Source: Dehalococcoidia bacterium UBA5748 (GTDB taxonomy: Bacteria; Chloroflexota; Dehalococcoidia; Dehalococcoidales; UBA5627). From it: a stretch of DNA of 64,000 bases. Position numbers and translations under genes: made by a program. The stretch is taken from the NCBI GenBank assembly GCA_002419135.1, contig DIFM01000041.1:35130-99129 (forward strand), in the 5' to 3' direction. Each line of letters starts with the position of its first letter. Positions within the stretch are counted from its first letter, which is position 1. Of this stretch, positions 1 through 64,000 are shown piece after piece. Below the pieces are notes generated by a model. It searched no databases. It saw nothing but the letters and a program-made list of their open reading frames with translations, and had not been told where the DNA came from.

Positions 1-277
1 ATTGCAGTCGCCACTCCGGTAGCGGTTCATCTACGGCGTTGTCAGGCCTATCGCCTTTGAATTTCTGATAAGAAAAGCATACTATCGGAACGCCGCTGTT
101 TTTTACGAGTTCGATAAAGCGGTCGGTTTCCGGAGATTCACCGGGTTCACGGCTGCAAAAGACGTAAGAAATGCGGGCGTTTTTTATTTGTCCGCTGGCT
201 ATACCATCCAAAGCAGTTTTAAATAGTTCCCTTGAACCTTTTCCTCTTCCGGTGGAAAACCAGCCGAATTGATACAT
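1..277 (-). CDS. Formyltransferase-fold protein (PurN-like), N-terminal part; the 3' end runs off the window
   Basis: Not in the ORF track because there is no stop in the window. A minus-strand ATG at 277-275 opens a frame reading MYQFGWFSTGRGKGSRELFKTALDGIASGQIKNARISYVFCSREPGESPETDRFIELVKNSGVPIVCFSY... The G-x-G-S plus beta-strand pattern resembles formyltransferase N-terminal domains. The start lies 1 nt downstream of the PHP gene stop. Confidence 0.4.
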   Translation of the reverse strand, partial: MYQFGWFSTGRGKGSRELFKTALDGIASGQIKNARISYVFCSREPGESPETDRFIELVKNSGVPIVCFSYQKFKGDRPDNAVDEPLPEWRLQ

Positions 278-278
278 T

Positions 279-926
279 TTATCTAAACCGTTTCATCAAT
301 TTATTTTTTACACTGAGAAGGTGAACAAACGGGCTGGAGGAGTGAGCGTTGATTTTCCCTTCATCCAGTGCGCTTAAAAATTCTTCTTTAACATTGAAAT
401 CGGGCATCTCTATAAAACTGGTTCCTATTTCGGATATTGAATGTGCATCGCTGCCTGCGCTTTGCCTCAAATTATTTCTTATGGCGAATTTAAGCGCCTG
501 CGTACGGTCCTGGAAGGCAAGCATTCTCCCGTTATGAACTTCGATTATATCAATATCTCGCTTAATAGCCTCAAGGTTTATTCCCTGAAATGCCGATGAA
601 CGGTACTTATCGAAAGGATGCGGAATACATACCAGTCCGTCCTGTGCCCTTATTCTTTTAATCGTCTCTTGCGGTGTTATTCCGCTGGGTATGGTTTCTT
701 TTAAAAACATTCCCATTATCTCTCCGTGAGGAGTAAGTATCTCTTCGGCTACGATTATTTTAAAAGGAGCTATTGCCTGTAATTTAAGTGCTCCTGCTGT
801 TGTGCCGTGGTCACACACTGCCAGACAGTTAATCCCTATTTTTAAACAACGTTTAATGATGTCATCCAGTGAGTTGTTGGAGTCGGGAGAATAGCAGGTA
901 TGAACGTGCAGGTCGGCTTTCAGCAT
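279..926 (-). CDS. PHP-family metal-dependent phosphoesterase
   Basis: 215 aa. N-terminal ADLHVHTCYSPDS (H-x-H) plus the later motifs CDHGT, IPHPF and GSDAHS are typical of the PHP domain. Confidence 0.75.
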   Translation of the reverse strand: MLKADLHVHTCYSPDSNNSLDDIIKRCLKIGINCLAVCDHGTTAGALKLQAIAPFKIIVAEEILTPHGEIMGMFLKETIPSGITPQETIKRIRAQDGLVCIPHPFDKYRSSAFQGINLEAIKRDIDIIEVHNGRMLAFQDRTQALKFAIRNNLRQSAGSDAHSISEIGTSFIEMPDFNVKEEFLSALDEGKINAHSSSPFVHLLSVKNKLMKRFR

Positions 927-1487
927 CTATCCGTTTTTCCTTTCCAGATAGGCCCCCGACCTGGTATCTACTTTAACAATATCTCCGATGTTGATAAATA
1001 AAGGTACCTGAACGCTAACTCCCGTTTCAAGCTTCGCCGGTTTTGTGCCTGCTGTTGCGGTATCACCTTTAAATCCGGGTTCCGTCTCGACGACTTCCAG
1101 CTCGACGGCGACGGGTATTTCGACAGAAAGTATCTTTTCTTTATAGCTGGAAACTTGCACATACATTCCCTCTTTAAGATAAGCAATCGAATCTCCCAGC
1201 TGTGATTCGTCCACAGTAATCTGCTCGAAGTTCTCGGTATCCATAAAGTGGTATAATTTTTCGTCGTTATAAAGATACTGCATATCACGTGTATCCAGGT
1301 GGGCTCTTACAAATTTATCATCCGATTGGAAGCTTTGTTCAATGGTATGTCCGGCTACGATATCACGAAGTTTTACATGCGCCAGGGCGGTCCTTTTCAT
1401 TTTTATATGCTTGTAATCTATAACCTGATACAACTTATCATTTAATACAATAACTACACCTTTTCTTAATTCCGAACCGCTTAACAT
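927..1487 (-). CDS. efp: Translation elongation factor P
   Basis: 186 aa, collinear with bacterial EF-P over its full length (e.g. YLYNDEKLYHFMDTENFEQ, EPGFKGDTATAGTKPAKLETG, VPLFINIGDIVKVDTRSG). The loop that normally reads KPGKG reads KMKRTA here. Confidence 0.9.
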   Translation of the reverse strand: MLSGSELRKGVVIVLNDKLYQVIDYKHIKMKRTALAHVKLRDIVAGHTIEQSFQSDDKFVRAHLDTRDMQYLYNDEKLYHFMDTENFEQITVDESQLGDSIAYLKEGMYVQVSSYKEKILSVEIPVAVELEVVETEPGFKGDTATAGTKPAKLETGVSVQVPLFINIGDIVKVDTRSGAYLERKNG

Positions 1488-1503
1488 ATAATCTCCTGAT
1501 TAA

Positions 1504-2574
1504 CTATTTTGTCGACTTTGAAATTACGCTTATTTTACCATTTTTTACCATAACTGTATCCTCTATTCTGACTCCTCCCCACCCGGCTAAATAAATGCCC
1601 GGTTCTATGGTAAAAGCCATGTTCTCAGTCAGAATATCACCGGAAATGCGATGAAGATTGGGTTTTTCATGTGCTGCCAGACCGATTCCATGTCCAAGGC
1701 TATGCCCAAATGCTTCGCCGTATCCCGCTTCTTCGATGATGCTCCTGGCAAATTTATCGGCTTCTGCCCCGGTTGTTCCGTCGACAATCTTAGTAATGGC
1801 ATTCAACTGGGCTTCCAGCACAATCCGGTATATATTGTTAAAAGTGTTGTCTGGCTTTCCGATACACAGCGTTCTGGTTACATCACTACAATAACCCTCT
1901 ACTTTGGCACCGAAATCGATAACTATCGGTTCACCTTCTTGTATTACCCGCCCGGAAGGTTGAGCATGCGGTAATGCCGCATTGGGACCGGAGCCCACAA
2001 TTATCTCAAAAGGAATGGATTGGCTACCGGCTTCGCGCAGAGATTTTTCCAGTTCCCATGCAACATCGAGTTCTGTCATTCCGGCATGGATAATTTCCTC
2101 AATATGTTTGAACGATTTATCGCTGATTTCTGCGGCATGTTCGATACAAGCCATTTCTTCGGTGTCTTTTACCATCCTGATTGTTTCAACGGCGTCAGTT
2201 AAAGGTGTCAATTCTAATTTTATCCCGGCTTTGTCAATTGCAGATAAAAAGTTTTGATATCTCTCAAAAGTAATATCACCGGATTCGAATCCGAGTTTTT
2301 TGATCTTAAGTCCATCAATTATTTCCGGAAACCATTTATCGGTACTGCCTGAAATCCGGAATAGGGTATAAGCCGGTGCCTGCCCTTTAACCTGCTCGAC
2401 ATAACGAAAATCAGTAGCCAGTACCAGGCTGTTATACGTTATAAAAAGATAGCCGGCTGAGCCGCTGAAGCCGGAAAGGTAATACCTGTTTTCAGGTCGG
2501 GATATTAAAATTGCATCTATATTCTTTTCCTTGAGTATCTGTCTAAGCTCGGTTATCCTCTTGTCTATTTTCAT
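1504..2574 (-). CDS. Xaa-Pro aminopeptidase / M24 family peptidase
   Basis: M24 pita-bread motifs VIDFGAKVEGYCSDVTRT, GHSLGHGIGLAAHE and FTIEPGIY...VRIEDTV. The track ORF extends to 2646, but the first 24 codons lie inside the xerC/D 3' end. The internal Met (MKIDKRITELR, ATG at 2574-2572) is the more likely start. Confidence 0.85.
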   Translation of the reverse strand: MKIDKRITELRQILKEKNIDAILISRPENRYYLSGFSGSAGYLFITYNSLVLATDFRYVEQVKGQAPAYTLFRISGSTDKWFPEIIDGLKIKKLGFESGDITFERYQNFLSAIDKAGIKLELTPLTDAVETIRMVKDTEEMACIEHAAEISDKSFKHIEEIIHAGMTELDVAWELEKSLREAGSQSIPFEIIVGSGPNAALPHAQPSGRVIQEGEPIVIDFGAKVEGYCSDVTRTLCIGKPDNTFNNIYRIVLEAQLNAITKIVDGTTGAEADKFARSIIEEAGYGEAFGHSLGHGIGLAAHEKPNLHRISGDILTENMAFTIEPGIYLAGWGGVRIEDTVMVKNGKISVISKSTK

Positions 2575-3508
2575 CAATATTCCTTTCTGATTTTGCCATC
2601 GGATGGGCTGCAAGATATACCTTGCGAGCCTGTCCGTGTGTGACATGGGTATAAATCTGCGTAGTTGACAGGTTTGAATGTCCTAAAAGTTCCTGCACCA
2701 CTCTCAGGTCAGCACCGCCATCGAGCATATGTGTGGCAAAGGTATGCCGCAACAGGTGTGGATGTACATCTTTTTCAATACCTGCCAAACCGGCATATTT
2801 GTGCATAAGCAGCTGTACCATACGCTCGGTAAGCCTGTTGCCATCCCGGTTTAGAAACAGGGCACCGCCTCCGGTCCTCTTTACCTGTAATTTAGGTCTA
2901 CCGTTGCGTAAATAATTAACGATGGCTGTGGCGGCATGTTCGCCCATTAGAACCATGCGTTCCTTGGAGCCTTTGCCCCAGACGCGTATTTCGTGGCTTT
3001 CGGTGTTTATATTATCAATATTTAAGTTAACCAGTTCGCTTACACGTAAACCGGAAGCGTATATCAGTTCTATCAGGGCGCGATCGCGTAAGCCTTGCGG
3101 AGTGGACAAATCAGGAGCCTTCAATAATTTTACAACCTCTTCGATTGTTAAAAATTCAGGTAAACGCTTATCCAGCTTGGGGGAAACGGATTGTTCAAGC
3201 GGGTTTGTATCCAATATTTTCTCTCTGGAAAGGTAGCGATAAAAAGAGCGGATAGCCGAAAGCTTACGGGCAATGCTGGCTTTGGCTACACCCTGATTGG
3301 CTAAATATGCCAGATACTCGCGTAATACCCACTTATCAGCCTTGTCCAACGATTCTATTTTTTTCATACGTAAAAACTGGAAAAAGCCTTTTTCCGTACC
3401 GCGCTTGGAATTGCCGATCAGGTCGCTGGTATAGTTGCGCACCGTATAAGGCGATACGTTGCGTTCAGCTACCAGGTAATTAATATACCTGTTAAAAACT
3501 TCCTGCAT
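2543..3508 (-). CDS. xerC: Tyrosine site-specific recombinase XerC/XerD family
   Basis: 321 aa. An N-terminal SAM-like core-binding domain is followed by the catalytic motifs ASGLRVSEL, HLLRHTFATHML and GHSNLSTTQIYTHV (catalytic Tyr). Confidence 0.85.
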   Translation of the reverse strand: MQEVFNRYINYLVAERNVSPYTVRNYTSDLIGNSKRGTEKGFFQFLRMKKIESLDKADKWVLREYLAYLANQGVAKASIARKLSAIRSFYRYLSREKILDTNPLEQSVSPKLDKRLPEFLTIEEVVKLLKAPDLSTPQGLRDRALIELIYASGLRVSELVNLNIDNINTESHEIRVWGKGSKERMVLMGEHAATAIVNYLRNGRPKLQVKRTGGGALFLNRDGNRLTERMVQLLMHKYAGLAGIEKDVHPHLLRHTFATHMLDGGADLRVVQELLGHSNLSTTQIYTHVTHGQARKVYLAAHPMAKSERNIDENRQEDNRA

Positions 3509-3513
3509 TGATA

Positions 3514-5616
3514 TTAATCCTGCTGGAGTTTATTTTTGTAATCGCATTTGGTGCATTTACCCCACTTGCTTCTATATACTGTTACCAGTCCGCCGCACTT
3601 CGGGCAGGGTGGGGGCAAAGGCTTTGTGTTTATAGCAAAGGTACACTTCGGGTAATTGCTACAACCGTAAAAGGTGCGTTTCTTTTTACTGCGCTTTTCA
3701 ATGATATCTGCATCGCATTCAGGGCATTTGGCGCCGGTCTTAATTTTAAATGAGCTGGTGTATTTACAATCTGGATATCCGCTGCATGCCAAAAATTTGC
3801 CGAAACGTCCTACTTTTACAACAACCGGTTTATCGCATAAAGGGCATTTTTCGTCGGTTTCTTCGTCTGCCAGTTTTACCTTCTCTATAGCTTCGGCAGC
3901 TTTCTGAAGATCGACATTAAACGGCTCGTAAAACTCTTTTACTACCTCTATCCAGTCCCTGTCTCCAGCGGCAATTTTATCCAGGTCGTTTTCAAGATGA
4001 GCCGTGAAATCTATATTTACGATGTTGGAAAAATGCTGAAAAAGTAAATCATTAACAATAATGCCCAGTTCGGTCGGTTTAAAGCTGCCGCCGGGTTTGG
4101 TGACATATTCGCGGTCCTGAATAGTGGACAAAATAGGGGCATAAGTGCTCGGGCGTCCGATACCCCATTGTTCAAGCATTTTAATCAGCGTCGCTTCAGT
4201 ATAGCGTGATGGCGGTTTAGTAAAATGCTGGTCGTCAAAAAGATTTAAAAGTTTTAGAGTATCGCCTTTTACCATCTGCGGCAGTACAGGTGATTTCTCT
4301 TCCTCATCATCGTCTTTTTTTTCACTGTAAAGAATAATAAAACCGGGGAACACATTGACTGAACTGGTTGCTCTAAGAAGGTATTTATTTTTAGATAGGC
4401 TGCATTTGGCGTCGATATCAACAGTTGTGTTTTCAAAGGAAGCTGCTGCCATTTGGCTTGCTACCATCCTTTGCCATATCAGGTTATATATCTTATATTG
4501 TGTCGCATTAAGGTACTGCTTAATTGAAGCAGGAGTCCGCCACGCTTTGGTCGGACGAATTGCCTCGTGAGCTTCCTGGGCGCCCTTTACTTTACGGAAA
4601 AAAGAACGGGCGTGAGCAGGCAAGTAATCCGCTCCGTATTTTTCAGAAATGTAATTTCTTACTTCCGTCAGTGCTGACGGAGCGACATGCGTCGAATCTG
4701 TTCTCATATATGTAATCAGACCGACGTTACCTTCATTTCCTACAGGTAAACCTTCGTAAAGCTGCTGTGCCGTAGCCATAGTCATTTTTGCTGTAAAACG
4801 AAAACGTCTCCATGCTTCCTGCTGCAAAGTGCTGGTAATGAACGGAGGCGCCGGTTGTCTTGGTGCTTTCTTTATATCCACCTTACTGACGCTGTAAGCA
4901 GCATTTCCCAAATCTGACTTGATTGCCGTCGCTTCATCCCGGTTTTTAATTTCTGCTTTATTACTGTCTGAGGTTTTTACCAGTAATGCACGGAAAGAGT
5001 TGCTCTTTTCTTTTGTATCTTTCAGTAATTCCGCTTCTATAGTCCAGTATTCAACAGGAACAAATTTTTCAATTTCGCGTTCGCGGTCTACAATAATTTT
5101 TACAGCTACGGATTGTACTCTTCCTGCCGATAATCCTTTTCTGACTTTGCGCCATAACAGAGGGCTTAGTTTGTAACCGACCAGCCTGTCAAGTATTCGG
5201 CGTGTCTGCTGCGCATTTACCAGTTGCATATCGATTTCGCGGGGGGATTTAAAGGCATTTGTGATTGCTTCCTGTGTTATTTCATGGAAAGTGACACGAC
5301 GATATTTTACATCCTTTAGTTTAATAGCCTCGAAAAGATGCCACGCAATGGCTTCCCCCTCACGGTCGGGGTCAGTCGCCAGATATACGGTAGAAGCCGT
5401 CTTAGCGGCATCCTTGAGATCTTTTACGGTTTTATTTTTAGCTCTGGCAACAACGTATTTGGGTTCGAAATTATTTTCGATATCAACGCCCAAACGGCTT
5501 TTCGGCAAGTCCCTGACATGCCCCAGAGAAGCCTTGATTGTATATCCTCTACCCAAAATCTTGGAAAGAGTTTTTGCTTTGGCCGGTGATTCTACTATTA
5601 CAAGGTTGTTTTTCAT
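3514..5616 (-). CDS. topA: DNA topoisomerase I
   Basis: 700 aa. TOPRIM motifs LVIVESPAKAKTL and TDPDREGEAIAWH, active-site region ITYMRTDS, and several C-terminal Cys4 zinc ribbons (CPLCDKP...C, CPECDAD...C, CPKCGG...C). Confidence 0.95.
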   Translation of the reverse strand: MKNNLVIVESPAKAKTLSKILGRGYTIKASLGHVRDLPKSRLGVDIENNFEPKYVVARAKNKTVKDLKDAAKTASTVYLATDPDREGEAIAWHLFEAIKLKDVKYRRVTFHEITQEAITNAFKSPREIDMQLVNAQQTRRILDRLVGYKLSPLLWRKVRKGLSAGRVQSVAVKIIVDREREIEKFVPVEYWTIEAELLKDTKEKSNSFRALLVKTSDSNKAEIKNRDEATAIKSDLGNAAYSVSKVDIKKAPRQPAPPFITSTLQQEAWRRFRFTAKMTMATAQQLYEGLPVGNEGNVGLITYMRTDSTHVAPSALTEVRNYISEKYGADYLPAHARSFFRKVKGAQEAHEAIRPTKAWRTPASIKQYLNATQYKIYNLIWQRMVASQMAAASFENTTVDIDAKCSLSKNKYLLRATSSVNVFPGFIILYSEKKDDDEEEKSPVLPQMVKGDTLKLLNLFDDQHFTKPPSRYTEATLIKMLEQWGIGRPSTYAPILSTIQDREYVTKPGGSFKPTELGIIVNDLLFQHFSNIVNIDFTAHLENDLDKIAAGDRDWIEVVKEFYEPFNVDLQKAAEAIEKVKLADEETDEKCPLCDKPVVVKVGRFGKFLACSGYPDCKYTSSFKIKTGAKCPECDADIIEKRSKKKRTFYGCSNYPKCTFAINTKPLPPPCPKCGGLVTVYRSKWGKCTKCDYKNKLQQD

Positions 5617-6756
5617 TTAATTAATCTCAATCTTATAGAATTCTTTATTTTCGCGTATTTCGTGGCAAAGAGCATAACTCATTGTCGCTACTTGTTTTAC
5701 CATACCTTTAAGTTCCATCATAGCCAGTGTACTGCTGATAACGGATATCGGAAAACCGCTGGCACGACAGATTTCATCCACATGGGCAGGCTCGGATCCC
5801 AGTTGCTTGAGAATTACTGCTTCAGTATCCGAAGCGGGAATGATTTCTTTAGCTTCGATATGTTCTGTAATGGCGGTTAAATTAAGTTCCTGTAGAATAT
5901 CCGATGCATTGCGTACAAGCCTGGCTGTGCCTTCCATAATCAGTTTATTTGTACCAATGCTTGCCGGAGACAAGACACTTCCGGGAATGGAAAATACCTC
6001 GCGGTCCTGTTCGAATGCCAGATGTGCCGTAATCAGAGAGCCGCTGGTTTCTCCGGCTTCTACTACAAGTACACCCAGGCACAACCCGCTCATTATGCGG
6101 TTGCGGCGGGGAAAGTTCTCTGGTCGGGGTTTTGTACCGGCAGCATATTCACTTATCATAGCTCCGTTTTTAATAACCTGGCGTGCCAGATTGGCATTTT
6201 CTGCCGGATAGACGCTATCAAGTCCGCCCCCCATTACTGCAATGGTTCTGCCGCCGGCATTCAGCGCAGAACGGTGAGCGATTGTATCAATACCTTTAGC
6301 CAAACCGCTGACGATGGTTATCCTGTTCTTTGCCAATTCTGATACTATTTCTTCGGTTAACTGCCGCCCATAAACGCTGGGATTTCTGGTGCCGACTACC
6401 GCCAGACAATACTCATCCTCGGCAAGTATTTCCCCTCTGATATAAATTACAGGTGGAAAATCGTGTATCTCTTTAAGACGGTACGGATAATCCTTATCGT
6501 GGTAATTAAATGCTTTTATATTATGCTTTTCCAGTTTTTCCAACTCGGTATCAAGCGATATCTTGGGTCTCCATTTTGCAATGGAGTTGACTGTATTATC
6601 ATCAAGCCCGGCTTTTTTAAACTCGTCGATACCGGCATTCCAAGCTTTTTCAATATCGCCGAAGTAGTTTTCAATCCGGGTAAACTTTACTCTGCCGATG
6701 CCCGCAATCAGATTAAAACCTATCCAGTATTTGTTTTTTTCATTCTTGGTTGTCAA
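5617..6756 (-). CDS. dprA: DNA-processing protein DprA
   Basis: 379 aa with GTRNPSVYG and VSGLAKGIDTIAHRSAL motifs. It sits directly upstream of topA with a 0-nt gap, a common dprA-topA synteny. Confidence 0.85.
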   Translation of the reverse strand: MTTKNEKNKYWIGFNLIAGIGRVKFTRIENYFGDIEKAWNAGIDEFKKAGLDDNTVNSIAKWRPKISLDTELEKLEKHNIKAFNYHDKDYPYRLKEIHDFPPVIYIRGEILAEDEYCLAVVGTRNPSVYGRQLTEEIVSELAKNRITIVSGLAKGIDTIAHRSALNAGGRTIAVMGGGLDSVYPAENANLARQVIKNGAMISEYAAGTKPRPENFPRRNRIMSGLCLGVLVVEAGETSGSLITAHLAFEQDREVFSIPGSVLSPASIGTNKLIMEGTARLVRNASDILQELNLTAITEHIEAKEIIPASDTEAVILKQLGSEPAHVDEICRASGFPISVISSTLAMMELKGMVKQVATMSYALCHEIRENKEFYKIEIN

Positions 6757-6854
6757 AACGCTATCATTCTAGCATAATAATAAATAATAATGAAAAAGAT
6801 AGCTTGAAAATTAAGTGTATAATTAAAAGAATCTGTTGAAGATGTTGGGGGAAA

Positions 6855-6944
<90 letters not shown>

Positions 6945-7034
6945 AAATCGGCCTCATAGAAAAAATGAATCCCGAATATTGTAGTATATTTTGTGTTTTA
7001 ATTCCAGTTACGACAGCGGAAGGATTAGAACGGA

Positions 7035-7124
7035 TGGCGGAGAGGGTGGGATTCGAACCCACGCTTCACTTACGTGAAGACCGCTTTTCGAGAGCGGCAC
7101 CATGAACCACTCGGACACCTCTCC
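7035..7124 (-). tRNA. tRNA-Ser (anticodon CGA), CCA encoded
   Basis: The reverse complement reads GGAGAGG..CCGCT-CTCGAAA-AGCGG..long variable arm..GTGGGTTCGAATCCCAC-CCTCTCC-G-CCA. Its acceptor and T-arm are identical to those of the neighbouring tRNA-Ser. Confidence 0.9.
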
Positions 7125-7464
7125 AACTGTCTAAAATAAAGCTAAAATGGGATAATTTACAGACGATTTACAATTGACATAAAGTACTTTTGCGAACATG
7201 AGAATAAATACTGCTAACAGATAGCTCGGTTCTGCTAACAATCAATTCACTATTAATCATCGGGATTATTATACTGGGTAGAGATTACCTCGTCAAAAAG
7301 ATTGATTAGTATTCTAAGAAATAAAAAGGGATGGATATGTAAGCTATTTTCAATATTAATTTAAAAAAACAGCGATAATGGGCGAAAACATCCGACATCT
7401 TTTAATCTATAAATATGCTGTTGTATACTTACTCTAATTAGAAATTACATAAGCGGTAAATATA

Positions 7465-8541
7465 ATGGCTATGGTCGATATTATAGAATGTTTAAAAAAA
7501 ATGGTTGCGCTTAGAGCGTCTGATCTTCATATAAAAGCGCCTACCGGACCTATATATAGAATCGATGGATATCTGTGTAAGTGTGAAGATGGAGAAATAA
7601 CAGCTGAAGACGTAGAGGCCGCCTTTAGCAGTATTACATCAGAAAAGCAGAAGGCTGAGTTTTATAAAAATCTGGAATTAGATTTTAGCTATTCGATACC
7701 GGGTGTAGCGCGTTATCGTATAAATGTTGAAAGCCAGAGGGGAACTTTGTCTCTTGCAATACGGATGATTCCTTTTCAAGTTCCTACAATAGAGGAGTTG
7801 CAGCTACCGGATATTTTGAAAGATTTAATAATGAAACCCCGTGGATTAATTGTTGTCTCCGGTCCGACAGGCTCGGGTAAATCGACAACGTTAGCTGCAA
7901 TGATAGACCATGTAAATAATCATGGTAATCGGTCAATCATCACAATTGAAGACCCGATTGAGTACGTTTTTGCTGATAATAATTGCGTTATACTTCAAAG
8001 AGAGTTAGGTGTTGATACCAGGTCTTTTCCGGATGCTTTACGCAGTGCCCTGCGACATGACCCGGATGTAATAGTGGTAGGTGAGATGCGTGACTATGAT
8101 ACAGTATCAACAGTGATAGCTGCGGCTGAAACCGGACATTTAGTGCTTGGAACATTGCACACAATCGATGCCCCACAAGCGGTTGATAGATTGGTGGATT
8201 TGTTCCCGCCTTCTCAGCAGCGTCAGGTTCGAGTTCAGTTTTCTCAAATTATAGAAGCTGTAGTCTGCCAAACACTTCTACCAAAAGCTTGCGGGCATGA
8301 CCGCATTGCTGCATTTGAAATTATGTTGGTTAATGACGCAATTAGAAACCAAATACGTGAAGGTAGGACGTTTGAATTGCATAATACAATGCAGATGAAT
8401 ATGCTAAATGGGATGATGTTATTGGATATTGATTTGGCGAGGCTTGTTAATGAGGATATAGTAAAAAAGGATGTAGCAGTAACAAAATGCTCAAACAGGG
8501 AAAGGCTAGAGCGGTTGGTGAAGCAAAAATCTGTTTTCTGA
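7465..8541 (+). CDS. pilT: PilT-family type IV pilus retraction ATPase
   Basis: 358 aa with Walker A GPTGSGKST, Walker B DVIVVGEMRD and His box GHLVLGTLHT. No other pilus genes are in the window. Confidence 0.85.
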   Translation: MAMVDIIECLKKMVALRASDLHIKAPTGPIYRIDGYLCKCEDGEITAEDVEAAFSSITSEKQKAEFYKNLELDFSYSIPGVARYRINVESQRGTLSLAIRMIPFQVPTIEELQLPDILKDLIMKPRGLIVVSGPTGSGKSTTLAAMIDHVNNHGNRSIITIEDPIEYVFADNNCVILQRELGVDTRSFPDALRSALRHDPDVIVVGEMRDYDTVSTVIAAAETGHLVLGTLHTIDAPQAVDRLVDLFPPSQQRQVRVQFSQIIEAVVCQTLLPKACGHDRIAAFEIMLVNDAIRNQIREGRTFELHNTMQMNMLNGMMLLDIDLARLVNEDIVKKDVAVTKCSNRERLERLVKQKSVF

Positions 8542-8753
8542 ATGTATTTTTTGTTATTTTCTTAGTAATATCGTTAACTTTATCTAATTGAACTCCATAT
8601 CCGGAGCGTCAGATCTATGGAAAACCGGGTTTAAAACCAGCCAATACTCCGACTGCAAGGTCGTCGGAAGTTTATTTTTTAAGCATTGTTTTGCAAGAAT
8701 AAACTCCGCAATGATGTAATGAAATTATCATCAATTCGTAACAGGTTTATGAT

Positions 8754-9701
8754 TTATTCTTGAGGTCTTTCATAGGAAACGCTTATCATATCTTGTTTCC
8801 CCCAAACACCGACGATTATTTTAAATTTAAAATCATCAATGACACCACTCATTCTGGTACTGGGACCGCTATATTCCTGTACAACGGTTTCTTTATAATC
8901 CTGCGTTTCACCGTAAAGTTCACGGTAGTAGTTTACAGCTTCTTCATACGAACCGGTATGGCTGAACATTTTAGAAGCCATTATAGTTCCATTTGGAGGA
9001 TTACTGGTACATGCATAGTGTTCGTCCCACATATCTCCCAATTTATACGGGTTTAAAAGTGATTCCGGGAAGTCGGTATGGAACGGATTACTCGTTATAT
9101 TAAGAGTATTGGGTAGAAGTACTGATAAGTAAACTATATTCTCACCGCTCCAGTAATCCCAGCGTGCATCCACCTCATAGCCATTAACAGTTCCCTTAGC
9201 ATCCCAAAAAGATGATTCCTCATTCGTGTCGAGAAGCGCGGTATAATACTCGGCTATTTCCTTTTGAGTTTTGTCGGTAACATAAACAACGTTATAAGTA
9301 TTAGTAAAATGCCCGGTATTATTATAGGCTGGAAACATAATATCGAATGAACAGCTATCTATGGCGAGCTTGCCGTATAAAGGCCAGATATCTTCGGGGT
9401 ATCCGCCCAGCAGATAGCCCCGATAATGGCTATAGGGGTCGGTCGAGGTTGTTGCGCTTGATGTTGTGGATGCTATAGTTGTATCGGTGGTGATAATGGC
9501 AGGAGTAACTGTTATTGTTGTCGGATGAGTTACGGTTACTGTAGTAGGGATCGATAAGGTAGTGGTAATTGTATCGGTTATTCTTTCCGTACTTGTGAGA
9601 GTAATAGTTTCCGGAGTGGGTTCACTGCAGCCTGGCAATACAGATATCACGATTAATAATGCCAAAATAACTGATGTCCATATGTACTTATGCTTATTCA
9701 T
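8754..9701 (-). CDS. Lipoprotein of unknown function with a Thr-rich linker
   Basis: 315 aa. Signal peptide plus lipobox (VLPGC), a long T/I/S-rich low-complexity linker, then a globular domain I do not recognise. Confidence 0.6.
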   Translation of the reverse strand: MNKHKYIWTSVILALLIVISVLPGCSEPTPETITLTSTERITDTITTTLSIPTTVTVTHPTTITVTPAIITTDTTIASTTSSATTSTDPYSHYRGYLLGGYPEDIWPLYGKLAIDSCSFDIMFPAYNNTGHFTNTYNVVYVTDKTQKEIAEYYTALLDTNEESSFWDAKGTVNGYEVDARWDYWSGENIVYLSVLLPNTLNITSNPFHTDFPESLLNPYKLGDMWDEHYACTSNPPNGTIMASKMFSHTGSYEEAVNYYRELYGETQDYKETVVQEYSGPSTRMSGVIDDFKFKIIVGVWGKQDMISVSYERPQE

Positions 9702-9846
9702 ATGAAAGTTCTCCTGAAGACTTATAGAAACATAAAGGTCAAGACGCTACTTATCCTTATATGACGGGATATTATATCAAAAATATCTACTTGGCGTAAA
9801 ATCATGTTTCGGGATAAACTATCAATGGGCGTTAATACGATAATGC

Positions 9847-12800
9847 TTATCCCAGTATTTCTCGAATCTTATTCTCCAGTGTTTTATGATCGAAGGGTTT
9901 GCTTATGAAGTGTAGTTTGTATTTTTGAAGAAAATTCTTTACTTCTATGTTTGCAGAATCGCCTGTGGTCATGAGGATATTTTTTGATAGATACGGTTTG
10001 TCATTTACTATTTTTTCGAATAATTCCTGTCCACTCATGTCCGGCATACGTATGTCTATAATAATAATGTCATAGTTCCTATCGTTGATTTTTTGCAATG
10101 CATCATAGGGGTTGGAAATAGTATCTACGTAATATTCCGATGAATTCAATGTAGATTTAACGAATTGTCTGATGGACATTTCGTCGTCGATAACAAGAAT
10201 ATTTATCCTTTTGGAACTAATTTGATTCTCTTTCGGTAGAGCTGGCTCAGTGTACTCATAAAGATTAGAATCATTTATGACAGGCAGTTCTATTCTAAAG
10301 GTAGCACCCTCATTTAATTCGCTTTCAGCAGAAATGATTCCGCTGTGTTCGGTAATTATTGAACGTGAAAGGCTTAAACCCAAACCGGTTCCCTCTCCCA
10401 CAGGTTTGGTTGTAAAAAATGGCTGGAACAGTCGTTTCATGTTTTCTTCTGAAATACCCAGTCCGTTATCCCGGAATGATATGATTATTTTGTCATTTAT
10501 CTTTTTAGTTGTGATTTTTAATTCACCCAGCCTGTCCCTCTTTTTCATAGAATATTCCGCATTAACAATCAAATTTAAAAATACCTGTTGAATTTGCCCC
10601 GGGTCGATTGTTATTAAGGGCAGGGTCTCATCGTACTCCGTAATAACATTTATGTTATTGGTTTTAAGTACGTAAATTCGCATATTAAGTGTATTGGCTA
10701 TCAGATCATTGATATTAACCATCGCTCTGACCGGTTTATGCTGTCTGGCAAAAGTAAGCAGTCTTTTAACTATATCAGCCACTCTTCTGCTGCCGTCTGC
10801 GATGATTTCTACCTGTTCCCGCATATCCTGCGGGAGTTCTCTTTCCATAAGCATATCGGAAAAACCGATAACCCCGGTTAGCGGGTTATTGATTTCGTGT
10901 GCAATACCGGCCGCCATTTCTCCCACGGAAGCAAGGCGGCTTGATATCTCTGCTTTTTCCTGGAGCAGGCGTTTTTCTTCTTCAGCCTTTTTCACCTGTG
11001 TAATATCTCTCATTATGTGAACCGAGCCTGTTATTTCATCGCTCGAATTTTTAATAGGGGATACGGTTATTTCAAAATACTTGTCCAGTAGTTCGTGATG
11101 AATTTCAATCGTTGCTTCCCTGTCAGTATCCAACATCTTTAAATGAGGGCAGTTTGGTATAGGGTTGTCACTTTGATGCACTATTTTATAGCAGGGATTA
11201 TCCATTACCTCGTTAAGACTGATACTGAAAAGGTCTGCATATGCTTTATTAAAACGAATTATTTTAAAATCCTTGCTTTGAAGAGTAACCGGCATAGGGA
11301 TTGAATCGAACGTTATCTGCCATTCCTCAGCTGCCTGTCTTAACCTTTCTTCACTTCGTTTACGTTTTGCAATATCATCTGCTATCAGCAGCCAACTTCT
11401 GAGCGATATGGCAACAACAGGCGCCAGTCCTTGTATAAGAAACAAATCGTCTGATGAATATCGCTGTTTTGTGGCTTTGGGCGATAAACAAATATACCCG
11501 ATTTCTTTACCATCTGCTACAAGAGGAATTAAAAATTCGACATTTGGGTTAACTAAAATAGCAGAATTGGGGAAGATAATACGGGTATTGTGATTCGAAA
11601 GCAAAGCTTTTAAATCGTGCTGTCGTTCCTCTTCGTTAAAGCTGCCGGTGGCTGCAATAAGAGTACACTCTTCCTGTTCGGATGTAGTGAACAAGCAGGC
11701 TCCGTCAAGGTTGAATCTTTCAGTCAATATATTCACAATAAGTGTAGACCCGGTATTAATGTCGGTTATGGAATTAAGTGATGAACTCAGTTCGCGAAGG
11801 GTTTTTTGGTAGTCGTATTTATCTTTATAAAAGAATTTATCTACTATGACAGTGATTCCGTTTTTAACCGGACCGAAAAGCATGCTTGCAACGAGTCCCA
11901 TTAGCAATGCAATTAAAACTGCCTGCAATATTGTCAATGATTTTACATAAAAGAGAATCAGTATTATAAAAAGTGAAAAAATTGAGGCAATTATGATAGA
12001 AATTATCAGGTATATCACGCTGCGTCTGACGAATATATTTATATCCAGGAGTTTTTGTGTCATAATGGCGTAACCCATACCGATGGGTATGAAGGCAATG
12101 AAAATAACAGTAAAGCTGGCAGATATGAGGATATCACCGGTAATCATTGACGGTAAAATACTGAGTAGTAGAAAAGGAGCTACGGCAGCAATACAAAAAT
12201 ATAATAATAACTTCATCTGTTGCCGTGTTCTGGGGGAAACGGCGCTGACATAATTGTAGATGGCTACACCAATCACTGCCAGAAATGCAACTGCTAATTC
12301 TATAGACCTGATAGAACGGAATCCCATCGTTGGTTCTCCGTTCGCATAACCAATGATGGGGTATATAAGTAATGTTATTACTGCCGGTAAGTAAATCAGA
12401 AATATGTACGGATTATGCCTTAACGAGCTTCTTTCTTCCGGTAGTATTAAGAAGAAATGAAGTAAAAACCAGGGTCCCAAAGTAGTGGCAATCACAGCAA
12501 GGTGTACAGCACCGGGAATTCTTACGATCCCAGCCACGTTACCAATTATTGCCAATCCAAAGGCTAATGAACACAATAATAAAAGAATCGCAATTGCGCT
12601 TCTCGGTTTGTAAAAAAACACATAATATGCAGTCAGCCAGAAGATAACACATACGATTAAATATGGAATTAATTCAGTTATATATTGCAGCGGGGGAGTG
12701 CTATTTTTAACAGTAACAGAAATTGTTTGGCCTGTGGTACTTACCACAGACAAATCTGTTAAAGTGACACCCAGGCACTGCTTTTGCTTTTCGTACGGTT

Positions 12801-13095
12801 GTAAAAAATCGTTTGCCGGTTGGCCGTTGATTATGATAGGAATGTCACCTGTTTCTATACCAGCCTGAGCTCCTAAGCCGGCTGAATCCAAGCTTTGAAC
12901 AACCCATCCGTCTTCAGTTAATTGTAACAATACCCCGATATATGTTTTATTCAAGCTGGAGAAGAATAAAATTAATGAAAAGGCTATAACTAACAAACTG
13001 AAAAGTAGGATAGCAAATTCCCGCTTATGACAAATTATATTTGGTAACGTAGATTTTCCTGAAGTTTCATTAGCAATGGGCGGTCGGGAACTCAT
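9847..13095 (-). CDS. Hybrid sensor histidine kinase (PDZ-like, multi-TM, GAF-like, PAS, HisKA, HATPase_c, C-terminal receiver)
   Basis: 1082 aa. After an N-terminal TM segment comes a PDZ-like segment (LDSAGLGAQAGIETGDIPIIINGQ), about 10 hydrophobic helices and a PAS region. These are followed by the H-box EMAAGIAHEINNPLTG, the ATPase motifs NLIVNAEYSM / DNGLGI / GTGLGL, and a C-terminal REC (ILVIDDE...IIIIDIRMPDMSG...ISKPF). Confidence 0.85.
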   Translation of the reverse strand: MSSRPPIANETSGKSTLPNIICHKREFAILLFSLLVIAFSLILFFSSLNKTYIGVLLQLTEDGWVVQSLDSAGLGAQAGIETGDIPIIINGQPANDFLQPYEKQKQCLGVTLTDLSVVSTTGQTISVTVKNSTPPLQYITELIPYLIVCVIFWLTAYYVFFYKPRSAIAILLLLCSLAFGLAIIGNVAGIVRIPGAVHLAVIATTLGPWFLLHFFLILPEERSSLRHNPYIFLIYLPAVITLLIYPIIGYANGEPTMGFRSIRSIELAVAFLAVIGVAIYNYVSAVSPRTRQQMKLLLYFCIAAVAPFLLLSILPSMITGDILISASFTVIFIAFIPIGMGYAIMTQKLLDINIFVRRSVIYLIISIIIASIFSLFIILILFYVKSLTILQAVLIALLMGLVASMLFGPVKNGITVIVDKFFYKDKYDYQKTLRELSSSLNSITDINTGSTLIVNILTERFNLDGACLFTTSEQEECTLIAATGSFNEEERQHDLKALLSNHNTRIIFPNSAILVNPNVEFLIPLVADGKEIGYICLSPKATKQRYSSDDLFLIQGLAPVVAISLRSWLLIADDIAKRKRSEERLRQAAEEWQITFDSIPMPVTLQSKDFKIIRFNKAYADLFSISLNEVMDNPCYKIVHQSDNPIPNCPHLKMLDTDREATIEIHHELLDKYFEITVSPIKNSSDEITGSVHIMRDITQVKKAEEEKRLLQEKAEISSRLASVGEMAAGIAHEINNPLTGVIGFSDMLMERELPQDMREQVEIIADGSRRVADIVKRLLTFARQHKPVRAMVNINDLIANTLNMRIYVLKTNNINVITEYDETLPLITIDPGQIQQVFLNLIVNAEYSMKKRDRLGELKITTKKINDKIIISFRDNGLGISEENMKRLFQPFFTTKPVGEGTGLGLSLSRSIITEHSGIISAESELNEGATFRIELPVINDSNLYEYTEPALPKENQISSKRINILVIDDEMSIRQFVKSTLNSSEYYVDTISNPYDALQKINDRNYDIIIIDIRMPDMSGQELFEKIVNDKPYLSKNILMTTGDSANIEVKNFLQKYKLHFISKPFDHKTLENKIREILG

Positions 13096-14039
13096 TGTAG
13101 GAATACTCTCAATTTGTCCGGATTAGCTCCGTAACTTTCAGCTTTTTCGGCTGCTTCTGTGGCTAATAATCTGTATGACTCATTTATAATTGCAGAGTAA
13201 TGCAGGGCGCCTGTGTTGGAAAGAATATCAGAAATATTTTCTACTGAAAGTTCGTTGCCGGATTGGTTCCGATAGTATTGCTCTAATTTTTTATGAATAG
13301 CTTTTTCTGTTTGTGATAGAGCGAATACTAAAGGGAAGGTTATTTTTTTATTTATAATATCCTTTTTGTTGATAATACCCGCAATATCATTGGTTATCTG
13401 TAACATCATCCCAATGTTATAACCGAACTGTTTGAATAAATCAAGTAATTCATTATTATCGGTGGCTAGCAAAGCACCGGTATAGCAGGCGCATTCTATT
13501 TGTGATGCTGATTTCAAACTCAGAATATCCAGATAGTCTTTTTCTGAAATATCTAATTTATTACAATGCGATAAATCCAGGTGTTGACCTGTACAGGCTT
13601 TAAGATAGTAGGAATTAATGATATCCAGAATACGGACTATTTCGGAATCGTTTATTTTATTTTCTTTAAGCCGAACTATAGCTTTTTCGCCCAGTACCAG
13701 CAGGGTAGTAGCAACATTGTTTGTTATTGCTGTACCATATTTGGAAGATAACGAAAGTGGCGTATCACTATCTTCAACATCGTCGAAAACATCGCCGGCA
13801 GCCATAAAAAATTGAAGTGCCGCACAAAGAGGTAATGCCTTCTCACAATTACCTCCAATAGAATCACAAATAATCAACGGTAATAAAACCCAAGGGGTTT
13901 CAGGCTCAGCCACAGGAGCCAAGCCGCGCCTACGTACTGATAATGGCTCTCTGATAAGACCCTGAAAATCTACAGGTAAATTGGAGATGAAAAACTCCAG
14001 CTCCTCTTGTATAAGGTTAGTATACTTGATTTGCCACAT
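13092..14039 (-). CDS. Polyprenyl synthase-family protein with a degenerate second Asp-rich motif
   Basis: 315 aa. The first Asp-rich motif is present (AGDVFDDVEDSD). At the position of the second DDxxD the sequence reads QITNDIAGI. The stop overlaps the kinase start by 4 nt (13092-13095). Confidence 0.6.
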   Translation of the reverse strand: MWQIKYTNLIQEELEFFISNLPVDFQGLIREPLSVRRRGLAPVAEPETPWVLLPLIICDSIGGNCEKALPLCAALQFFMAAGDVFDDVEDSDTPLSLSSKYGTAITNNVATTLLVLGEKAIVRLKENKINDSEIVRILDIINSYYLKACTGQHLDLSHCNKLDISEKDYLDILSLKSASQIECACYTGALLATDNNELLDLFKQFGYNIGMMLQITNDIAGIINKKDIINKKITFPLVFALSQTEKAIHKKLEQYYRNQSGNELSVENISDILSNTGALHYSAIINESYRLLATEAAEKAESYGANPDKLRVFLQ

Positions 14040-14077
14040 TAAATGGTTCTAAAAAATATTTTGTTACTGTAAGCTTA

Positions 14078-14296
14078 CTAGAGCCAATAAAGTATTGCTT
14101 CAATGCCAACAGCTAATGCCGGGGAATCGGAGGTGGCAAGTCCGTATCTGCTGCTGGTATTTATAACGGCCGCTCTTTCGTTTTCGGTTAAATTATAGCG
14201 GCTCATTACGCTGTCTGGATTTGCCATAAACTGTTCCTTGATAGTCTCGTCGATGAAGATGCTTTTTACCATTTCCTGCAATGACTGTGATTTCAT
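14078..14296 (-). CDS. Small protein (72 aa) with a LigA/NHLP-leader-like helical motif
   Basis: The track ORF starts at a TTG (14302). The ATG at 14296 is better placed, about 7 nt after a GGAGG. The motif EQFMANPDSVMSRYNLTENERAAV resembles F-x-x-(D/N)P-x-x-V/L-x-x-Y-x-L-T-x-x-E-x-x-A, as found in LigA-subunit-like and NHLP-type leader domains. Confidence 0.5.
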   Translation of the reverse strand: MKSQSLQEMVKSIFIDETIKEQFMANPDSVMSRYNLTENERAAVINTSSRYGLATSDSPALAVGIEAILYWL

Positions 14297-14491
14297 GGTC
14301 AACCTCCTCAGTGGTCTTGTGAGCTGATACTCATAAAATATTATGAATAGAGTATAGTATGAAAAAATGATGAGGTCAATAAAAAATGGCCTTTTTTTCG
14401 GTGAAATATATAGTAAATAAGTACTATACCATCAATTTTACGATTAGACGAAGGCAACAAATTATAATACTATACTATCGAAGTCATACGA

Positions 14492-14878
14492 CTATTTATT
14501 ATCAAGCAGTTTGTTAATTGTGTCTAAAAGCCCATCAATTTCAAAAGGCTTGGTTATATATTCATTTGCCCCCATGACGTCAAGGCTTAATTTCTTGTTT
14601 AAGTCATGGTCGACAGCTGTCACCATTATGACAGGTATATTGGAGGTAAGCGGATTGCTTTTGACTATATGACAGGCAACATCACCGTTCATTTTGGGCA
14701 TCATAATATCCATTAATATGATATCAGGTCGTTGCTTCTGGGTTAAATCAACAGCCATTTTCCCATCGCTGGCTTCGATGACCTCATAACGACTCCGGAG
14801 TATTCTTTTTAGTAAAGACCTTACATGTTCTTCGTCGTCTACAACTAAAACTGTTTTTTTACCTGTTTTATTTTCCAT
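14492..14878 (-). CDS. Stand-alone CheY-like response regulator receiver
   Basis: Motifs VLVVDDEE, the phospho-acceptor in IILMDIMMPKMNG, VIMVTA and YITKPF. The likely start is the internal Met (MENKTGKK) rather than the track start at 14902. Confidence 0.85.
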   Translation of the reverse strand: MENKTGKKTVLVVDDEEHVRSLLKRILRSRYEVIEASDGKMAVDLTQKQRPDIILMDIMMPKMNGDVACHIVKSNPLTSNIPVIMVTAVDHDLNKKLSLDVMGANEYITKPFEIDGLLDTINKLLDNK

Positions 14879-15053
14879 AATTACCGTCTGAATTATTACC
14901 ACGGTAATTATATATCCATTTAGTGATAAATTACTATAGTTTTTGGGGATTTTATCATAAATATTATTGAAAATTTAATCATTTATTCGGAAACAATGAT
15001 AACTTACATATTGAATGAAATAGGGTAGAACTTAAGTAATACAATGCACGGTA

Positions 15054-15815
15054 TTAAAGGTTGAATAGCCGGACGGCATTTTCAAGTGTTATTTTTGCTG
15101 CGGTCACCCTGTCTATGTTTTTAATTTCCGATATTGCATAGAGCGTTCTTACTACATCTGCCGGCCTTGAATCGTATTCAAATTCAGTTCCGCGGCGGTA
15201 GGTAACAGGAGAGTCAGTTTCCAATATTAACCTTTCAAGTGGAACTGCTTTAATTGCCGCTCGGTGTTCTTCGTGGTATTCGGCAGCCGGACTGGCGGAG
15301 ATATAGTATCCGCTTTCTATAATCTGGTTCAGAATACTTAGGGGTCCTGTATACCAGTGAAAAACAGCCTTTTCAACTTCAACTTCCTGCGTGATATTAA
15401 AGCAATCCTTCCACGAATATCTGGAATGGATTAAAGCGGGCTTATTATTAGCCTTAGCAGTTGCCAAAAGTTCCCTGAAAACACTTTGCTGGTCTTCCCT
15501 CGAGGCTCTTTCTTTTACTCCTTTACTGTAATCCAAACCGATTTCACCCATGCCTATCGCCCGGTGAATATTCTCTCCGATGTAATTCATATTGTCCTGA
15601 AAATCTTCATCGGCGATATTCCAGGGGAATAAACCAAGAGCAGGGTAAAGATAATCGGGGTATATTTCGGCAAGAGCCATTATTCTCTGATTGGACAGAA
15701 AAGATGTACCTACGGCGATAACAGCCATAACATGATTTTTTCTTGCTTCTGCAATGACGGAATCGGTATTCTCTATCTCATCGATATGTGAATGAGAGTC
15801 TATCAATTCATACAT
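15054..15815 (-). CDS. TatD-family metal-dependent hydrolase
   Basis: 253 aa with N-terminal IDSHSHID, plus GEIGLDY, ALIHSR and ETDSP motifs. Confidence 0.85.
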   Translation of the reverse strand: MYELIDSHSHIDEIENTDSVIAEARKNHVMAVIAVGTSFLSNQRIMALAEIYPDYLYPALGLFPWNIADEDFQDNMNYIGENIHRAIGMGEIGLDYSKGVKERASREDQQSVFRELLATAKANNKPALIHSRYSWKDCFNITQEVEVEKAVFHWYTGPLSILNQIIESGYYISASPAAEYHEEHRAAIKAVPLERLILETDSPVTYRRGTEFEYDSRPADVVRTLYAISEIKNIDRVTAAKITLENAVRLFNL

Positions 15816-16637
15816 TTATTTTTTTACTTCCCATGACGTCAAAGCCCATTCGGTAGAAGAATTGCGGTAAAATCCATTGTTCTTTTCTAGCAGCAGGGAT
15901 TTAATAAAGGTCTTATATATAGTCAAATCCGAATCATCAGGCAAGAAATTTCTTGAAAAGTACTTGACTGCGTCATCTAAATCTTGAAAATACATCTCGG
16001 ATTGCGATTCAAAGATTTCGATATCTGCCTTTATTCCCATTTGATAGAGGCAGTTATATATAACCGGATATTCGGGGTAGGGTGTGTACTCTTTATTAAG
16101 CAAACGACAGGATTCCGCTTCAACAGGGTCGAAACTATCGGCTCTCCATGTTACATAACAATTGCCTTTAGCTACTGTATTCATGTTCTCCAATGAAGCC
16201 TGTAATCTGTTACCCATTGGTAAAAAGCGCGAAGCCAGTACTACATCGTGCGGCTCGATTTCGGCTTTAACATCAATCTCATACCAGTTCTTATTTATAA
16301 TATCGATGTTGGATATTCCCAAGGATTCTGTTTTATTTTTTAACAAATTAAGCATGCCGTTTGAGATATCCAATACGGTAACACGGCTCGCTTTTTTCGC
16401 AATGGGTATTGCCATAAGTCCGCTGCCTCCCCCCACATCCAGAACGGAATAGTCGGGAGAAAGTGACATTCGTGCTAAAAGTTCATTCGTATAAGTGCTT
16501 TTGCCGACATTTTTTTCGTAGGTCTTCGACCTCTTATCCCAAAATGCGGCGGCTTCTTCTCCGGTGTCTAATGTGTGCCCGGCTTGCATTTTCCACATGT
16601 TTTCCCAATTTATATCTTTAGTGTATTTATAACCCAT
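15816..16637 (-). CDS. Class I SAM-dependent methyltransferase
   Basis: 273 aa with SAM motif I VLDVGGGSGLMAIPIA. There is a 0-nt gap to the TatD gene. Confidence 0.75.
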   Translation of the reverse strand: MGYKYTKDINWENMWKMQAGHTLDTGEEAAAFWDKRSKTYEKNVGKSTYTNELLARMSLSPDYSVLDVGGGSGLMAIPIAKKASRVTVLDISNGMLNLLKNKTESLGISNIDIINKNWYEIDVKAEIEPHDVVLASRFLPMGNRLQASLENMNTVAKGNCYVTWRADSFDPVEAESCRLLNKEYTPYPEYPVIYNCLYQMGIKADIEIFESQSEMYFQDLDDAVKYFSRNFLPDDSDLTIYKTFIKSLLLEKNNGFYRNSSTEWALTSWEVKK

Positions 16638-16654
16638 TTATTAAGATATCCCTT

Positions 16655-17277
16655 TCATTTTGACATTTCTATCCACATGCCTTCGCAATCAAAGATAACG
16701 CTTCCTTTTAGCCCGGCGGCGGCGATGGCGTTAACAAAATAAGCTGTATTTTGCCCTTTATCCCTAATTAAAGGCTCTTCACGCCATCTGCTGCGTACCT
16801 TTTTAAAGAGAGGGTCTGCCTTAATCGCCTGTTGTATTCTGATGCTTATTTCGCTGCTGCCCAAGCCCCCCCGCAAAAAATTTTCCCACCCGGTTTTAAT
16901 ACCCGATACCTTTCTTTTATAGCGCCGGGCAGGTCTTGCCAGGAAAAAACAGAGCCTCTGCTGACGATTAAATCAAAACTATTATCAACAAATGGAATAT
17001 AATAGACATCGGTTTCAATTACCGTCTTTCTGTGGGCGAGTCCTTCAAACAGAATGTTTTTAACCGTAATATCAATTGATGCCGAATCATCATCAATTGA
17101 AACAATACTAAGATCGGTTATTTTTGCCAGAGATATCCCAAGTAAACCCGCTCCTGAACCGACATCAAGGCAATAACCTGTTTTAATCCCGTACTTATCG
17201 GTAATATAATGAGCAAGGTATGGATAAACCTCTGAAAAAAGGAGGCTTAATCTTTCTATATCGGCATGTTTGTTCAT
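16655..17277 (-). pseudogene. Class I SAM-dependent methyltransferase split by a frameshift in a G7 (plus-strand C7) run
   Basis: ORFs 16846-17277 (CLDVGSGAGLLGISLA ... LKPGGKIFCGG) and 16655-16876 (..GGLGSSEISIRIQQAIKADPLF...) read as one protein if the homopolymer at 16866-16872 were G8 or G5. Confidence 0.7.
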
Positions 17278-17375
17278 AAAATAAATCTTTTAAATATTTT
17301 TGTCGCTAAAATAACCGGTGCGAGCTGTTACAGGTAGATATAAACAAACCCCATTCAAAATTTAAATTCCTGATA

Positions 17376-17951
17376 TTAATTCTTAACCCTGTAATAAGCT
17401 CCGTAAAGGCATGCCTTACAATAGGGTACCCCATCTTTATAGACAGCCCTGCCATCCATAACCCTTTCATTACAGACAGAACAAACCGCCCTTTCTTTGG
17501 CGCTGCCCGGCAAGTCATTTTCAGGTATATCCACTTCAACCCTTTCTAAAAGCAGCATTTCTTCGTCCGGCGTTTCGGAAACCAGTTTAAGAACCTCATC
17601 GACAGAAAGTTCCTTGGGGAAATCCTTGGTAGTTGTTACACGATATGCCTCTCCCGTGGATAAACGCACAAATGTGGCTGCAAATTTACCGTAATCCACA
17701 TATTTTAACGACCTTTTACCAAGCCCGCAGCCGCTTACTCCCTGTACGGCATCGGTCATACACCTGTCAGTTTCTACATACACAATTAAATCCTTATGTT
17801 TTTTTACGTATGGGTCGAAACCGAGAACGCGCATTGCCGCTAAGGCGGATTTGGTGCCCATTGCAATTCCGACACATACATGCCCGTGGAATTCCTCAAT
17901 TTTTTTTACAAAATAGTAAAAATCCTCGATTTCTTTGGCGCTTACTGTCAT
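17376..17951 (-). CDS. FmdE-family protein with a C-terminal zinc ribbon
   Basis: 191 aa with the FHGHVCVGIAMG signature of the FmdE domain and a C-terminal CSVCNE...CKAC. Confidence 0.8.
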   Translation of the reverse strand: MTVSAKEIEDFYYFVKKIEEFHGHVCVGIAMGTKSALAAMRVLGFDPYVKKHKDLIVYVETDRCMTDAVQGVSGCGLGKRSLKYVDYGKFAATFVRLSTGEAYRVTTTKDFPKELSVDEVLKLVSETPDEEMLLLERVEVDIPENDLPGSAKERAVCSVCNERVMDGRAVYKDGVPYCKACLYGAYYRVKN

Positions 17952-17988
17952 TAATTAAATCCCCTTTCATTATTAATAATTGATATAT

Positions 17989-18774
17989 CTAATCGATTGG
18001 AACGCAAATCCTGCGGTTTATACCCGAATCCAATTGTAATACTTTTACTTTGATTCCGTAAATATTATACAGGTTTTCCTCGGTTAGCACTTCATCCGGT
18101 GTGCCGAAAGCCAAAAACTTTCCGTTATTCATAATAGCTACTTTATTCGCTACCAAAAAGACATGGTCGGGAAAATGGGAAGTCATAATCGACGGCAAAC
18201 CGTTTTTGGTTATTTCCTTAAGTATACTTAAAAAGCGGTTTTGATTGCCAAAATCCAGGTGTGAAGTAGGCTCATCCAGTAGTAATATGGAAGTTTTTTG
18301 AGCCAGCACGCGAGCAAACATCACCATTTGTCTCTCCCCGCCGCTGATGTTGGTATACGGCCTTTCCCTCAAGTGGTAAATATTCAGTTGTTTTAATGCT
18401 TCGCGGCATATTTCAATATCGTCTTCTGATGGAGTGGACATCAACCCGATATAGGCGGTTCTTCCCATAAGTACGGCATCCAGAACCGTATAAGGAAAGG
18501 TCGGGGCGTGTAATTGCGGTATGTAGCCTATATTTTTGGCGATATCATGGCGTTTCATATGCCCGATATTATGATTATCAATTACTATTGTTCCATCTGT
18601 GATGGTGAGCAAATTGGCAATGCATTTCAATAATGTTGTTTTTCCGCAGCCGTTTGGCCCTAATATACATAGATTATCCCCGTCTGAAAGGCTGAAGCTG
18701 ATTTCGTTGAATACGTCGTCTTTGCTGCCGAAATACTTGAAAGCAGCATTATTAACTTCCAGTTTTATACCCAT
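17989..18774 (-). CDS. ABC transporter ATP-binding protein (FepC/BtuD-like)
   Basis: Walker A GPNGCGKTT, signature ISGGERQ, Walker B ILLLDEPTSHLD. Confidence 0.9.
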   Translation of the reverse strand: MGIKLEVNNAAFKYFGSKDDVFNEISFSLSDGDNLCILGPNGCGKTTLLKCIANLLTITDGTIVIDNHNIGHMKRHDIAKNIGYIPQLHAPTFPYTVLDAVLMGRTAYIGLMSTPSEDDIEICREALKQLNIYHLRERPYTNISGGERQMVMFARVLAQKTSILLLDEPTSHLDFGNQNRFLSILKEITKNGLPSIMTSHFPDHVFLVANKVAIMNNGKFLAFGTPDEVLTEENLYNIYGIKVKVLQLDSGINRRICVPID

Positions 18775-19829
18775 CCCTGTTTCCCCTTTCTTATTAAATA
18801 GAGGAAGAACGGAACTCCTACTATAGCGGTCAGTATGCCGATTGGAATCTCCACGGAGAGGGCGGTACGGCAGATGTTATCGATAATTAACATATATATT
18901 CCGCCGAGAAGCGCCGAAACCGGCAGCAGTTTTTTATTGCAGGGCCCGACCAGCATCCTGCCGATATGCGGCATAACCAGTCCTACCCAGCCTATCATTC
19001 CACTGATAGAAACAGCGGCTGCGGTTATCAAGCTGGCGCATACTATTATAATTGCTCTCAACTGGGTAGTATTTACCCCCAGCGCCTTAGCCTCTTCTTC
19101 TCCCATAGAAAGTACATTAATACGCCATCGGATCAGCATCAGTATTGTAATACCGACAATAATAATGATTGCTACCGGAATCAGGTCTTTCATATATATT
19201 GAATTAAGGCTGCCCATTAACCAGAATACAATTTCAGGCAGTTCATCCTCAGGGTCTGCCATATATTGCATCAAAGAGGTCAGCGCTGAAAACAGGGCTC
19301 CGATTGCCATGCCTGCCAGTACCAGTGTAAGAGTCGGATTGCCACGGACGCGGTTGCTTATCAACCACGAAGTGCCAACAGCTAAAAGGGCCACTCCGAA
19401 AGCGCTGATTTGAATAACCGCCGGATTGCCGGAAATTACGATTGCCAGGGCAGCGCCGAAACCCGCTCCGGAAGTAACACCCAGTATTTGTGGGGAAACC
19501 AGCGGATTGCGAAATAAACCTTGAAAGGATGCTCCGGCAGTCGCCAGTGCTGCGCCAATCAGTATTGCTGCCAGTATACGCGGAAGCCTGATATCAAAGA
19601 TTACCGTTTCCATAATATCCGGCCATGTCGGGGTAATCGGGAATATTTTAGAGAGGAAAATCTGGACTACCTGGGCTGGGGAAATACCGTATCTCCCCAG
19701 CCAAAAGGATATTATGAACAGTAATATCAGAGATATGAATAGGATAAGGGTTATAGTCGGTGTCTTCTTCCAGAAAGAAACCGGCTTTTTAAAATTTTTC
19801 GTACATTTTGTTTCTATTTGAGTAGTCAT
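18765..19829 (-). CDS. FecCD-family ABC permease (iron-chelate/cobalamin type)
   Basis: 354 aa, about 9-10 TM helices, with the FecCD-like conserved stretch RLPRILAAILIGAALATAGASFQGLFRNPLVSP. Overlaps the ATPase gene by 10 nt. Confidence 0.85.
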   Translation of the reverse strand: MTTQIETKCTKNFKKPVSFWKKTPTITLILFISLILLFIISFWLGRYGISPAQVVQIFLSKIFPITPTWPDIMETVIFDIRLPRILAAILIGAALATAGASFQGLFRNPLVSPQILGVTSGAGFGAALAIVISGNPAVIQISAFGVALLAVGTSWLISNRVRGNPTLTLVLAGMAIGALFSALTSLMQYMADPEDELPEIVFWLMGSLNSIYMKDLIPVAIIIIVGITILMLIRWRINVLSMGEEEAKALGVNTTQLRAIIIVCASLITAAAVSISGMIGWVGLVMPHIGRMLVGPCNKKLLPVSALLGGIYMLIIDNICRTALSVEIPIGILTAIVGVPFFLYLIRKGKQGWV

Positions 19830-19865
19830 TTATCTGTCTTTAATTATTTATTAACGCTATCGATA

Positions 19866-21047
19866 TTAAGCAGTATTAATTGTATTCGCCATTAAAGCAT
19901 CATAGTCTGCGTCGGTCAGAGTATAGTGGTAGAAATCCAGATAAAACTCCTGTACTTTTGTCTTTAAGTCAAGGTCTGCGCACTGTTCCGGGTAGAGTGT
20001 TTGAATCATCCAGTAAATACCGACAATTTCGTTCATTCCGGCAGGCCCGTCGAACCATGAGAAGGGATTGTTCGGTCTCAGATAGACTCTTCCGTCTTGA
20101 ACTGCCTGCAAATTAGCCCATATCGGGTCTGAAAGTATCTGGTTATAAAGAGTCGCATCTGCAGCTCTGCCGATGATAATGATATCCGGATTCCATAAAA
20201 GAATCTGCTCCATCGAAACCGAAGTCATGCCGTATCCGGTCTGGTCTTCGACTACAGCTACATTAGACCCACCGCAGAAATCGATAAGCTCGGTATGCTG
20301 AGAACCGGAGGGGTCGGTACTTAGCCCGCCGTCTCCTTCGGCATAGTAAACGGTGACTTTATCTCCTTCGGCAATGTCTGCCATTACCGAAGTAACGTAA
20401 TTTACGGCTTCGGTATAGTAATCGACCAGGTTTTGTGCATGCTCTTCTACGCCGAGAAGCTCTCCCATCTTGAGTATTGATTCAGGCATGGTATCGTAAG
20501 TGTCGAAGACATTGATACTTACAACGGGAATACTGCCGAATTTGTTCTGTCTTTCTTCTACAGTGGCTGCATCACTGGCCAGTATTAAATCTGGCTCCAA
20601 TGATATAAATGTCTCATAATTGCCTGTTGATTTACCATACCAACCGCCAACAACCGGCAGATTTGCATATTGCGTATCGAAATAGTCGGCACCCTCGGTA
20701 CTGTTGGGAAGAAAACACCAACCTCCAAGTTTTTCGGGCGCCAGCATATAAGTAAGTATGCATTCGACTGGTCCGCAACAGAGCACCTTATTAATTGTTG
20801 TTGGGATTACCACGGTTCTGCCGGCGTCATCGACTATTGTTCTGGTAGCCGGTTGGCCGCTGACTGTTTCTGTTGTTGTTTCAGTTACGGTTGATATGTC
20901 GGTAACGGTGGTTGTCTGTGTGGTTGTTTTTGTGGTGGCATTTGTTACTGTAGTTGTCTGTACTTCCTTACACCCGGCGAGAGAAAAGAGCAGAGAAGCG
21001 GAGATAACCAGAGTAAACAGAACAGCGGCTATCTTATTTATCTTCAA
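19866..21047 (-). CDS. Periplasmic-binding-protein-type substrate-binding lipoprotein (BtuF/FhuD class)
   Basis: 393 aa. Signal peptide plus lipobox (LAGC), a Thr-rich linker, then PBP type-2 motifs (PDLILAS, NPDIIIIG). Confidence 0.8.
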   Translation of the reverse strand: MKINKIAAVLFTLVISASLLFSLAGCKEVQTTTVTNATTKTTTQTTTVTDISTVTETTTETVSGQPATRTIVDDAGRTVVIPTTINKVLCCGPVECILTYMLAPEKLGGWCFLPNSTEGADYFDTQYANLPVVGGWYGKSTGNYETFISLEPDLILASDAATVEERQNKFGSIPVVSINVFDTYDTMPESILKMGELLGVEEHAQNLVDYYTEAVNYVTSVMADIAEGDKVTVYYAEGDGGLSTDPSGSQHTELIDFCGGSNVAVVEDQTGYGMTSVSMEQILLWNPDIIIIGRAADATLYNQILSDPIWANLQAVQDGRVYLRPNNPFSWFDGPAGMNEIVGIYWMIQTLYPEQCADLDLKTKVQEFYLDFYHYTLTDADYDALMANTINTA

Positions 21048-21417
21048 AATATTGAATCTCCCTTCATTGAATTAATAAACTTGATTTATCTTGTAGCATA
21101 CCAAATATTAAGTGTGATATAACCGTAAGATTTAAAATAGGCAATATCGTAATATTACCTGAGATATAACACATGTATTTGCATAGTTAATTAAAACATT
21201 GCAGTAACCCTCCTTATAGTCATGAATAGTGTCCTTATAAATATTAATATAGCGCCTATCACATAAGGCTTCCAGTATATCTTCGAACGCTATATTAGCA
21301 GTAATATATAGTTGTGTCAAGCGGTTGTTATGCTATATTTTTAACCCGGATAAAAATAATTTGTTGTCATTATCGATAAATGTACGTATTTGTCCTACAA
21401 AGAATGTATCAAAAAAC

Positions 21418-21446
21418 TTGACGTAACTGAAATATTATTGTAATAT
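21418..21446 (+). promoter_or_regulatory. Candidate sigma-70-type promoter for the hdr-mvh operon
   Basis: TTGACG (21418-21423), a 17-nt spacer, then TAATAT (21441-21446), about 140 nt upstream of hdrC. Recognised by eye only. Confidence 0.4.
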
Positions 21447-21588
21447 GCATTGATATTTATACCCAATCAACAATGATATAAAGATGTATATCGAATTTAA
21501 AAGAAATAATACCAACCTGAAATACTACGAATTTGACAAGTAATTGTTGGATTCATTCGGATATTAATTTTTAACAGGGGGGAGTTTA

Positions 21589-22149
21589 ATGGAAAAAACT
21601 CAAACTATGAGCTTTTTAAAAGAGGTTAGTCAGGTCCCCGGTGGCGAAGGAGTAAATCTGTGTATTCAGTGTGGCACATGTACCGCGTCATGTCCCAGCG
21701 CCAAAATATGGGAATACACTCCTTCAGAGGTAATCGCTATGGTCAGAGCAGACATGCGCGATGCAGTGCTCTCAAGCAGTTCAATGTGGTGTTGCCTTTC
21801 CTGCTATTCATGTACTGTCCGCTGTCCAAGGGACGTCGAGCCTACAAGTTTGTTTCACGCGCTCGAATCCCTGGCGATAAAGCATGGTTACAAGCCAAAA
21901 AATACAACTACACCGGTAATGTACAACAGTTTTGTGAAGTCCATCAAAAAGAACGGCAGGGTAAGCGAGTTTCAGATGATGATGGGGTATTATCTTTCCA
22001 CCAATCCTTTTAGTGCCTTGGGTATGATGTCGGTGGCATGGAAACTGTTATCGCATGGACGTATGCCGCTTTCAGCGAGAAAGATTAAAGGTAAAAAGGA
22101 CCTTGATAAAATTGTGAAAAAACTGAACGAAGTTAGAGGTGCCCAATGA
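21589..22149 (+). CDS. hdrC: Heterodisulfide reductase subunit C-like
   Basis: 186 aa with two CX2CX2CX3CP motifs (CIQCGTCTASCP, CLSCYSCTVRCP). Overlaps hdrB by 4 nt. Confidence 0.85.
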   Translation: MEKTQTMSFLKEVSQVPGGEGVNLCIQCGTCTASCPSAKIWEYTPSEVIAMVRADMRDAVLSSSSMWCCLSCYSCTVRCPRDVEPTSLFHALESLAIKHGYKPKNTTTPVMYNSFVKSIKKNGRVSEFQMMMGYYLSTNPFSALGMMSVAWKLLSHGRMPLSARKIKGKKDLDKIVKKLNEVRGAQ

Positions 22150-23015
22150 AGAGCTATACATATTTCCCCGGCTGTTCATCGGAAGCTACTGCTGTAGGAT
22201 TGGATGTTTCCAGCAGGTCCATAGCGGAAGCTCTGGGAATGGAATTGAAAGAACTGGAAGACTGGAATTGTTGCGGTTCTACTCCTTACGGCTCACTGGA
22301 TGAGCTGGAAGCAATTGCCGTCGCAGCGCGGAATCTGGCTCTGGCAGAAAAAACGGGGCTGGATTTGGTTACCCCATGCAGTTCGTGTTTTGTCACCCTC
22401 AGTAAAGCCAGAGTACATATGATGGAAAAACCGCAGTTAAAAGCCAAAGTCAATCAAGCTTTAGCGGCTGTGGGATTGGAATATAAGGGTACTGTAAAGG
22501 TAAGGTTATTAATTGAAGCTCTGATGAGCGACATTACTGCGGAGACAATTACTTCCAAAGTTAAAAAGCCCCTTAAGGGATTGAAAGTGGCCCCCTATAC
22601 CGGATGTCAGGAGGTTCGCCCCAGGTTTGGTTTTGACCATCCGGAAAATCCCATTGCGTTGGATACCATAGTAGAAGCAGTTGGCGCTGATGCTGTCCCG
22701 TACCCTTCGAAGAGCAAATGTTGCGGCGGCTCGGCAGTGATAGCAGAAGAAGGCCTTTGTATTGAATTGATGTACAAATTACTGGACGATGCTGCAAAAA
22801 ACGGAGCCGAATGTATCGTTACCCCCTGTCCGCTCTGTCAGATGAACCTTGATGCCTATCAGGCTAAAGTAAACAGCAAATACAATACCAATTTTAATTT
22901 ACCGGTTTTGTTTGTTACACAGCTAATTGGTGTTGCACTCGGATTAAAGCAAGATAAATTGGGCTTGAAAAAGAATATTGTCAACCCGAATAAAGTCCTG
23001 GCGAAATATCTGTAA
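22146..23015 (+). CDS. hdrB: Heterodisulfide reductase subunit B-like
   Basis: 289 aa with two CCG-type cysteine-rich domains (WNCCGS...PCSSC; KCCGGS...PCPLCQ). Confidence 0.85.
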   Translation: MKSYTYFPGCSSEATAVGLDVSSRSIAEALGMELKELEDWNCCGSTPYGSLDELEAIAVAARNLALAEKTGLDLVTPCSSCFVTLSKARVHMMEKPQLKAKVNQALAAVGLEYKGTVKVRLLIEALMSDITAETITSKVKKPLKGLKVAPYTGCQEVRPRFGFDHPENPIALDTIVEAVGADAVPYPSKSKCCGGSAVIAEEGLCIELMYKLLDDAAKNGAECIVTPCPLCQMNLDAYQAKVNSKYNTNFNLPVLFVTQLIGVALGLKQDKLGLKKNIVNPNKVLAKYL

Positions 23016-23029
23016 AGGAGAGCGGAACT

Positions 23030-26000
23030 ATGGATGAAGTAAGAATTGGCGTTTATATATGTGATTGCGGTACCAATATCGCAGCTACAGTGGATACAAA
23101 AAAAGTAACTGAATTTGCCCAGGGATTGGATTCGGTGGTTGTTGCGCGTAATTATAAGTATATGTGTTCTGATCCCGGTCAAAACCTGATAAAAGATGAT
23201 ATCAAGGAAAAGAAGCTTAACAGGGTTGTAGTAGCAGCATGTTCTCCGAGGATGCACGAACCGACTTTCCGTAGAGCTGTGCAGGACGCAGGTATTAATA
23301 AATATTATTTCCAAATGGCAAATATCCGCGAACAGTGTTCATGGGTGCACGAGAATAAAGAAATGGCGACCGAGAAAGCCAAGGCTCTGGTTGAAGCTGC
23401 TGTGCGTCGTGTAGCATATCATGAGTCTTTGCAGACCAGGGAAGTGCCGGTCAACCCGAATGTGCTGGTAGTTGGTGGCGGTATCGCCGGTATTCAAGCA
23501 GCGCTGGAGATTGCCGATGGCGGAAAGAAGGTATATCTGGTGGAAAAAGATCCCAGCATCGGCGGTCATATGGCAATGTTTGATAAAACATTCCCTACAC
23601 TTGATTGTGCGGCCTGTATTCTGACTCCGAAGATGACCACGGTTGGGCAACATCCGAATATCGATCTTTTAAGTTACAGTGAAGTGGAAGAGGTATCCGG
23701 CTTCGTTGGCAATTTTAAAGCAAAGATAAAAAGAAAGGCGCGCTATGTTGATGAAACGAAGTGTACCGGCTGCGGTGAATGCACTAAAGTATGCCCGGTA
23801 CATGTAGATAATGAATTCGATATGGGTTTAAGCCAGCGTAGTGCTGCATACATTCAATCTGCTTATGCGGTACCTAACAAGGCTGTTATCGATAAAAAAG
23901 GTGTATCCCCTTGCCGTGTTGCCTGTCCGGCCGGGGTAAATGCTCATGCCTATATTGCATTGATATCCCAGGGAAAGTTTAAGGAAGCGTTGGAGGTGGT
24001 ACGCAAATCGATTCCGCTGGCAGGGGTAGTCGGTAGGGTCTGCTATCATCCCTGTGAAACTGAATGCGAGAGAGCTACGGTTGATGAAGGACTTATGATA
24101 CGCGACCTGAAGCGTTTTGTCGCTGATTATGAAATGAAAATCGGCAGGGAAAAGGCCGGTCCTGTTGAAATCACAAAAGATGACAGGGTGGCTGTAATCG
24201 GTTCCGGTCCCGCAGGGCTTGCATGCGCTTTTGATTTAATAAAGAACGGCTACCGTGTTACCGTATTCGAAAAGGCAGAGAAAGCCGGTGGTTTGATGAG
24301 GTACGGTATACCGAATTTCAAATTGCCTGAGAATATCGTGGATAACGAAATAGAATGTATCCAAGAAATGGGTGTTGAAATAAAAACCGGCTCTGAGATT
24401 AACGATATTCCCGATCTGTTCAATAAGGGCTATAAAGCAGTATTTTTAGCAACGGGAGCAGGTAAAAATAAGGAACTCGGTATTCCCGGTGAAGAAAACG
24501 ATAATGTGTTCCCGGCTCTTGATTTCCTGAAAAAAATCAATTCGGGCGAAAAGATAGCGGTTGGTAATAAGGTTGTTATTATTGGCGGTGGCAATATTGC
24601 GGTTGAAGCGGCAAGGGTTGCATGGAGATTGGGAGCAAATGATGTTACGATTGTTTACAAAAAATCCGAAGCCGAAATACCAGCCAGTGACAGTGAAGTT
24701 GAAGAAGCTGAACAAGAGGGCATTAAATTCAAATACGACACTACCGCCGATGAAATCGTAGTGCGCGATGGTAAAGTAACGGGTGTTAAATGTGTCAGCG
24801 AAGCTAAAGGGCAAAAATCCGATCAATTCGTGATAGATGCCGATAATGTAATAAATGCAGTCGGACAGGCGGTCGAAAAAACCGAACTGTCGAAAGAACT
24901 GGCGTTTACCGATTTGGGTTATCTGGAAGTCGATCCGGTTACACTTGAAACTAATGTTTCAGGGGTATTTGCCGGTGGTGAAGTAGTGGCCGGACAATTG
25001 GATGTGATTGCATCTGTTGCTGCAGGTAAAGCCGGTGCTGAAAGTATTGACAGATATTTAAGTGGCAACGATATGCGTGAAGGACGCTTCGAGCAGATGC
25101 CTCGTGTAACTAAGGTTAACAAGGATAAAGTCAAAACAAAGACCAGAGTAGTTATGTCTAAATTGGAAACCTCGAAACGAAATGATAATTTCGATGAGGT
25201 TGAACTCGGATTTGACGAGAGCCTTGCTATAGAAGAAGCCAAACGCTGTTTGAATTGCGCTGTTTGTTCTGAATGTATGTTATGCGTAAAGGCATGCGAA
25301 GCCGAAGCAATTGTTCATGACGTCAAAGAACAGACGCTCGAAGTCGAAGTAGGTTCTATTATTGTGGCTACCGGAATGAAGCAATTCGACCCTGAGGTAA
25401 TGTACACTTATGGATATAACCGCTTCGATGATGTTTTAACAGGTCTTGAGTTCGAAAGGCTTTCAAATGCGTCGGGTCCTACCGATGGTGTTGTCGTTAA
25501 AAAGAATGGAGAGAAACCAAAGAGTGTAGCTATACTGCACTGTGTAGGAAGTCGTGATGAAAACTACCACAAGTATTGCTCTCGTGTATGTTGTATGTAT
25601 TCATTAAAGTATGCCCATCTTTTGAAGGAAAAATTACCCGAAGCCGATGTTTATCAGTTGTACATAGATATGCGCTGCGCCGGTTCTGGATATGAAGAAT
25701 TCTACCTCAGATTACAGGAAGAGGGTGTCAATTTTATAAGAGGACGAGGAGCAGAAATCACGAATACGGCTGAAACGCCGGAAGAGAAAGATAAACTTAT
25801 TGTTCATTGTGAGGACACTCTGATACGTAAGAAAAGAAGGTTGCCTGTAGATATGGTAATCCTGAGCTGTGCTCTTGAGCCGAGCGATGGTGCCGAACAA
25901 ATTGGGAGAGTTCTTTCAATCAGTAAAAAAGCGGATGGATTCTTCCTTGAGAAACACCCCAAACTGGACCCGGTATCAACAATGACCGATGGAATATTCA

Positions 26001-26341
26001 TAGCGGGTTGCTGCCAGGGGCCGAAGGATATCCCCGATACGGTGGCTCAGGCTTCGGCGGCTGCCGCCAGAGCGCTGGCTATGATAAGTAACAATAAAGT
26101 CGAAATCGATGGGGCTACATCGGAGATCATTGAAGAATTATGTTCCGGATGTCGTATCTGTAATAACCTGTGTCCGTACAGTGCGATTACATTTAATGAA
26201 ACTAAAAAGGTATCCGAAATCAATCCTGTTCTCTGTAAGGGGTGCGGGGTTTGCGTATCTGCCTGTCCTAGCGACGCTATAACGGGCAATCACTTTACCA
26301 ATAAACAGATAATGGCAGAAATTGAGGGGGTGTTAGCATGA
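23030..26341 (+). CDS. hdrA: HdrA-like flavoprotein carrying an inserted GltD/NfnB-like NAD(P)H-binding module (1103 aa)
   Basis: HdrA hallmarks: N-terminal [11 protein letters not shown] site [36 protein letters not shown], and C-terminal [12 protein letters not shown] / [12 protein letters not shown]. Between them (about aa 290-700) is a GltD-like block: [10 protein letters not shown]...[31 protein letters not shown]...[31 protein letters not shown]. Confidence 0.85.
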
Positions 26342-26757
26342 GTTTTGAACCTAAGATACTAGGTATCCTCTGTAATTGGTGCTCTTATTCGGGTGCTGAT
26401 TTGGCAGGGACTTCACGAAAAAAGTATCCTGCAAATATCAGGATAGTGAGGGTGATGTGCAGTGGCAGGGTTGACCCTGTATTCATCCTGAAAGCCCTTC
26501 AATCGGGGGCTGACGGAGTATTAATTCTTGGATGTCATCCCGGGGATTGCCATTATACTTCAGGTAATTATAAGGCCTTGCGGCGCATGGAAATGTTAAA
26601 AAAATTGGCGGAGCAGATGGGGATCGAAGACGATCGCATTCGCCTTGATTGGGTAGCGGCATCCGAAGGTGATAGATTTGCAGAGATAATAAAAGATATG
26701 ACAGAAAAAATTAAACAGTTGGGGCCTTTCCCCAGGGATGGAGGAGATAATGGCTAA
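26338..26757 (+). CDS. mvhD: MvhD-like (methyl-viologen-reducing hydrogenase delta subunit) protein
   Basis: 139 aa with [21 protein letters not shown] and [10 protein letters not shown] motifs. ATGA overlap with hdrA. Confidence 0.85.
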
Positions 26758-27706
26758 ACCAAAGGTGGCGTTATATTGGGCTGCCAGTTGCGGGGGTTGC
26801 GATATCGGCCTTCTGGAAATTGGTGAAAACCTGCTCAAGTTGATTGAGGCGGTGGACATTGTATTTTGGCCGGTTGCCATTGACGTTAAATATAAGGACG
26901 TTGAAGCTATGGAGGATGGGAGTATTGATGTCTGCCTGTTCAATGGTGCGATCCGCAGCTCTGAACAGGAGCACATTGCAAAGCTTTTGAGGGCAAAATC
27001 AAAGGTTATGATAGCTTACGGAGCCTGTGCTTATCAGGGAGGTATTCCGGGTCTGGCCAATATGTATAACAGGGAAATGATAATGGAGAGAGCATATCTG
27101 GAGACACCTTCTACTGAGAACCCCGATAAAGTTCTACCCCAGACGAGCTATCAGGCTCCGGAAGGAGAGCTTACTTTACCATTGCTTTTTGATACGGTTA
27201 AAACACTGGCACAGACAGTAAAGGTTGAATATATAATTCCCGGTTGTCCACCCGAAGCGCAAACAACATGGATGGCTCTTGAAGCATTGATAACCGGTCA
27301 AATGCCTCCTGTGGGAACGGTTATTACCGGTAACGCTAAGGCTGTTTGTAACGAGTGCCCGCGTAAGCGTGATGTTAAGAAAGTAAAGAAATTTTATAGG
27401 ACCTATGAAATTGATCCGGACCCCGAGATATGTCTTTTAGAACAGGGACTTCCGTGTGCCGGAATTGCTACTAAGGGCGGCTGCGACGCCAGATGCCCCA
27501 AAGCAGGGATGCCCTGTACCGGTTGTTATGGCCCGGTGGATGGTGTAATTGACCAGGGGGCGCATTTTATGAATGCTATAGCTTCTGTTATCGATTCAAA
27601 TGACCCGAATGAAATCGGAAAAATCATTGCAGATATCAGAGATCCTGCCGGTACATTCTATCGCTACAGTTTACCTGATTCCATATTAAGGAGGGCCAGA
27701 GTTTAA
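26750..27706 (+). CDS. mvhG: [NiFe]-hydrogenase small subunit, MvhG-like (group 3c type)
   Basis: N-terminal [15 protein letters not shown] and C-terminal Cys clusters ([30 protein letters not shown]). The start is taken at the ATG preceded by GGAGGAG; the track start is at 26738. Confidence 0.8.
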
Positions 27707-29163
27707 TGAGAAAGATTAGTATAGACCCGATTACAAGGCTTGAAGGGCATGGAAAAATCGAGATATTCCTTAATGATGAGGGAACGGTAGAGAACAGCTA
27801 TTTTCAGGTACCTGAACTGCGTGGCTTTGAAAAGTTTTCGGAAGGAAGATTAGCTGAAGATATGCCTCAAATTACACAGAGGGTTTGCGGCGTATGCCCG
27901 GAGGCGCATCATCTGGCATCGACCAAAACGCTGGATGCACTTTTCCATGTAACCCCGACCAGCACTGCCAGGAAACTGCGAGAACTGTTATACAATGCAT
28001 TTTATGTAACCGACCATACTACACACTTTTATATCCTGGGAGGTCCTGATTTTGTTATGGGTCCGGATGCGCCGGTCGCAGAACGCAATATTATCGGCGT
28101 TATCGGTAAGGTGGGGCTGGAACTGGGTGGCGCGGTCATCAATACCAGAAAAAAATGCCATCACTTAATCCAGGAGTTGGGTGGTAAGGCGGTACATCCG
28201 GTTTTTGGGTTACCGGGAGGTGTCAGCAGGGGCATAAACGAAGAGGAACGAAAGGAATTTGAACAAATTGCCAGGGATTCTCTTGAGTTTGCCAAGCTTT
28301 CCTTGAAAGTATTCGATGATATAGTTTTGGCTAATAAAGAATATGTCGATATGATTGTCAGCGATGCCTATACTCATAGGACCTACTCTATGGGACTGGT
28401 GGATGAGAATAATAAAGTAAATTACTATGATGGAAAGATAAGAGTTGTTGATCCGGATGGAAAAGAATTTGCTAAATTCGAGCCTAAAGATTACCTTGAG
28501 CATATAGCCGAACATGTCGAACCTTGGAGCTATATTAAGTTCCCGTATCTGAAGAAGGTCGGATGGAAAGGTTTCGTGGACGGAAAAGACAGCGGTGTAT
28601 TCCGTGTTGCTCCGATGGCTCGTCTTAACGCTTCGGATGGTATGGCAACGCCGGTGGCACAGGAAGCATACGAAAAGATGTATGATACGCTTGGCGGGAA
28701 ACCGGTGCATCATACTCTTGCTATTCATTGGGCAAGACTTGTTGAAATGGTACAGGCTGCCGAAACAATGATTGCTCTGTGTACCGATCCTGAGATTACC
28801 GGCGATGATTTAAGAAATATTCCTACGGCTACTCCTGATGAGGGAGTTGGGATAATCGAAGCTCCCAGGGGCACTTTAATTCATCATTACCAAACAGATG
28901 AAAAGGGCATAATTAAGAAGGCTAATTTAATTGTAGCAACAGTTAATAATGGAGCAGCGGTTAATATGTCCATTAATAAAGCAGCCAGGGCTCTCATCCA
29001 ACCGGATAAAGAAATAACGGAAGGATTGCTCAACCGTATCGAGATGGCATGGAGACCGTATGACTTATGTCTGGCTTGTGCCAGCCATAATTTACCGGGG
29101 CATCCGGCAATGCCGATGTATGTTTATAATAAAAATAAACAAATAGTAAAAAGTTGGGAATAG
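27706..29163 (+). CDS. mvhA: [NiFe]-hydrogenase large subunit, MvhA-like (group 3c type)
   Basis: 485 aa with N-terminal RLEGHGKI and RVCGVCPEAH, and the C-terminal DLCLACASH motif followed by a 24-aa extension. Confidence 0.85.
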   Translation: MRKISIDPITRLEGHGKIEIFLNDEGTVENSYFQVPELRGFEKFSEGRLAEDMPQITQRVCGVCPEAHHLASTKTLDALFHVTPTSTARKLRELLYNAFYVTDHTTHFYILGGPDFVMGPDAPVAERNIIGVIGKVGLELGGAVINTRKKCHHLIQELGGKAVHPVFGLPGGVSRGINEEERKEFEQIARDSLEFAKLSLKVFDDIVLANKEYVDMIVSDAYTHRTYSMGLVDENNKVNYYDGKIRVVDPDGKEFAKFEPKDYLEHIAEHVEPWSYIKFPYLKKVGWKGFVDGKDSGVFRVAPMARLNASDGMATPVAQEAYEKMYDTLGGKPVHHTLAIHWARLVEMVQAAETMIALCTDPEITGDDLRNIPTATPDEGVGIIEAPRGTLIHHYQTDEKGIIKKANLIVATVNNGAAVNMSINKAARALIQPDKEITEGLLNRIEMAWRPYDLCLACASHNLPGHPAMPMYVYNKNKQIVKSWE

Positions 29164-29176
29164 ATTACATAACATT

Positions 29177-29638
29177 TTGAAAACGCTTATTTTAGGATTG
29201 GGTAATCCATATCTCTGCGATGACAGCGCCGGCTTGAAGGTAGTCAAGCAGCTAGAAAAGAGGTTATCCAATCCCGATGTTTCTTTAAATGAGACCAGCC
29301 TGGCAGGTATTAATCTACTTGATTACCTGGTAGGCTACGACAAGGCTATCATTATCGATGCTATCACATCACCGAATGGTAAACCGGGTAGTATTTATCG
29401 CTTGACTCCCGAGGAATTCGATACTACTTGTCATACTACTTCCAGCCATGACATCGGTGTCATTGCCGCCATTGAGCTTGGCAGGAGGTTGGAGTTATCG
29501 ATGCCGAAAACAATAGAGATTATCGGTATAGAGGCACTTGACGTCAGCACTCTTACAGAGGAATGTTCCCCTGAGGTGGAGGCTGCAATTCCAATGGCAG
29601 CGGATATGATAGTAGAGGAAGTAAATGTAACGCCTTGA
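29177..29638 (+). CDS. Hydrogenase maturation endopeptidase (HybD/FrhD family)
   Basis: 153 aa with ILGLGNPYLCDDSAG, IIIDAI and TSSHDIG, matching the metal-ligand pattern of the family. TTG start. Confidence 0.8.
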   Translation: MKTLILGLGNPYLCDDSAGLKVVKQLEKRLSNPDVSLNETSLAGINLLDYLVGYDKAIIIDAITSPNGKPGSIYRLTPEEFDTTCHTTSSHDIGVIAAIELGRRLELSMPKTIEIIGIEALDVSTLTEECSPEVEAAIPMAADMIVEEVNVTP

Positions 29639-29708
29639 GTTTTTTCTTTCATAATTAACTGTAAATATAATAGACATTATGGTGTCCGCATAGTATAATA
29701 AATATACA

Positions 29709-30785
29709 ATGTGTATTTTATCGCAAAGCAACACACTTCAGATTAATCAGAGCACAGGCCAATACCTCAGAATTGAGCAATCGAACCTGTTGTCTATGCC
29801 ATTGTCAGAACTTAATTCATTTATCAGAGAAATTGAAAACAGCGAGTTGTTTGTTAAATATTTTAGGGAAAACAAAATTGTCCGCTATCAGAGATTTGAT
29901 AATTCAGATACATATATAAGCCATTTAAAATTTGATGAATCGGCTCTTGTTGATAATCAGCCTCCTGAAATAGATTCATTGCTGGAAAACAATCAAAACA
30001 CGATTGAATACATTCGTAAAATCGGTCCGGATAATTTTAAGAAATTTTTCATGGTACCGGAGGAAGGTCAATCCGAAGATGAAATTGCATTTGCCTGTGG
30101 CATACCTATAGCGTATGTTAAGGATATCAATAATCTGGTAAATGATATGGCGGTACTGGATGAGTTCCATTCTACATCCTCTCTTAACATTAATGATGTC
30201 AATTATACTAAAGTCGCCGCTATTGATAGAGAAGGAGACGGATTCAGGGTAAGCTATTATTTAAACTCTCTGGCAAGAGGGCGGTATCTGATAAATTATG
30301 AAATGCTTGAAGAGCATATAGTCCGGAAGTGCGTCAATGACGATGAAATAAAAAAAATAAGAGCCCTTCTTAAAAAGCTGGAGATGATAAATGTCTGTAA
30401 ACAGACATTGCATATCATTTTAATTAATTTAATCCACAAACAATGGGCTTTTATTGATTCGGGGAATTTCAAGGATTTATTGCCGCTTAGTCAAAAAGAA
30501 TTGGCTTTTCAACTGGGAATCAATCCGGCTACCTTAAGCCGTGCCATTAAGTTGAGAACAATAGATATTCCTTGTGGGCGGGAGATAACTCTAAAAAGTC
30601 TGTTTCCGAATCCAAGAAAATTCCGGATGGCGGTCCTGAAAAAGGTTTTACAGTCAGAAAATAATCTTATATCAGATAGAGTAATACAATCTAAACTATC
30701 CGGAAAATATGGAGTAAACATCTCAAGGCGTACAGTTGCAAATATGAGGAGGGAATTGAAAATACCTGCCGGGGGAGCTAGATAA
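29709..30785 (+). CDS. rpoN: Short sigma-54 (RpoN)-like factor, 358 aa
   Basis: C-terminal RpoN box ISRRTVANMRRELKIPAGGAR. HTH and flanking region CKQTLHIILINLIHKQWAFIDSG...LLPLSQKELAFQLGINPATLSRAIK...LKSLF. Gln/Leu-rich N-terminus LQINQSTGQYLRIEQSNLLSMPLSELNSFIREIENSE. Confidence 0.75.
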   Translation: MCILSQSNTLQINQSTGQYLRIEQSNLLSMPLSELNSFIREIENSELFVKYFRENKIVRYQRFDNSDTYISHLKFDESALVDNQPPEIDSLLENNQNTIEYIRKIGPDNFKKFFMVPEEGQSEDEIAFACGIPIAYVKDINNLVNDMAVLDEFHSTSSLNINDVNYTKVAAIDREGDGFRVSYYLNSLARGRYLINYEMLEEHIVRKCVNDDEIKKIRALLKKLEMINVCKQTLHIILINLIHKQWAFIDSGNFKDLLPLSQKELAFQLGINPATLSRAIKLRTIDIPCGREITLKSLFPNPRKFRMAVLKKVLQSENNLISDRVIQSKLSGKYGVNISRRTVANMRRELKIPAGGAR

Positions 30786-32735
30786 ATGAGTATCATTTAT
30801 ACTGAAAAAGATAAATGTAAAAGTTGTTACGCGTGTATACGCAGTTGTCCTGTTAAAGCTATTAAAGTCGAAGATCGACTGGCACAGGTAATACGAGAGC
30901 GTTGTATAGTTTGCGGAAACTGTTTGGAAGTATGCGTTACCGGTGCAAAGAAAGTTGAGAGCGATACCAGCCTCGTGTGGCAATTACTTAGCAAAAGGGA
31001 TAATTATTTAGTTGCGGTAGTTTCCTCATCTTTCCCGGCTGCCATGCCCGAAGTAGAACCGGGTAGTTTTGTTTCTGCATTGAAAAAATTGGGCTTTAAT
31101 GAAGTTATGGAAGATTCCGTTGGCGCAGAGTTAATAGGCAAGGAATACAGACGTTTGTTAACTAATCAGACCGGTAAACCGGTCATATCATCAAACTGCC
31201 CGGCGGTAGTAAATTATATAGAAAAATATTATCCCAAGTTAATTGGCTATATGGCTCATATCGTATCGCCGACTATAGCAACCGGCAGGTTGATTAAAAA
31301 CCATTATAACAGGGCAGCAAAAGTTGTTTTTATCGGTCCTTGTGTTGCAAAAAAAGATGAGGCGCGTAAACCCGGTAACCGTGGCGTGATAGACGCCGTT
31401 TTGACATTTGCCGAGCTCAAAGAAATGTTTACGGCGAAAAAGATAATCCCCGAAAAAGAGCCCCCATCAAGTTTTAGCGGGCCGACTCCCGACTTAGGCA
31501 GACTGATGTCTATTTCCGGAGGGTTGGCAAAGATTGCCGGGCTGTCAGATGATATCCTGAAAAACGAGGTGATCGGTGCTAACGGAAGGGAAGCGGTATC
31601 AAAAATATTAAAAGAGTTTGCCCATGGCGAGATTAATGCAAAGCTGATAAATCTCTATTTTTGCCACGGATGTGTTGGCGGTCCGGTAATCGATAATGAT
31701 TTGAGTATCTACAGACGCGAGGAACTTGTTGCTCGCTACGCATTAAAAGAATCTCATCCGGAACGGACGAAAAGCGATCTTGAGAAGTATGCTGATATCC
31801 AATTAAGCCGGCAATTTGTAACTCAGAATGTAATACTTGCCTCACCGGGTGATGAGGAAATTGAGAAAGTACTGCAAAAGATGAATAGGAGTAATCCTGA
31901 GGAACAGTTTAATTGCGGTGCCTGTGGTTACAGCTCGTGTCGTGAACTGGCTATGGCTGTTTGTGAAGGATTAGCAGAAATTGAAATGTGCTGGCCATAT
32001 TTGCATAAACATATGCAGGAAACGCAGGATGGATTGATACAGGCAGAAAAGATGACTTCTCTCGGGCAGCTTGCTGCTTCGGTTGCGCACGAAATCAACA
32101 ATCCCTTGTCAGGTGTTCTTATATATACGCAGCTTATGTCCAAGAAGTTAAAGGATAAGAATTATAGCACAGACGTTGCCCTGGACTATTTATCAAAAAT
32201 GGAAACGGAACTCAATCGAAGTACCAAGCTGGTCAGAAGTTTGCTCGATTTTTCAAGACAAACGGTTCCTGAGTTTTGGGAAGTGGACGTCAATGAGATA
32301 GTCGAAAGAAGTTATGACCTTGGTATACATTCGGCGGAAATGCAAAATGTGGAAGTATTAAAGCACCTTTCGCCGAATTTGCCTAAAATAGTGGCTGATT
32401 TCGGACAGATTCAGCAGGTTTGTACCAACCTTATAATGAATGCCATACAGGCAATGCCCGGCGGGGGAGTTTTAACGATACGTACATTACCGCTGGATGA
32501 ACAGGTACTGATAGAGGTAAGCGATACCGGAGTAGGAATATCACAGGAGAATATGAAAAAGCTTTTTACTCCTTTTTTCACCACAAAAAAAGAACAAAAA
32601 GGGGTGGGGCTGGGATTGGCAATATCTTACGGCATTGTCCAGCGTCATCATGGAAGAATAGATATAAAAACCAAAGAAGGAGAAGGCACAACGTTCAAGG
32701 TCTACCTGCCTGTCGTACATGAAGAAGAAGATTAA
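30786..32735 (+). CDS. Soluble sensor histidine kinase with an [FeFe]-hydrogenase H-domain-like sensor
   Basis: 649 aa with no TM segments. Two 4Fe-4S motifs (CKSCYACIRSCP, CIVCGNCLEVC). H-cluster-like motifs SSNCP (C138), GPCVAKKDE (C186) and FCHGCVGGP (C293/C296). A CGACGYSSC...C...C module, the H-box SVAHEINNPLSG, and HATPase motifs NLIMNAIQAM, DTGVGI, GVGLGL. Confidence 0.8.
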   Translation: MSIIYTEKDKCKSCYACIRSCPVKAIKVEDRLAQVIRERCIVCGNCLEVCVTGAKKVESDTSLVWQLLSKRDNYLVAVVSSSFPAAMPEVEPGSFVSALKKLGFNEVMEDSVGAELIGKEYRRLLTNQTGKPVISSNCPAVVNYIEKYYPKLIGYMAHIVSPTIATGRLIKNHYNRAAKVVFIGPCVAKKDEARKPGNRGVIDAVLTFAELKEMFTAKKIIPEKEPPSSFSGPTPDLGRLMSISGGLAKIAGLSDDILKNEVIGANGREAVSKILKEFAHGEINAKLINLYFCHGCVGGPVIDNDLSIYRREELVARYALKESHPERTKSDLEKYADIQLSRQFVTQNVILASPGDEEIEKVLQKMNRSNPEEQFNCGACGYSSCRELAMAVCEGLAEIEMCWPYLHKHMQETQDGLIQAEKMTSLGQLAASVAHEINNPLSGVLIYTQLMSKKLKDKNYSTDVALDYLSKMETELNRSTKLVRSLLDFSRQTVPEFWEVDVNEIVERSYDLGIHSAEMQNVEVLKHLSPNLPKIVADFGQIQQVCTNLIMNAIQAMPGGGVLTIRTLPLDEQVLIEVSDTGVGISQENMKKLFTPFFTTKKEQKGVGLGLAISYGIVQRHHGRIDIKTKEGEGTTFKVYLPVVHEEED

Positions 32736-34068
32736 AATATTAATTGTAGATGATGAAGACGTAATCCGTGATTCGTTTTATGAATGGTTAACGGAGTTAG
32801 GTTATGATGTTCTGCTGGCTGAGAACGGTATTAGCGCTTTAAGTGTTATCAATGAGAAAAAACCTGATATTGCTTTTATTGATTTGGTTCTGCCCGGAAT
32901 GGACGGGATAGAGGTTTTGAGAAAAATCAGGGAAACAGGACAAGGTACCGGTTGCGTAATTATGACTGCGTACGGAGGTATATCCACTGCTATAACCTCA
33001 ATGAAGGAAGGTGCTTTCGATTATATTGAAAAGCCTTTTTGCCCCGGTAAAGTGGAACTTTTAATTGAAAAGATGATAGAACATCAAACAATAAAAAAAG
33101 AGAATTTGTTGTTGCACCAAAAGCTTGATGAACGCTTTAATTTTGAGAACATTATTTACAAAAGTACCAAAATGCAAAGAATAGTTGAACTGGTTAAGGC
33201 TGTCGCTAAAAGCAATGCTACGGTGCTTATAACCGGAGAAAGCGGCACCGGAAAAGAATTGATTGCCAGGGCAATACATAGCTACAGCAATCGTTGTAGT
33301 AAACCATTTATTGCTATAAGTTGTGCCGCTCTGCCGGAGAATATTCTGGAGAGTGAATTGTTCGGACATGAAAGAGGTTCGTTTACCGGCGCCCATGCCC
33401 GCAGGAAGGGTAAATTTGAAATTTCCGATGGCGGAACCCTTTTTATGGATGAAATCGGAGACATGAGCACCAATATACAGATTCACTTATTGAGAGTGTT
33501 AGAAGAAAAAGAGTTTACACGGGTAGGCGGTAACGAAGTCGTTAAAGTGGATGTGAGATTGATATCAGCCACCAACAAAGATATGAAGCAGGAAGTCTTG
33601 AATGGTAATTTCAGGGAAGACTTATACTATCGGTTGAATGTGGTTAATATTGAATTGCCTCCCTTGCGTGACAGAAAAGAGGACATCCCGTTGCTGGCGG
33701 AGCATTTTTTAACTAAGTTTGCCGAAGAGAATAAAAAAGACATCAAAGACTTAAGCCCGGATGCCATTAATGATTTATTGAAATATGATTGGCCCGGTAA
33801 TGTCAGAGAGCTTGAAAACGTGATAGAGCGGGCGGTAATTCTGTCAGAAGAAAGTTTGCTAAATACAAAAGACCTGTTTTTAGAAGAGAACGGTGTACTT
33901 GTAGGGGAAAAAACATTAACCAGTATAACGGAAATTGAGAAAAAGCATATTGTTAATGTTTTGGAAGAATGCGGTGGGAATTGTACTAAATCGGCTCGTA
34001 TTTTAGGAATATCACGTATGACGCTGTATAATAAAATCCGGTCATATGGCATTGAAGTAAAAAAATAA
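32719..34068 (+). CDS. Sigma-54-dependent NtrC-family response regulator (enhancer-binding protein)
   Basis: 449 aa. REC (ILIVDDED, IAFIDLVLPGMDG, EKPF), AAA+ (GESGTGKE, GSFTGA loop, LFMDEIG, RVGG) and a C-terminal HTH (KSARILGISRMTLYNKI). Overlaps the kinase gene by 17 nt. Confidence 0.9.
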   Translation: MKKKIKILIVDDEDVIRDSFYEWLTELGYDVLLAENGISALSVINEKKPDIAFIDLVLPGMDGIEVLRKIRETGQGTGCVIMTAYGGISTAITSMKEGAFDYIEKPFCPGKVELLIEKMIEHQTIKKENLLLHQKLDERFNFENIIYKSTKMQRIVELVKAVAKSNATVLITGESGTGKELIARAIHSYSNRCSKPFIAISCAALPENILESELFGHERGSFTGAHARRKGKFEISDGGTLFMDEIGDMSTNIQIHLLRVLEEKEFTRVGGNEVVKVDVRLISATNKDMKQEVLNGNFREDLYYRLNVVNIELPPLRDRKEDIPLLAEHFLTKFAEENKKDIKDLSPDAINDLLKYDWPGNVRELENVIERAVILSEESLLNTKDLFLEENGVLVGEKTLTSITEIEKKHIVNVLEECGGNCTKSARILGISRMTLYNKIRSYGIEVKK

Positions 34069-34089
34069 TTTTATTCAAAATATATTGGT

Positions 34090-34105
34090 TGGCATAATAA
34101 TTGCA
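34090..34105 (+). promoter_or_regulatory. Sigma-54 (-24/-12) promoter
   Basis: TGGCAT-AATAA-TTGCA, against the consensus TGGCAC-N5-TTGCW. It begins 22 nt (a 21-nt gap) after the activator stop and lies 46 nt upstream of the ATG at 34152, which is preceded by GGGAGGG. Confidence 0.7.
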
Positions 34106-34151
34106 CCAATATTTAAATAGGGAATAATATATATTATATTGGGAGGGCATT

Positions 34152-34562
34152 ATGAAATCATTCGATCTTATTTCTATTAACCCTAGGGATGTTCCTGAAC
34201 ATTTGAAAATAGGGCAGGAAAAATACGAGAATGGTAATTACGAGGAAGCTGTAAATGAATTCAGTTCCATATTGAATGTAGCGCCCAGCAATATCGATGC
34301 CAGGATATGGCTTAGGAAAGCGCAGGTTTCTCTGGATAAAGAAAAAGGGCTCCTTTCTGAAAAAGTAGCAAATCCCAAAATTAAGGAATTAAAAGAACGT
34401 CCCGGTGCGCAAAGATATTGCCTGTATTGTGTTAAAGGGGATGTTTCAAACAGGGTATGCAGTCGTCTTTTTCAGTGTAAGACTTGTGAATTCGGGCAGA
34501 ATATGCAGAATTTACAAAAAGCAAAACTGGCTGCCAAAAAAGAAGCGGTTGTAAAAGAATAA
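34152..34562 (+). CDS. Small protein with a TPR-like helical N-terminus and a C-terminal Cys-rich (zinc-ribbon-like) segment
   Basis: 136 aa. GQEKYENGNYEEAVNEFSSILNVAPSNIDARIWL looks like a single TPR. The C-terminus carries CLYC-x9-C-x6-CKTC. It is the first ORF after the sigma-54 promoter. Confidence 0.55.
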   Translation: MKSFDLISINPRDVPEHLKIGQEKYENGNYEEAVNEFSSILNVAPSNIDARIWLRKAQVSLDKEKGLLSEKVANPKIKELKERPGAQRYCLYCVKGDVSNRVCSRLFQCKTCEFGQNMQNLQKAKLAAKKEAVVKE

Positions 34563-34611
34563 TTTTTAGTATAAATACCGGATAAACAATTTATGTAAAT
34601 AAATATTAGGG

Positions 34612-36954
34612 ATGTGTAATATGAATGAGAGTTCTGTGCTTGTTATCGAAAGTGATCCCATTGTTAGGGAATCTCTCAGTGGTTGGTTGAGCAGCACCGG
34701 ATTTGAGGTTACTTCTGCAGAAGACGGGGAGAAAATTGTAAAAGTTTTCGCCAAAAGTGATTTTAATATTGTTATAATGGATGTCCGTTTGCACAGTGAA
34801 ACACAGCTGGCGACACTCCGGGAAATGAAGGCAATTCGTCCATGGATAAAAACAATTATAATCGCAGCTCATCCACAGGAAGAAACAGTGCTGGAAGCCA
34901 AAAAAATCGGAGTAGTAGACTATATTGTAAAACCTGTGGATATGGATGACCTGCAAAGAATTATACAGGGGTCAGTAGAATCTATTTACAAAGATAATGT
35001 TAATATTACCGATGATAACACTTCCTTCGAAAGTTCCGGTGATGAGCTGGTGCCGGGAATAAAAAAATCATTTGCCATATCGAGAGAATACCTGTCTTTA
35101 ATGGTAGAAAATCTACTTAGAGAAACCGAAGTTATCGGGGTGAAGGCGAAGCAGGGAAAGTATATCTACGACAGGATTCATGGTTTTTATGAACTTAGTC
35201 TGGATTATGATGTTACGGTGTCGCCACCCACCAGATATATGTTTCCAGCCAAAGAGACACTCTTAAAATTTAAAACGGGAAACGGCAACCATGTGGAGCC
35301 GGTAATTGAATCCACGCCGAGGGTGATTATCGGTGTTCATCCATACGATATCAAGGCTATTGAATTACTGGATGACGTTTTTATGAACCATAATCCCGAC
35401 CCGAACTACATCGCAAGGCGGGAAAATACAATAATTATCGGAGTGGACTGTCTACACCCGTCGCCCCGCAGTTTTGCGCCCAGTATGGGGACCAATTGGA
35501 CTGAAACAGGCTTTGACCTGCTGTTAACCGATATCGGAAACAGTTATATTGTAAAAATAGGGACCGAAAAAGGGGCGGAACTGCTGGCAAAACATACCAA
35601 ATACCGTTTACCTACCGGAGATGAAATTGTCAGGCAGAAAAAGGTAAGGGGAGAGGCTTTAAACAGATATAAAGTTGCGCTGGATACACCAAAGGACAGA
35701 ATCCCCAAAATACTTGAGGAAAGTTATGATGACCCTTATTGGGAGAACAGGAGCGCAACATGTTTAAGTTGCGGGTCATGTATTATGGTCTGTCCTACCT
35801 GTTACTGTTTTGATGTAAAGGATGAGATGGCGTTGAATTTAACGGAGGGCGAAAGATTCAGGCGCTGGGACGGATGTATGCTGGTTGATTTTGCAAAAGT
35901 TGCTTCGGGGGAAAACTTCCGGAAGGATAAAGCCAGCCGTTTTCGCCATAGAATGTTTCGCAAAGGAAAATATATACTGGAAAGATATGGGAAAGTCGGA
36001 TGTGTAGGTTGCGGCCGCTGCTCAAGTGCTTGTTTGGCGGGTATTGCCAGTCCGCTTGAGGCATTTAACTCGCTGGCAGAAAATATTCGCTTAAAGGAAG
36101 CTGCAACCAGCGTTATTCAACCTGCAAAGCAGGCAATGGATATTTATACTCCGGAAATGGCAGAAATTCTTTCGGTGAGGCAATTAACGGAGAAAGAAAA
36201 AGTTTTTGAATTAAAACTAAAAAGCGGTAAAAAACTGGGACATTACCCCGGACAGTTCGTTACAGTTTCAATAATGGGTACCGGCGAAGCGCCGTTGTCC
36301 ATTTCGTCTTCACCTTTAAGAGGAAAAAACTTTCAACTGGCCGTGCGTAGTATGGGCGATTTAACATCAGCGCTGCATTCGGTAGAAGCAGGCGCTACGG
36401 TAGGTATCAGAGGACCGTTTGGCAATGGTTTCCCTCTGGAAACACTGGAGGGGAGGGACCTGTTGCTTATCGCCGGTGGAATCGGGCTTTTCCCATTGAG
36501 ATCGCTGATACAATATGTGATGGATAGGCGATATGATTACGGTAAGGTAAGCCTTCTTTACGGTTGTCGTACACCTGCCGAACGTGTTTTTACCGATGAA
36601 CTGGATTTTTGGCAAAACAGCAAGGATATAGATTTCCATGAAACGGTTGATCTGCAAAGCGAAGGGTGGACGGGTAACGTGGGGGTAATTACCAATTTAA
36701 TCGATAAAGTGGAGATTGACCCTAAGAAGACTATGGTGGCGGTGGTAGGACCGCCGATAATGTATAAATTTGTTATCGAAAAATTAAAAAAGAGGGATTT
36801 GCCTGATGCTCATGTTTTTCTCTCTTTGGAACGTAAGATGAAATGCGGAGTAGGTAAATGCGGGCATTGCCAGATTAACGGTATATATACCTGTCAGGAA
36901 GGGCCGGTGTTTTCACTTACGCAGTTAAGAAGTTTGAGAGAGGCGGTGCTGTGA
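34612..36954 (+). CDS. Receiver domain fused to hydrogenase beta-like (4Fe-4S) and gamma-like (FAD/NAD(P)/2Fe-2S) subunits of a group-3b-type [NiFe]-hydrogenase
   Basis: 780 aa. REC at about aa 8-120 (VLVIESD, D57 in NIVIMDVRL, K107 in YIVKPV). Beta-like part with CLSCGSCIMVCPTCYC and CVGCGRCSSAC. Gamma-like part with PLSISS, LLLIAGGIGLFPL and C-terminal CGVGKCGHCQ. The start could be the ATG at 34621. Confidence 0.8.
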   Translation: MCNMNESSVLVIESDPIVRESLSGWLSSTGFEVTSAEDGEKIVKVFAKSDFNIVIMDVRLHSETQLATLREMKAIRPWIKTIIIAAHPQEETVLEAKKIGVVDYIVKPVDMDDLQRIIQGSVESIYKDNVNITDDNTSFESSGDELVPGIKKSFAISREYLSLMVENLLRETEVIGVKAKQGKYIYDRIHGFYELSLDYDVTVSPPTRYMFPAKETLLKFKTGNGNHVEPVIESTPRVIIGVHPYDIKAIELLDDVFMNHNPDPNYIARRENTIIIGVDCLHPSPRSFAPSMGTNWTETGFDLLLTDIGNSYIVKIGTEKGAELLAKHTKYRLPTGDEIVRQKKVRGEALNRYKVALDTPKDRIPKILEESYDDPYWENRSATCLSCGSCIMVCPTCYCFDVKDEMALNLTEGERFRRWDGCMLVDFAKVASGENFRKDKASRFRHRMFRKGKYILERYGKVGCVGCGRCSSACLAGIASPLEAFNSLAENIRLKEAATSVIQPAKQAMDIYTPEMAEILSVRQLTEKEKVFELKLKSGKKLGHYPGQFVTVSIMGTGEAPLSISSSPLRGKNFQLAVRSMGDLTSALHSVEAGATVGIRGPFGNGFPLETLEGRDLLLIAGGIGLFPLRSLIQYVMDRRYDYGKVSLLYGCRTPAERVFTDELDFWQNSKDIDFHETVDLQSEGWTGNVGVITNLIDKVEIDPKKTMVAVVGPPIMYKFVIEKLKKRDLPDAHVFLSLERKMKCGVGKCGHCQINGIYTCQEGPVFSLTQLRSLREAVL

Positions 36955-37694
36955 TGAAACCGAAAGTGGCTTTTTTTGATTTTACCGGATGCGAAGGCTG
37001 TCAGCTGGATGCGCTGAATTTGGATGCCGAAGATTTAATTGATCTGCTGAACGGGGTGGATATCGTCGATTTTAGGGAGGTAATGACGGAAAGGTCTGAT
37101 AATTACGATATAGCTTTTGTCGAGGGTAGTATAACTACCGAGGGTGAAATAGAACGTATCAAAAAGATCAGAGAACAGGCTAAAATAGTGGTTGCTCTGG
37201 GTGCTTGTGCCTGTATCGGCGGAGTAAATTGCCTTAAAAATCATGTGCCGATGGAAGAAGCTCTCAGAATTGTATATGGTAAAGATGCCAAATACTATAA
37301 TACAATACCCGCCAGACCTGCCGATGCTGTGATAAAGGTAGACCACTATGTTCGCGGTTGTCCGCCGTCTACTGCCGAATTAGTCAAAGTAATAAAGGCT
37401 TTATTAATGAACAAAAAGCCGGACATTCCCAGCTATCCGGTTTGTGTGGAATGCAAAATGGCAGGTAATATTTGTGTTTATGAAAAAGGGCAGACCTGTC
37501 TGGGGCCTGTTACAAGAGCCGGTTGCAATGCGATATGCATAACCAGCGGCAGGTATTGTTGGGGCTGTCGTGGTTTGGTCGATGAACCCAATATCCAATC
37601 TCAGAAAGACATTCTAAACAAATATGGGCTTACCGCAGAACAGGTGATAGAGAAGTTTAAAATATATGATACGTGCAGTGAGGTGCTAAAATGA
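36951..37694 (+). CDS. [NiFe]-hydrogenase small (delta-like) subunit, group 3b type
   Basis: 247 aa with N-terminal VAFFDFTGCEGCQLD, GACACIGG and C-terminal Cys clusters (CVECK, CLGPVTRAGCNAIC, CWGCRG). Start and stop overlap the neighbouring genes on both sides. Confidence 0.8.
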   Translation: MMKPKVAFFDFTGCEGCQLDALNLDAEDLIDLLNGVDIVDFREVMTERSDNYDIAFVEGSITTEGEIERIKKIREQAKIVVALGACACIGGVNCLKNHVPMEEALRIVYGKDAKYYNTIPARPADAVIKVDHYVRGCPPSTAELVKVIKALLMNKKPDIPSYPVCVECKMAGNICVYEKGQTCLGPVTRAGCNAICITSGRYCWGCRGLVDEPNIQSQKDILNKYGLTAEQVIEKFKIYDTCSEVLK

Positions 37695-38977
37695 CACAGG
37701 TTAACATAAATGTTCATCATTTAACCCGTGTCGAAGGACATGGCAATATTGTTCTCAATGTAAATGAAGGGAAAATTGAAGAGCTAAAATGGATTGTTTC
37801 GGAATCCCCCCGTTTCTTTGAAGTGATGATGCGTGACAGATACTATGAAGACGTCAATCATATAGCATCCAGAATATGCGGCATCTGTTCTATATCACAT
37901 TCCACAGTCTCTTTACAGGCTACCGAAAAGGCGTTTGGAATCAAACCTTCCGAGCAAACAATCCTGTTAAGAAAACTATTATTCAATGCGGAAGTAATGG
38001 AAAGCCATATATTGCATATTATGTTTTTAGCGGCTCCGGATTTTCTGGGTGTAGGCAGTGTTTTCCCGCTGATAAATACCCATAAAGATATTGTTGTTAT
38101 GTCTTTAAGACTGAAAAGGTTGTCTTATAATTTAGCTGAAGCGCTGGCGGGGAGAAAAACGCATCCTCTTTCATGTATTGTCGGTGGTTTTGCCAAACTG
38201 CCTCAATACAGTGAACTTGAAGACCTGCGTAAAAGACTTGAAGATGCTCTGATTGACCTTGCGACTATTGTTGACTTGTTCAAAACATTGAAAATACCGG
38301 AGTTTCAGCGTGAAACCGAATACATCGCTCTCAAAGATGAAAGCGAGTATGCTTTTATCAGCGGGCAAATTGCCTCTTCCGATACAGGGCTGACACCGGT
38401 AGAAAATTATCTCAAAGTCACAAATGAATTTTGTGTTCCCCAGTCTACGGCTAAATATACTAAAAATGCCAGAGATTCCTATATGGTAGGCGCCCTGGCT
38501 CGGTTTAACATAAATCATGAACAACTCCTTCCGAAAGCCAAAAACGCTGCCAATGAACTTGGGCTGGTAGCTCCTAATATAAACCCGTTCATGATAACTG
38601 TCGCCCAGCTGGTTGAGGTTATACACGTTGTGGAACATAGTATTCAAATAATCGACCGCCTGTTTGCTGCCGGAATAAAAGAAGAACCTCATCGGGTTAA
38701 TCCCAGGAGGGGACGAGGCATTGCTTCAGTGGAAGCGCCGCGTGGTATTCTCTTCCATGACTATACTTACGGAGAAGGTGGTGTTTTAAAAGAAGCCAAC
38801 TGCGTAATACCGACCAATCAGAATCACAATAATATTCAAAAAGATTTTGAATCGCTTGTTCCCATAATCCTGTTGCAACCCGAAAACCAAATACGGCATA
38901 CCATGGAAATGCTGGTAAGGGCATACGACCCGTGTATTTCGTGTTCAGCCCATATGTTAAAAGTCGATTTCAAATAA
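37691..38977 (+). CDS. [NiFe]-hydrogenase large (alpha-like) subunit, group 3b type
   Basis: 428 aa with RVEGHGNI, RICGICSISH and C-terminal DPCISCSAH followed by only 7 residues. The beta-gamma-delta-alpha order mirrors Pyrococcus furiosus hydBGDA. Confidence 0.8.
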   Translation: MTQVNINVHHLTRVEGHGNIVLNVNEGKIEELKWIVSESPRFFEVMMRDRYYEDVNHIASRICGICSISHSTVSLQATEKAFGIKPSEQTILLRKLLFNAEVMESHILHIMFLAAPDFLGVGSVFPLINTHKDIVVMSLRLKRLSYNLAEALAGRKTHPLSCIVGGFAKLPQYSELEDLRKRLEDALIDLATIVDLFKTLKIPEFQRETEYIALKDESEYAFISGQIASSDTGLTPVENYLKVTNEFCVPQSTAKYTKNARDSYMVGALARFNINHEQLLPKAKNAANELGLVAPNINPFMITVAQLVEVIHVVEHSIQIIDRLFAAGIKEEPHRVNPRRGRGIASVEAPRGILFHDYTYGEGGVLKEANCVIPTNQNHNNIQKDFESLVPIILLQPENQIRHTMEMLVRAYDPCISCSAHMLKVDFK

Positions 38978-39138
38978 GTAATCGGACACAGCGGATGCGG
39001 TCATCAATACAATTGTTAAATGATTGCATCCGCTTGCTACAGCATAAAACACCTGCCGGACATATTATCCAAAATTAATCTTTGCTAGTTTCGTCATTAT
39101 TGCTCTTTACTAAAAAAGAGGCGGTGGTGTAAATCTTC

Positions 39139-39167
39139 TTGACACAATTATACAGTCCATATAAAAT
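39139..39167 (+). promoter_or_regulatory. Candidate sigma-70-type promoter
   Basis: TTGACA (39139-39144), a 17-nt spacer, then TAAAAT (39162-39167). A GAGGTG lies 7 nt before the ATG at 39188. Confidence 0.5.
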
Positions 39168-39187
39168 GGATGATGAGGTGTGTCACG

Positions 39188-39601
39188 ATGCAATGTCCCA
39201 TATGTAAAAAAGACATGATAGATGTCGAGTATGATAAAATCGAATTAGATTATTGTGTTAAATGTAAGGGAGTGTGGTTCGACTCCGACGAATTCGAACT
39301 GCTGTTTGAGAAAATGAATCTTGGGGATTCCTTTCCATTATTCTCGGAATTAACAAATAGGATTGATGACAAAGTTTCGGAGAATAAACATAAATGCCCT
39401 ATATGTAAAAAGGCAATGGGCAAGATAAGAATCGGGGATAATTCCAAGACTATTATCGATATATGTGTTAACGGTGACGGGTTGTGGTTTGACGGAGGAG
39501 AGGTTGTTCTACTAATCAAGCATGCTTCAAAAGATATTCAGCAGGAATCAAGCGCTGAACAACAGGCAATAAACTTTCTTGGAGAGGTCTTTCGTATATA
39601 G
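39188..39601 (+). CDS. Tandem TFIIB-type zinc-ribbon protein
   Basis: Two repeats of CPICKK-x-M...D-x-C-x-x-C/G-x-G-x-WFD. The start is chosen from the promoter and RBS geometry; the track start at 39170 would be essentially leaderless. Confidence 0.65.
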   Translation: MQCPICKKDMIDVEYDKIELDYCVKCKGVWFDSDEFELLFEKMNLGDSFPLFSELTNRIDDKVSENKHKCPICKKAMGKIRIGDNSKTIIDICVNGDGLWFDGGEVVLLIKHASKDIQQESSAEQQAINFLGEVFRI

Positions 39602-39652
39602 GGAAGTTTTCTAGTATTCCGCAGAAGCGGGAACTACATTAGGAGGTGTTTC

Positions 39653-40219
39653 TTGGAAATTGTACTTTGGGTTTTACTGGGAATCGTAGTTTTATTGTTG
39701 CTATTTTATGTTTTTACCTACAACGGTTTGGTCCGCTTACGCAATCAGGTTAAGAATGCCTGGGCTCAGATTGACGTTCAGTTAAAGAGAAGATATGACC
39801 TTATCCCCAACCTCATGGAAACGGTTAAAGGTTATATGAAGCATGAAAGAGAAACTCTGGAAGCGGTAACTAATGCCAGGAACCTGGCTCAAAAAATATC
39901 CGATAGCGGTGCCGCAGCCCGTTCGAAGGCTGAGGGGGAACTTAGCTCGGCATTAAGCAGGTTGCTGGCTGTTGCGGAAAATTATCCGGATTTAAAAGCC
40001 AATCAGAATTTCCTTGCTTTGCAGGAAGAATTGGCATCAACTGAAAATAAAATCAGTTTTTCGCGCCAATTCTATAACGATTCGGTTTTAAATTATAACA
40101 ACAAAATACAGATGTTCCCTTCGAATATTGTTGCCGGAATGAGTGGTTTTAAGATCGGTGAGTTCTTTGAAGTTACAACAATAAATGAGAGAGAGGCTCC
40201 CAAGGTCAGTTTTAGTTAA
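39653..40219 (+). CDS. lemA: LemA-family membrane protein
   Basis: 188 aa with an N-terminal TM helix followed by [32 protein letters not shown]...ENYPDLKAN...[19 protein letters not shown], typical of LemA. Confidence 0.85.
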
Positions 40220-40235
40220 AGGAATATAAAGCAAT

Positions 40236-41435
40236 ATGTGGGAACAAATTAGGTCCAACCAGATAAGGTCGGCGGTTCTGGTTATCGGCATGGGTGCCTT
40301 GCTATTCGTAATCGGCTATTTTCTGGGATTGTATTTTTTCGATAGCGGGATAGGAGGACTGCTGATTGCCATTGCGTTATGGTTGATAATGACACTTGTA
40401 GGCTATTTCCAGGGGGATAGTATTCTTCTGGCTTCTGCCGGCGCAAAAAAAATCAAACATGATGACCATCCGCGGCTCTATAACATAGTTGAAGAAATGC
40501 GTATTGCTTCAGGGCTGCCAAAAACTCCTGATATATACATAATAGATGACCCTTCCCTGAACGCTTTTGCCACCGGTCGCGACCCGAATAAGGCTGCAGT
40601 TGCCATAACTTCCGGTTTGCTGCAACAGTTAAACCGGGATGAGTTGCAGGGTGTAATGGCGCATGAAATTTCCCATATTAAGAACAGAGATGTCTTACTT
40701 ATGGCGATGACCAGCGTTCTGTTGGGTGCGATTGTGATGTTATCGTGGTACGGTTCGCGTATTATGATTTTTGGGGGTGGGGGTTCGCGGCGTAATTCTT
40801 CATCGGGAGGGGCTGCCCAGGGGATAATAATGATTGTATCTCTTCTTTTAATGATACTGGCTCCTATTTTTGCGCAGCTTATATATTTTGCCATATCGAG
40901 AAAGCGGGAGTATCTCGCTGATGCCTCAGCCGCGATGTATACCAGATATCCTGAAGGGCTGGCTTCCGCACTGGAGAAACTGGGCGCATCGAGCGGTCAG
41001 TTAAAATCTGCCAATCAGGCAACTGCGCCGATGTATATCGTAAATCCGTTTCGTAAAAAAGGAAAGGCGGCAACCGATTTGAGCAGTACTCACCCTCCTA
41101 TTTCAGAAAGAATTCGTATTTTACGCTCTATGGGTGGCGGTGCTTCTTATATCGATTATGAAAAAGCGTATAAACAGGTACACAAGAGCAAGGGCAGTGT
41201 CATTCCGGCATCTGCTATGTCGCTGGCAGGGGATTTGTTGCAACCTGTTTCACGCGCATCCGCAGTTGATAACCCCGGAAGGCTTGAGAGAACTCGGGAG
41301 ACTTCAGACGTAATGTGGAAGTTGAGTGATTATAAGACTATAGAGTGCTCATGCGGAACTAAATTAAGGATTCCGCCGCATTTTAGTGAAAAGAGTATTC
41401 AGTGTCCGCATTGCGGACAAAAACACGTGCTATAA
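40236..41435 (+). CDS. M48-family (HtpX-like) zinc metalloprotease with a C-terminal zinc ribbon
   Basis: 399 aa with TM helices, the HEISHIKNRD (HExxH) motif and EYLADASA, plus a C-terminal CSCGTK...CPHCG. A LemA plus M48 gene pair is a common arrangement. Confidence 0.8.
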   Translation: MWEQIRSNQIRSAVLVIGMGALLFVIGYFLGLYFFDSGIGGLLIAIALWLIMTLVGYFQGDSILLASAGAKKIKHDDHPRLYNIVEEMRIASGLPKTPDIYIIDDPSLNAFATGRDPNKAAVAITSGLLQQLNRDELQGVMAHEISHIKNRDVLLMAMTSVLLGAIVMLSWYGSRIMIFGGGGSRRNSSSGGAAQGIIMIVSLLLMILAPIFAQLIYFAISRKREYLADASAAMYTRYPEGLASALEKLGASSGQLKSANQATAPMYIVNPFRKKGKAATDLSSTHPPISERIRILRSMGGGASYIDYEKAYKQVHKSKGSVIPASAMSLAGDLLQPVSRASAVDNPGRLERTRETSDVMWKLSDYKTIECSCGTKLRIPPHFSEKSIQCPHCGQKHVL

Positions 41436-41465
41436 TTTTTATACGATAATCAATGTCAGCTAACA

Positions 41466-41495
41466 GGGGAGATAGTGATTATCTCCTCTGTTTTT
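41466..41495 (+). terminator. Rho-independent terminator after the M48 protease gene
   Basis: Stem GGGGAGATA / TATCTCCTC (41466-41474 / 41480-41488), loop GTGAT, followed by TGTTTTT. Confidence 0.65.
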
Positions 41496-41530
41496 ATGAT
41501 ATTTACTAAAAAGGTGGTTAGCAGGTAACG

Positions 41531-42025
41531 TCAAATATCTTGTGTAAAATTGGGTAAGGGCTTATCCTCCCAGTTATTATTCAGATGATTCATTACTCCA
41601 AAGATTATTCGGTCCACACTTTTATAATTGGTAAAACAGCTCATTGTTTTGGTTCTTCTTCTGACTTCCCTGAAAGATCTCTCTATAACATTGGTGGTTC
41701 TTATCTTAATACGATGTGATACCGGACAATCCAAGAAATTCAGCATCTCATCCAGGTCATTTTCCAAGCACCTGATTGCCCTGGGGTAATGTATACACCA
41801 TTCGGATTTCCAGTCATTAAAAGCTTTAACTGCCTCCCTCCTGTTGTCTGCCAAATATATCAATTTCGTCCCTGCCATGCACTTTTTCTGGTCTTTACGC
41901 TTCAGGTAGTTGGAAATGTTCCTCAGTTTGTGCGCCCAACACCTTTGGATAGGAATATAAGGATATATTATTTCAATAGCACTGTGCAGCCCCTTGCAGC
42001 CATCGATACAGATGAGCTTGCAGTT
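41531..42025 (-). mobile_element. IS256-family transposase remnant (C-terminal ~165 aa only)
   Basis: The minus-strand frame is open beyond the track ORF and reads ..LICIDGCKGLHSAIEIIYPYIPIQRCWAHKLRNISNYLKRKDQKKCMAGTKLIY...TNVIERSFREVRRRTKTMSCF.. This is the DDE-region and C-terminal signature of mutator/IS256 transposases. The N-terminal half is absent. Confidence 0.75.
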
Positions 42026-42043
42026 GTTCCCCGCCGATCCTCT

Positions 42044-42367
42044 TTGTCTCTCATGTCGGATAATGGCTGCCAGCCAACATCGATAAGCTTCATGAAATCG
42101 TGCCGTGACATGGGAATTAAGCAGGCTTTTACCAGCTACAATAACCCCAAGGGGAATGCCGATACCGAGAGGTTTTTCCGGACAATGAAAGAAGAGCTAT
42201 TATGGCTACGAGATTGGGTAAATCCTATGGAGCTTATGGATGAAATCGGAGAATAGATTCCGAATTACAATGCCAACTATCTGCATTCGTCACTGGGATA
42301 TAAGACACCAAACCAGGCGGAAACAGAATATTATAATGGACAGCTACTACACAATTTGAGGGCTTGA
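42044..42367 (+). mobile_element. rve (IS3/IS481-type) transposase remnant, 5'-truncated with an in-frame TAG
   Basis: ..MSDNGCQPTSISFMKSCRDMGIKQAFTSYNNPKGNADTERFFRTMKEELLW.. continues in the same frame after the TAG at 42254-42256 as IPNYNANYLHSSLGYKTPNQAE..*. This is a typical integrase-core C-terminus. Confidence 0.7.
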
Positions 42368-42444
42368 CTTAATGGGGCGCATTACACCTTTCTTAATAAT
42401 TGAAAGTGCCATAAGTATAAATATTGTTAGCCAATAAGCCGGTG

Positions 42445-43071
42445 CTATTTCAATAAAGGGCATTTGCATCTGATACAAAAGTCTTCTTTTATATCGTTAA
42501 AGTATATACAGGATATACACAAAATTTCCGTATCCTTGCTTTTATCGTATTTTTCAAAATAAAACAAACCCTTATGATGCCGTATGCGGTCGCCGATTTC
42601 ATAGTAATTGAATATATCAGGATAATCCGTCCATTTAATCTTTTTAACTTTTCCAGAATCCTGTTCAATTTTCATTATATACTTTGTATTGTATTCGTTA
42701 TTGGAATGTTTGACATAGAATTGCTTATCAATTACAATACCGTCCCATGTTTTATCCAGTCTTCTTTTTGCTGTCTGAAGGGCTGCTATCGCAATAAACA
42801 TTCCTCCTATTCCCATCCCGTAAAAAAGTGACTCGGGCCAATCCAGATCGCCGGTATTATTACCATAAATGGGGAAGCCGATAATTGCTATTATTGCCAA
42901 AATAAAAGAGAAAAGGAATGACCATGTTATGGAATCCTTTTTATATTTTGAATAAGCAGGGTCTGATATTTTATCTGAAAAACCTATCAAATTGACCTCA
43001 ATATTTTTAATCGGTAAAGTTATTCTATCATATAAATATTTATATAAAAACGGGCCAGAAAGTATTGACAT
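42445..43071 (-). CDS. Hypothetical membrane protein with a C-terminal zinc ribbon
   Basis: 208 aa with two predicted TM helices (FLFSFILAIIAIIGFPIY, GMGIGGMFIAIAAL) and a C-terminal CISC...CIRCKC. No family recognised. Confidence 0.5.
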   Translation of the reverse strand: MSILSGPFLYKYLYDRITLPIKNIEVNLIGFSDKISDPAYSKYKKDSITWSFLFSFILAIIAIIGFPIYGNNTGDLDWPESLFYGMGIGGMFIAIAALQTAKRRLDKTWDGIVIDKQFYVKHSNNEYNTKYIMKIEQDSGKVKKIKWTDYPDIFNYYEIGDRIRHHKGLFYFEKYDKSKDTEILCISCIYFNDIKEDFCIRCKCPLLK

Positions 43072-43121
43072 AATATATGGGAAGTGCTAATCTTTTGGCA
43101 AAATAACTCAAGGAGGCTGCA

Positions 43122-43277
43122 ATGGGTATTTTTTCCAACAAGATGGTGGTTGCTATCGTTTGTATTGTGGCGGGGTTTCTGATTCTGCCATTTTTAAGTC
43201 TTCCGTCCATTATCTCATGGATAATCGGTATTTTCCTTATTGTATATGGCGTACTGGTTTTACTGGGGAAAAAATAG
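43122..43277 (+). CDS. Unannotated small membrane protein (51 aa, DUF3096-like)
   Basis: Below the ORF-track cutoff. AAGGAGG sits 6 nt upstream of the ATG. It reads MGIFSNKMVVAIVCIVAGFLILPFLSLPSIISWIIGIFLIVYGVLVLLGKK, i.e. two TM helices, and is followed by a GGGCT/AGCCC hairpin. Confidence 0.55.
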   Translation: MGIFSNKMVVAIVCIVAGFLILPFLSLPSIISWIIGIFLIVYGVLVLLGKK

Positions 43278-43456
43278 AAGAGAAAGTTATAATGATCGCA
43301 ACGAAGGGGCTGCTTAGTAAGCCCTTTCGGCATTTTATGGGTTCGTCTTCAAGTGAAGTGTTTACTATGGGATACAAGCAAGGATGGTGCCGGAATAATC
43401 AAATCTTTTTGGACAGTTTTTCAAGCTGAGTGATAGGCTGTTTTTATACCTAAAAG

Positions 43457-43530
43457 CCTCCCCGGAGAGATTCGAACTCTCGACCCACTGCTTAGAAGGC
43501 AGTTGCTCTGTCCAGCTGAGCTACAGGGAG
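43457..43530 (-). tRNA. tRNA-Arg (anticodon TCT)
   Basis: The reverse complement reads CTCCCTG-TA-GCTC-AGCTGGACA-GAGC-A-ACTGC-CTTCTAA-GCAGT-GGGTC-GAGAG-TTCGAAT-CTCTC-CGGGGAG-G. It has a C1-G72 first pair and no encoded CCA. Confidence 0.85.
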
Positions 43531-43588
43531 TAGTAGAAATAACATCATTATTTTATAATAATTGGCTAAAAGAGTAAAATATTTTTGG

Positions 43589-44155
43589 TTAACGCTCATT
43601 TTGTTTTTTATTTCTGGTGGAAATAAAAACATATGTAACTAATCCCAGCAGTGCGACTCCGGCTATAATGGCGCCTGCCCATCCAAGCAGTGTTAAACAA
43701 GTAACTATAACACCCGCTATGATAACTCCGATAAAAATGGAGAAAAAGGCTTGTTTGAATCCTATGCCCAAGAGTACTGCGACCAGTGAACCCGTCCATG
43801 CTCCGGTTACAGGCAAAGGAATAGCAACCAATAATATTAATCCCAGGCTCTTGTATTTTTTTATCGGCCTGCTTCTATTGTTTGCTCTTTCAAACAGCCA
43901 ATCGAAGAATTTTTTCATTTGCGGAATTCGGCTTAGGAATTTGGCAATTGATTCTATAAATAACAGGATAAACGGTACCGGCAACATGTTCCCGATGATG
44001 GCAAGCAGAAACGCATAATACCACGGGAAATCAAAATTGACGATAGCTACAGGAATAGATGCCCTTAACTCGAATATAGGTAAGGCTGAAATTAAAATGA
44101 TAATTAATTCTTTGGCAAGATTTAAATCGAGAATGGAAAGTAATAGTTCTAACAA
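43589..44155 (-). CDS. Small multi-pass membrane protein (COG2426-like putative small-molecule exporter)
   Basis: 188 aa with about 5 TM helices. The family assignment comes from overall look only. Confidence 0.45.
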   Translation of the reverse strand: MLELLLSILDLNLAKELIIILISALPIFELRASIPVAIVNFDFPWYYAFLLAIIGNMLPVPFILLFIESIAKFLSRIPQMKKFFDWLFERANNRSRPIKKYKSLGLILLVAIPLPVTGAWTGSLVAVLLGIGFKQAFFSIFIGVIIAGVIVTCLTLLGWAGAIIAGVALLGLVTYVFISTRNKKQNER

Positions 44156-44319
44156 TAATTTTATCCTGTTTCAGTAAATATAAAGCAGTCTAGCAAACAG
44201 TTTATTGAACCGTCAAGTTAATGTAAGAATTTCTTGACAACCTTTTTACTTCATTGCTAGTATAAGGGTTAGCTCCTATTCATATTATTTACATATTGCT
44301 GTTATATCGAGTAAAAATT

Positions 44320-46197
44320 ATGCCCGAATTATTAGATAAAATAAACGGCCCCGCAGATCTTAAAAATCTGACCACAAAGCAACTGGAAAAATTGGCTGAT
44401 GAAATCAGGCAGGAACTTGTTTCTGTGATAACGGTAAACGGTGGTCATCTGGCATCCAGCCTCGGAGTTGTCGAGTTGACAATTGCTTTACACAGGGTCT
44501 TCAACAGCCCCGATGATAAAATAATCTGGGATGTCGGGCATCAGTCTTATGCTCATAAGCTGCTTACGGGCAGAAAGAAACAGTTCAAAACAGTTCGCCA
44601 ATACGGCGGGTTGTCCGGTTTCCCATCGCGTGATGAAAGTCCGCATGACCCATTCGGAGCAGGGCATGCCAGCACATCTGTTTCAGCTGCTATGGGGATG
44701 GCTAAAGCAAGGGACCTGGCCGGTGACGACTATCATGTAATCGCTGTCATTGGAGATGGGGCAGCAACCGGTGGTATGGCGTTGGAGGCTTTTAATAATC
44801 TTCCTTATCTGGGTTCTAAATTGATTGTTATTCTTAACGATAACGGTATGTCGATCTCGCCCACAGTGGGAGCGTTATCAAAGATATTCAGTAAGGTGCG
44901 CTTTGATAAAAGGTACTATAAAGCCAGCGAAAAAAGTAAAAGAATTCTCGATTATTTGCCTCTGGGTAAAAAACTATGGGAATTCGGAGAGAAGATTAAA
45001 AGCAGCATTAAGGGTTTTGTTATGCCGACTACAATTTGGGAAGAATTCGGTATGGCATACATGGGGCCGATCGACGGGCATAATATAAAAGACCTTGAGA
45101 CAGCATTGATACAGGCGAGGGATTACAGTCATAAGCCGACGCTTATTCATATATCCACAACGAAAGGTAAAGGGTACACCCCCGCTGAAGGCAATGCGGT
45201 TTATTTTCATGGGGTATCCCCTGCATGCAAGGTTCAGGCGAAGACAGCTCCCACTTATAGTGAAGTATTTGCACAGACTGTCTTGCAATTAGCCAGGGAA
45301 GAGCCGAAACTGGTTGTTATTACCCCTGCCATGCCGGAGGGAAATTGCCTTAGTATAGTGCAAAATGAGTTCCCTGATAGGGTTATTGATGTTGGTATAT
45401 GCGAACAACACGCGGTTACTTTTGCAGCCGGATTAGCTACTCAAGGCTATATACCTGTCGTGGCTATCTATTCTACTTTCCTGCAACGGTCTTTTGACCA
45501 GATAATACATGATGTCTGTTTACAGGATTTACCTGTTGTATTTGCTATAGACCGCGGAGGTATAGTCGGAGACGATGGTAAAACACATCAGGGTATTTTT
45601 GACATATCTTATCTTTCGTTGATACCTAATTTGATTTTATCTGCTCCAAAGGATGAAAACGAATTACAGCATTTACTATATACCGCAACTAAAACTAAAC
45701 ATCCGATGGCTATAAGATATCCCCGCGGTTGTGGAACCGGGATAACTATCGATGATAAATTTAAGATAATCCCGCTCGGTACAGCAGAAGTGTTGAAAGA
45801 GGGCAATGATATAGCTATTATAGCGGTCGGCGCTTCCGTACCTTATGCTATACAGTCGGCGGGAGAGCTATCGTTAAAAGGAATTGAAGCAACCGTTATC
45901 AACGGACGTTTTATGAAGCCGTTGGATGCGGGTATTCTGCTTGATACTGCCCGAAGGATAAAAAATATTATAACCGTGGAGGAGAATGTACTTAACGGCG
46001 GTTTCGGGAGTATCGTATTATCGCTTTTACAGAGGGAAGGTTTAACTGATGTCAGGGTTAAGACAATAGGTATTCCCGATAAATATGTTGAGCACGGTAC
46101 GCCAAAGATATTAAGAGTAAAATACGGCTTGGATTCTGAAGGGATAGTTAAAGAGGCGCTGGCATTGTTACCGGAAGTTAAAAGAATTCACTGTTAA
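44320..46197 (+). CDS. dxs: 1-deoxy-D-xylulose-5-phosphate synthase
   Basis: GGHLASSLGVVELTIALH, the TPP motif GDGAATGGMALEA...NDN, and a transketolase-like C-terminus. The start is taken at MPELLDKINGP; the track TTG is at 44296. Confidence 0.95.
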   Translation: MPELLDKINGPADLKNLTTKQLEKLADEIRQELVSVITVNGGHLASSLGVVELTIALHRVFNSPDDKIIWDVGHQSYAHKLLTGRKKQFKTVRQYGGLSGFPSRDESPHDPFGAGHASTSVSAAMGMAKARDLAGDDYHVIAVIGDGAATGGMALEAFNNLPYLGSKLIVILNDNGMSISPTVGALSKIFSKVRFDKRYYKASEKSKRILDYLPLGKKLWEFGEKIKSSIKGFVMPTTIWEEFGMAYMGPIDGHNIKDLETALIQARDYSHKPTLIHISTTKGKGYTPAEGNAVYFHGVSPACKVQAKTAPTYSEVFAQTVLQLAREEPKLVVITPAMPEGNCLSIVQNEFPDRVIDVGICEQHAVTFAAGLATQGYIPVVAIYSTFLQRSFDQIIHDVCLQDLPVVFAIDRGGIVGDDGKTHQGIFDISYLSLIPNLILSAPKDENELQHLLYTATKTKHPMAIRYPRGCGTGITIDDKFKIIPLGTAEVLKEGNDIAIIAVGASVPYAIQSAGELSLKGIEATVINGRFMKPLDAGILLDTARRIKNIITVEENVLNGGFGSIVLSLLQREGLTDVRVKTIGIPDKYVEHGTPKILRVKYGLDSEGIVKEALALLPEVKRIHC

Positions 46198-46278
46198 ACG
46201 AAAATGATATATAATTATGTGCTTAGCATTGAGTAGCAGAATTGCCTGATTTTTTTATTTTCATGAAAAAGGGTACAG

Positions 46279-47484
46279 ATGAATAAATTAACGGTCAGAG
46301 ATATCGATGTCAGCGGTAAAAAAGTGCTTGTAAGGGTAGATTATAATATTCCTTTTAGTTATAAGACACACGCTATAACCGATGACAGCCGCATCAGGGC
46401 TTCGCTGCCAACCATTGACTATCTGGTTGAGCAAGGGGCAAGAATTATTCTGTGTTCACATCTCGGGCGTCCTTCAGGGCAACCTAATGCCGAGTTTAGC
46501 TTAGCAATCGTGGCGCAGCATCTTTCACAAATTATGAGGCAATCGGTTGGATTTGTTAACGATTGTATTGGTTTCGAAGTTGATAGCGCTATTGCCGGTA
46601 TGCAAAACGGCGATATTCTGTTGTTAGAGAACCTCAGATTTTACGAGGAAGAAGAAAAAGGGGATGATGCTTTTGCCCGAGCGCTCTCAAAACACGGTGA
46701 TATCTTTGTAAATGACGCTTTTGGTACAGCTCATAGAAAACATGCATCGATCGTCGGTGTTACCAAATATATACCATCTGTATCCGGTTTATTGCTGGAA
46801 AAGGAAATAAATGCCCTGGGCAAGGTTTTAACGGAACCGCCTCATCCTTTCGGGGTGCTTTTAGGCGGTGCCAAAGTAAGTGATAAAGTAGCCATGTTAG
46901 ATAACATTATGGAAAAGGTAGATACAATAGTTATCGGTGGCGGTATGGCAGCTACATTTCTAAAGGCACAATCTTATGAAGTGGGAGCTTCTTTAATAGA
47001 TGATTCAGTGGATACTGCTCGGGATATAATTGAGAAAACGAAGCAGAACAGCGTAAAACTTTTTCTTCCGGATGATATGCTGGTAGCCAGTGAAGTTAAT
47101 GATAAGGCCGAAACTGAAAATGTTGATATTGCGCATATCCCCGCAAATAAACATATAGTAGACATTGGTACTTTAACTATCACAAAATTCACAAAAGCGC
47201 TTGAAAAATGCCGTACTGTGTTTTGGAACGGGCCGATGGGGATCTATGAAATACCTCAATTCAGTGAAGGCACGAAAATTATGGCGCAAATTATTGCCAA
47301 TCTGCACGGTACCACTATTATCGGTGGCGGATCGACATCCGAAATCGTAACCGAGTTAAAATTAGGGCATAAAATGACCTTTGTATCTACCGGCGGAGGA
47401 GCTTCTTTGAAATTCTTAAGCGGGGAAACACTTCCCGGTGTTGAAGCATTGCTGGACAAAAAAGCGAAAATAAATCCAGCCTGA
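46279..47484 (+). CDS. pgk: Phosphoglycerate kinase
   Basis: 401 aa with VRVDYNIP, SHLGRP, FWNGPMG and STGGGASL motifs. Confidence 0.95.
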   Translation: MNKLTVRDIDVSGKKVLVRVDYNIPFSYKTHAITDDSRIRASLPTIDYLVEQGARIILCSHLGRPSGQPNAEFSLAIVAQHLSQIMRQSVGFVNDCIGFEVDSAIAGMQNGDILLLENLRFYEEEEKGDDAFARALSKHGDIFVNDAFGTAHRKHASIVGVTKYIPSVSGLLLEKEINALGKVLTEPPHPFGVLLGGAKVSDKVAMLDNIMEKVDTIVIGGGMAATFLKAQSYEVGASLIDDSVDTARDIIEKTKQNSVKLFLPDDMLVASEVNDKAETENVDIAHIPANKHIVDIGTLTITKFTKALEKCRTVFWNGPMGIYEIPQFSEGTKIMAQIIANLHGTTIIGGGSTSEIVTELKLGHKMTFVSTGGGASLKFLSGETLPGVEALLDKKAKINPA

Positions 47485-47499
47485 ACGGAGTGAAGCATT

Positions 47500-48711
47500 T
47501 TGGGTAATATTAGTCTTCAATTAATCAGAGAATTATCGAATACCACTCCTTCCAAAATTGTGTTACTGGTTATCGACGGCATGGGTGGGCTCCCTGACAT
47601 TTCCAGCGGTAAAACAGAACTGGAAGCTGCCAATATTCCCAATATGGATGGTCTTGCCGCTATGAGTATTTGCGGTTTGTCCGACCCGGTAAGTCCGGGT
47701 ATTACGGCAGGCAGCGCTCCGGGGCACCTGGCATTATTTGGCTATGACCCGGTTACATATCATATAGGTCGAGGCGTATTGGAAGCGATGGGAATAGATT
47801 ATCCGCTTCAATCCGGAGATATAGCAGCACGCGGTAATTTTTGCACTATTGATAAAAACGGATTTATTACGGACAGGCGTGCGGGACGTATTTCAACCGA
47901 ACAAAGCAGCCAGCTGTGCGATTTGCTCAACAATATGAATATAGATGGGGTAAGTTTATATGCCTTACCGGTGAAAGACCATCGTATGGCATTGGTAATT
48001 AGGGGTGATAATCTAAATCACAACATAACCGATTCCGATCCCCAGAAAACAGGGGTGACTCCGTTAAAGGTAAAGGCTAACTCTCCTGAGGCAGAAAGGA
48101 CAGCGAGTATTATAAATAAGTTTCTTGAGAGGGCGAGAGATATCCTTGCCTCTCACAATCCTGCCAATATGTTGTTGTTACGCGGCTTTGATGAAAAACC
48201 GAAGTTTCCAACCGTATCTGAGATATATAAATTGAAGCCGGCGGCAATTGCCAGTTACCCGATGTATCGGGGTTTAGCCAGAGCGGTCGGAATGGAAGTT
48301 TTGGAAACAGGTCCGGCCATTGAAGATGAAATGTCCACTCTTAAAAAAAGTTACGATAGTTATGATTTTTTCTTTATACATATAAAAGAAACCGATGCAC
48401 AGGGTGAAGATGGCAACTTTGAAGCTAAGGTGAAGGTATTGGAGCATGTGGATAGAATTTTACCGGAAATTACCGGATTAAATCCTGATGTAATAATTGT
48501 TGCAGGTGATCATTCTACTCCTGCTATGATTAAAGGACATAGCTGGCACTCGGTGCCGGTGCTGATTTATTCTAAATGGTGCCGGCCGGATAATGTTAGA
48601 CAGTTTACGGAATCGGCATGTATCTATGGTGGATTGGGTAGAATATCAGCTACTGATATTATGCCGCTGGCAATGGCAAATGCCTTGAAACTCAATAAAT
48701 ACGGAGCATAA
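47500..48711 (+). CDS. apgM: Cofactor-independent phosphoglycerate mutase, archaeal (ApgM) type
   Basis: 403 aa with VIDGMGG, TDAQGEDGNF and AGDHSTP motifs. Sits between pgk and tpiA. TTG start. Confidence 0.8.
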   Translation: MGNISLQLIRELSNTTPSKIVLLVIDGMGGLPDISSGKTELEAANIPNMDGLAAMSICGLSDPVSPGITAGSAPGHLALFGYDPVTYHIGRGVLEAMGIDYPLQSGDIAARGNFCTIDKNGFITDRRAGRISTEQSSQLCDLLNNMNIDGVSLYALPVKDHRMALVIRGDNLNHNITDSDPQKTGVTPLKVKANSPEAERTASIINKFLERARDILASHNPANMLLLRGFDEKPKFPTVSEIYKLKPAAIASYPMYRGLARAVGMEVLETGPAIEDEMSTLKKSYDSYDFFFIHIKETDAQGEDGNFEAKVKVLEHVDRILPEITGLNPDVIIVAGDHSTPAMIKGHSWHSVPVLIYSKWCRPDNVRQFTESACIYGGLGRISATDIMPLAMANALKLNKYGA

Positions 48712-48716
48712 AAATA

Positions 48717-49484
48717 ATGAGGATTCCATTAATTGCCGGTAACTGGAAAATGAATACATCGGTTGAGGAAGCTGTTGCTCTCGTTAGCGCTATGCAAAAA
48801 GAGCTGGATGACATCGGTAATGTTGAAAAACTTATCTGTCCGCCATTTATATCGCTGAAAGCGGTTTATGAATTACTTGCCCCAAGCACTATAAAAGTCG
48901 GAGCTCAAAATATGCACTATGAGGATAAGGGTGCATTTACCGGGGAAGTATCGCCTTTAATGATAAAAGATATTTGCGGGTATGTCATTATCGGACATTC
49001 GGAGCGCAGACAATACTTTAATGACGACCTTTATATCAATAAAAAGTTAAAAGCCGCAATTAGATATGGAATTATTCCGATTCTGTGTATCGGTGAAAAA
49101 CCGGAGGAAAAACAATCCGGTAAAACTATTGAGGTGCTTGATAAGCAACTGGAGCAGGCGTTTATAGATATTGAAGATATCGATACTCTTGTTATAGCAT
49201 ATGAGCCGATTTGGGCAATTGGCACCGGGATGTCTGCCAGTGGGGAGCAAGCTAACAGTATAATTGAAGCTATCAGGCAAAAAATAGGGGCTCTATACGA
49301 CAATAAGGTTGCTTCCGCCATACGTATCCTTTACGGTGGAAGCGCCAATGCCGAAAATATCATTGAATTTGTCAGCCAATCTGAGATAGACGGTGCTCTG
49401 GTAGGAGGCGCCAGCCTGAAACCGGAGCTGTTTATAAGCATGGTTAAACAGACTTCCGCTATATACAAAGATGTTATAGAATAG
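48717..49484 (+). CDS. tpiA: Triosephosphate isomerase
   Basis: 255 aa with AGNWKMN, IGHSERR, YEPIWAIGTG and YGGS motifs. Confidence 0.95.
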   Translation: MRIPLIAGNWKMNTSVEEAVALVSAMQKELDDIGNVEKLICPPFISLKAVYELLAPSTIKVGAQNMHYEDKGAFTGEVSPLMIKDICGYVIIGHSERRQYFNDDLYINKKLKAAIRYGIIPILCIGEKPEEKQSGKTIEVLDKQLEQAFIDIEDIDTLVIAYEPIWAIGTGMSASGEQANSIIEAIRQKIGALYDNKVASAIRILYGGSANAENIIEFVSQSEIDGALVGGASLKPELFISMVKQTSAIYKDVIE

Positions 49485-49552
49485 GGGATAGTTAACATAA
49501 TATCTACTGATACCTCTTCTAACTTTTTACTATAAGTCCTTTATTTCCGTTA

Positions 49553-50476
49553 ATGATTATGAAACAAATAATTGCCATTGTTGGTCCTACCGGTATCGGA
49601 AAAAGTAATTTAGCTGTGCGTATTAGTCAAAAGATTGATGCGGAGATTATTGGTGCGGATAGTCGCCAGGTGTACCGATATATGGATATCGGTACTGCAA
49701 AACCTTCCAAAGAGGAAAGGGGTTTGGTTCCCCATCATTTAATTGACATAATAAATCCGAACGAGTCTTTCAGCCTTGCAGAGTATCAACAACAATGTAA
49801 ATCGATTATTGAAGATATTTGTAACAGAAATAAGTTACCGTTATTGGTTGGCGGCAGCGGGCAGTATACTTGGGCGGTACTGGAGGGTTGGGGGATTCCT
49901 GAAGTTGCTCCGGATATGAAATATCGGAACATGCTGGAAAATAAGGCAGCGGAGATGGGTAAAGAAGAATTATACCACGAACTGTTGCTTACAGACCCGG
50001 AAGCTGCTGCAAGAATAGATGAATCTAACGTAAGAAGAGTAATCAGAGCGTTGGAAATTGCAAAAAATGCCAAGGATAATAAGACGCGAAAAAGAGATAA
50101 ACAACCGATATATGATGCTCTTATCATAGGGTTGACAACTTCACGTGAGGAGTTATATTGCAGGATTGATAAAAGAGTAGATTCTATGATAGAAAAAGGG
50201 CTGCTCGATGAAACCAAGTGGTTGATAGACAATGAATATAACAGCGATTTACCATCGATGTCCGGTATTGGATATAAGCAGATGGTAATGTATCTCAAGG
50301 GTGAATTAAGCCTTGATTCGGCTATACAACAGATCAAATATGAAACGCATCGTTATGTGCGCAGCCAATATAACTGGTTCAAGTTAAAAGATGATAGAAT
50401 TAAGTGGTTTGATGTACAAAACGAGGTTGAATCTGACATAATTAGAGCAATCGATGATTTTATCTCTACTGATTAG
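49553..50476 (+). CDS. miaA: tRNA dimethylallyltransferase
   Basis: 307 aa with the P-loop GPTGIGKS, SADSRQVYRYMDIGTAKP and HHLID motifs. Confidence 0.9.
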   Translation: MIMKQIIAIVGPTGIGKSNLAVRISQKIDAEIIGADSRQVYRYMDIGTAKPSKEERGLVPHHLIDIINPNESFSLAEYQQQCKSIIEDICNRNKLPLLVGGSGQYTWAVLEGWGIPEVAPDMKYRNMLENKAAEMGKEELYHELLLTDPEAAARIDESNVRRVIRALEIAKNAKDNKTRKRDKQPIYDALIIGLTTSREELYCRIDKRVDSMIEKGLLDETKWLIDNEYNSDLPSMSGIGYKQMVMYLKGELSLDSAIQQIKYETHRYVRSQYNWFKLKDDRIKWFDVQNEVESDIIRAIDDFISTD

Positions 50477-50484
50477 GAGCTAAA

Positions 50485-51342
50485 ATGGTTTTTACAAAGT
50501 TACAGAGTGTAGGCAACGATTTTGTTTTAATAGAAACAAATGACTTGACTTACGATTGGGAAAGTTTATCTAAGGCTATGTGTGACAGGAAATTCGGTAT
50601 CGGCGCCGACGGTCTGCTATTGCTTGTTCCATCATTAAAAGCGGATTTCGGTATGCGTATGTTCAATCCTGATGGTACTGAGTCTGAGGCTTGCGGTAAC
50701 GGATTAAGGTGTCTTATTAAATACATTGCTGATATAAAACTTGCCGGAAAAGAAGATTCAAACTTGAATATCGATACTATAGCCGGTGTAAGGAAAGCAA
50801 TATTTGTAAGAAAAGAAGGCAAAGCGGATATGATTCAGGCATCTATGGGTATTCCTGAATTTGATACTGCAAAGATTCCAGTAGCAATCGATAATAATAG
50901 AGGTAGGATTGTTGCGTCAAGGCTTATAACAGAATATCCTTTAACGATAGATAATATCGATTTACTGCTTAGTTTTGTATCTATGGGAAATCCGCATGCT
51001 GTTTATTTTCAGAAAAAGCCCGTCAGGGAGTTTCCGTTAGCAAGAATTGGTCCTCTGGTTGAAAATTATATTGCATTCCCAAAACATATTAACTTTGAAG
51101 TAGCAGAAATTGTTAGTAGAGGCCAAATAGAAGTAAGGGTATGGGAAAGAGGCGCCGGCGAAACGCTGGGTTGTGGTACCGGCGCTTGTGCTGTAGCTGT
51201 TTGTGCAATCCTACTGGGATATACGGACAATGCAGTGGTCGTAATTCTTCCGGGAGGCAAACTGCGGGTGGAATGGGATGGCAAAGGGGAAGTATTGCTT
51301 AGCGGTGTTGCCGAGATAGTGTTTAGAGGTGATTGGAAATAA
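50485..51342 (+). CDS. dapF: Diaminopimelate epimerase
   Basis: 285 aa with LQSVGNDFVL and the two catalytic-Cys motifs SEACGNGLRC and LGCGTGACA. Confidence 0.9.
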   Translation: MVFTKLQSVGNDFVLIETNDLTYDWESLSKAMCDRKFGIGADGLLLLVPSLKADFGMRMFNPDGTESEACGNGLRCLIKYIADIKLAGKEDSNLNIDTIAGVRKAIFVRKEGKADMIQASMGIPEFDTAKIPVAIDNNRGRIVASRLITEYPLTIDNIDLLLSFVSMGNPHAVYFQKKPVREFPLARIGPLVENYIAFPKHINFEVAEIVSRGQIEVRVWERGAGETLGCGTGACAVAVCAILLGYTDNAVVVILPGGKLRVEWDGKGEVLLSGVAEIVFRGDWK

Positions 51343-51369
51343 TAAATCTGTTCTTGAGGTTAAAATTAT

Positions 51370-52563
51370 ATGCAAATGTCACAACGCATGAATAATCTGG
51401 AACCATATCTTTTTGTTGAAATTAACAAAAAAATTGCTGAAAAAAAGGCTCTGGGTAAAGAGGTTATTAATTTCAGTATCGGCGACCCGGATTTACCCAC
51501 GCCGGAAAATGTAATAAATAAGATTTGCCAAAAGGCTGCTGACCCGGCAAATCACCGCTATCCGGAGACATTCGGATTACCTGAATTAAGGCAGGCAATA
51601 GCCGGTTGGTACAAAAAACGCTTTAATGTAATACTGGACCCTGACATTGAAGTATTGCCGTTACATGGTTCCAAAGAGGGTATTGCGCATATAGCTTTGT
51701 GTTATATAAACCCGGGCGACATTGCTTTGGTTCCGGACCCCGGTTATCCGGTGTATACCGGCGGCACGATTCTGGCAGGTGGTGAGGTTCATTACCTGCC
51801 ACTTTTACCGGATAATAGTTTTTTGCCTGATTTGAAAGCTATTCCTGATACTGTTTTAAAAAAAGCTAAAATACTCTGGATAAATTACCCGAATAATCCA
51901 ACCGGGGCGGTTGCTGAAATAGAATTCTTTAATAAGGTGGTAGAGTTTGCAAAGAGTAATGATATTTTAGTCTGCCATGACGGGCCATATTCTGAGGTTG
52001 CTTTTGATGATTATAAGCCGGTTAGTTTTCTACAGGCGAATGGAGCTAAAGATGTCGGTGTGGAGTTTCATTCGCTTTCGAAGAGTTATAACATGACCGG
52101 CTGGCGCATCGGAATGGTAGTGGGTAATTCCGAAGCGGTACAAGCCTTGAATACGGTAAAATCAAACCTGGATTCGGGAATACCGCAGGCGATACAATTT
52201 GCCGCTATCGAAGCCTTAAATAATTCGCAGGAGGCAATCGTTAAACACAATGAGGTTTATCAAAGACGTCGTGACCTTTTGATTGAGGTATTGAATGATA
52301 TAGGTGTAGATGCCAAACCACCCAAAGCGGGTTTATATATCTGGGCGAAAGTACCGCAGGGATATACTTCGATAGAGTTTACCAATGACCTGCTGGATAA
52401 TTTGGGCATTGTTGTCACACCCGGGACGGGGTATGGGGCTTGTGGGGAGGGGTATGTACGTTTATCCCTAACCATTCCGGATGCGAATCTTGTGAAAGGA
52501 TTATCGCGATTGTCGGGATGGAAGAATAATAAGGATAAGTTCAAAGCTAAAATTAGAAGGTAG
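51370..52563 (+). CDS. dapL: Class I/II PLP aminotransferase, probably LL-diaminopimelate aminotransferase
   Basis: 397 aa with the PLP-Lys motif SLSKSYNMTGWRIG and NYPNNPTG. The function is inferred from adjacency to dapF. Confidence 0.6.
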   Translation: MQMSQRMNNLEPYLFVEINKKIAEKKALGKEVINFSIGDPDLPTPENVINKICQKAADPANHRYPETFGLPELRQAIAGWYKKRFNVILDPDIEVLPLHGSKEGIAHIALCYINPGDIALVPDPGYPVYTGGTILAGGEVHYLPLLPDNSFLPDLKAIPDTVLKKAKILWINYPNNPTGAVAEIEFFNKVVEFAKSNDILVCHDGPYSEVAFDDYKPVSFLQANGAKDVGVEFHSLSKSYNMTGWRIGMVVGNSEAVQALNTVKSNLDSGIPQAIQFAAIEALNNSQEAIVKHNEVYQRRRDLLIEVLNDIGVDAKPPKAGLYIWAKVPQGYTSIEFTNDLLDNLGIVVTPGTGYGACGEGYVRLSLTIPDANLVKGLSRLSGWKNNKDKFKAKIRR

Positions 52564-52629
52564 CTTTACATAAAGGAGTATATAATAAATAATAAAACAC
52601 AGAATACTTCATCTGCCAATGAGCACGCT

Positions 52630-53775
52630 TTGCTGGTAGCTGTAGGTATCGACAGCATTAAGGATAACTGGTCGTTAGAGCAATCTCTTGATGAATTAGC
52701 TCAGCTGGCAGACACCGCCGGAGCGGTTGTGGTCGGAAGGCTTACCCAAAAACTCCATCAGCCATCGAGAAATCTTTATATCGGTAAAGGCAAATTAGAT
52801 GAACTTATTGAACTTAGGGATACTACAAAAGCCGATGTCATAATATTCGATGATGAATTATCACCTTTACAGCAGAGAAATCTGGAAGAAGCATTAAATG
52901 TGAAAATTATCGACCGGGTTGCTCTGATACTGGATATCTTTGCTCACCGTGCTCAGACTCATGAAGGTAAATTACAGGTAGAGCTGGCACAACACCAATA
53001 TCTTCTTCCAAGATTAGCCGGACAATGGAGTCATCTTGAAAGGTTGGGAGGTGGAATTGGAACCAGAGGGCCGGGAGAATCCCAGCTTGAGACTGACCGC
53101 AGGCTGATTAATAAAAAAATACAGAAGTTAAAAAAACAACTCGATGATGTAAAAAAGCATCGTATGCTTTACCGGCAACAGCGACGAAAGAGCGGCATTC
53201 CTATAGTTGCACTGGTTGGCTATACGAATTCGGGGAAAAGCACATTATTGAATGCACTTGGCAAAGCAGATGTTTTGGCTGAAGACAAGCTCTTTGCGAC
53301 ACTCGATCCGACCACCAGAAGAATTATGCTGCCGGAAAAAACAACTTTTCTCCTCAGTGATACCGTTGGTTTTATAAGGAAGTTGCCCCCGGTAGTAGTA
53401 TCGGCGTTCAGGGCGACACTGGAGGAATTGGAAGAAGCTACAATTCTTCTTCACGTAGTGGATTTTTCTTCCGGGAGTGCTGCCGAAATGTGTGAAGTTG
53501 TTGAAGATGTTTTTAAAGACCTGGGGATTTCCAATAAACCGGTTATAACGGTGTTAAATAAAATAGACCTTTTACTGGACCCCCAAAAAAAATGGATTGA
53601 AAACGAAGCAATTACTTTTTTTGAAAATCAGGAAATAGAAAAAGAAGAAAATGCGGTAATTATTTCAGCAAAGAAAGGTTGGGGGTTAAAAAATCTGCTA
53701 AATAAGGTAAATGAGGTTATAAATAATGGGAAGCCTTTTACAACAGATTTTACAACAAAAAATGAGGCGCTGTAA
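52630..53775 (+). CDS. hflX: GTPase HflX
   Basis: G1 motif [19 protein letters not shown] and NKID, with an HflX N-terminal domain ([28 protein letters not shown]). The frame stays open back to 52564 and a strong AAGGAG lies at 52573-52578, so the true start may be an upstream non-ATG codon. Confidence 0.85.
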
Positions 53776-54269
53776 TCGAAATCCAGCCAATTAATAGGTT
53801 GTGTAAGTATATTTCCTCGTATATGGCGTATATAAACGCTCTATGGCTTTTACGGACATAAAAAATATAGAGGACTTATTAGAATAAACACCAATGGCGA
53901 AAAGATAGAAAAATAACGCAACTTCGTTTTTAATAGTTTACGGCAATTCAATTTTTCAGGCGTCTGCAAAAACTTAACATAAACAATATGTAATTTTTTG
54001 AAGAAGATTTACAGGCGATGTCTTGGCTATCAGGTGAGTGAAAAGAATAGACCTAATGAATTAAATATATGAATTGTTAAAGGTTTTAACTATGTTTCAT
54101 ATAAGCATAAAGAATAATTATCTGTTAAAATCATTATCATCTTATACAATACCTTTAGTGTAAATAGGCTGCTGTTTTGCTACTCGATATTTCATAAGAT
54201 AAATTATTATGATAGCAAGTATATTATGTTAAGTAAGTACTTTGTGCCTGTGCGTAATACTTCGCACTA

Positions 54270-54288
54270 TATATATTATGTAATATTA
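54270..54288 (+). repeat. Left copy of a 19-nt exact direct repeat TATATATTATGTAATATTA (followed by ..GGTTA)
   Basis: Identical 19-mer at 55677-55695. In both copies GGTTA follows within 1-3 nt. Confidence 0.7.
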
Positions 54289-54295
54289 AGGGTTA

Positions 54296-54808
54296 TTGCA
54301 TAATAGCAGACAAGGTGCGAATAATATGGCTGAAAAACAAGCGCATAGATTAAAAGCCCGCTTCGCTGGCAAAGAACAGGAAATACTTCGTTGTATTCGT
54401 GTTCACGGGTCTATTGCTGCAATGATACGTTACGAAGTAGCGGATTATATCTGCTGGAATAAGTATATCGAAAAGATAAAGCAGGAATTCGCCCAGGGTG
54501 AAACCCCGGGTGAATACACTCCAGATAAAAAACAAAACGAATCACAGGGCAATACTGCTCTAATGCCTGTCTGCCAACAGATAACAATAAACAGGAATAT
54601 GCTCGGAATATGCCATAATCGCAGGGAATTAGCCGATGAGCTGGTAAACGCATTTACAGATAAAGCGGTATATCTAAAGAACGAAAATGATAGATTAACG
54701 GCTAAAATCAGAGAGTTAGAAGAACGTCTGGCAATGTACGAGGATAGACAAGACGAAAAACTGGCGACAGAGATACTGCAGTCAATAGGAACGATAAGAA
54801 GATGTTGA
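54296..54808 (+). CDS. Hypothetical coiled-coil protein
   Basis: 170 aa (the start is possibly the ATG at 54326, MAEKQAHRL). It has a C-terminal heptad-like segment LKNENDRLTAKIRELEERLAMYE. No family recognised. Confidence 0.45.
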   Translation: MHNSRQGANNMAEKQAHRLKARFAGKEQEILRCIRVHGSIAAMIRYEVADYICWNKYIEKIKQEFAQGETPGEYTPDKKQNESQGNTALMPVCQQITINRNMLGICHNRRELADELVNAFTDKAVYLKNENDRLTAKIRELEERLAMYEDRQDEKLATEILQSIGTIRRC

Positions 54809-55056
54809 CTTATAGCCTGTTTGAGTCTATTATGAATATTGAAATCGGTCTGCCTTCGGCAAGGGATGTGGTTGGGCGGTGGTGGAAACCGCGCCCTACC
54901 AAGCCTTCAACAGTAGTTGAAAAATCATTTGTAGCCCCTTCCTTACTAACAGGGGCTATTATAAGCACAAATACGAACGAATCAAAGCTGAGTAATTTTG
55001 TGCGGTTGAAATCATCACAAATCTACAATGTAATCATCTCCTCGAAATATATCTTA

Positions 55057-55085
55057 TTGACACAATTACAAAACAGGTATAATAT
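55057..55085 (+). promoter_or_regulatory. Candidate sigma-70-type promoter for the RHH/SEC-C gene
   Basis: TTGACA (55057-55062) followed by TATAAT/TAATAT at 55078-55085 (15-17-nt spacer), 18 nt before the start at 55103. Confidence 0.45.
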
Positions 55086-55102
55086 GCTTACGCATAAGGG
55101 GG

Positions 55103-55441
55103 GTGAATTCAATGGATAAAGTTGTATCAGTCCGATTACCTGAAGAAGTTATAGCGTGGCTGTCTGATGCCTCACGATTAAACAAAACAACAATAAGCGG
55201 AATGGCAAAGGATATAATTCTGTCCGGCTATTCCGCTATGAAGTCAGAATTAATGCCTGTATTGATTGAATTAAAAGCGGAAAACGAAAAATTAAAAGAA
55301 GAAAACGAGAAAATAAAAGTCCGACAACGTTTAAACGAAAGCGTAAAGACTGAGCCCGTAAAAATAAAGGTTGGGCGGAATGCGCCCTGCCCTTGTGGCA
55401 GCGGAAAAAAGTATAAGCATTGTTGCGGGGCAATCGAATGA
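55103..55441 (+). CDS. Ribbon-helix-helix-like N-terminus, coiled coil, and C-terminal SEC-C metal-binding motif
   Basis: 112 aa. [35 protein letters not shown] follows the RHH pattern, a Glu/Lys heptad region comes next, and the C-terminus [19 protein letters not shown] is the canonical SEC-C motif. Confidence 0.6.
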
Positions 55442-55455
55442 AAACGAAAGGGCGT

Positions 55456-55484
55456 ACCAGTCAAGGGTTTACCCCTTGACTGGT
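55456..55484 (+). terminator. Strong hairpin after the SEC-C gene
   Basis: A perfect 12-bp stem ACCAGTCAAGGG / CCCTTGACTGGT with a 5-nt loop, 15 nt after the stop. There is no clear U-tract. Confidence 0.5.
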
Positions 55485-55676
55485 GTATCGGATTGTAAAA
55501 AGCATAATAAGTCCATGGGGGTAGACCAAAGGGATAGCCCCCATACAGAGAAAAGAAAAGAGTAAACGAAATAAAGGGGTTCTCGGGTTAAAACAACAAA
55601 CCGTCACCGAATTGAAATAACGGTAGTAAAAAAGATAGAATAGTGCGAAGTTATAGTTTAATAATAAATTATCAAC

Positions 55677-55695
55677 TATATATTATGTAATATTA
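55677..55695 (+). repeat. Right copy of the 19-nt exact direct repeat TATATATTATGTAATATTA
   Basis: See the left copy at 54270-54288. Confidence 0.7.
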
Positions 55696-55828
55696 TGGTT
55701 AAAAATACCAAAAGGCTAAAACCCAACATTAGTAATATAATAAGCAACAAAATTATTACGGTGAATGCTGCCACAACTAAATTAATACAATTTGCTGTTT
55801 CTGACACAATGGAAAGAAAAATATAATG

Positions 55829-56605
55829 TCAATAACTGTTGACTGTGTTAATCATTGATGCCAAAGATTCGGCAAAGGCTCTCCTGAGAGTTTCTATAGA
55901 TTTTATATCAGGGGTTTTGTCGTTTTTCATGTAGAGATTCTGATTGGTTTCCTGGAGAATCGCCGGAACACGATTTTCCTGTCTTTTTAATGAATTGGTC
56001 GAATGCTTACCGCAAACATGTCCGTAGACATAATCAAATTTAGATTCGTTTATGGTAATCTTTACTTCTGGTAGTCTTATAGCTAATTCCTCTGCGTATG
56101 TTTCTATAAATATATCCGGACAGAAAACGGTTTCTGATTGGTCTACTACTGAAACCTGGTAATTCATCAACTCGATTTGATTGTCGCCTACTCCATGGCT
56201 TGTAATCGTGGAATGCCCATCAAGCATAAAACTAATATTGTTGTTTTCGATAGAATTACTGATAGCATCATGAAAAGACAATAAATATTTTTCAGCAAGA
56301 CTCCTTCTAAGAGTTATGTCAGGTGCCTTCCCCTTTTTATACAGATCCTTCCCGAGTCTGTTTTTTAAAGGAATGCTATCGTCAAGTTTATAGGGTTCCC
56401 TGTTGGATTCGAGTATTAAACTACAATATGGAAAGATGACCTGTGAATTGCCTAGAATATCACGAAAATCATACAACCAGTGGGTATACCAGTCTATATC
56501 GCCTGTATATTCCGTAAAGTTTTCAGAAAGATTATTTACAGATATTTCTCGAGGAATAAATATCCCACTATGAGGGATTACTACTAAAAGTTCATTAAAT
56601 ACCAT
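55829..56605 (-). CDS. N-formylglutamate amidohydrolase (FGase)-family protein
   Basis: 258 aa. LVVIPHSGIFIP and FMLDGHST resemble the H-x-G...D-x-H-S metal-site pattern of the family. Confidence 0.5.
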   Translation of the reverse strand: MVFNELLVVIPHSGIFIPREISVNNLSENFTEYTGDIDWYTHWLYDFRDILGNSQVIFPYCSLILESNREPYKLDDSIPLKNRLGKDLYKKGKAPDITLRRSLAEKYLLSFHDAISNSIENNNISFMLDGHSTITSHGVGDNQIELMNYQVSVVDQSETVFCPDIFIETYAEELAIRLPEVKITINESKFDYVYGHVCGKHSTNSLKRQENRVPAILQETNQNLYMKNDKTPDIKSIETLRRAFAESLASMINTVNSY

Positions 56606-56634
56606 TTTAAATTAACAAAGAAGACAGAGCAATT

Positions 56635-57174
56635 TTATTCCATGTGTTCCATCAATTTGTGAGCCGGTTCAGGTTCCTTCCCTTTTAGAATCAAAGCAAA
56701 GTGATTGATTATTTTATCTGTTTCCGGGTCTTTATCGTGCCACCGGATAAGAAATTCCTCTTCTGTCAACCAGGTCTTGCGGAAACTGGACGGGTCTTCG
56801 AAGACAATTATATTTTCGTGATAACCGACAACAATGACATAATGGCCATCATCATAGTCCTCGTGCCACTCTTTAAGGGTCATATATTTTTCTGCCCAGG
56901 CTTGCACAAGCACAATCACCGGATGGGATGTGTCGATAAAATGCTTGATTTTATCAATCCCGGCATCATATTTCTCTATAACGTCAAATCCATATTTCTC
57001 AGCTACGGAAATCATGTTTCTAATCGGGGTTCCGTCGCTGTTTATTAAAAGCTTGCTATACAGTTCATCACTGCGAACTTCAATGCCGTAATATGCCATT
57101 ACTAATTGTAGTGCGGTCGCACCACAATCGAAATCAAAGGTTTGTCGTCCGCCGGGCAAATCAATAATCATCAA
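56635..57174 (-). CDS. Peptidase C39-like (papain-fold cysteine peptidase) domain protein
   Basis: 179 aa with Q-x5-DCGATALQLVMAYYG (oxyanion Gln plus catalytic Cys), HPVIVLV and DGHYVIVVGY (catalytic His). Confidence 0.6.
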   Translation of the reverse strand: MMIIDLPGGRQTFDFDCGATALQLVMAYYGIEVRSDELYSKLLINSDGTPIRNMISVAEKYGFDVIEKYDAGIDKIKHFIDTSHPVIVLVQAWAEKYMTLKEWHEDYDDGHYVIVVGYHENIIVFEDPSSFRKTWLTEEEFLIRWHDKDPETDKIINHFALILKGKEPEPAHKLMEHME

Positions 57175-57204
57175 AATACAAGCCGAAATGTGGATATAAA
57201 CACT

Positions 57205-58203
57205 TCAGGATATAACTAATACACAATCAGACATACGCATGGCAATCAATGACCCGGTGTATTTACCCTGAACGGTAACCTGCTGCCCTTTTCCCATGCT
57301 TTTCAGTTCATCCGCATGTTTTTTGTCAAACATGCATTGAACACTTTTGGTGAGGTTTAACGAGGCATCGGTAATACGTATATAATTGATGGCGAGAACC
57401 TCTTTTACATCAATGGCACCGGCGTAACCCGATAACCTTATTGTCCTATTAACAAATTTTTCCGTAGCCGATGTGTAATCCGCGGCATAATCCGCAAGCA
57501 ACTCGTCTATAGTCACGTTAATATCAGCAGGTGCGATTAGTTCCTTTTCCGTTTGCGCCGGCTCTTCAGTTATAGCCGTTTCGGGCATTGCTTGCACCGA
57601 CTTATCAGGTATAATCTGTTCTGCTTCTTCAGCGGATTCCATGGATTGTTCTTTTTCAGTCAAAAGCACATCATCGGTATTATTTCCCAATTCCGCATTA
57701 GCGGTATTTTTATCTTCCGCCACTTCAGAAACATTTTCAACGGTTTCCACACCGCATTCGGATTCTTCCGGTTCTTCAGACATTTCTTTCTGTTCCGTGT
57801 TATTTAATTCTTTTATAATTTCCTCGTCACTGACAGATTCCGAATCGTTGTCCTCCTCATGTTCAGAAACTTTCTGTATTAAGACCTGTTGAGGCGAAAT
57901 ATTTTCATCAATTACATTTTCTTCGTCCCGGGAGGTATCTACTTCACGATATGTGTTATGGCTGCTTACAAGAGGAACATCCTCCATTTCTTCTGTAAAA
58001 ACAGAATATTCCCTACAGTTATGATCTTCTTCTCGCTCTTCTTGAGCAGCCGGCTTCTTACCGGACAACCTCTCTTCTCTAATTTGGCTATATGTTTTTT
58101 CAACAAGCTTAAACCCGGGTGAAGCTAATGGATAACCGCATAAATAGCAAGCCCAATCGGTCGTTCTCATTGTCTCCCTGAAGCAATTCGGACATCTCGG
58201 CAT
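57205..58203 (-). CDS. Zinc ribbon, long acidic low-complexity region, and C-terminal OB-fold (tRNA_anti-like) protein
   Basis: 332 aa. N-terminal CPNC...CYLCG, about 180 aa of Glu/Asp-rich sequence, and a C-terminus FVNRTIRLSGYAGAID...VQCMFDKKHADELKSMGKGQQVTVQGKY..CVLV that resembles tRNA_anti-like OB folds. Confidence 0.5.
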   Translation of the reverse strand: MPRCPNCFRETMRTTDWACYLCGYPLASPGFKLVEKTYSQIREERLSGKKPAAQEEREEDHNCREYSVFTEEMEDVPLVSSHNTYREVDTSRDEENVIDENISPQQVLIQKVSEHEEDNDSESVSDEEIIKELNNTEQKEMSEEPEESECGVETVENVSEVAEDKNTANAELGNNTDDVLLTEKEQSMESAEEAEQIIPDKSVQAMPETAITEEPAQTEKELIAPADINVTIDELLADYAADYTSATEKFVNRTIRLSGYAGAIDVKEVLAINYIRITDASLNLTKSVQCMFDKKHADELKSMGKGQQVTVQGKYTGSLIAMRMSDCVLVIS

Positions 58204-58306
58204 TTCGCACCTCTAAAAGAAATATATTACTGTACAGATCTGCATATAATTATATAGGAAAACACCGGTATTTTGATATAGGTATAATCGGAAGATGCTA
58301 TAGAAG

Positions 58307-58378
<72 letters not shown>

Positions 58379-58428
58379 TCAAATTATCAGTCAAGTTTAA
58401 CATTTAATGCCCGGCAGAACAAGATTAC

Positions 58429-58503
58429 TGGAGCGGGAGACGGGATTCGAACCCGCGACTGCCTGCTTGGAAGGCAGGAACTCTACCGCTGAGTTACTCC
58501 CGC
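58429..58503 (-). tRNA. tRNA-Gly (anticodon TCC), CCA encoded
   Basis: The reverse complement reads GCGGGAG-TA-ACTC-AGCGGTA-GAGT-T-CCTGC-CTTCCAA-GCAGG-CAGTC-GCGGG-TTCGAAT-CCCGT-CTCCCGC-T-CCA. Confidence 0.9.
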
Positions 58504-58719
58504 GCTACATTATGTAAATAAGTAATCTGCTTTGCCCAAAACCCTATATATTATAACCGCTGCTCTATTTTCAATCAAATAAAAGAGAAAAGTTATAATC
58601 TATGAAATAACTATCGGTGGATACTAACCGGAAATAATATGGTAAACTTTAATATGCCATATTGCATTTGGTTTTACAAATATTGATCGATGTTAAAAAT
58701 ATATTGATAGGAGAAATAA

Positions 58720-59676
58720 ATGAATAGATGGTTAACGCTCGCATTGCTTGTAATACTTACTATCGGCACTGTTACCAATGGTATATTATATTTCCAAACG
58801 TCAGAAAAACTGAATGAGGCTCAAAACAAGATAGAATTGATAGAAGGAGAATTTTCCTCTTTGGACTCCGATGTTTCCGGTTTAAAATCTTTAGTTTCAT
58901 CATTGGAAAATGGTATTGATGGCGCGCAAAACGACATAGATAATGTAGAGGGGTTTATGTATGCGCTGGACGATAGTATTAACGGAGTGCAGAATTCTTT
59001 ATCTGAATTAAATAACAGTTATACTTCTTTATCATCGCAAGTGAATTCGCTCGCAGACTGGGATGACATTGTTAATAAAATCGAGCCTTCAATTACAATG
59101 CTTATTGTTGATATGGGAGATGGAACCAGCCATGGTACCGGTATAATAATAACGAGTGATGGTTGGGTACTGACAGCAGCGCATATGATTGATGGTGTGG
59201 AAAACCTTTCCGATATTGAGTTTATTCTAACTAATGGGGATTCTTACGGTTGTGAGAATATCTATGTCGATGATGAACTTGATGTCGGTTTTGTAAAAAT
59301 AGATACCAATAAAACGGACTTTACGGCTGCCGTTATTGGTTCGTCATCTGATACTAAAGTCGGAGAGGAAGTTATGGCAGTCGGCCACCCGTTAAGTCTT
59401 GGCAATCCTCCTACTTATACGGCCGGTATTTTATCTGCTTTCAGGATAGCCGAACAGGATGGTTTGGAATATATCCAGACAGATGCCGCTGTAAATGGCG
59501 GTAGCAGCGGAGGTGCGCTGCTTAACACTAAGGGAGAATTAATCGGGATTATTTCCTGGAGTTACGTGGGTTATAGAGATGGCTATGGGTATTTTTATGA
59601 AGAAGTCTTTGAAGGTATGCATTATGCCGTCCCGGTCGATGATATTTTCCCCCTGCCTGATGATGTTATAATATAA
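58720..59676 (+). CDS. Membrane-anchored trypsin-like (S1C/HtrA-type) serine protease without PDZ
   Basis: 318 aa with an N-terminal TM helix, a coiled-coil region, and the catalytic triad context LTAAHMI, LDVGFVKI and NGGSSGGALLN. Confidence 0.8.
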   Translation: MNRWLTLALLVILTIGTVTNGILYFQTSEKLNEAQNKIELIEGEFSSLDSDVSGLKSLVSSLENGIDGAQNDIDNVEGFMYALDDSINGVQNSLSELNNSYTSLSSQVNSLADWDDIVNKIEPSITMLIVDMGDGTSHGTGIIITSDGWVLTAAHMIDGVENLSDIEFILTNGDSYGCENIYVDDELDVGFVKIDTNKTDFTAAVIGSSSDTKVGEEVMAVGHPLSLGNPPTYTAGILSAFRIAEQDGLEYIQTDAAVNGGSSGGALLNTKGELIGIISWSYVGYRDGYGYFYEEVFEGMHYAVPVDDIFPLPDDVII

Positions 59677-59696
59677 TAATTATTAAATTTAAAAAT

Positions 59697-59728
59697 GGGA
59701 AGGAGAGGGGAATTTTACTCTCACCTTC
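59697..59728 (+). terminator. Hairpin after the protease gene
   Basis: GGAAGGAGAG / CTCACCTTCC (9 of 10 bp) with a 12-nt loop, 21 nt after the stop. Confidence 0.4.
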
Positions 59729-59861
59729 CTGTTAATCAGTCGTGTACTGTATAAAATAAAGTAATTCTGATATGCTCACCCTTAAGTAAATTGCCGGAGA
59801 AGCGTGTATGGTTTTTCTTTTTGGGAACAAAGATTATTACGACCTGCTCGGTTATATAAAT

Positions 59862-60218
59862 ATGAAATGCCCCGGCTGCAAAAAGCAAAGGATTTTTGCA
59901 GTTAAGCAGGAAAGAAAAAAATTGACTGTTTATTTCATACCCACCTTCCAGTTTTCCTCCAGGCAAATACTGGTTTGTGAATACTGTAGAGAAGTATTGC
60001 AGGTTGATGACGAACTGAAACCTAAAATTGCTGAAAATATGATAAGCCAGAAGAAATTGGATTCATTGATTAAGCGTGGAGAAGTCGACCATCTAATCGG
60101 CATTGGTCCAAAAAGAAAATCAAGGCGGGTGTCCAAAATAACCTGCCCAAGTTGCGGAAGCAAAATCGATAAAACAGTAAAATATTGTCCGGAATGCGGA
60201 AATAAAAATGAGCATTAA
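59862..60218 (+). CDS. Zinc-ribbon domain protein
   Basis: N-terminal MKCPGCKK...CEYC and C-terminal CPSCGSK...CPECG. The start is taken at the Met preceding the first ribbon (track start 59808). Overlaps yggS by 11 nt. Confidence 0.55.
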   Translation: MKCPGCKKQRIFAVKQERKKLTVYFIPTFQFSSRQILVCEYCREVLQVDDELKPKIAENMISQKKLDSLIKRGEVDHLIGIGPKRKSRRVSKITCPSCGSKIDKTVKYCPECGNKNEH

Positions 60219-60867
60219 ACAACATGTAACAGAATTGCTTAATGAACTTCCTACCGGGGTTCAGCTTGTTGCTGCGGCAAAAACCATGGAGGCATCTAAA
60301 GTAATTGAGGCTATTGATGCCGGTGTTCAAGTAATCGGCGAAAATTATGTTCAGGAAGCAGAGGTAAAATATAGTATCATCGGCAACCGTGCAAAATGGC
60401 ATTTTATCGGGCATTTGCAACACAATAAAGTAAAGAAAGCTGTTGCAATTTTTGACATGATAGAAACCGTTGATTCGGTAGAAATTGCTTCGGTTATTGA
60501 TAAAAGATGCGAAGAAATTTGCAAGATAATGCCGGTGCTTATCGAGGTTAACAGCGGGACTGAGGAACAAAAAGCCGGTGTTTTGCCTGAAAATGCTATT
60601 CCTCTAATTAAAGAAATATCGATTCTTAATAACATTAAAATAATGGGGCTGATGACAATGGGCCCGTTAGCCGGTGAACCGGAGGAATCCCGTCCCTATT
60701 TTATAAAGACCAGGGATTTGTTCGAATATACTAAAAGCCTTGATTTAGCAGACGTCGATATGAAATATCTGTCGATGGGAATGACGGATTCGTATAAGAT
60801 TGCAATACAGGAAGGCGCCAATATTGTCAGAATCGGAAGTAAAATATTCGGGCCAAGAAAAGCTTAG
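60208..60867 (+). CDS. yggS: YggS-family pyridoxal-phosphate homeostasis protein
   Basis: 219 aa with the PLP-Lys context LVAAAKT, plus WHFIGHLQHNK and LSMGMTDSY motifs. Confidence 0.85.
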   Translation: MSIKQHVTELLNELPTGVQLVAAAKTMEASKVIEAIDAGVQVIGENYVQEAEVKYSIIGNRAKWHFIGHLQHNKVKKAVAIFDMIETVDSVEIASVIDKRCEEICKIMPVLIEVNSGTEEQKAGVLPENAIPLIKEISILNNIKIMGLMTMGPLAGEPEESRPYFIKTRDLFEYTKSLDLADVDMKYLSMGMTDSYKIAIQEGANIVRIGSKIFGPRKA

Positions 60868-61524
60868 CTAGTTTATACTTTCCAGTCCTTTTATTATGTC
60901 ATCCAAATTACCAAAAGGCAGGCAATTAAATCCCTCCTCCCGGCATAAGGATAACATCGGTTCAGTGGCAAAGGTATAATGCGCCAATTTCGCTGCCGGT
61001 ATATCAGAGGCTCCATTTCCTATAATGATGACTCGCCAGCCTTCATTTAGAAATTTATTTACGTAAGCCTCTTTAAAACCGTTTTGGATTTCTTTGCCAT
61101 CCGGACCGATATAGCGGGCTTCAATTCCATTATTATTAAACTCTGCCTGAGCAGCGTAAATGACAATATCGTCTATACCGGCGTTGTTAAGAAGAGTCTT
61201 AATGTAAAAAGTCATTCCGTTGCTTACAATTGTGAAGCGGAAATTGCGTAAACGGCAATAATTCACCAATTCTTTCAAACCCGGCCTTAGTTCGGCTTTT
61301 TCATTAACAAATGAAACAAGGGTAGGCTCATCTTCTTTAACCATTCTGAAAGCAAGTGTATTGAAGCGCCCTACCGAAATCCTGTTACTCTTATACTGTT
61401 CAAGGACAGAACGCCAGTCGCCATCGGCAAAAGAATCCAGTATCAGAAAACTGATATCTTTTTCGGTTAACGTGCCATCAAAGTCACATTGAATTAATGT
61501 CTTGATATTTGAGGAGTTTTGCAT
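60868..61524 (-). CDS. HAD-IB family phosphatase (MtnX-like)
   Basis: 218 aa with motif I CDFDGTLT, motif II IVSNG and motif IV IGNGASD. The overall layout is like MtnX-type phosphatases. Confidence 0.7.
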   Translation of the reverse strand: MQNSSNIKTLIQCDFDGTLTEKDISFLILDSFADGDWRSVLEQYKSNRISVGRFNTLAFRMVKEDEPTLVSFVNEKAELRPGLKELVNYCRLRNFRFTIVSNGMTFYIKTLLNNAGIDDIVIYAAQAEFNNNGIEARYIGPDGKEIQNGFKEAYVNKFLNEGWRVIIIGNGASDIPAAKLAHYTFATEPMLSLCREEGFNCLPFGNLDDIIKGLESIN

Positions 61525-61530
61525 AGATGA

Positions 61531-62037
61531 TCAGCCTTTATACGCAGGCTCTTCTTGAGCATTCTCCGGTTCTATTTTGTAGAGCTTGTCATCGCTCCCC
61601 AATCTGTCTATATATAGTATTCCGTCCAGGTGGTCGGTTTCGTGTTCAATTGCTTGAGATAAAAGTCCGCCAGCTTTGATTTTTATTTTTTCACCTTTGA
61701 TATTTAATCCTTTGGCTACGATAGAAACAGACCTGATAACCTCGCCCTGGTAGCCGGGAACGCTAAGGCATCCCTCCATTAATTCCACTTCTCCGTTGCG
61801 TTTGGTTATTTCCGGATTGATTATACAGAAAGGTTCCTGGTCGGGCATTTGAAGTACTATGACACGCAACGAAACGCCGACCTGCGGGGCTGCCAAACCT
61901 ACCCCATCTGATTCCTGCATCGTTAATATCATATCATCTACCAATTGAATTATTGATTTATCTATCTCGGGAACTTTAACTGCTTTCTGCCTGAGTACCG
62001 GGTCCGGAATCACCCGTACCTCTCTTATTTTTGCCAC
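61531..62037 (-). CDS. def: Peptide deformylase
   Basis: 168 aa with GVGLAAPQVG, EGCLSVPG and HETDHLDG motifs. Confidence 0.95.
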   Translation of the reverse strand: MAKIREVRVIPDPVLRQKAVKVPEIDKSIIQLVDDMILTMQESDGVGLAAPQVGVSLRVIVLQMPDQEPFCIINPEITKRNGEVELMEGCLSVPGYQGEVIRSVSIVAKGLNIKGEKIKIKAGGLLSQAIEHETDHLDGILYIDRLGSDDKLYKIEPENAQEEPAYKG

Positions 62038-62133
62038 ACCAGCACCTTTATTGTATATATATTTGATGTAAATTTCTTATTTATAATATTAACACACAAT
62101 ATAAAATTGTTCTAATAACCCGAAGGGCAGAGT

Positions 62134-62267
62134 TCCACGGACCGAGTCCGTGGGTGAATGAGATTTCCTGAATGCTATCTCAAGGAACAAGGTAGGTATT
62201 AACAAGAGCATATGCATTCAGGTCAAGCGGAGCTTGAACTGTAAAGTGCCACGGGCTTTGCCCGTGG
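62134..62267. ncRNA. Hairpin-rich intergenic element (candidate structured RNA or REP-like palindromic units), class unknown
   Basis: CCACGGAC-cga-GTCCGTGG (62135-62153). Long-range pairing CCTGAATGC (62167-62175) with GCATTCAGG (62214-62222). TCAAGC-gga-GCTTGA (62223-62237). CCACGGGC-ttt-GCCCGTGG (62249-62267). Confidence 0.35.
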
Positions 62268-62344
62268 GTATCTACTTTAAAACCGTAACAGGAGAGTTTA
62301 AGTTGCGGCTGAAGCCCAGTTGTGATAGTATATTTTAGCTGTAT

Positions 62345-62983
<639 letters not shown>

Positions 62984-63166
62984 TGCAGAGCCTCCCGTTT
63001 ATTATTCTAAAAAACACTATTACATTAACATTTATTTTAGCAGAATCTTTGCCACATTTAATAGTCTTATAGTAACATATCGGTCCGTATTTCGTTTATT
63101 ATTACAGGATTAGTAAACAGTGCTATAATATTGACGATTATTATAGCTACTAAATATCAAGGGGTA

Positions 63167-63754
63167 ATGATGACTAGAAAATGGAAAATGATATCTATAA
63201 TAATAGCCGGCTATTTACTGCTGGTTTTGCTGTTTACTGCTTTCTCCGGAAGTGTGTTTTATTTTACGCAGCAGATGAAGGCAGATTCAACCGTTTATAT
63301 TAATGAAGACCGGTTTGAATACTATTTTCACATACATAATGATGACAAAGCGATAGTAATTGATTTTGATTCGGAAAAAATAAATAGTGATTTGGCTCAT
63401 ATCACGGTTAATATCCATCCCAAAGATAATCATCGAATATCATCTTTAGCATTAAGTTTCGAAAATATCATTCCGGTTGATGCTTTTCTTTACGACGATC
63501 CGTCAGGGCAGTATGCAAACCTTTATAATCGTGAGGTTGTTTACGGCGAAGATAATATTGTAATAAAGTATCCCGATATGAATAGCCAATTCAATCAGGT
63601 AATTCAGTTGGAATACTGGGTTGATACAACCAAGTTGGATTCTGCCTATGAAAAATTCACAATGTCTTTTACATTGTATATGCATGAGAACAGTCTGTTA
63701 AAAATCTGGCGCTACTATGCTACATCTGGTGTGCAGTTGGATATGAATAGTTAA
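63167..63754 (+). CDS. Hypothetical membrane-anchored protein
   Basis: The start is taken at the ATG after AAGGGG (track TTG at 63131). There is one N-terminal TM helix (MISIIIAGYLLLVLLFTAF). No family recognised. Confidence 0.45.
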   Translation: MMTRKWKMISIIIAGYLLLVLLFTAFSGSVFYFTQQMKADSTVYINEDRFEYYFHIHNDDKAIVIDFDSEKINSDLAHITVNIHPKDNHRISSLALSFENIIPVDAFLYDDPSGQYANLYNREVVYGEDNIVIKYPDMNSQFNQVIQLEYWVDTTKLDSAYEKFTMSFTLYMHENSLLKIWRYYATSGVQLDMNS

Positions 63755-63886
63755 TATATAAAGTTATGTAAACTGTCCACTGCCGGCGTATTTTGTAGCT
63801 AACTCACTTTGACAAAAAGACCTTGATATAATAAGCTATTATGTGGTCGTACGGCGTATGTAAATCGTGCGATATCATTTTCAATT

Positions 63887-63963
63887 GGCGCATTCGTCTA
63901 GTGGCCTAGGACACATCCCTCTCAAGGATGAGATCACGGGTTCGAATCCCGTATGCGCTACCA
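63887..63963 (+). tRNA. tRNA-Glu (anticodon CTC), CCA encoded
   Basis: GGCGCAT-TC-GTCTAGTGGCCTAGGAC-A-CATCC-CTCTCAA-GGATG-AGATC-ACGGG-TTCGAAT-CCCGT-ATGCGCT-A-CCA. Confidence 0.85.
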
Positions 63964-64000
63964 AATTATTTTACTCATTCGCTTCCAATGGTTGTAATTC

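Follow-up and report, generated by a model that had tools for sequence, protein, structure and literature searches.

Can a [NiFe]-hydrogenase be itself the output of a two-component signalling system, in addition to being the product of genes that such a system switches on? The question is raised by one gene in the window (the whole 64,000-nucleotide stretch of DNA analysed here), which an earlier sequence-only reading had interpreted as a phospho-receiver (REC) domain joined to the beta and gamma electron-transfer subunits of a group-3b-like hydrogenase. To our knowledge hydrogenase regulation is known almost wholly as control of transcription and of maturation, and we know of no signalling domain on the subunits of the Pyrococcus sulfhydrogenase. 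The three-part REC/beta/gamma architecture is borne out by the open reading frame (780 codons plus stop, with no internal stops), by Pfam and by PDB matches, and all of the motifs first quoted for it were located in their places (Table 1).

Table 1. Features of the hydrogenase locus and its two-component neighbours (window positions; residues numbered from the 34612 start).
Feature	Position	Strand	Basis
Short sigma-54-like protein, 358 aa	29709..30785	+	Sigma54_DBD 3e-16; rpoN model 3e-19
Candidate phosphodonor kinase, 649 aa: [FeFe]-hydrogenase-like sensor + HisKA + HATPase_c	30786..32735	+	Pfam, motifs
REC-AAA+-HTH sigma-54 enhancer-binding protein (EBP)	32719..34068	+	Sigma54_activat 3e-73, Response_reg, HTH_8
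Sigma-54-type -24/-12 element TGGCATAATAATTGCA	34090..34105	+	one mismatch to TGGCAC-N5-TTGCW
TPR-like protein, 136 aa, Cys-rich C-terminus	34152..34562	+	weak TPR matches (Pfam); syntenic in L001-L008
REC-beta-gamma fusion gene	34612..36954	+	ORF; Pfam; PDB matches 9nez_B, 9nez_C
REC domain, residues 8-120	34633..34971	+	Pfam, residue alignment, AF2 fold, NCBIfam
REC residues: D57; E13-S14-D15; A85; K107	34780-34782; 34648-34656; 34864-34866; 34930-34932	+	alignment
REC-to-beta tether, residues 121-148	34972..35055	+	low pLDDT, poor conservation
Beta part, HydB/ShyB-like, residues 149-490	35056..36081	+	9nez_B, NCBIfam, Foldseek, motifs
Gamma part, HydG/ShyC-like, residues 511-780	36142..36951	+	9nez_C, HydG model, Foldseek, motifs
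Delta (small) subunit, 247 aa	36951..37694	+	Oxidored_q6 1e-25 (Pfam); HydD 8e-59 (NCBIfam)
Alpha (large, [NiFe]) subunit, 428 aa	37691..38977	+	NiFeSe_Hases (Pfam); 9nez_D; NCBIfam; motifs

Architecture of the fusion protein and identity of the enzyme

Pfam recognises Response_reg at residues 9-118 of the fusion protein (75.4 bits against a cut-off of 30.2; 5e-21), followed by Fer4_22 at 383-478 (110 bits), FAD_binding_6 at 519-605, NAD_binding_1 at 619-721 and DHODB_Fe-S_bind at 740-772. The beta part (9nez_B, 2e-52; NCBIfam ShyB, 6e-64, and HydB, 9e-61; Foldseek TM 0.67) holds two Cys clusters, C384-C399 and C464-C474, with the motifs CLSCGSCIMVCPTCYC at 384 and CVGCGRCSSAC at 464. The gamma part (9nez_C, 9e-59; NCBIfam HydG, 1e-62; Foldseek TM 0.85) has FAD- and NAD(P)-binding regions and a C-terminal [2Fe-2S] motif (C745, C750, C753 and C761), the motifs being PLSISS at 561, GGIGLFP at 622 and CGVGKCGHCQINGIYTC at 745; the corresponding P. 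furiosus chains in the PDB are of 367 (beta) and 292 (gamma) aa. In a single-chain AF2 model REC and gamma were good, and confidence was low in the Fe-S regions because cofactors are absent from the model, which gave no confident docking of REC onto beta-gamma.

The true start of the gene is probably the ATG at 34621 (M4) rather than that at 34612: in L002, a relative at 95% identity, codon 2 counted from the 34612 start is a stop, MNESS forms the first residues of several database homologues, and a GGGGA/AGGGA sequence is conserved upstream of the 34621 ATG. With that start all residue numbers would fall by three, and D57 would become D54.

The delta and alpha genes follow with overlapping stop and start codons, as had been claimed, each overlap being of 4 nt. 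The alpha subunit has the Ni-Fe ligand motifs RICGICSISH at 61 and DPCISCSAH at 413, matches 9nez_D over its full length (7e-67; MvhA 9e-49, FrhA 1e-35, HoxH 2e-31) and has ShyA (2e-77) and HydA (7e-76) as its best NCBIfam models, both below their equivalog cut-offs. The homology to group-3b sulfhydrogenase that had been proposed for all four subunits (beta, gamma, delta, alpha) holds, with 9nez_B, 9nez_C and 9nez_D as best PDB matches, and, as in group 3b, the diaphorase modules are encoded together with delta and alpha. The archetype of four polypeptides without a signalling domain is departed from, REC, beta and gamma forming one ORF; this departure concerns architecture, not homology. The profile and PDB scores and the motifs point to a cytosolic, NAD(P)-linked [NiFe]-hydrogenase of group-3b type as the predicted activity, probably assembled from three polypeptides (fusion, delta and alpha). 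No NCBIfam model spans the REC-beta-gamma architecture and all NCBIfam matches lie under the curated cut-offs, the equivalog scores so far under them as to indicate a distant bacterial branch. The cofactor and active-site motifs are intact in both the fusion protein and the hydrogenase subunits.

Spread of the fusion and its two-component neighbourhood

A search for homologues, as the sequence-only reading had proposed, found REC, beta and gamma as one protein of about 775 aa in all but two of the best 120 database clusters (independent clusters at 90% identity, drawn from NCBI, JGI, ENA and Logan assemblies and mostly from Dehalococcoidales), and the fusion is also uninterrupted in eight syntenic Dehalococcoidales MAGs (L001-L008). 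In all, the architecture is shared by more than 120 such clusters and recurs across hundreds of separate assemblies. An assembly or frameshift artefact is ruled out by this continuity. Automatic annotation offers a different identity, in that many homologues carry the JGI label ‘sulfite reductase subunit B’, and the NCBIfam models AsrB (3e-61) and AsrA (2e-40) match the fusion protein, as would a component of an AsrAB-type anaerobic sulfite reductase. However, hydrogenase delta and alpha genes with overlapping stop and start codons lie directly downstream, AsrC is absent, ShyB and HydB outscore AsrA, and, by sequence and fold alike, nothing in the PDB matches better than the SHI chains of P. 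furiosus. Gene context and scores rule out the AsrAB assignment, and we regard the chance that the fusion is either artefact or misassignment as close to nil.

The sequence-only reading had allowed that the architecture might prove both widespread and already characterised; the first is so, the second, in the literature covered, is not. Nor did it know of a described hydrogenase subunit with a receiver, and likewise we found no published description of a receiver-hydrogenase fusion in the full-text literature, whose coverage leaves out most subscription journals and is not proof of absence. The receiver-diaphorase fusion is thus a widespread design, and apparently one so far undescribed, which suggests that signalling acts on the hydrogenase enzyme itself.

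Variants with REC-beta or REC-histidine-kinase-beta order also lie in beta-gamma-delta-alpha operons, and are labelled Planctomycetota or Phycisphaerae wherever a database name exists (few entries are named), and beta-gamma fusions without REC are common. These wider REC-beta families came from representative and profile searches; a peptide-pattern scan of the genome collection gave only close Dehalococcoidales relatives and REC-less beta/gamma genes. Beside these hydrogenase loci we also observed genes for a HycI-REC maturation protease and for further redox enzymes with a fused REC (REC-Pyr_redox_2 and REC-FolD).

Two-component genes adjoin 15 of the 16 loci examined, and their association with the fusion family is constant. 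In the window's own subclade all eight loci have a kinase and/or an EBP. In the canonical clade, four of five loci have a stand-alone REC directly upstream and a HisKA kinase directly downstream, with no DNA-binding regulator inside these four modules; no kinase adjoins the fifth (L022). The REC-beta and REC-kinase-beta operons have Cache kinases and stand-alone RECs in 3/3 cases and sigma-54 EBPs in 2/3. The transmitter core of the window kinase is 49-51% identical to those of the canonical-locus kinases and 61% identical to that of a cNMP-binding kinase in L028, and its H-box, SVAHEINNPL, is identical to theirs. NCBIfam scores mark the kinase as AtoS/ZraS-like and place REC in the matching class, AtoC, ZraR and NtrC being the best receiver models for it. 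The suggestion that the adjacent kinase is the phosphodonor is therefore plausible, this kinase being syntenic across the eight subclade loci, homologous in its transmitter core, identical in its H-box and matched in class. The sensors attached to this one shared core vary (transmembrane, cNMP-binding or [FeFe]-hydrogenase-like), a clear case in which input domains have been exchanged while the pairing of kinase and receiver stayed fixed. In the window the sensor is recognised as Fe_hyd_lg_C (2e-50, Pfam); this H-domain keeps the four cluster-ligating Cys of the H-cluster motifs, and its proton-relay Cys is replaced by Asn (SSNCP versus TSCCP).

A conserved -24/-12 element speaks for the transcriptional arm that had been proposed to run through the EBP, whose gene start overlaps the end of the kinase gene. 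The element lies 47 nt before the first ORF in the TPR / REC-beta-gamma / delta / alpha string. TGGCA-N6-TTGCA stands at an equal distance in seven of the eight syntenic loci (L001-L003 and L005-L008), L004 having the -12 half only, and similar elements occur in the EBP-containing locus L025; none was found in the EBP-less canonical loci. A scan of the window for sigma-54 motifs with up to two mismatches gave 28 matches against 25.7 expected, which is no enrichment, and the element is credited only because it is intergenic, has a single mismatch and is conserved in the syntenic loci. The TPR-like gene, first after the element, takes the slot that a stand-alone REC gene holds in canonical loci, and its product has no NCBIfam match. 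In the 358-aa sigma-54-like protein the DNA-binding domain alone is recognised, the rpoN score being far under cut-off.

Beta modules are also fused straight to kinases, as REC-HisKA-HATPase-beta and as PilS-like TM-HisKA-HATPase-beta, and the signal could therefore also run from redox module to kinase. On such a reading, which we hold to be improbable, the redox module would be the sensor and REC a phosphate sink set by the Fe-S/FAD redox state, tuning flux from kinase to EBP as a functional analogue of the H2-sensing HoxBC-HoxJ-HoxA system. One kinase with two receivers in a single cluster would suit this, as would the stand-alone REC of the canonical loci, a near-identical paralogue (65-83% identical) typical of sink or competitor arrangements. 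Against this, a REC at the N-terminus with the effector after it is the standard order of response-regulator outputs; no catalytic or cofactor motif is missing from beta, gamma, delta or alpha, whose nearest kin are the catalytic enzymes of group 3b and not the regulatory hydrogenases of group 2b; a sink in the canonical modules would have no transcription factor to act on; and the window kinase already owns a hydrogenase-like sensor domain.

The receiver site in the window's lineage

Alignment of the window's receiver with CheY and 118 homologues (n=119) upheld D57, K107 and A85 as first read: D57 aligns with CheY D57 at the end of beta3, Lys (K107) is found at the end of beta5 together with an aromatic switch residue (Y104), and Ala (A85, codon GCA) takes the place of the switch Thr/Ser at the end of beta4. 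The proposed acidic pocket, E13/D15, was not upheld, since the canonical Mg2+-binding pair (DD) aligns with E13 and S14, and D15 is the position after it, where the rest of the family has Glu. The E13-S14-D15 of the window's subclade hence lacks the metal-binding Asp, at S14. A fully canonical receiver (DD, D, T, K) is present in 112/119 family members, the individual counts being 112/119 for DD, 119/119 for D57, 118/119 for T85, 117/119 for K107 and 119/119 for Y104; three of the five signature residues are canonical in the window copy, against a family norm of all five. Its AF2 model has the five strands and five helices of a receiver in (beta-alpha)5 order (E8-12, H16-28, E32-36, H39-46, E53-57, H62-75, E80-85, H90-99, E101-106, H111-131). 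E-S-D is found in every subclade member at 80% identity or more; the Ala at 85 is in this genome only, relatives at 95-96% identity keeping Thr. The proposed phosphorylation-dependent control is a good inference for the family, where canonical receivers make it likely, and is uncertain for the window's own copy, which has three signature residues of five, with S14 and A85 as the exceptions.

Between the subclade and the canonical clade REC is 46% identical (79% among canonical RECs) and beta 68% (73% among canonical), and REC has more than its share of the fixed changes specific to a clade (Fisher p = 8.5e-4). These values mark a burst of REC divergence along the branch leading to the window's subclade, and such a pattern could represent loss of the phospho-switch. 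The subclade REC might then be a phosphorylation-independent module, such as a constitutive regulatory or assembly domain or a dock for the co-transcribed TPR/Cys-rich protein, with control wholly transcriptional through kinase, EBP and sigma-54. This explanation, which we think rather unlikely, accords with the Asp-to-Ser change in all subclade members and the enrichment of fixed changes in REC, with a remodelled beta3-alpha3 loop (P61H/Q, G65Q), with T85A in this genome (A86S in the two closest relatives), and with the fact that, as the site was remodelled, the stand-alone REC and the small kinase disappeared and the EBP, sigma-54-like and TPR genes were gained. It has to contend with the retention of D57, K107 and Y104 and with an adjacent kinase still of the same transmitter family, and the longer Glu13 beside a smaller Ser might form a metal site in which the one change makes up for the other. 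Moreover, between the window and L003 raw pN/pS is about 0.16 in REC, compared with 0.09 in beta and 0.07 in gamma (pairs with L002, which has a stop behind its annotated first ATG, were left out), and E-S-D is retained across synonymous codon changes, so that the site is maintained and not decaying. Of the four regions it is the disordered tether whose pN/pS is highest; it is 13% identical to that of the canonical clade, with pLDDT <50 at residues 129-145.

Proposed mechanism and comparison with known systems

We propose that the enzyme is a two-component output, with an NtrC-class receiver joined to the N-terminal end of beta through a flexible tether some 25 residues long, within the fused diaphorase arm. 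In the family at large, the neighbouring HisKA kinase would phosphorylate the receiver Asp (D57 here), and the phosphorylated receiver might alter hydrogenase activity or oligomeric state in the manner of CheB-type enzymatic-output regulators; the stand-alone receiver paralogue may be a competing phosphate acceptor. In the window lineage the kinase input is an [FeFe]-hydrogenase-like, putatively H2-sensing domain, and the same kinase probably also drives the EBP, which would activate the sigma-54 promoter before the operon; one sensor could then set the synthesis and, possibly, the activity of the hydrogenase. The receiver site of this lineage is remodelled from DD-E to E-S-D (with Thr to Ala in this genome), and its phospho-switch is probably weakened or altered, while REC is still under purifying selection. 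Taken whole, including this remodelling, we consider this the best explanation and give it about an even chance.

Somewhat less confidently, we suggest that in at least two phyla (Chloroflexota and Planctomycetota, by automatic names on few entries) cytosolic NAD(P)-linked [NiFe]-hydrogenases are wired into phosphorelays and switched post-translationally, by phosphorylation, within seconds, the window lineage being a derived form in which an H2-sensing [FeFe]-like kinase feeds a sigma-54 arm as well as the remodelled receiver on the enzyme. If true, a receiver in the diaphorase arm would give fast, signal-dependent control of H2/NAD(P)H exchange, for which we know of no earlier description among hydrogenases, and would add a multi-cofactor metalloenzyme to the outputs known for response regulators. 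Such control would suit the physiology of fermenters and syntrophs, among them the Dehalococcoidales of anaerobic digesters, which have to avoid losing NAD(P)H to H2, and likewise the opposite loss, as H2 pressure shifts. The family offers natural controls within itself (canonical receivers, remodelled receivers and receiver-less beta-gamma fusions) and suggests a route toward engineered switchable hydrogenases.

Among known enzymes, all four modules are homologous to those of P. furiosus hydrogenase I (HydBGDA, group 3b; PDB 9nez, 9nf0) and SH-II (ShyBCDA); the beta, gamma, delta, alpha gene order is that of SH-I and the cofactor motifs are all present, but here beta and gamma are one polypeptide and the N-terminal receiver and tether are extra. 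The adjacent kinase, as distinct from the fusion ORF, resembles by its motifs the putative sensory [FeFe] hydrogenases of group C (HydS of Thermotoga maritima; the kinase-linked C1, HydDB), in its cluster-ligating Cys, its replaced proton-relay Cys and its signalling output; HydS, as characterised, carries a PAS domain but lacks a kinase.

In its logical parts the window matches HoxBC-HoxJ-HoxA of Cupriavidus necator and HupUV-HupT-HupR of Rhodobacter capsulatus, where hydrogenase genes are under the control of a hydrogenase-type sensor together with a histidine kinase and a regulator of the NtrC family (in C. necator in a sigma-54-dependent manner). However, in place of a separate group-2b [NiFe] sensor hydrogenase with a PAS-kinase, the window has an [FeFe]-type H-domain fused to the kinase, its alpha subunit being nearest to group 3b, and the regulated enzyme itself bears a receiver, which is absent from those systems.

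With CheB methylesterase, the PleD/WspR GGDEF proteins, RpfG HD-GYP and REC-PP2C proteins the fusion shares the order of N-terminal REC, linker and catalytic module with a kinase beside, and the family receiver, like theirs, has all five signature residues, although the window's own REC is without two of them. What sets the family apart from these enzymatic-output regulators is its output: not a single-domain hydrolase or cyclase, but a redox subunit with several cofactors that belongs to a hetero-oligomeric metalloenzyme.

The fused hydrogenase protein

The REC-beta-gamma gene is a single, uninterrupted reading frame, in which a receiver domain (REC) precedes fused beta- and gamma-like electron-transfer parts. 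All motifs quoted for this protein in an earlier, sequence-only reading lie where claimed, and the delta- and alpha-like genes with their stop/start overlaps are likewise present. Alignment with CheY and 118 homologues bore out the proposed phospho-acceptor D57 (codon 34780-34782), K107 and Ala85; the acidic pocket, previously placed at E13/D15, needs correction, as the canonical acidic pair aligns with E13-S14 and D15 lies one position beyond. Residues are counted here from 34612; translation probably begins at the ATG at 34621, because codon 2 is a stop in a relative with 95% identity and MNESS is where several database homologues start.

Features of the hydrogenase cluster and of the loci compared with it (window positions unless a locus is named)
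Feature	Position	Strand	Remark
REC-beta-gamma ORF	34612-36954	+	780 codons
Response_reg	residues 9-118		Pfam, 75 bits (cut-off 30)
Fer4_22	residues 383-478		Pfam
FAD_binding_6	residues 519-605		Pfam
NAD_binding_1	residues 619-721		Pfam
DHODB_Fe-S_bind	residues 740-772		Pfam
Delta, Oxidored_q6 small subunit	36951-37694		overlaps stop codon of REC-beta-gamma gene
Alpha, [NiFe] large subunit	37691-38977		428 aa; overlaps stop codon of delta gene
Sigma-54-like protein	29709-30785	+	358 aa; directly upstream of kinase gene
[FeFe]-like histidine kinase	30786-32735	+	sensor: [FeFe]-hydrogenase H-domain and putative Fe-S domain
Near-consensus -24/-12 element TGGCATAATAATTGCA	34090-34105		EBP-TPR intergenic gap, 47 nt upstream of TPR ORF
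TPR-like protein	34152-34562	+	136 aa; Cys-rich C-terminus (CLYC...C...CKTC)
PAS-HisKA-HATPase-REC hybrid kinase	9847-13095	-	1082 aa; about 20 kb from hydrogenase cluster
Single-domain receiver	14492-14902	-	136 aa; about 20 kb from hydrogenase cluster
Stand-alone receiver genes	L021 9606-10004; L023 9609-9989; L027 7679-8050; L028 7605-7979		directly upstream of canonical REC-beta-gamma
REC-fused genes at REC-beta hydrogenase operons	L024 6034-7923, 12463-13755; L026 8001-10241, 13232-14209		
HdrA	23030-26341	+	1103 aa
Double Zn-ribbon (Zn_ribbon_TFIIB) protein	39170-39601	+	143 aa; directly downstream of alpha
Mutator-family transposase, C-terminal fragment	41531-41878	-	just past HtpX gene
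ORF overlapping transposase fragment	within 41531-42256	+	no Pfam match

The best solved-structure matches by sequence of gamma (9nez_C, 9e-59, query 512-770) and beta (9nez_B, 2e-52, query 179-479), and that of alpha (9nez_D, 7e-67, full length), are chains of Pyrococcus furiosus sulfhydrogenase I (SHI); for alpha, MvhA, FrhA and HoxH score clearly below 9nez_D. The top NCBIfam ranks are ShyB/HydB, HydG/ShyC, HydD and ShyA/HydA, all far under their equivalog cut-offs, and no NCBIfam model covers the fused architecture. In an AlphaFold2 model of the fusion protein (input 68 family sequences; mean pLDDT 73, pTM 0.65), residues 8-120 fold as a canonical (beta-alpha)5 receiver, residues 129-145 form a disordered tether, and the N-terminal domain of beta and the gamma part are well predicted; confidence is low at the Fe-S regions, as expected because cofactors are absent. 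The model's top Foldseek matches are SHI gamma (TM 0.85) and SHI beta (TM 0.67). The hydrogenase gives the appearance of a functional enzyme rather than a remnant, as its Ni-Fe ligand motifs, the two Cys clusters of beta, the [2Fe-2S] motif of gamma and its FAD/NAD(P) motifs have all been preserved.

Distribution of receiver-bearing hydrogenase subunits

Searching about 5.8 billion proteins (E <= 1e-10) returned 954 matches; with two exceptions, the top 120 clusters (90% identity) carry REC, beta and gamma in one protein of about 775 aa. These clusters are 58-95% identical to the query, come from NCBI, JGI, ENA and Logan assemblies and, where named, belong to Dehalococcoidales, Dehalococcoidia or Chloroflexota. 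The fusion is thus found well beyond this contig, and we regard the REC-beta-gamma architecture as nearly certain; that it is an artefact, or an AsrAB misassigned as a hydrogenase, is hardly credible beside these homologues and the SHI matches. In databases the homologues go by unspecific names ("response regulator", "4Fe-4S dicluster domain-containing protein" or "sulfite reductase subunit B").

Among GTDB species representatives, a scan picked up eight Dehalococcoidales MAGs that are 81-96% identical, of which Dehalococcoidia bacterium UBA5627 comes nearest. All eight are syntenic with the window, in the order HdrA, MvhDGA, HycI, sigma-54-like protein, [FeFe]-like kinase, sigma-54 enhancer-binding protein (EBP), TPR, REC-beta-gamma, delta, alpha, Zn-ribbon, LemA, HtpX, the last gene compared. 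The Zn-ribbon gene is syntenic in five of the eight loci (among them L001, L004-L006), the other contigs ending earlier. The window HdrA owes its length to a GltD/NfnB-like insert (Fer4_20 and Pyr_redox_2, residues about 293-657), which is suggestive of an Hdr-Mvh complex linked to NAD(P)H; in two of the canonical Dehalococcoidales loci (L023, L027) HdrA is called as two far smaller proteins without this insert.

In a library clustered at 50% identity the triple fusion reduces to essentially one cluster (P0121), accompanied by many clusters of REC-less beta-gamma fusions, at least six of REC-beta with gamma separate, and REC-HisKA-HATPase-beta, PilS-like TM-HisKA-HATPase-beta, REC-gamma and HTH-beta architectures. 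Profile searching gave about 20 REC-beta and about 16 REC-kinase-beta clusters, some named Planctomycetota or Phycisphaerae; the three of these that were looked up all lie in beta-gamma-delta-alpha operons. Other REC-fused enzymes occur around REC-beta operons, namely REC-Pyr_redox_2, REC-FolD (THF_DHG_CYH) and a HycI maturation protease-REC, as does a REC-HisKA-HATPase-beta hybrid of kinase and hydrogenase subunit. The association is not confined to fusions: in an unclassified bacterium (isolate DP16D_bin.2, L016), whose beta/gamma operon has no fused REC, the gene directly upstream of beta (9331-9954) encodes a distinct REC protein of 207 aa that ends in a CxxC...CPxC domain. Receiver-bearing architectures are widespread; as to their being already characterised, the full-text literature searched, from which most subscription journals are absent, yielded no description of a hydrogenase subunit with a receiver, an absence that does not amount to proof.

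Kinases and a proposed transcriptional arm

A kinase and/or EBP is present in all eight loci of the window subclade. Four of the five canonical loci (L021, L023, L027, L028) are built alike, with one common module: a stand-alone REC (123-132 aa) directly before REC-beta-gamma, delta and alpha, and, adjoining downstream on the opposite strand, a HisKA-HATPase kinase (366-403 aa) with a hydrophobic N-terminus. These modules contain no DNA-binding regulator, and the fifth locus (L022) has no adjacent kinase. Being 65-83% identical to the fused REC of the same locus, the stand-alone RECs either arose with it by recent tandem duplication or gave rise to the fusion. The REC-beta and REC-kinase-beta loci carry Cache-HAMP kinases, stand-alone RECs and sigma-54 EBPs.

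The transmitter core of the window's [FeFe]-like kinase is 49-51% identical to those of the small canonical-locus kinases and 61% to that of a cNMP-binding kinase in L028, and all share the H-box SVAHEINNPL, while their sensors are transmembrane, cNMP-binding or [FeFe]-like. This indicates one family with sensor domains swapped on a fixed transmitter, and no stronger argument is at hand for regarding the adjacent kinase as the cognate donor. NCBIfam classes the kinase core as AtoS/ZraS-like and the fused REC as AtoC/ZraR/NtrC-like. The sensor domain keeps all four H-cluster Cys ligands, and has Asn for the proton-relay Cys (SSNCP versus TSCCP); replacement of this Cys is expected in sensory, not catalytic, [FeFe] hydrogenases, as in HydS-type proteins.

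The -24/-12 motif lies at equal distance in seven of the eight syntenic loci; in L004 no more than the -12 half can be made out. As such motifs are not enriched across the window, the argument for the element rests on position and conservation. Similar elements lie upstream of the REC-beta operon in the EBP-containing L025, and none was found in the EBP-less canonical loci. The first gene after the element encodes the TPR-like protein, which matches no family and fills the slot of the stand-alone receiver gene of canonical relatives. The 358-aa sigma-54-like protein, syntenic in L005, L006 and L008, has no recognisable parts beyond the DNA-binding domain and RpoN box and scores far under the rpoN cut-off; perhaps it is a truncated sigma-54 paralogue that serves the hydrogenase cluster alone.

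An atypical receiver and its possible output

The family receiver is canonical (DD in 112 of 119 sequences, D57 119, T85 118, Y104 119, K107 117), and the window copy is its least canonical member. The window subclade (>=80% identity, plus L001-L008) has E13-S14-D15 where the family has D-D-E, and a remodelled beta3-alpha3 loop (P61H/Q, G65Q). Ala85 occurs in the window only (codon GCA versus ACC or ACT in relatives), while the change seen in its two closest relatives is A86S. REC identity is 46% between window and canonical proteins versus 79% among canonical ones, compared with 68% versus 73% for beta and 66% versus 78% for gamma, and clade-specific fixed changes affect 12 of 113 REC residues versus 18 of about 612 in beta-gamma (Fisher p = 8.5e-4). 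This divergence could mean that the subclade's domain is a pseudo-receiver independent of phosphorylation, which we think rather less likely than not, D57 and K107 being retained. Low pN/pS against L003 (REC 0.098/0.619, beta 0.056/0.629, gamma 0.045/0.639), and retention of E-S-D across synonymous codon changes, indicate that the window REC is under purifying selection. In our reading, the receiver site was remodelled when its partners changed, from a stand-alone REC and transmembrane kinase to the [FeFe]-like kinase, EBP, sigma-54-like and TPR proteins; E13 might make up for the missing Asp.

We propose that the adjacent kinase could phosphorylate the tethered receiver, which would then change hydrogenase activity or oligomerisation, and that the same kinase, via EBP and sigma-54, would set synthesis of the hydrogenase; we regard this whole chain as evenly poised between right and wrong. 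The kinase-beta fusions prompt another idea, that the REC is a redox-modulated phosphate sink and the hydrogenase the sensor, which we consider improbable. The enzyme-output reading is favoured because the only kinase-adjacent receivers in canonical modules are the enzyme-borne REC and its paralogue. At the level of the family, a receiver-bearing hydrogenase is both surprising and testable. Homology places the window protein in the group-3b sulfhydrogenase type, but it differs from the archetype in its beta-gamma fusion and extra receiver, and in architecture it is like the response regulators with enzymatic output.
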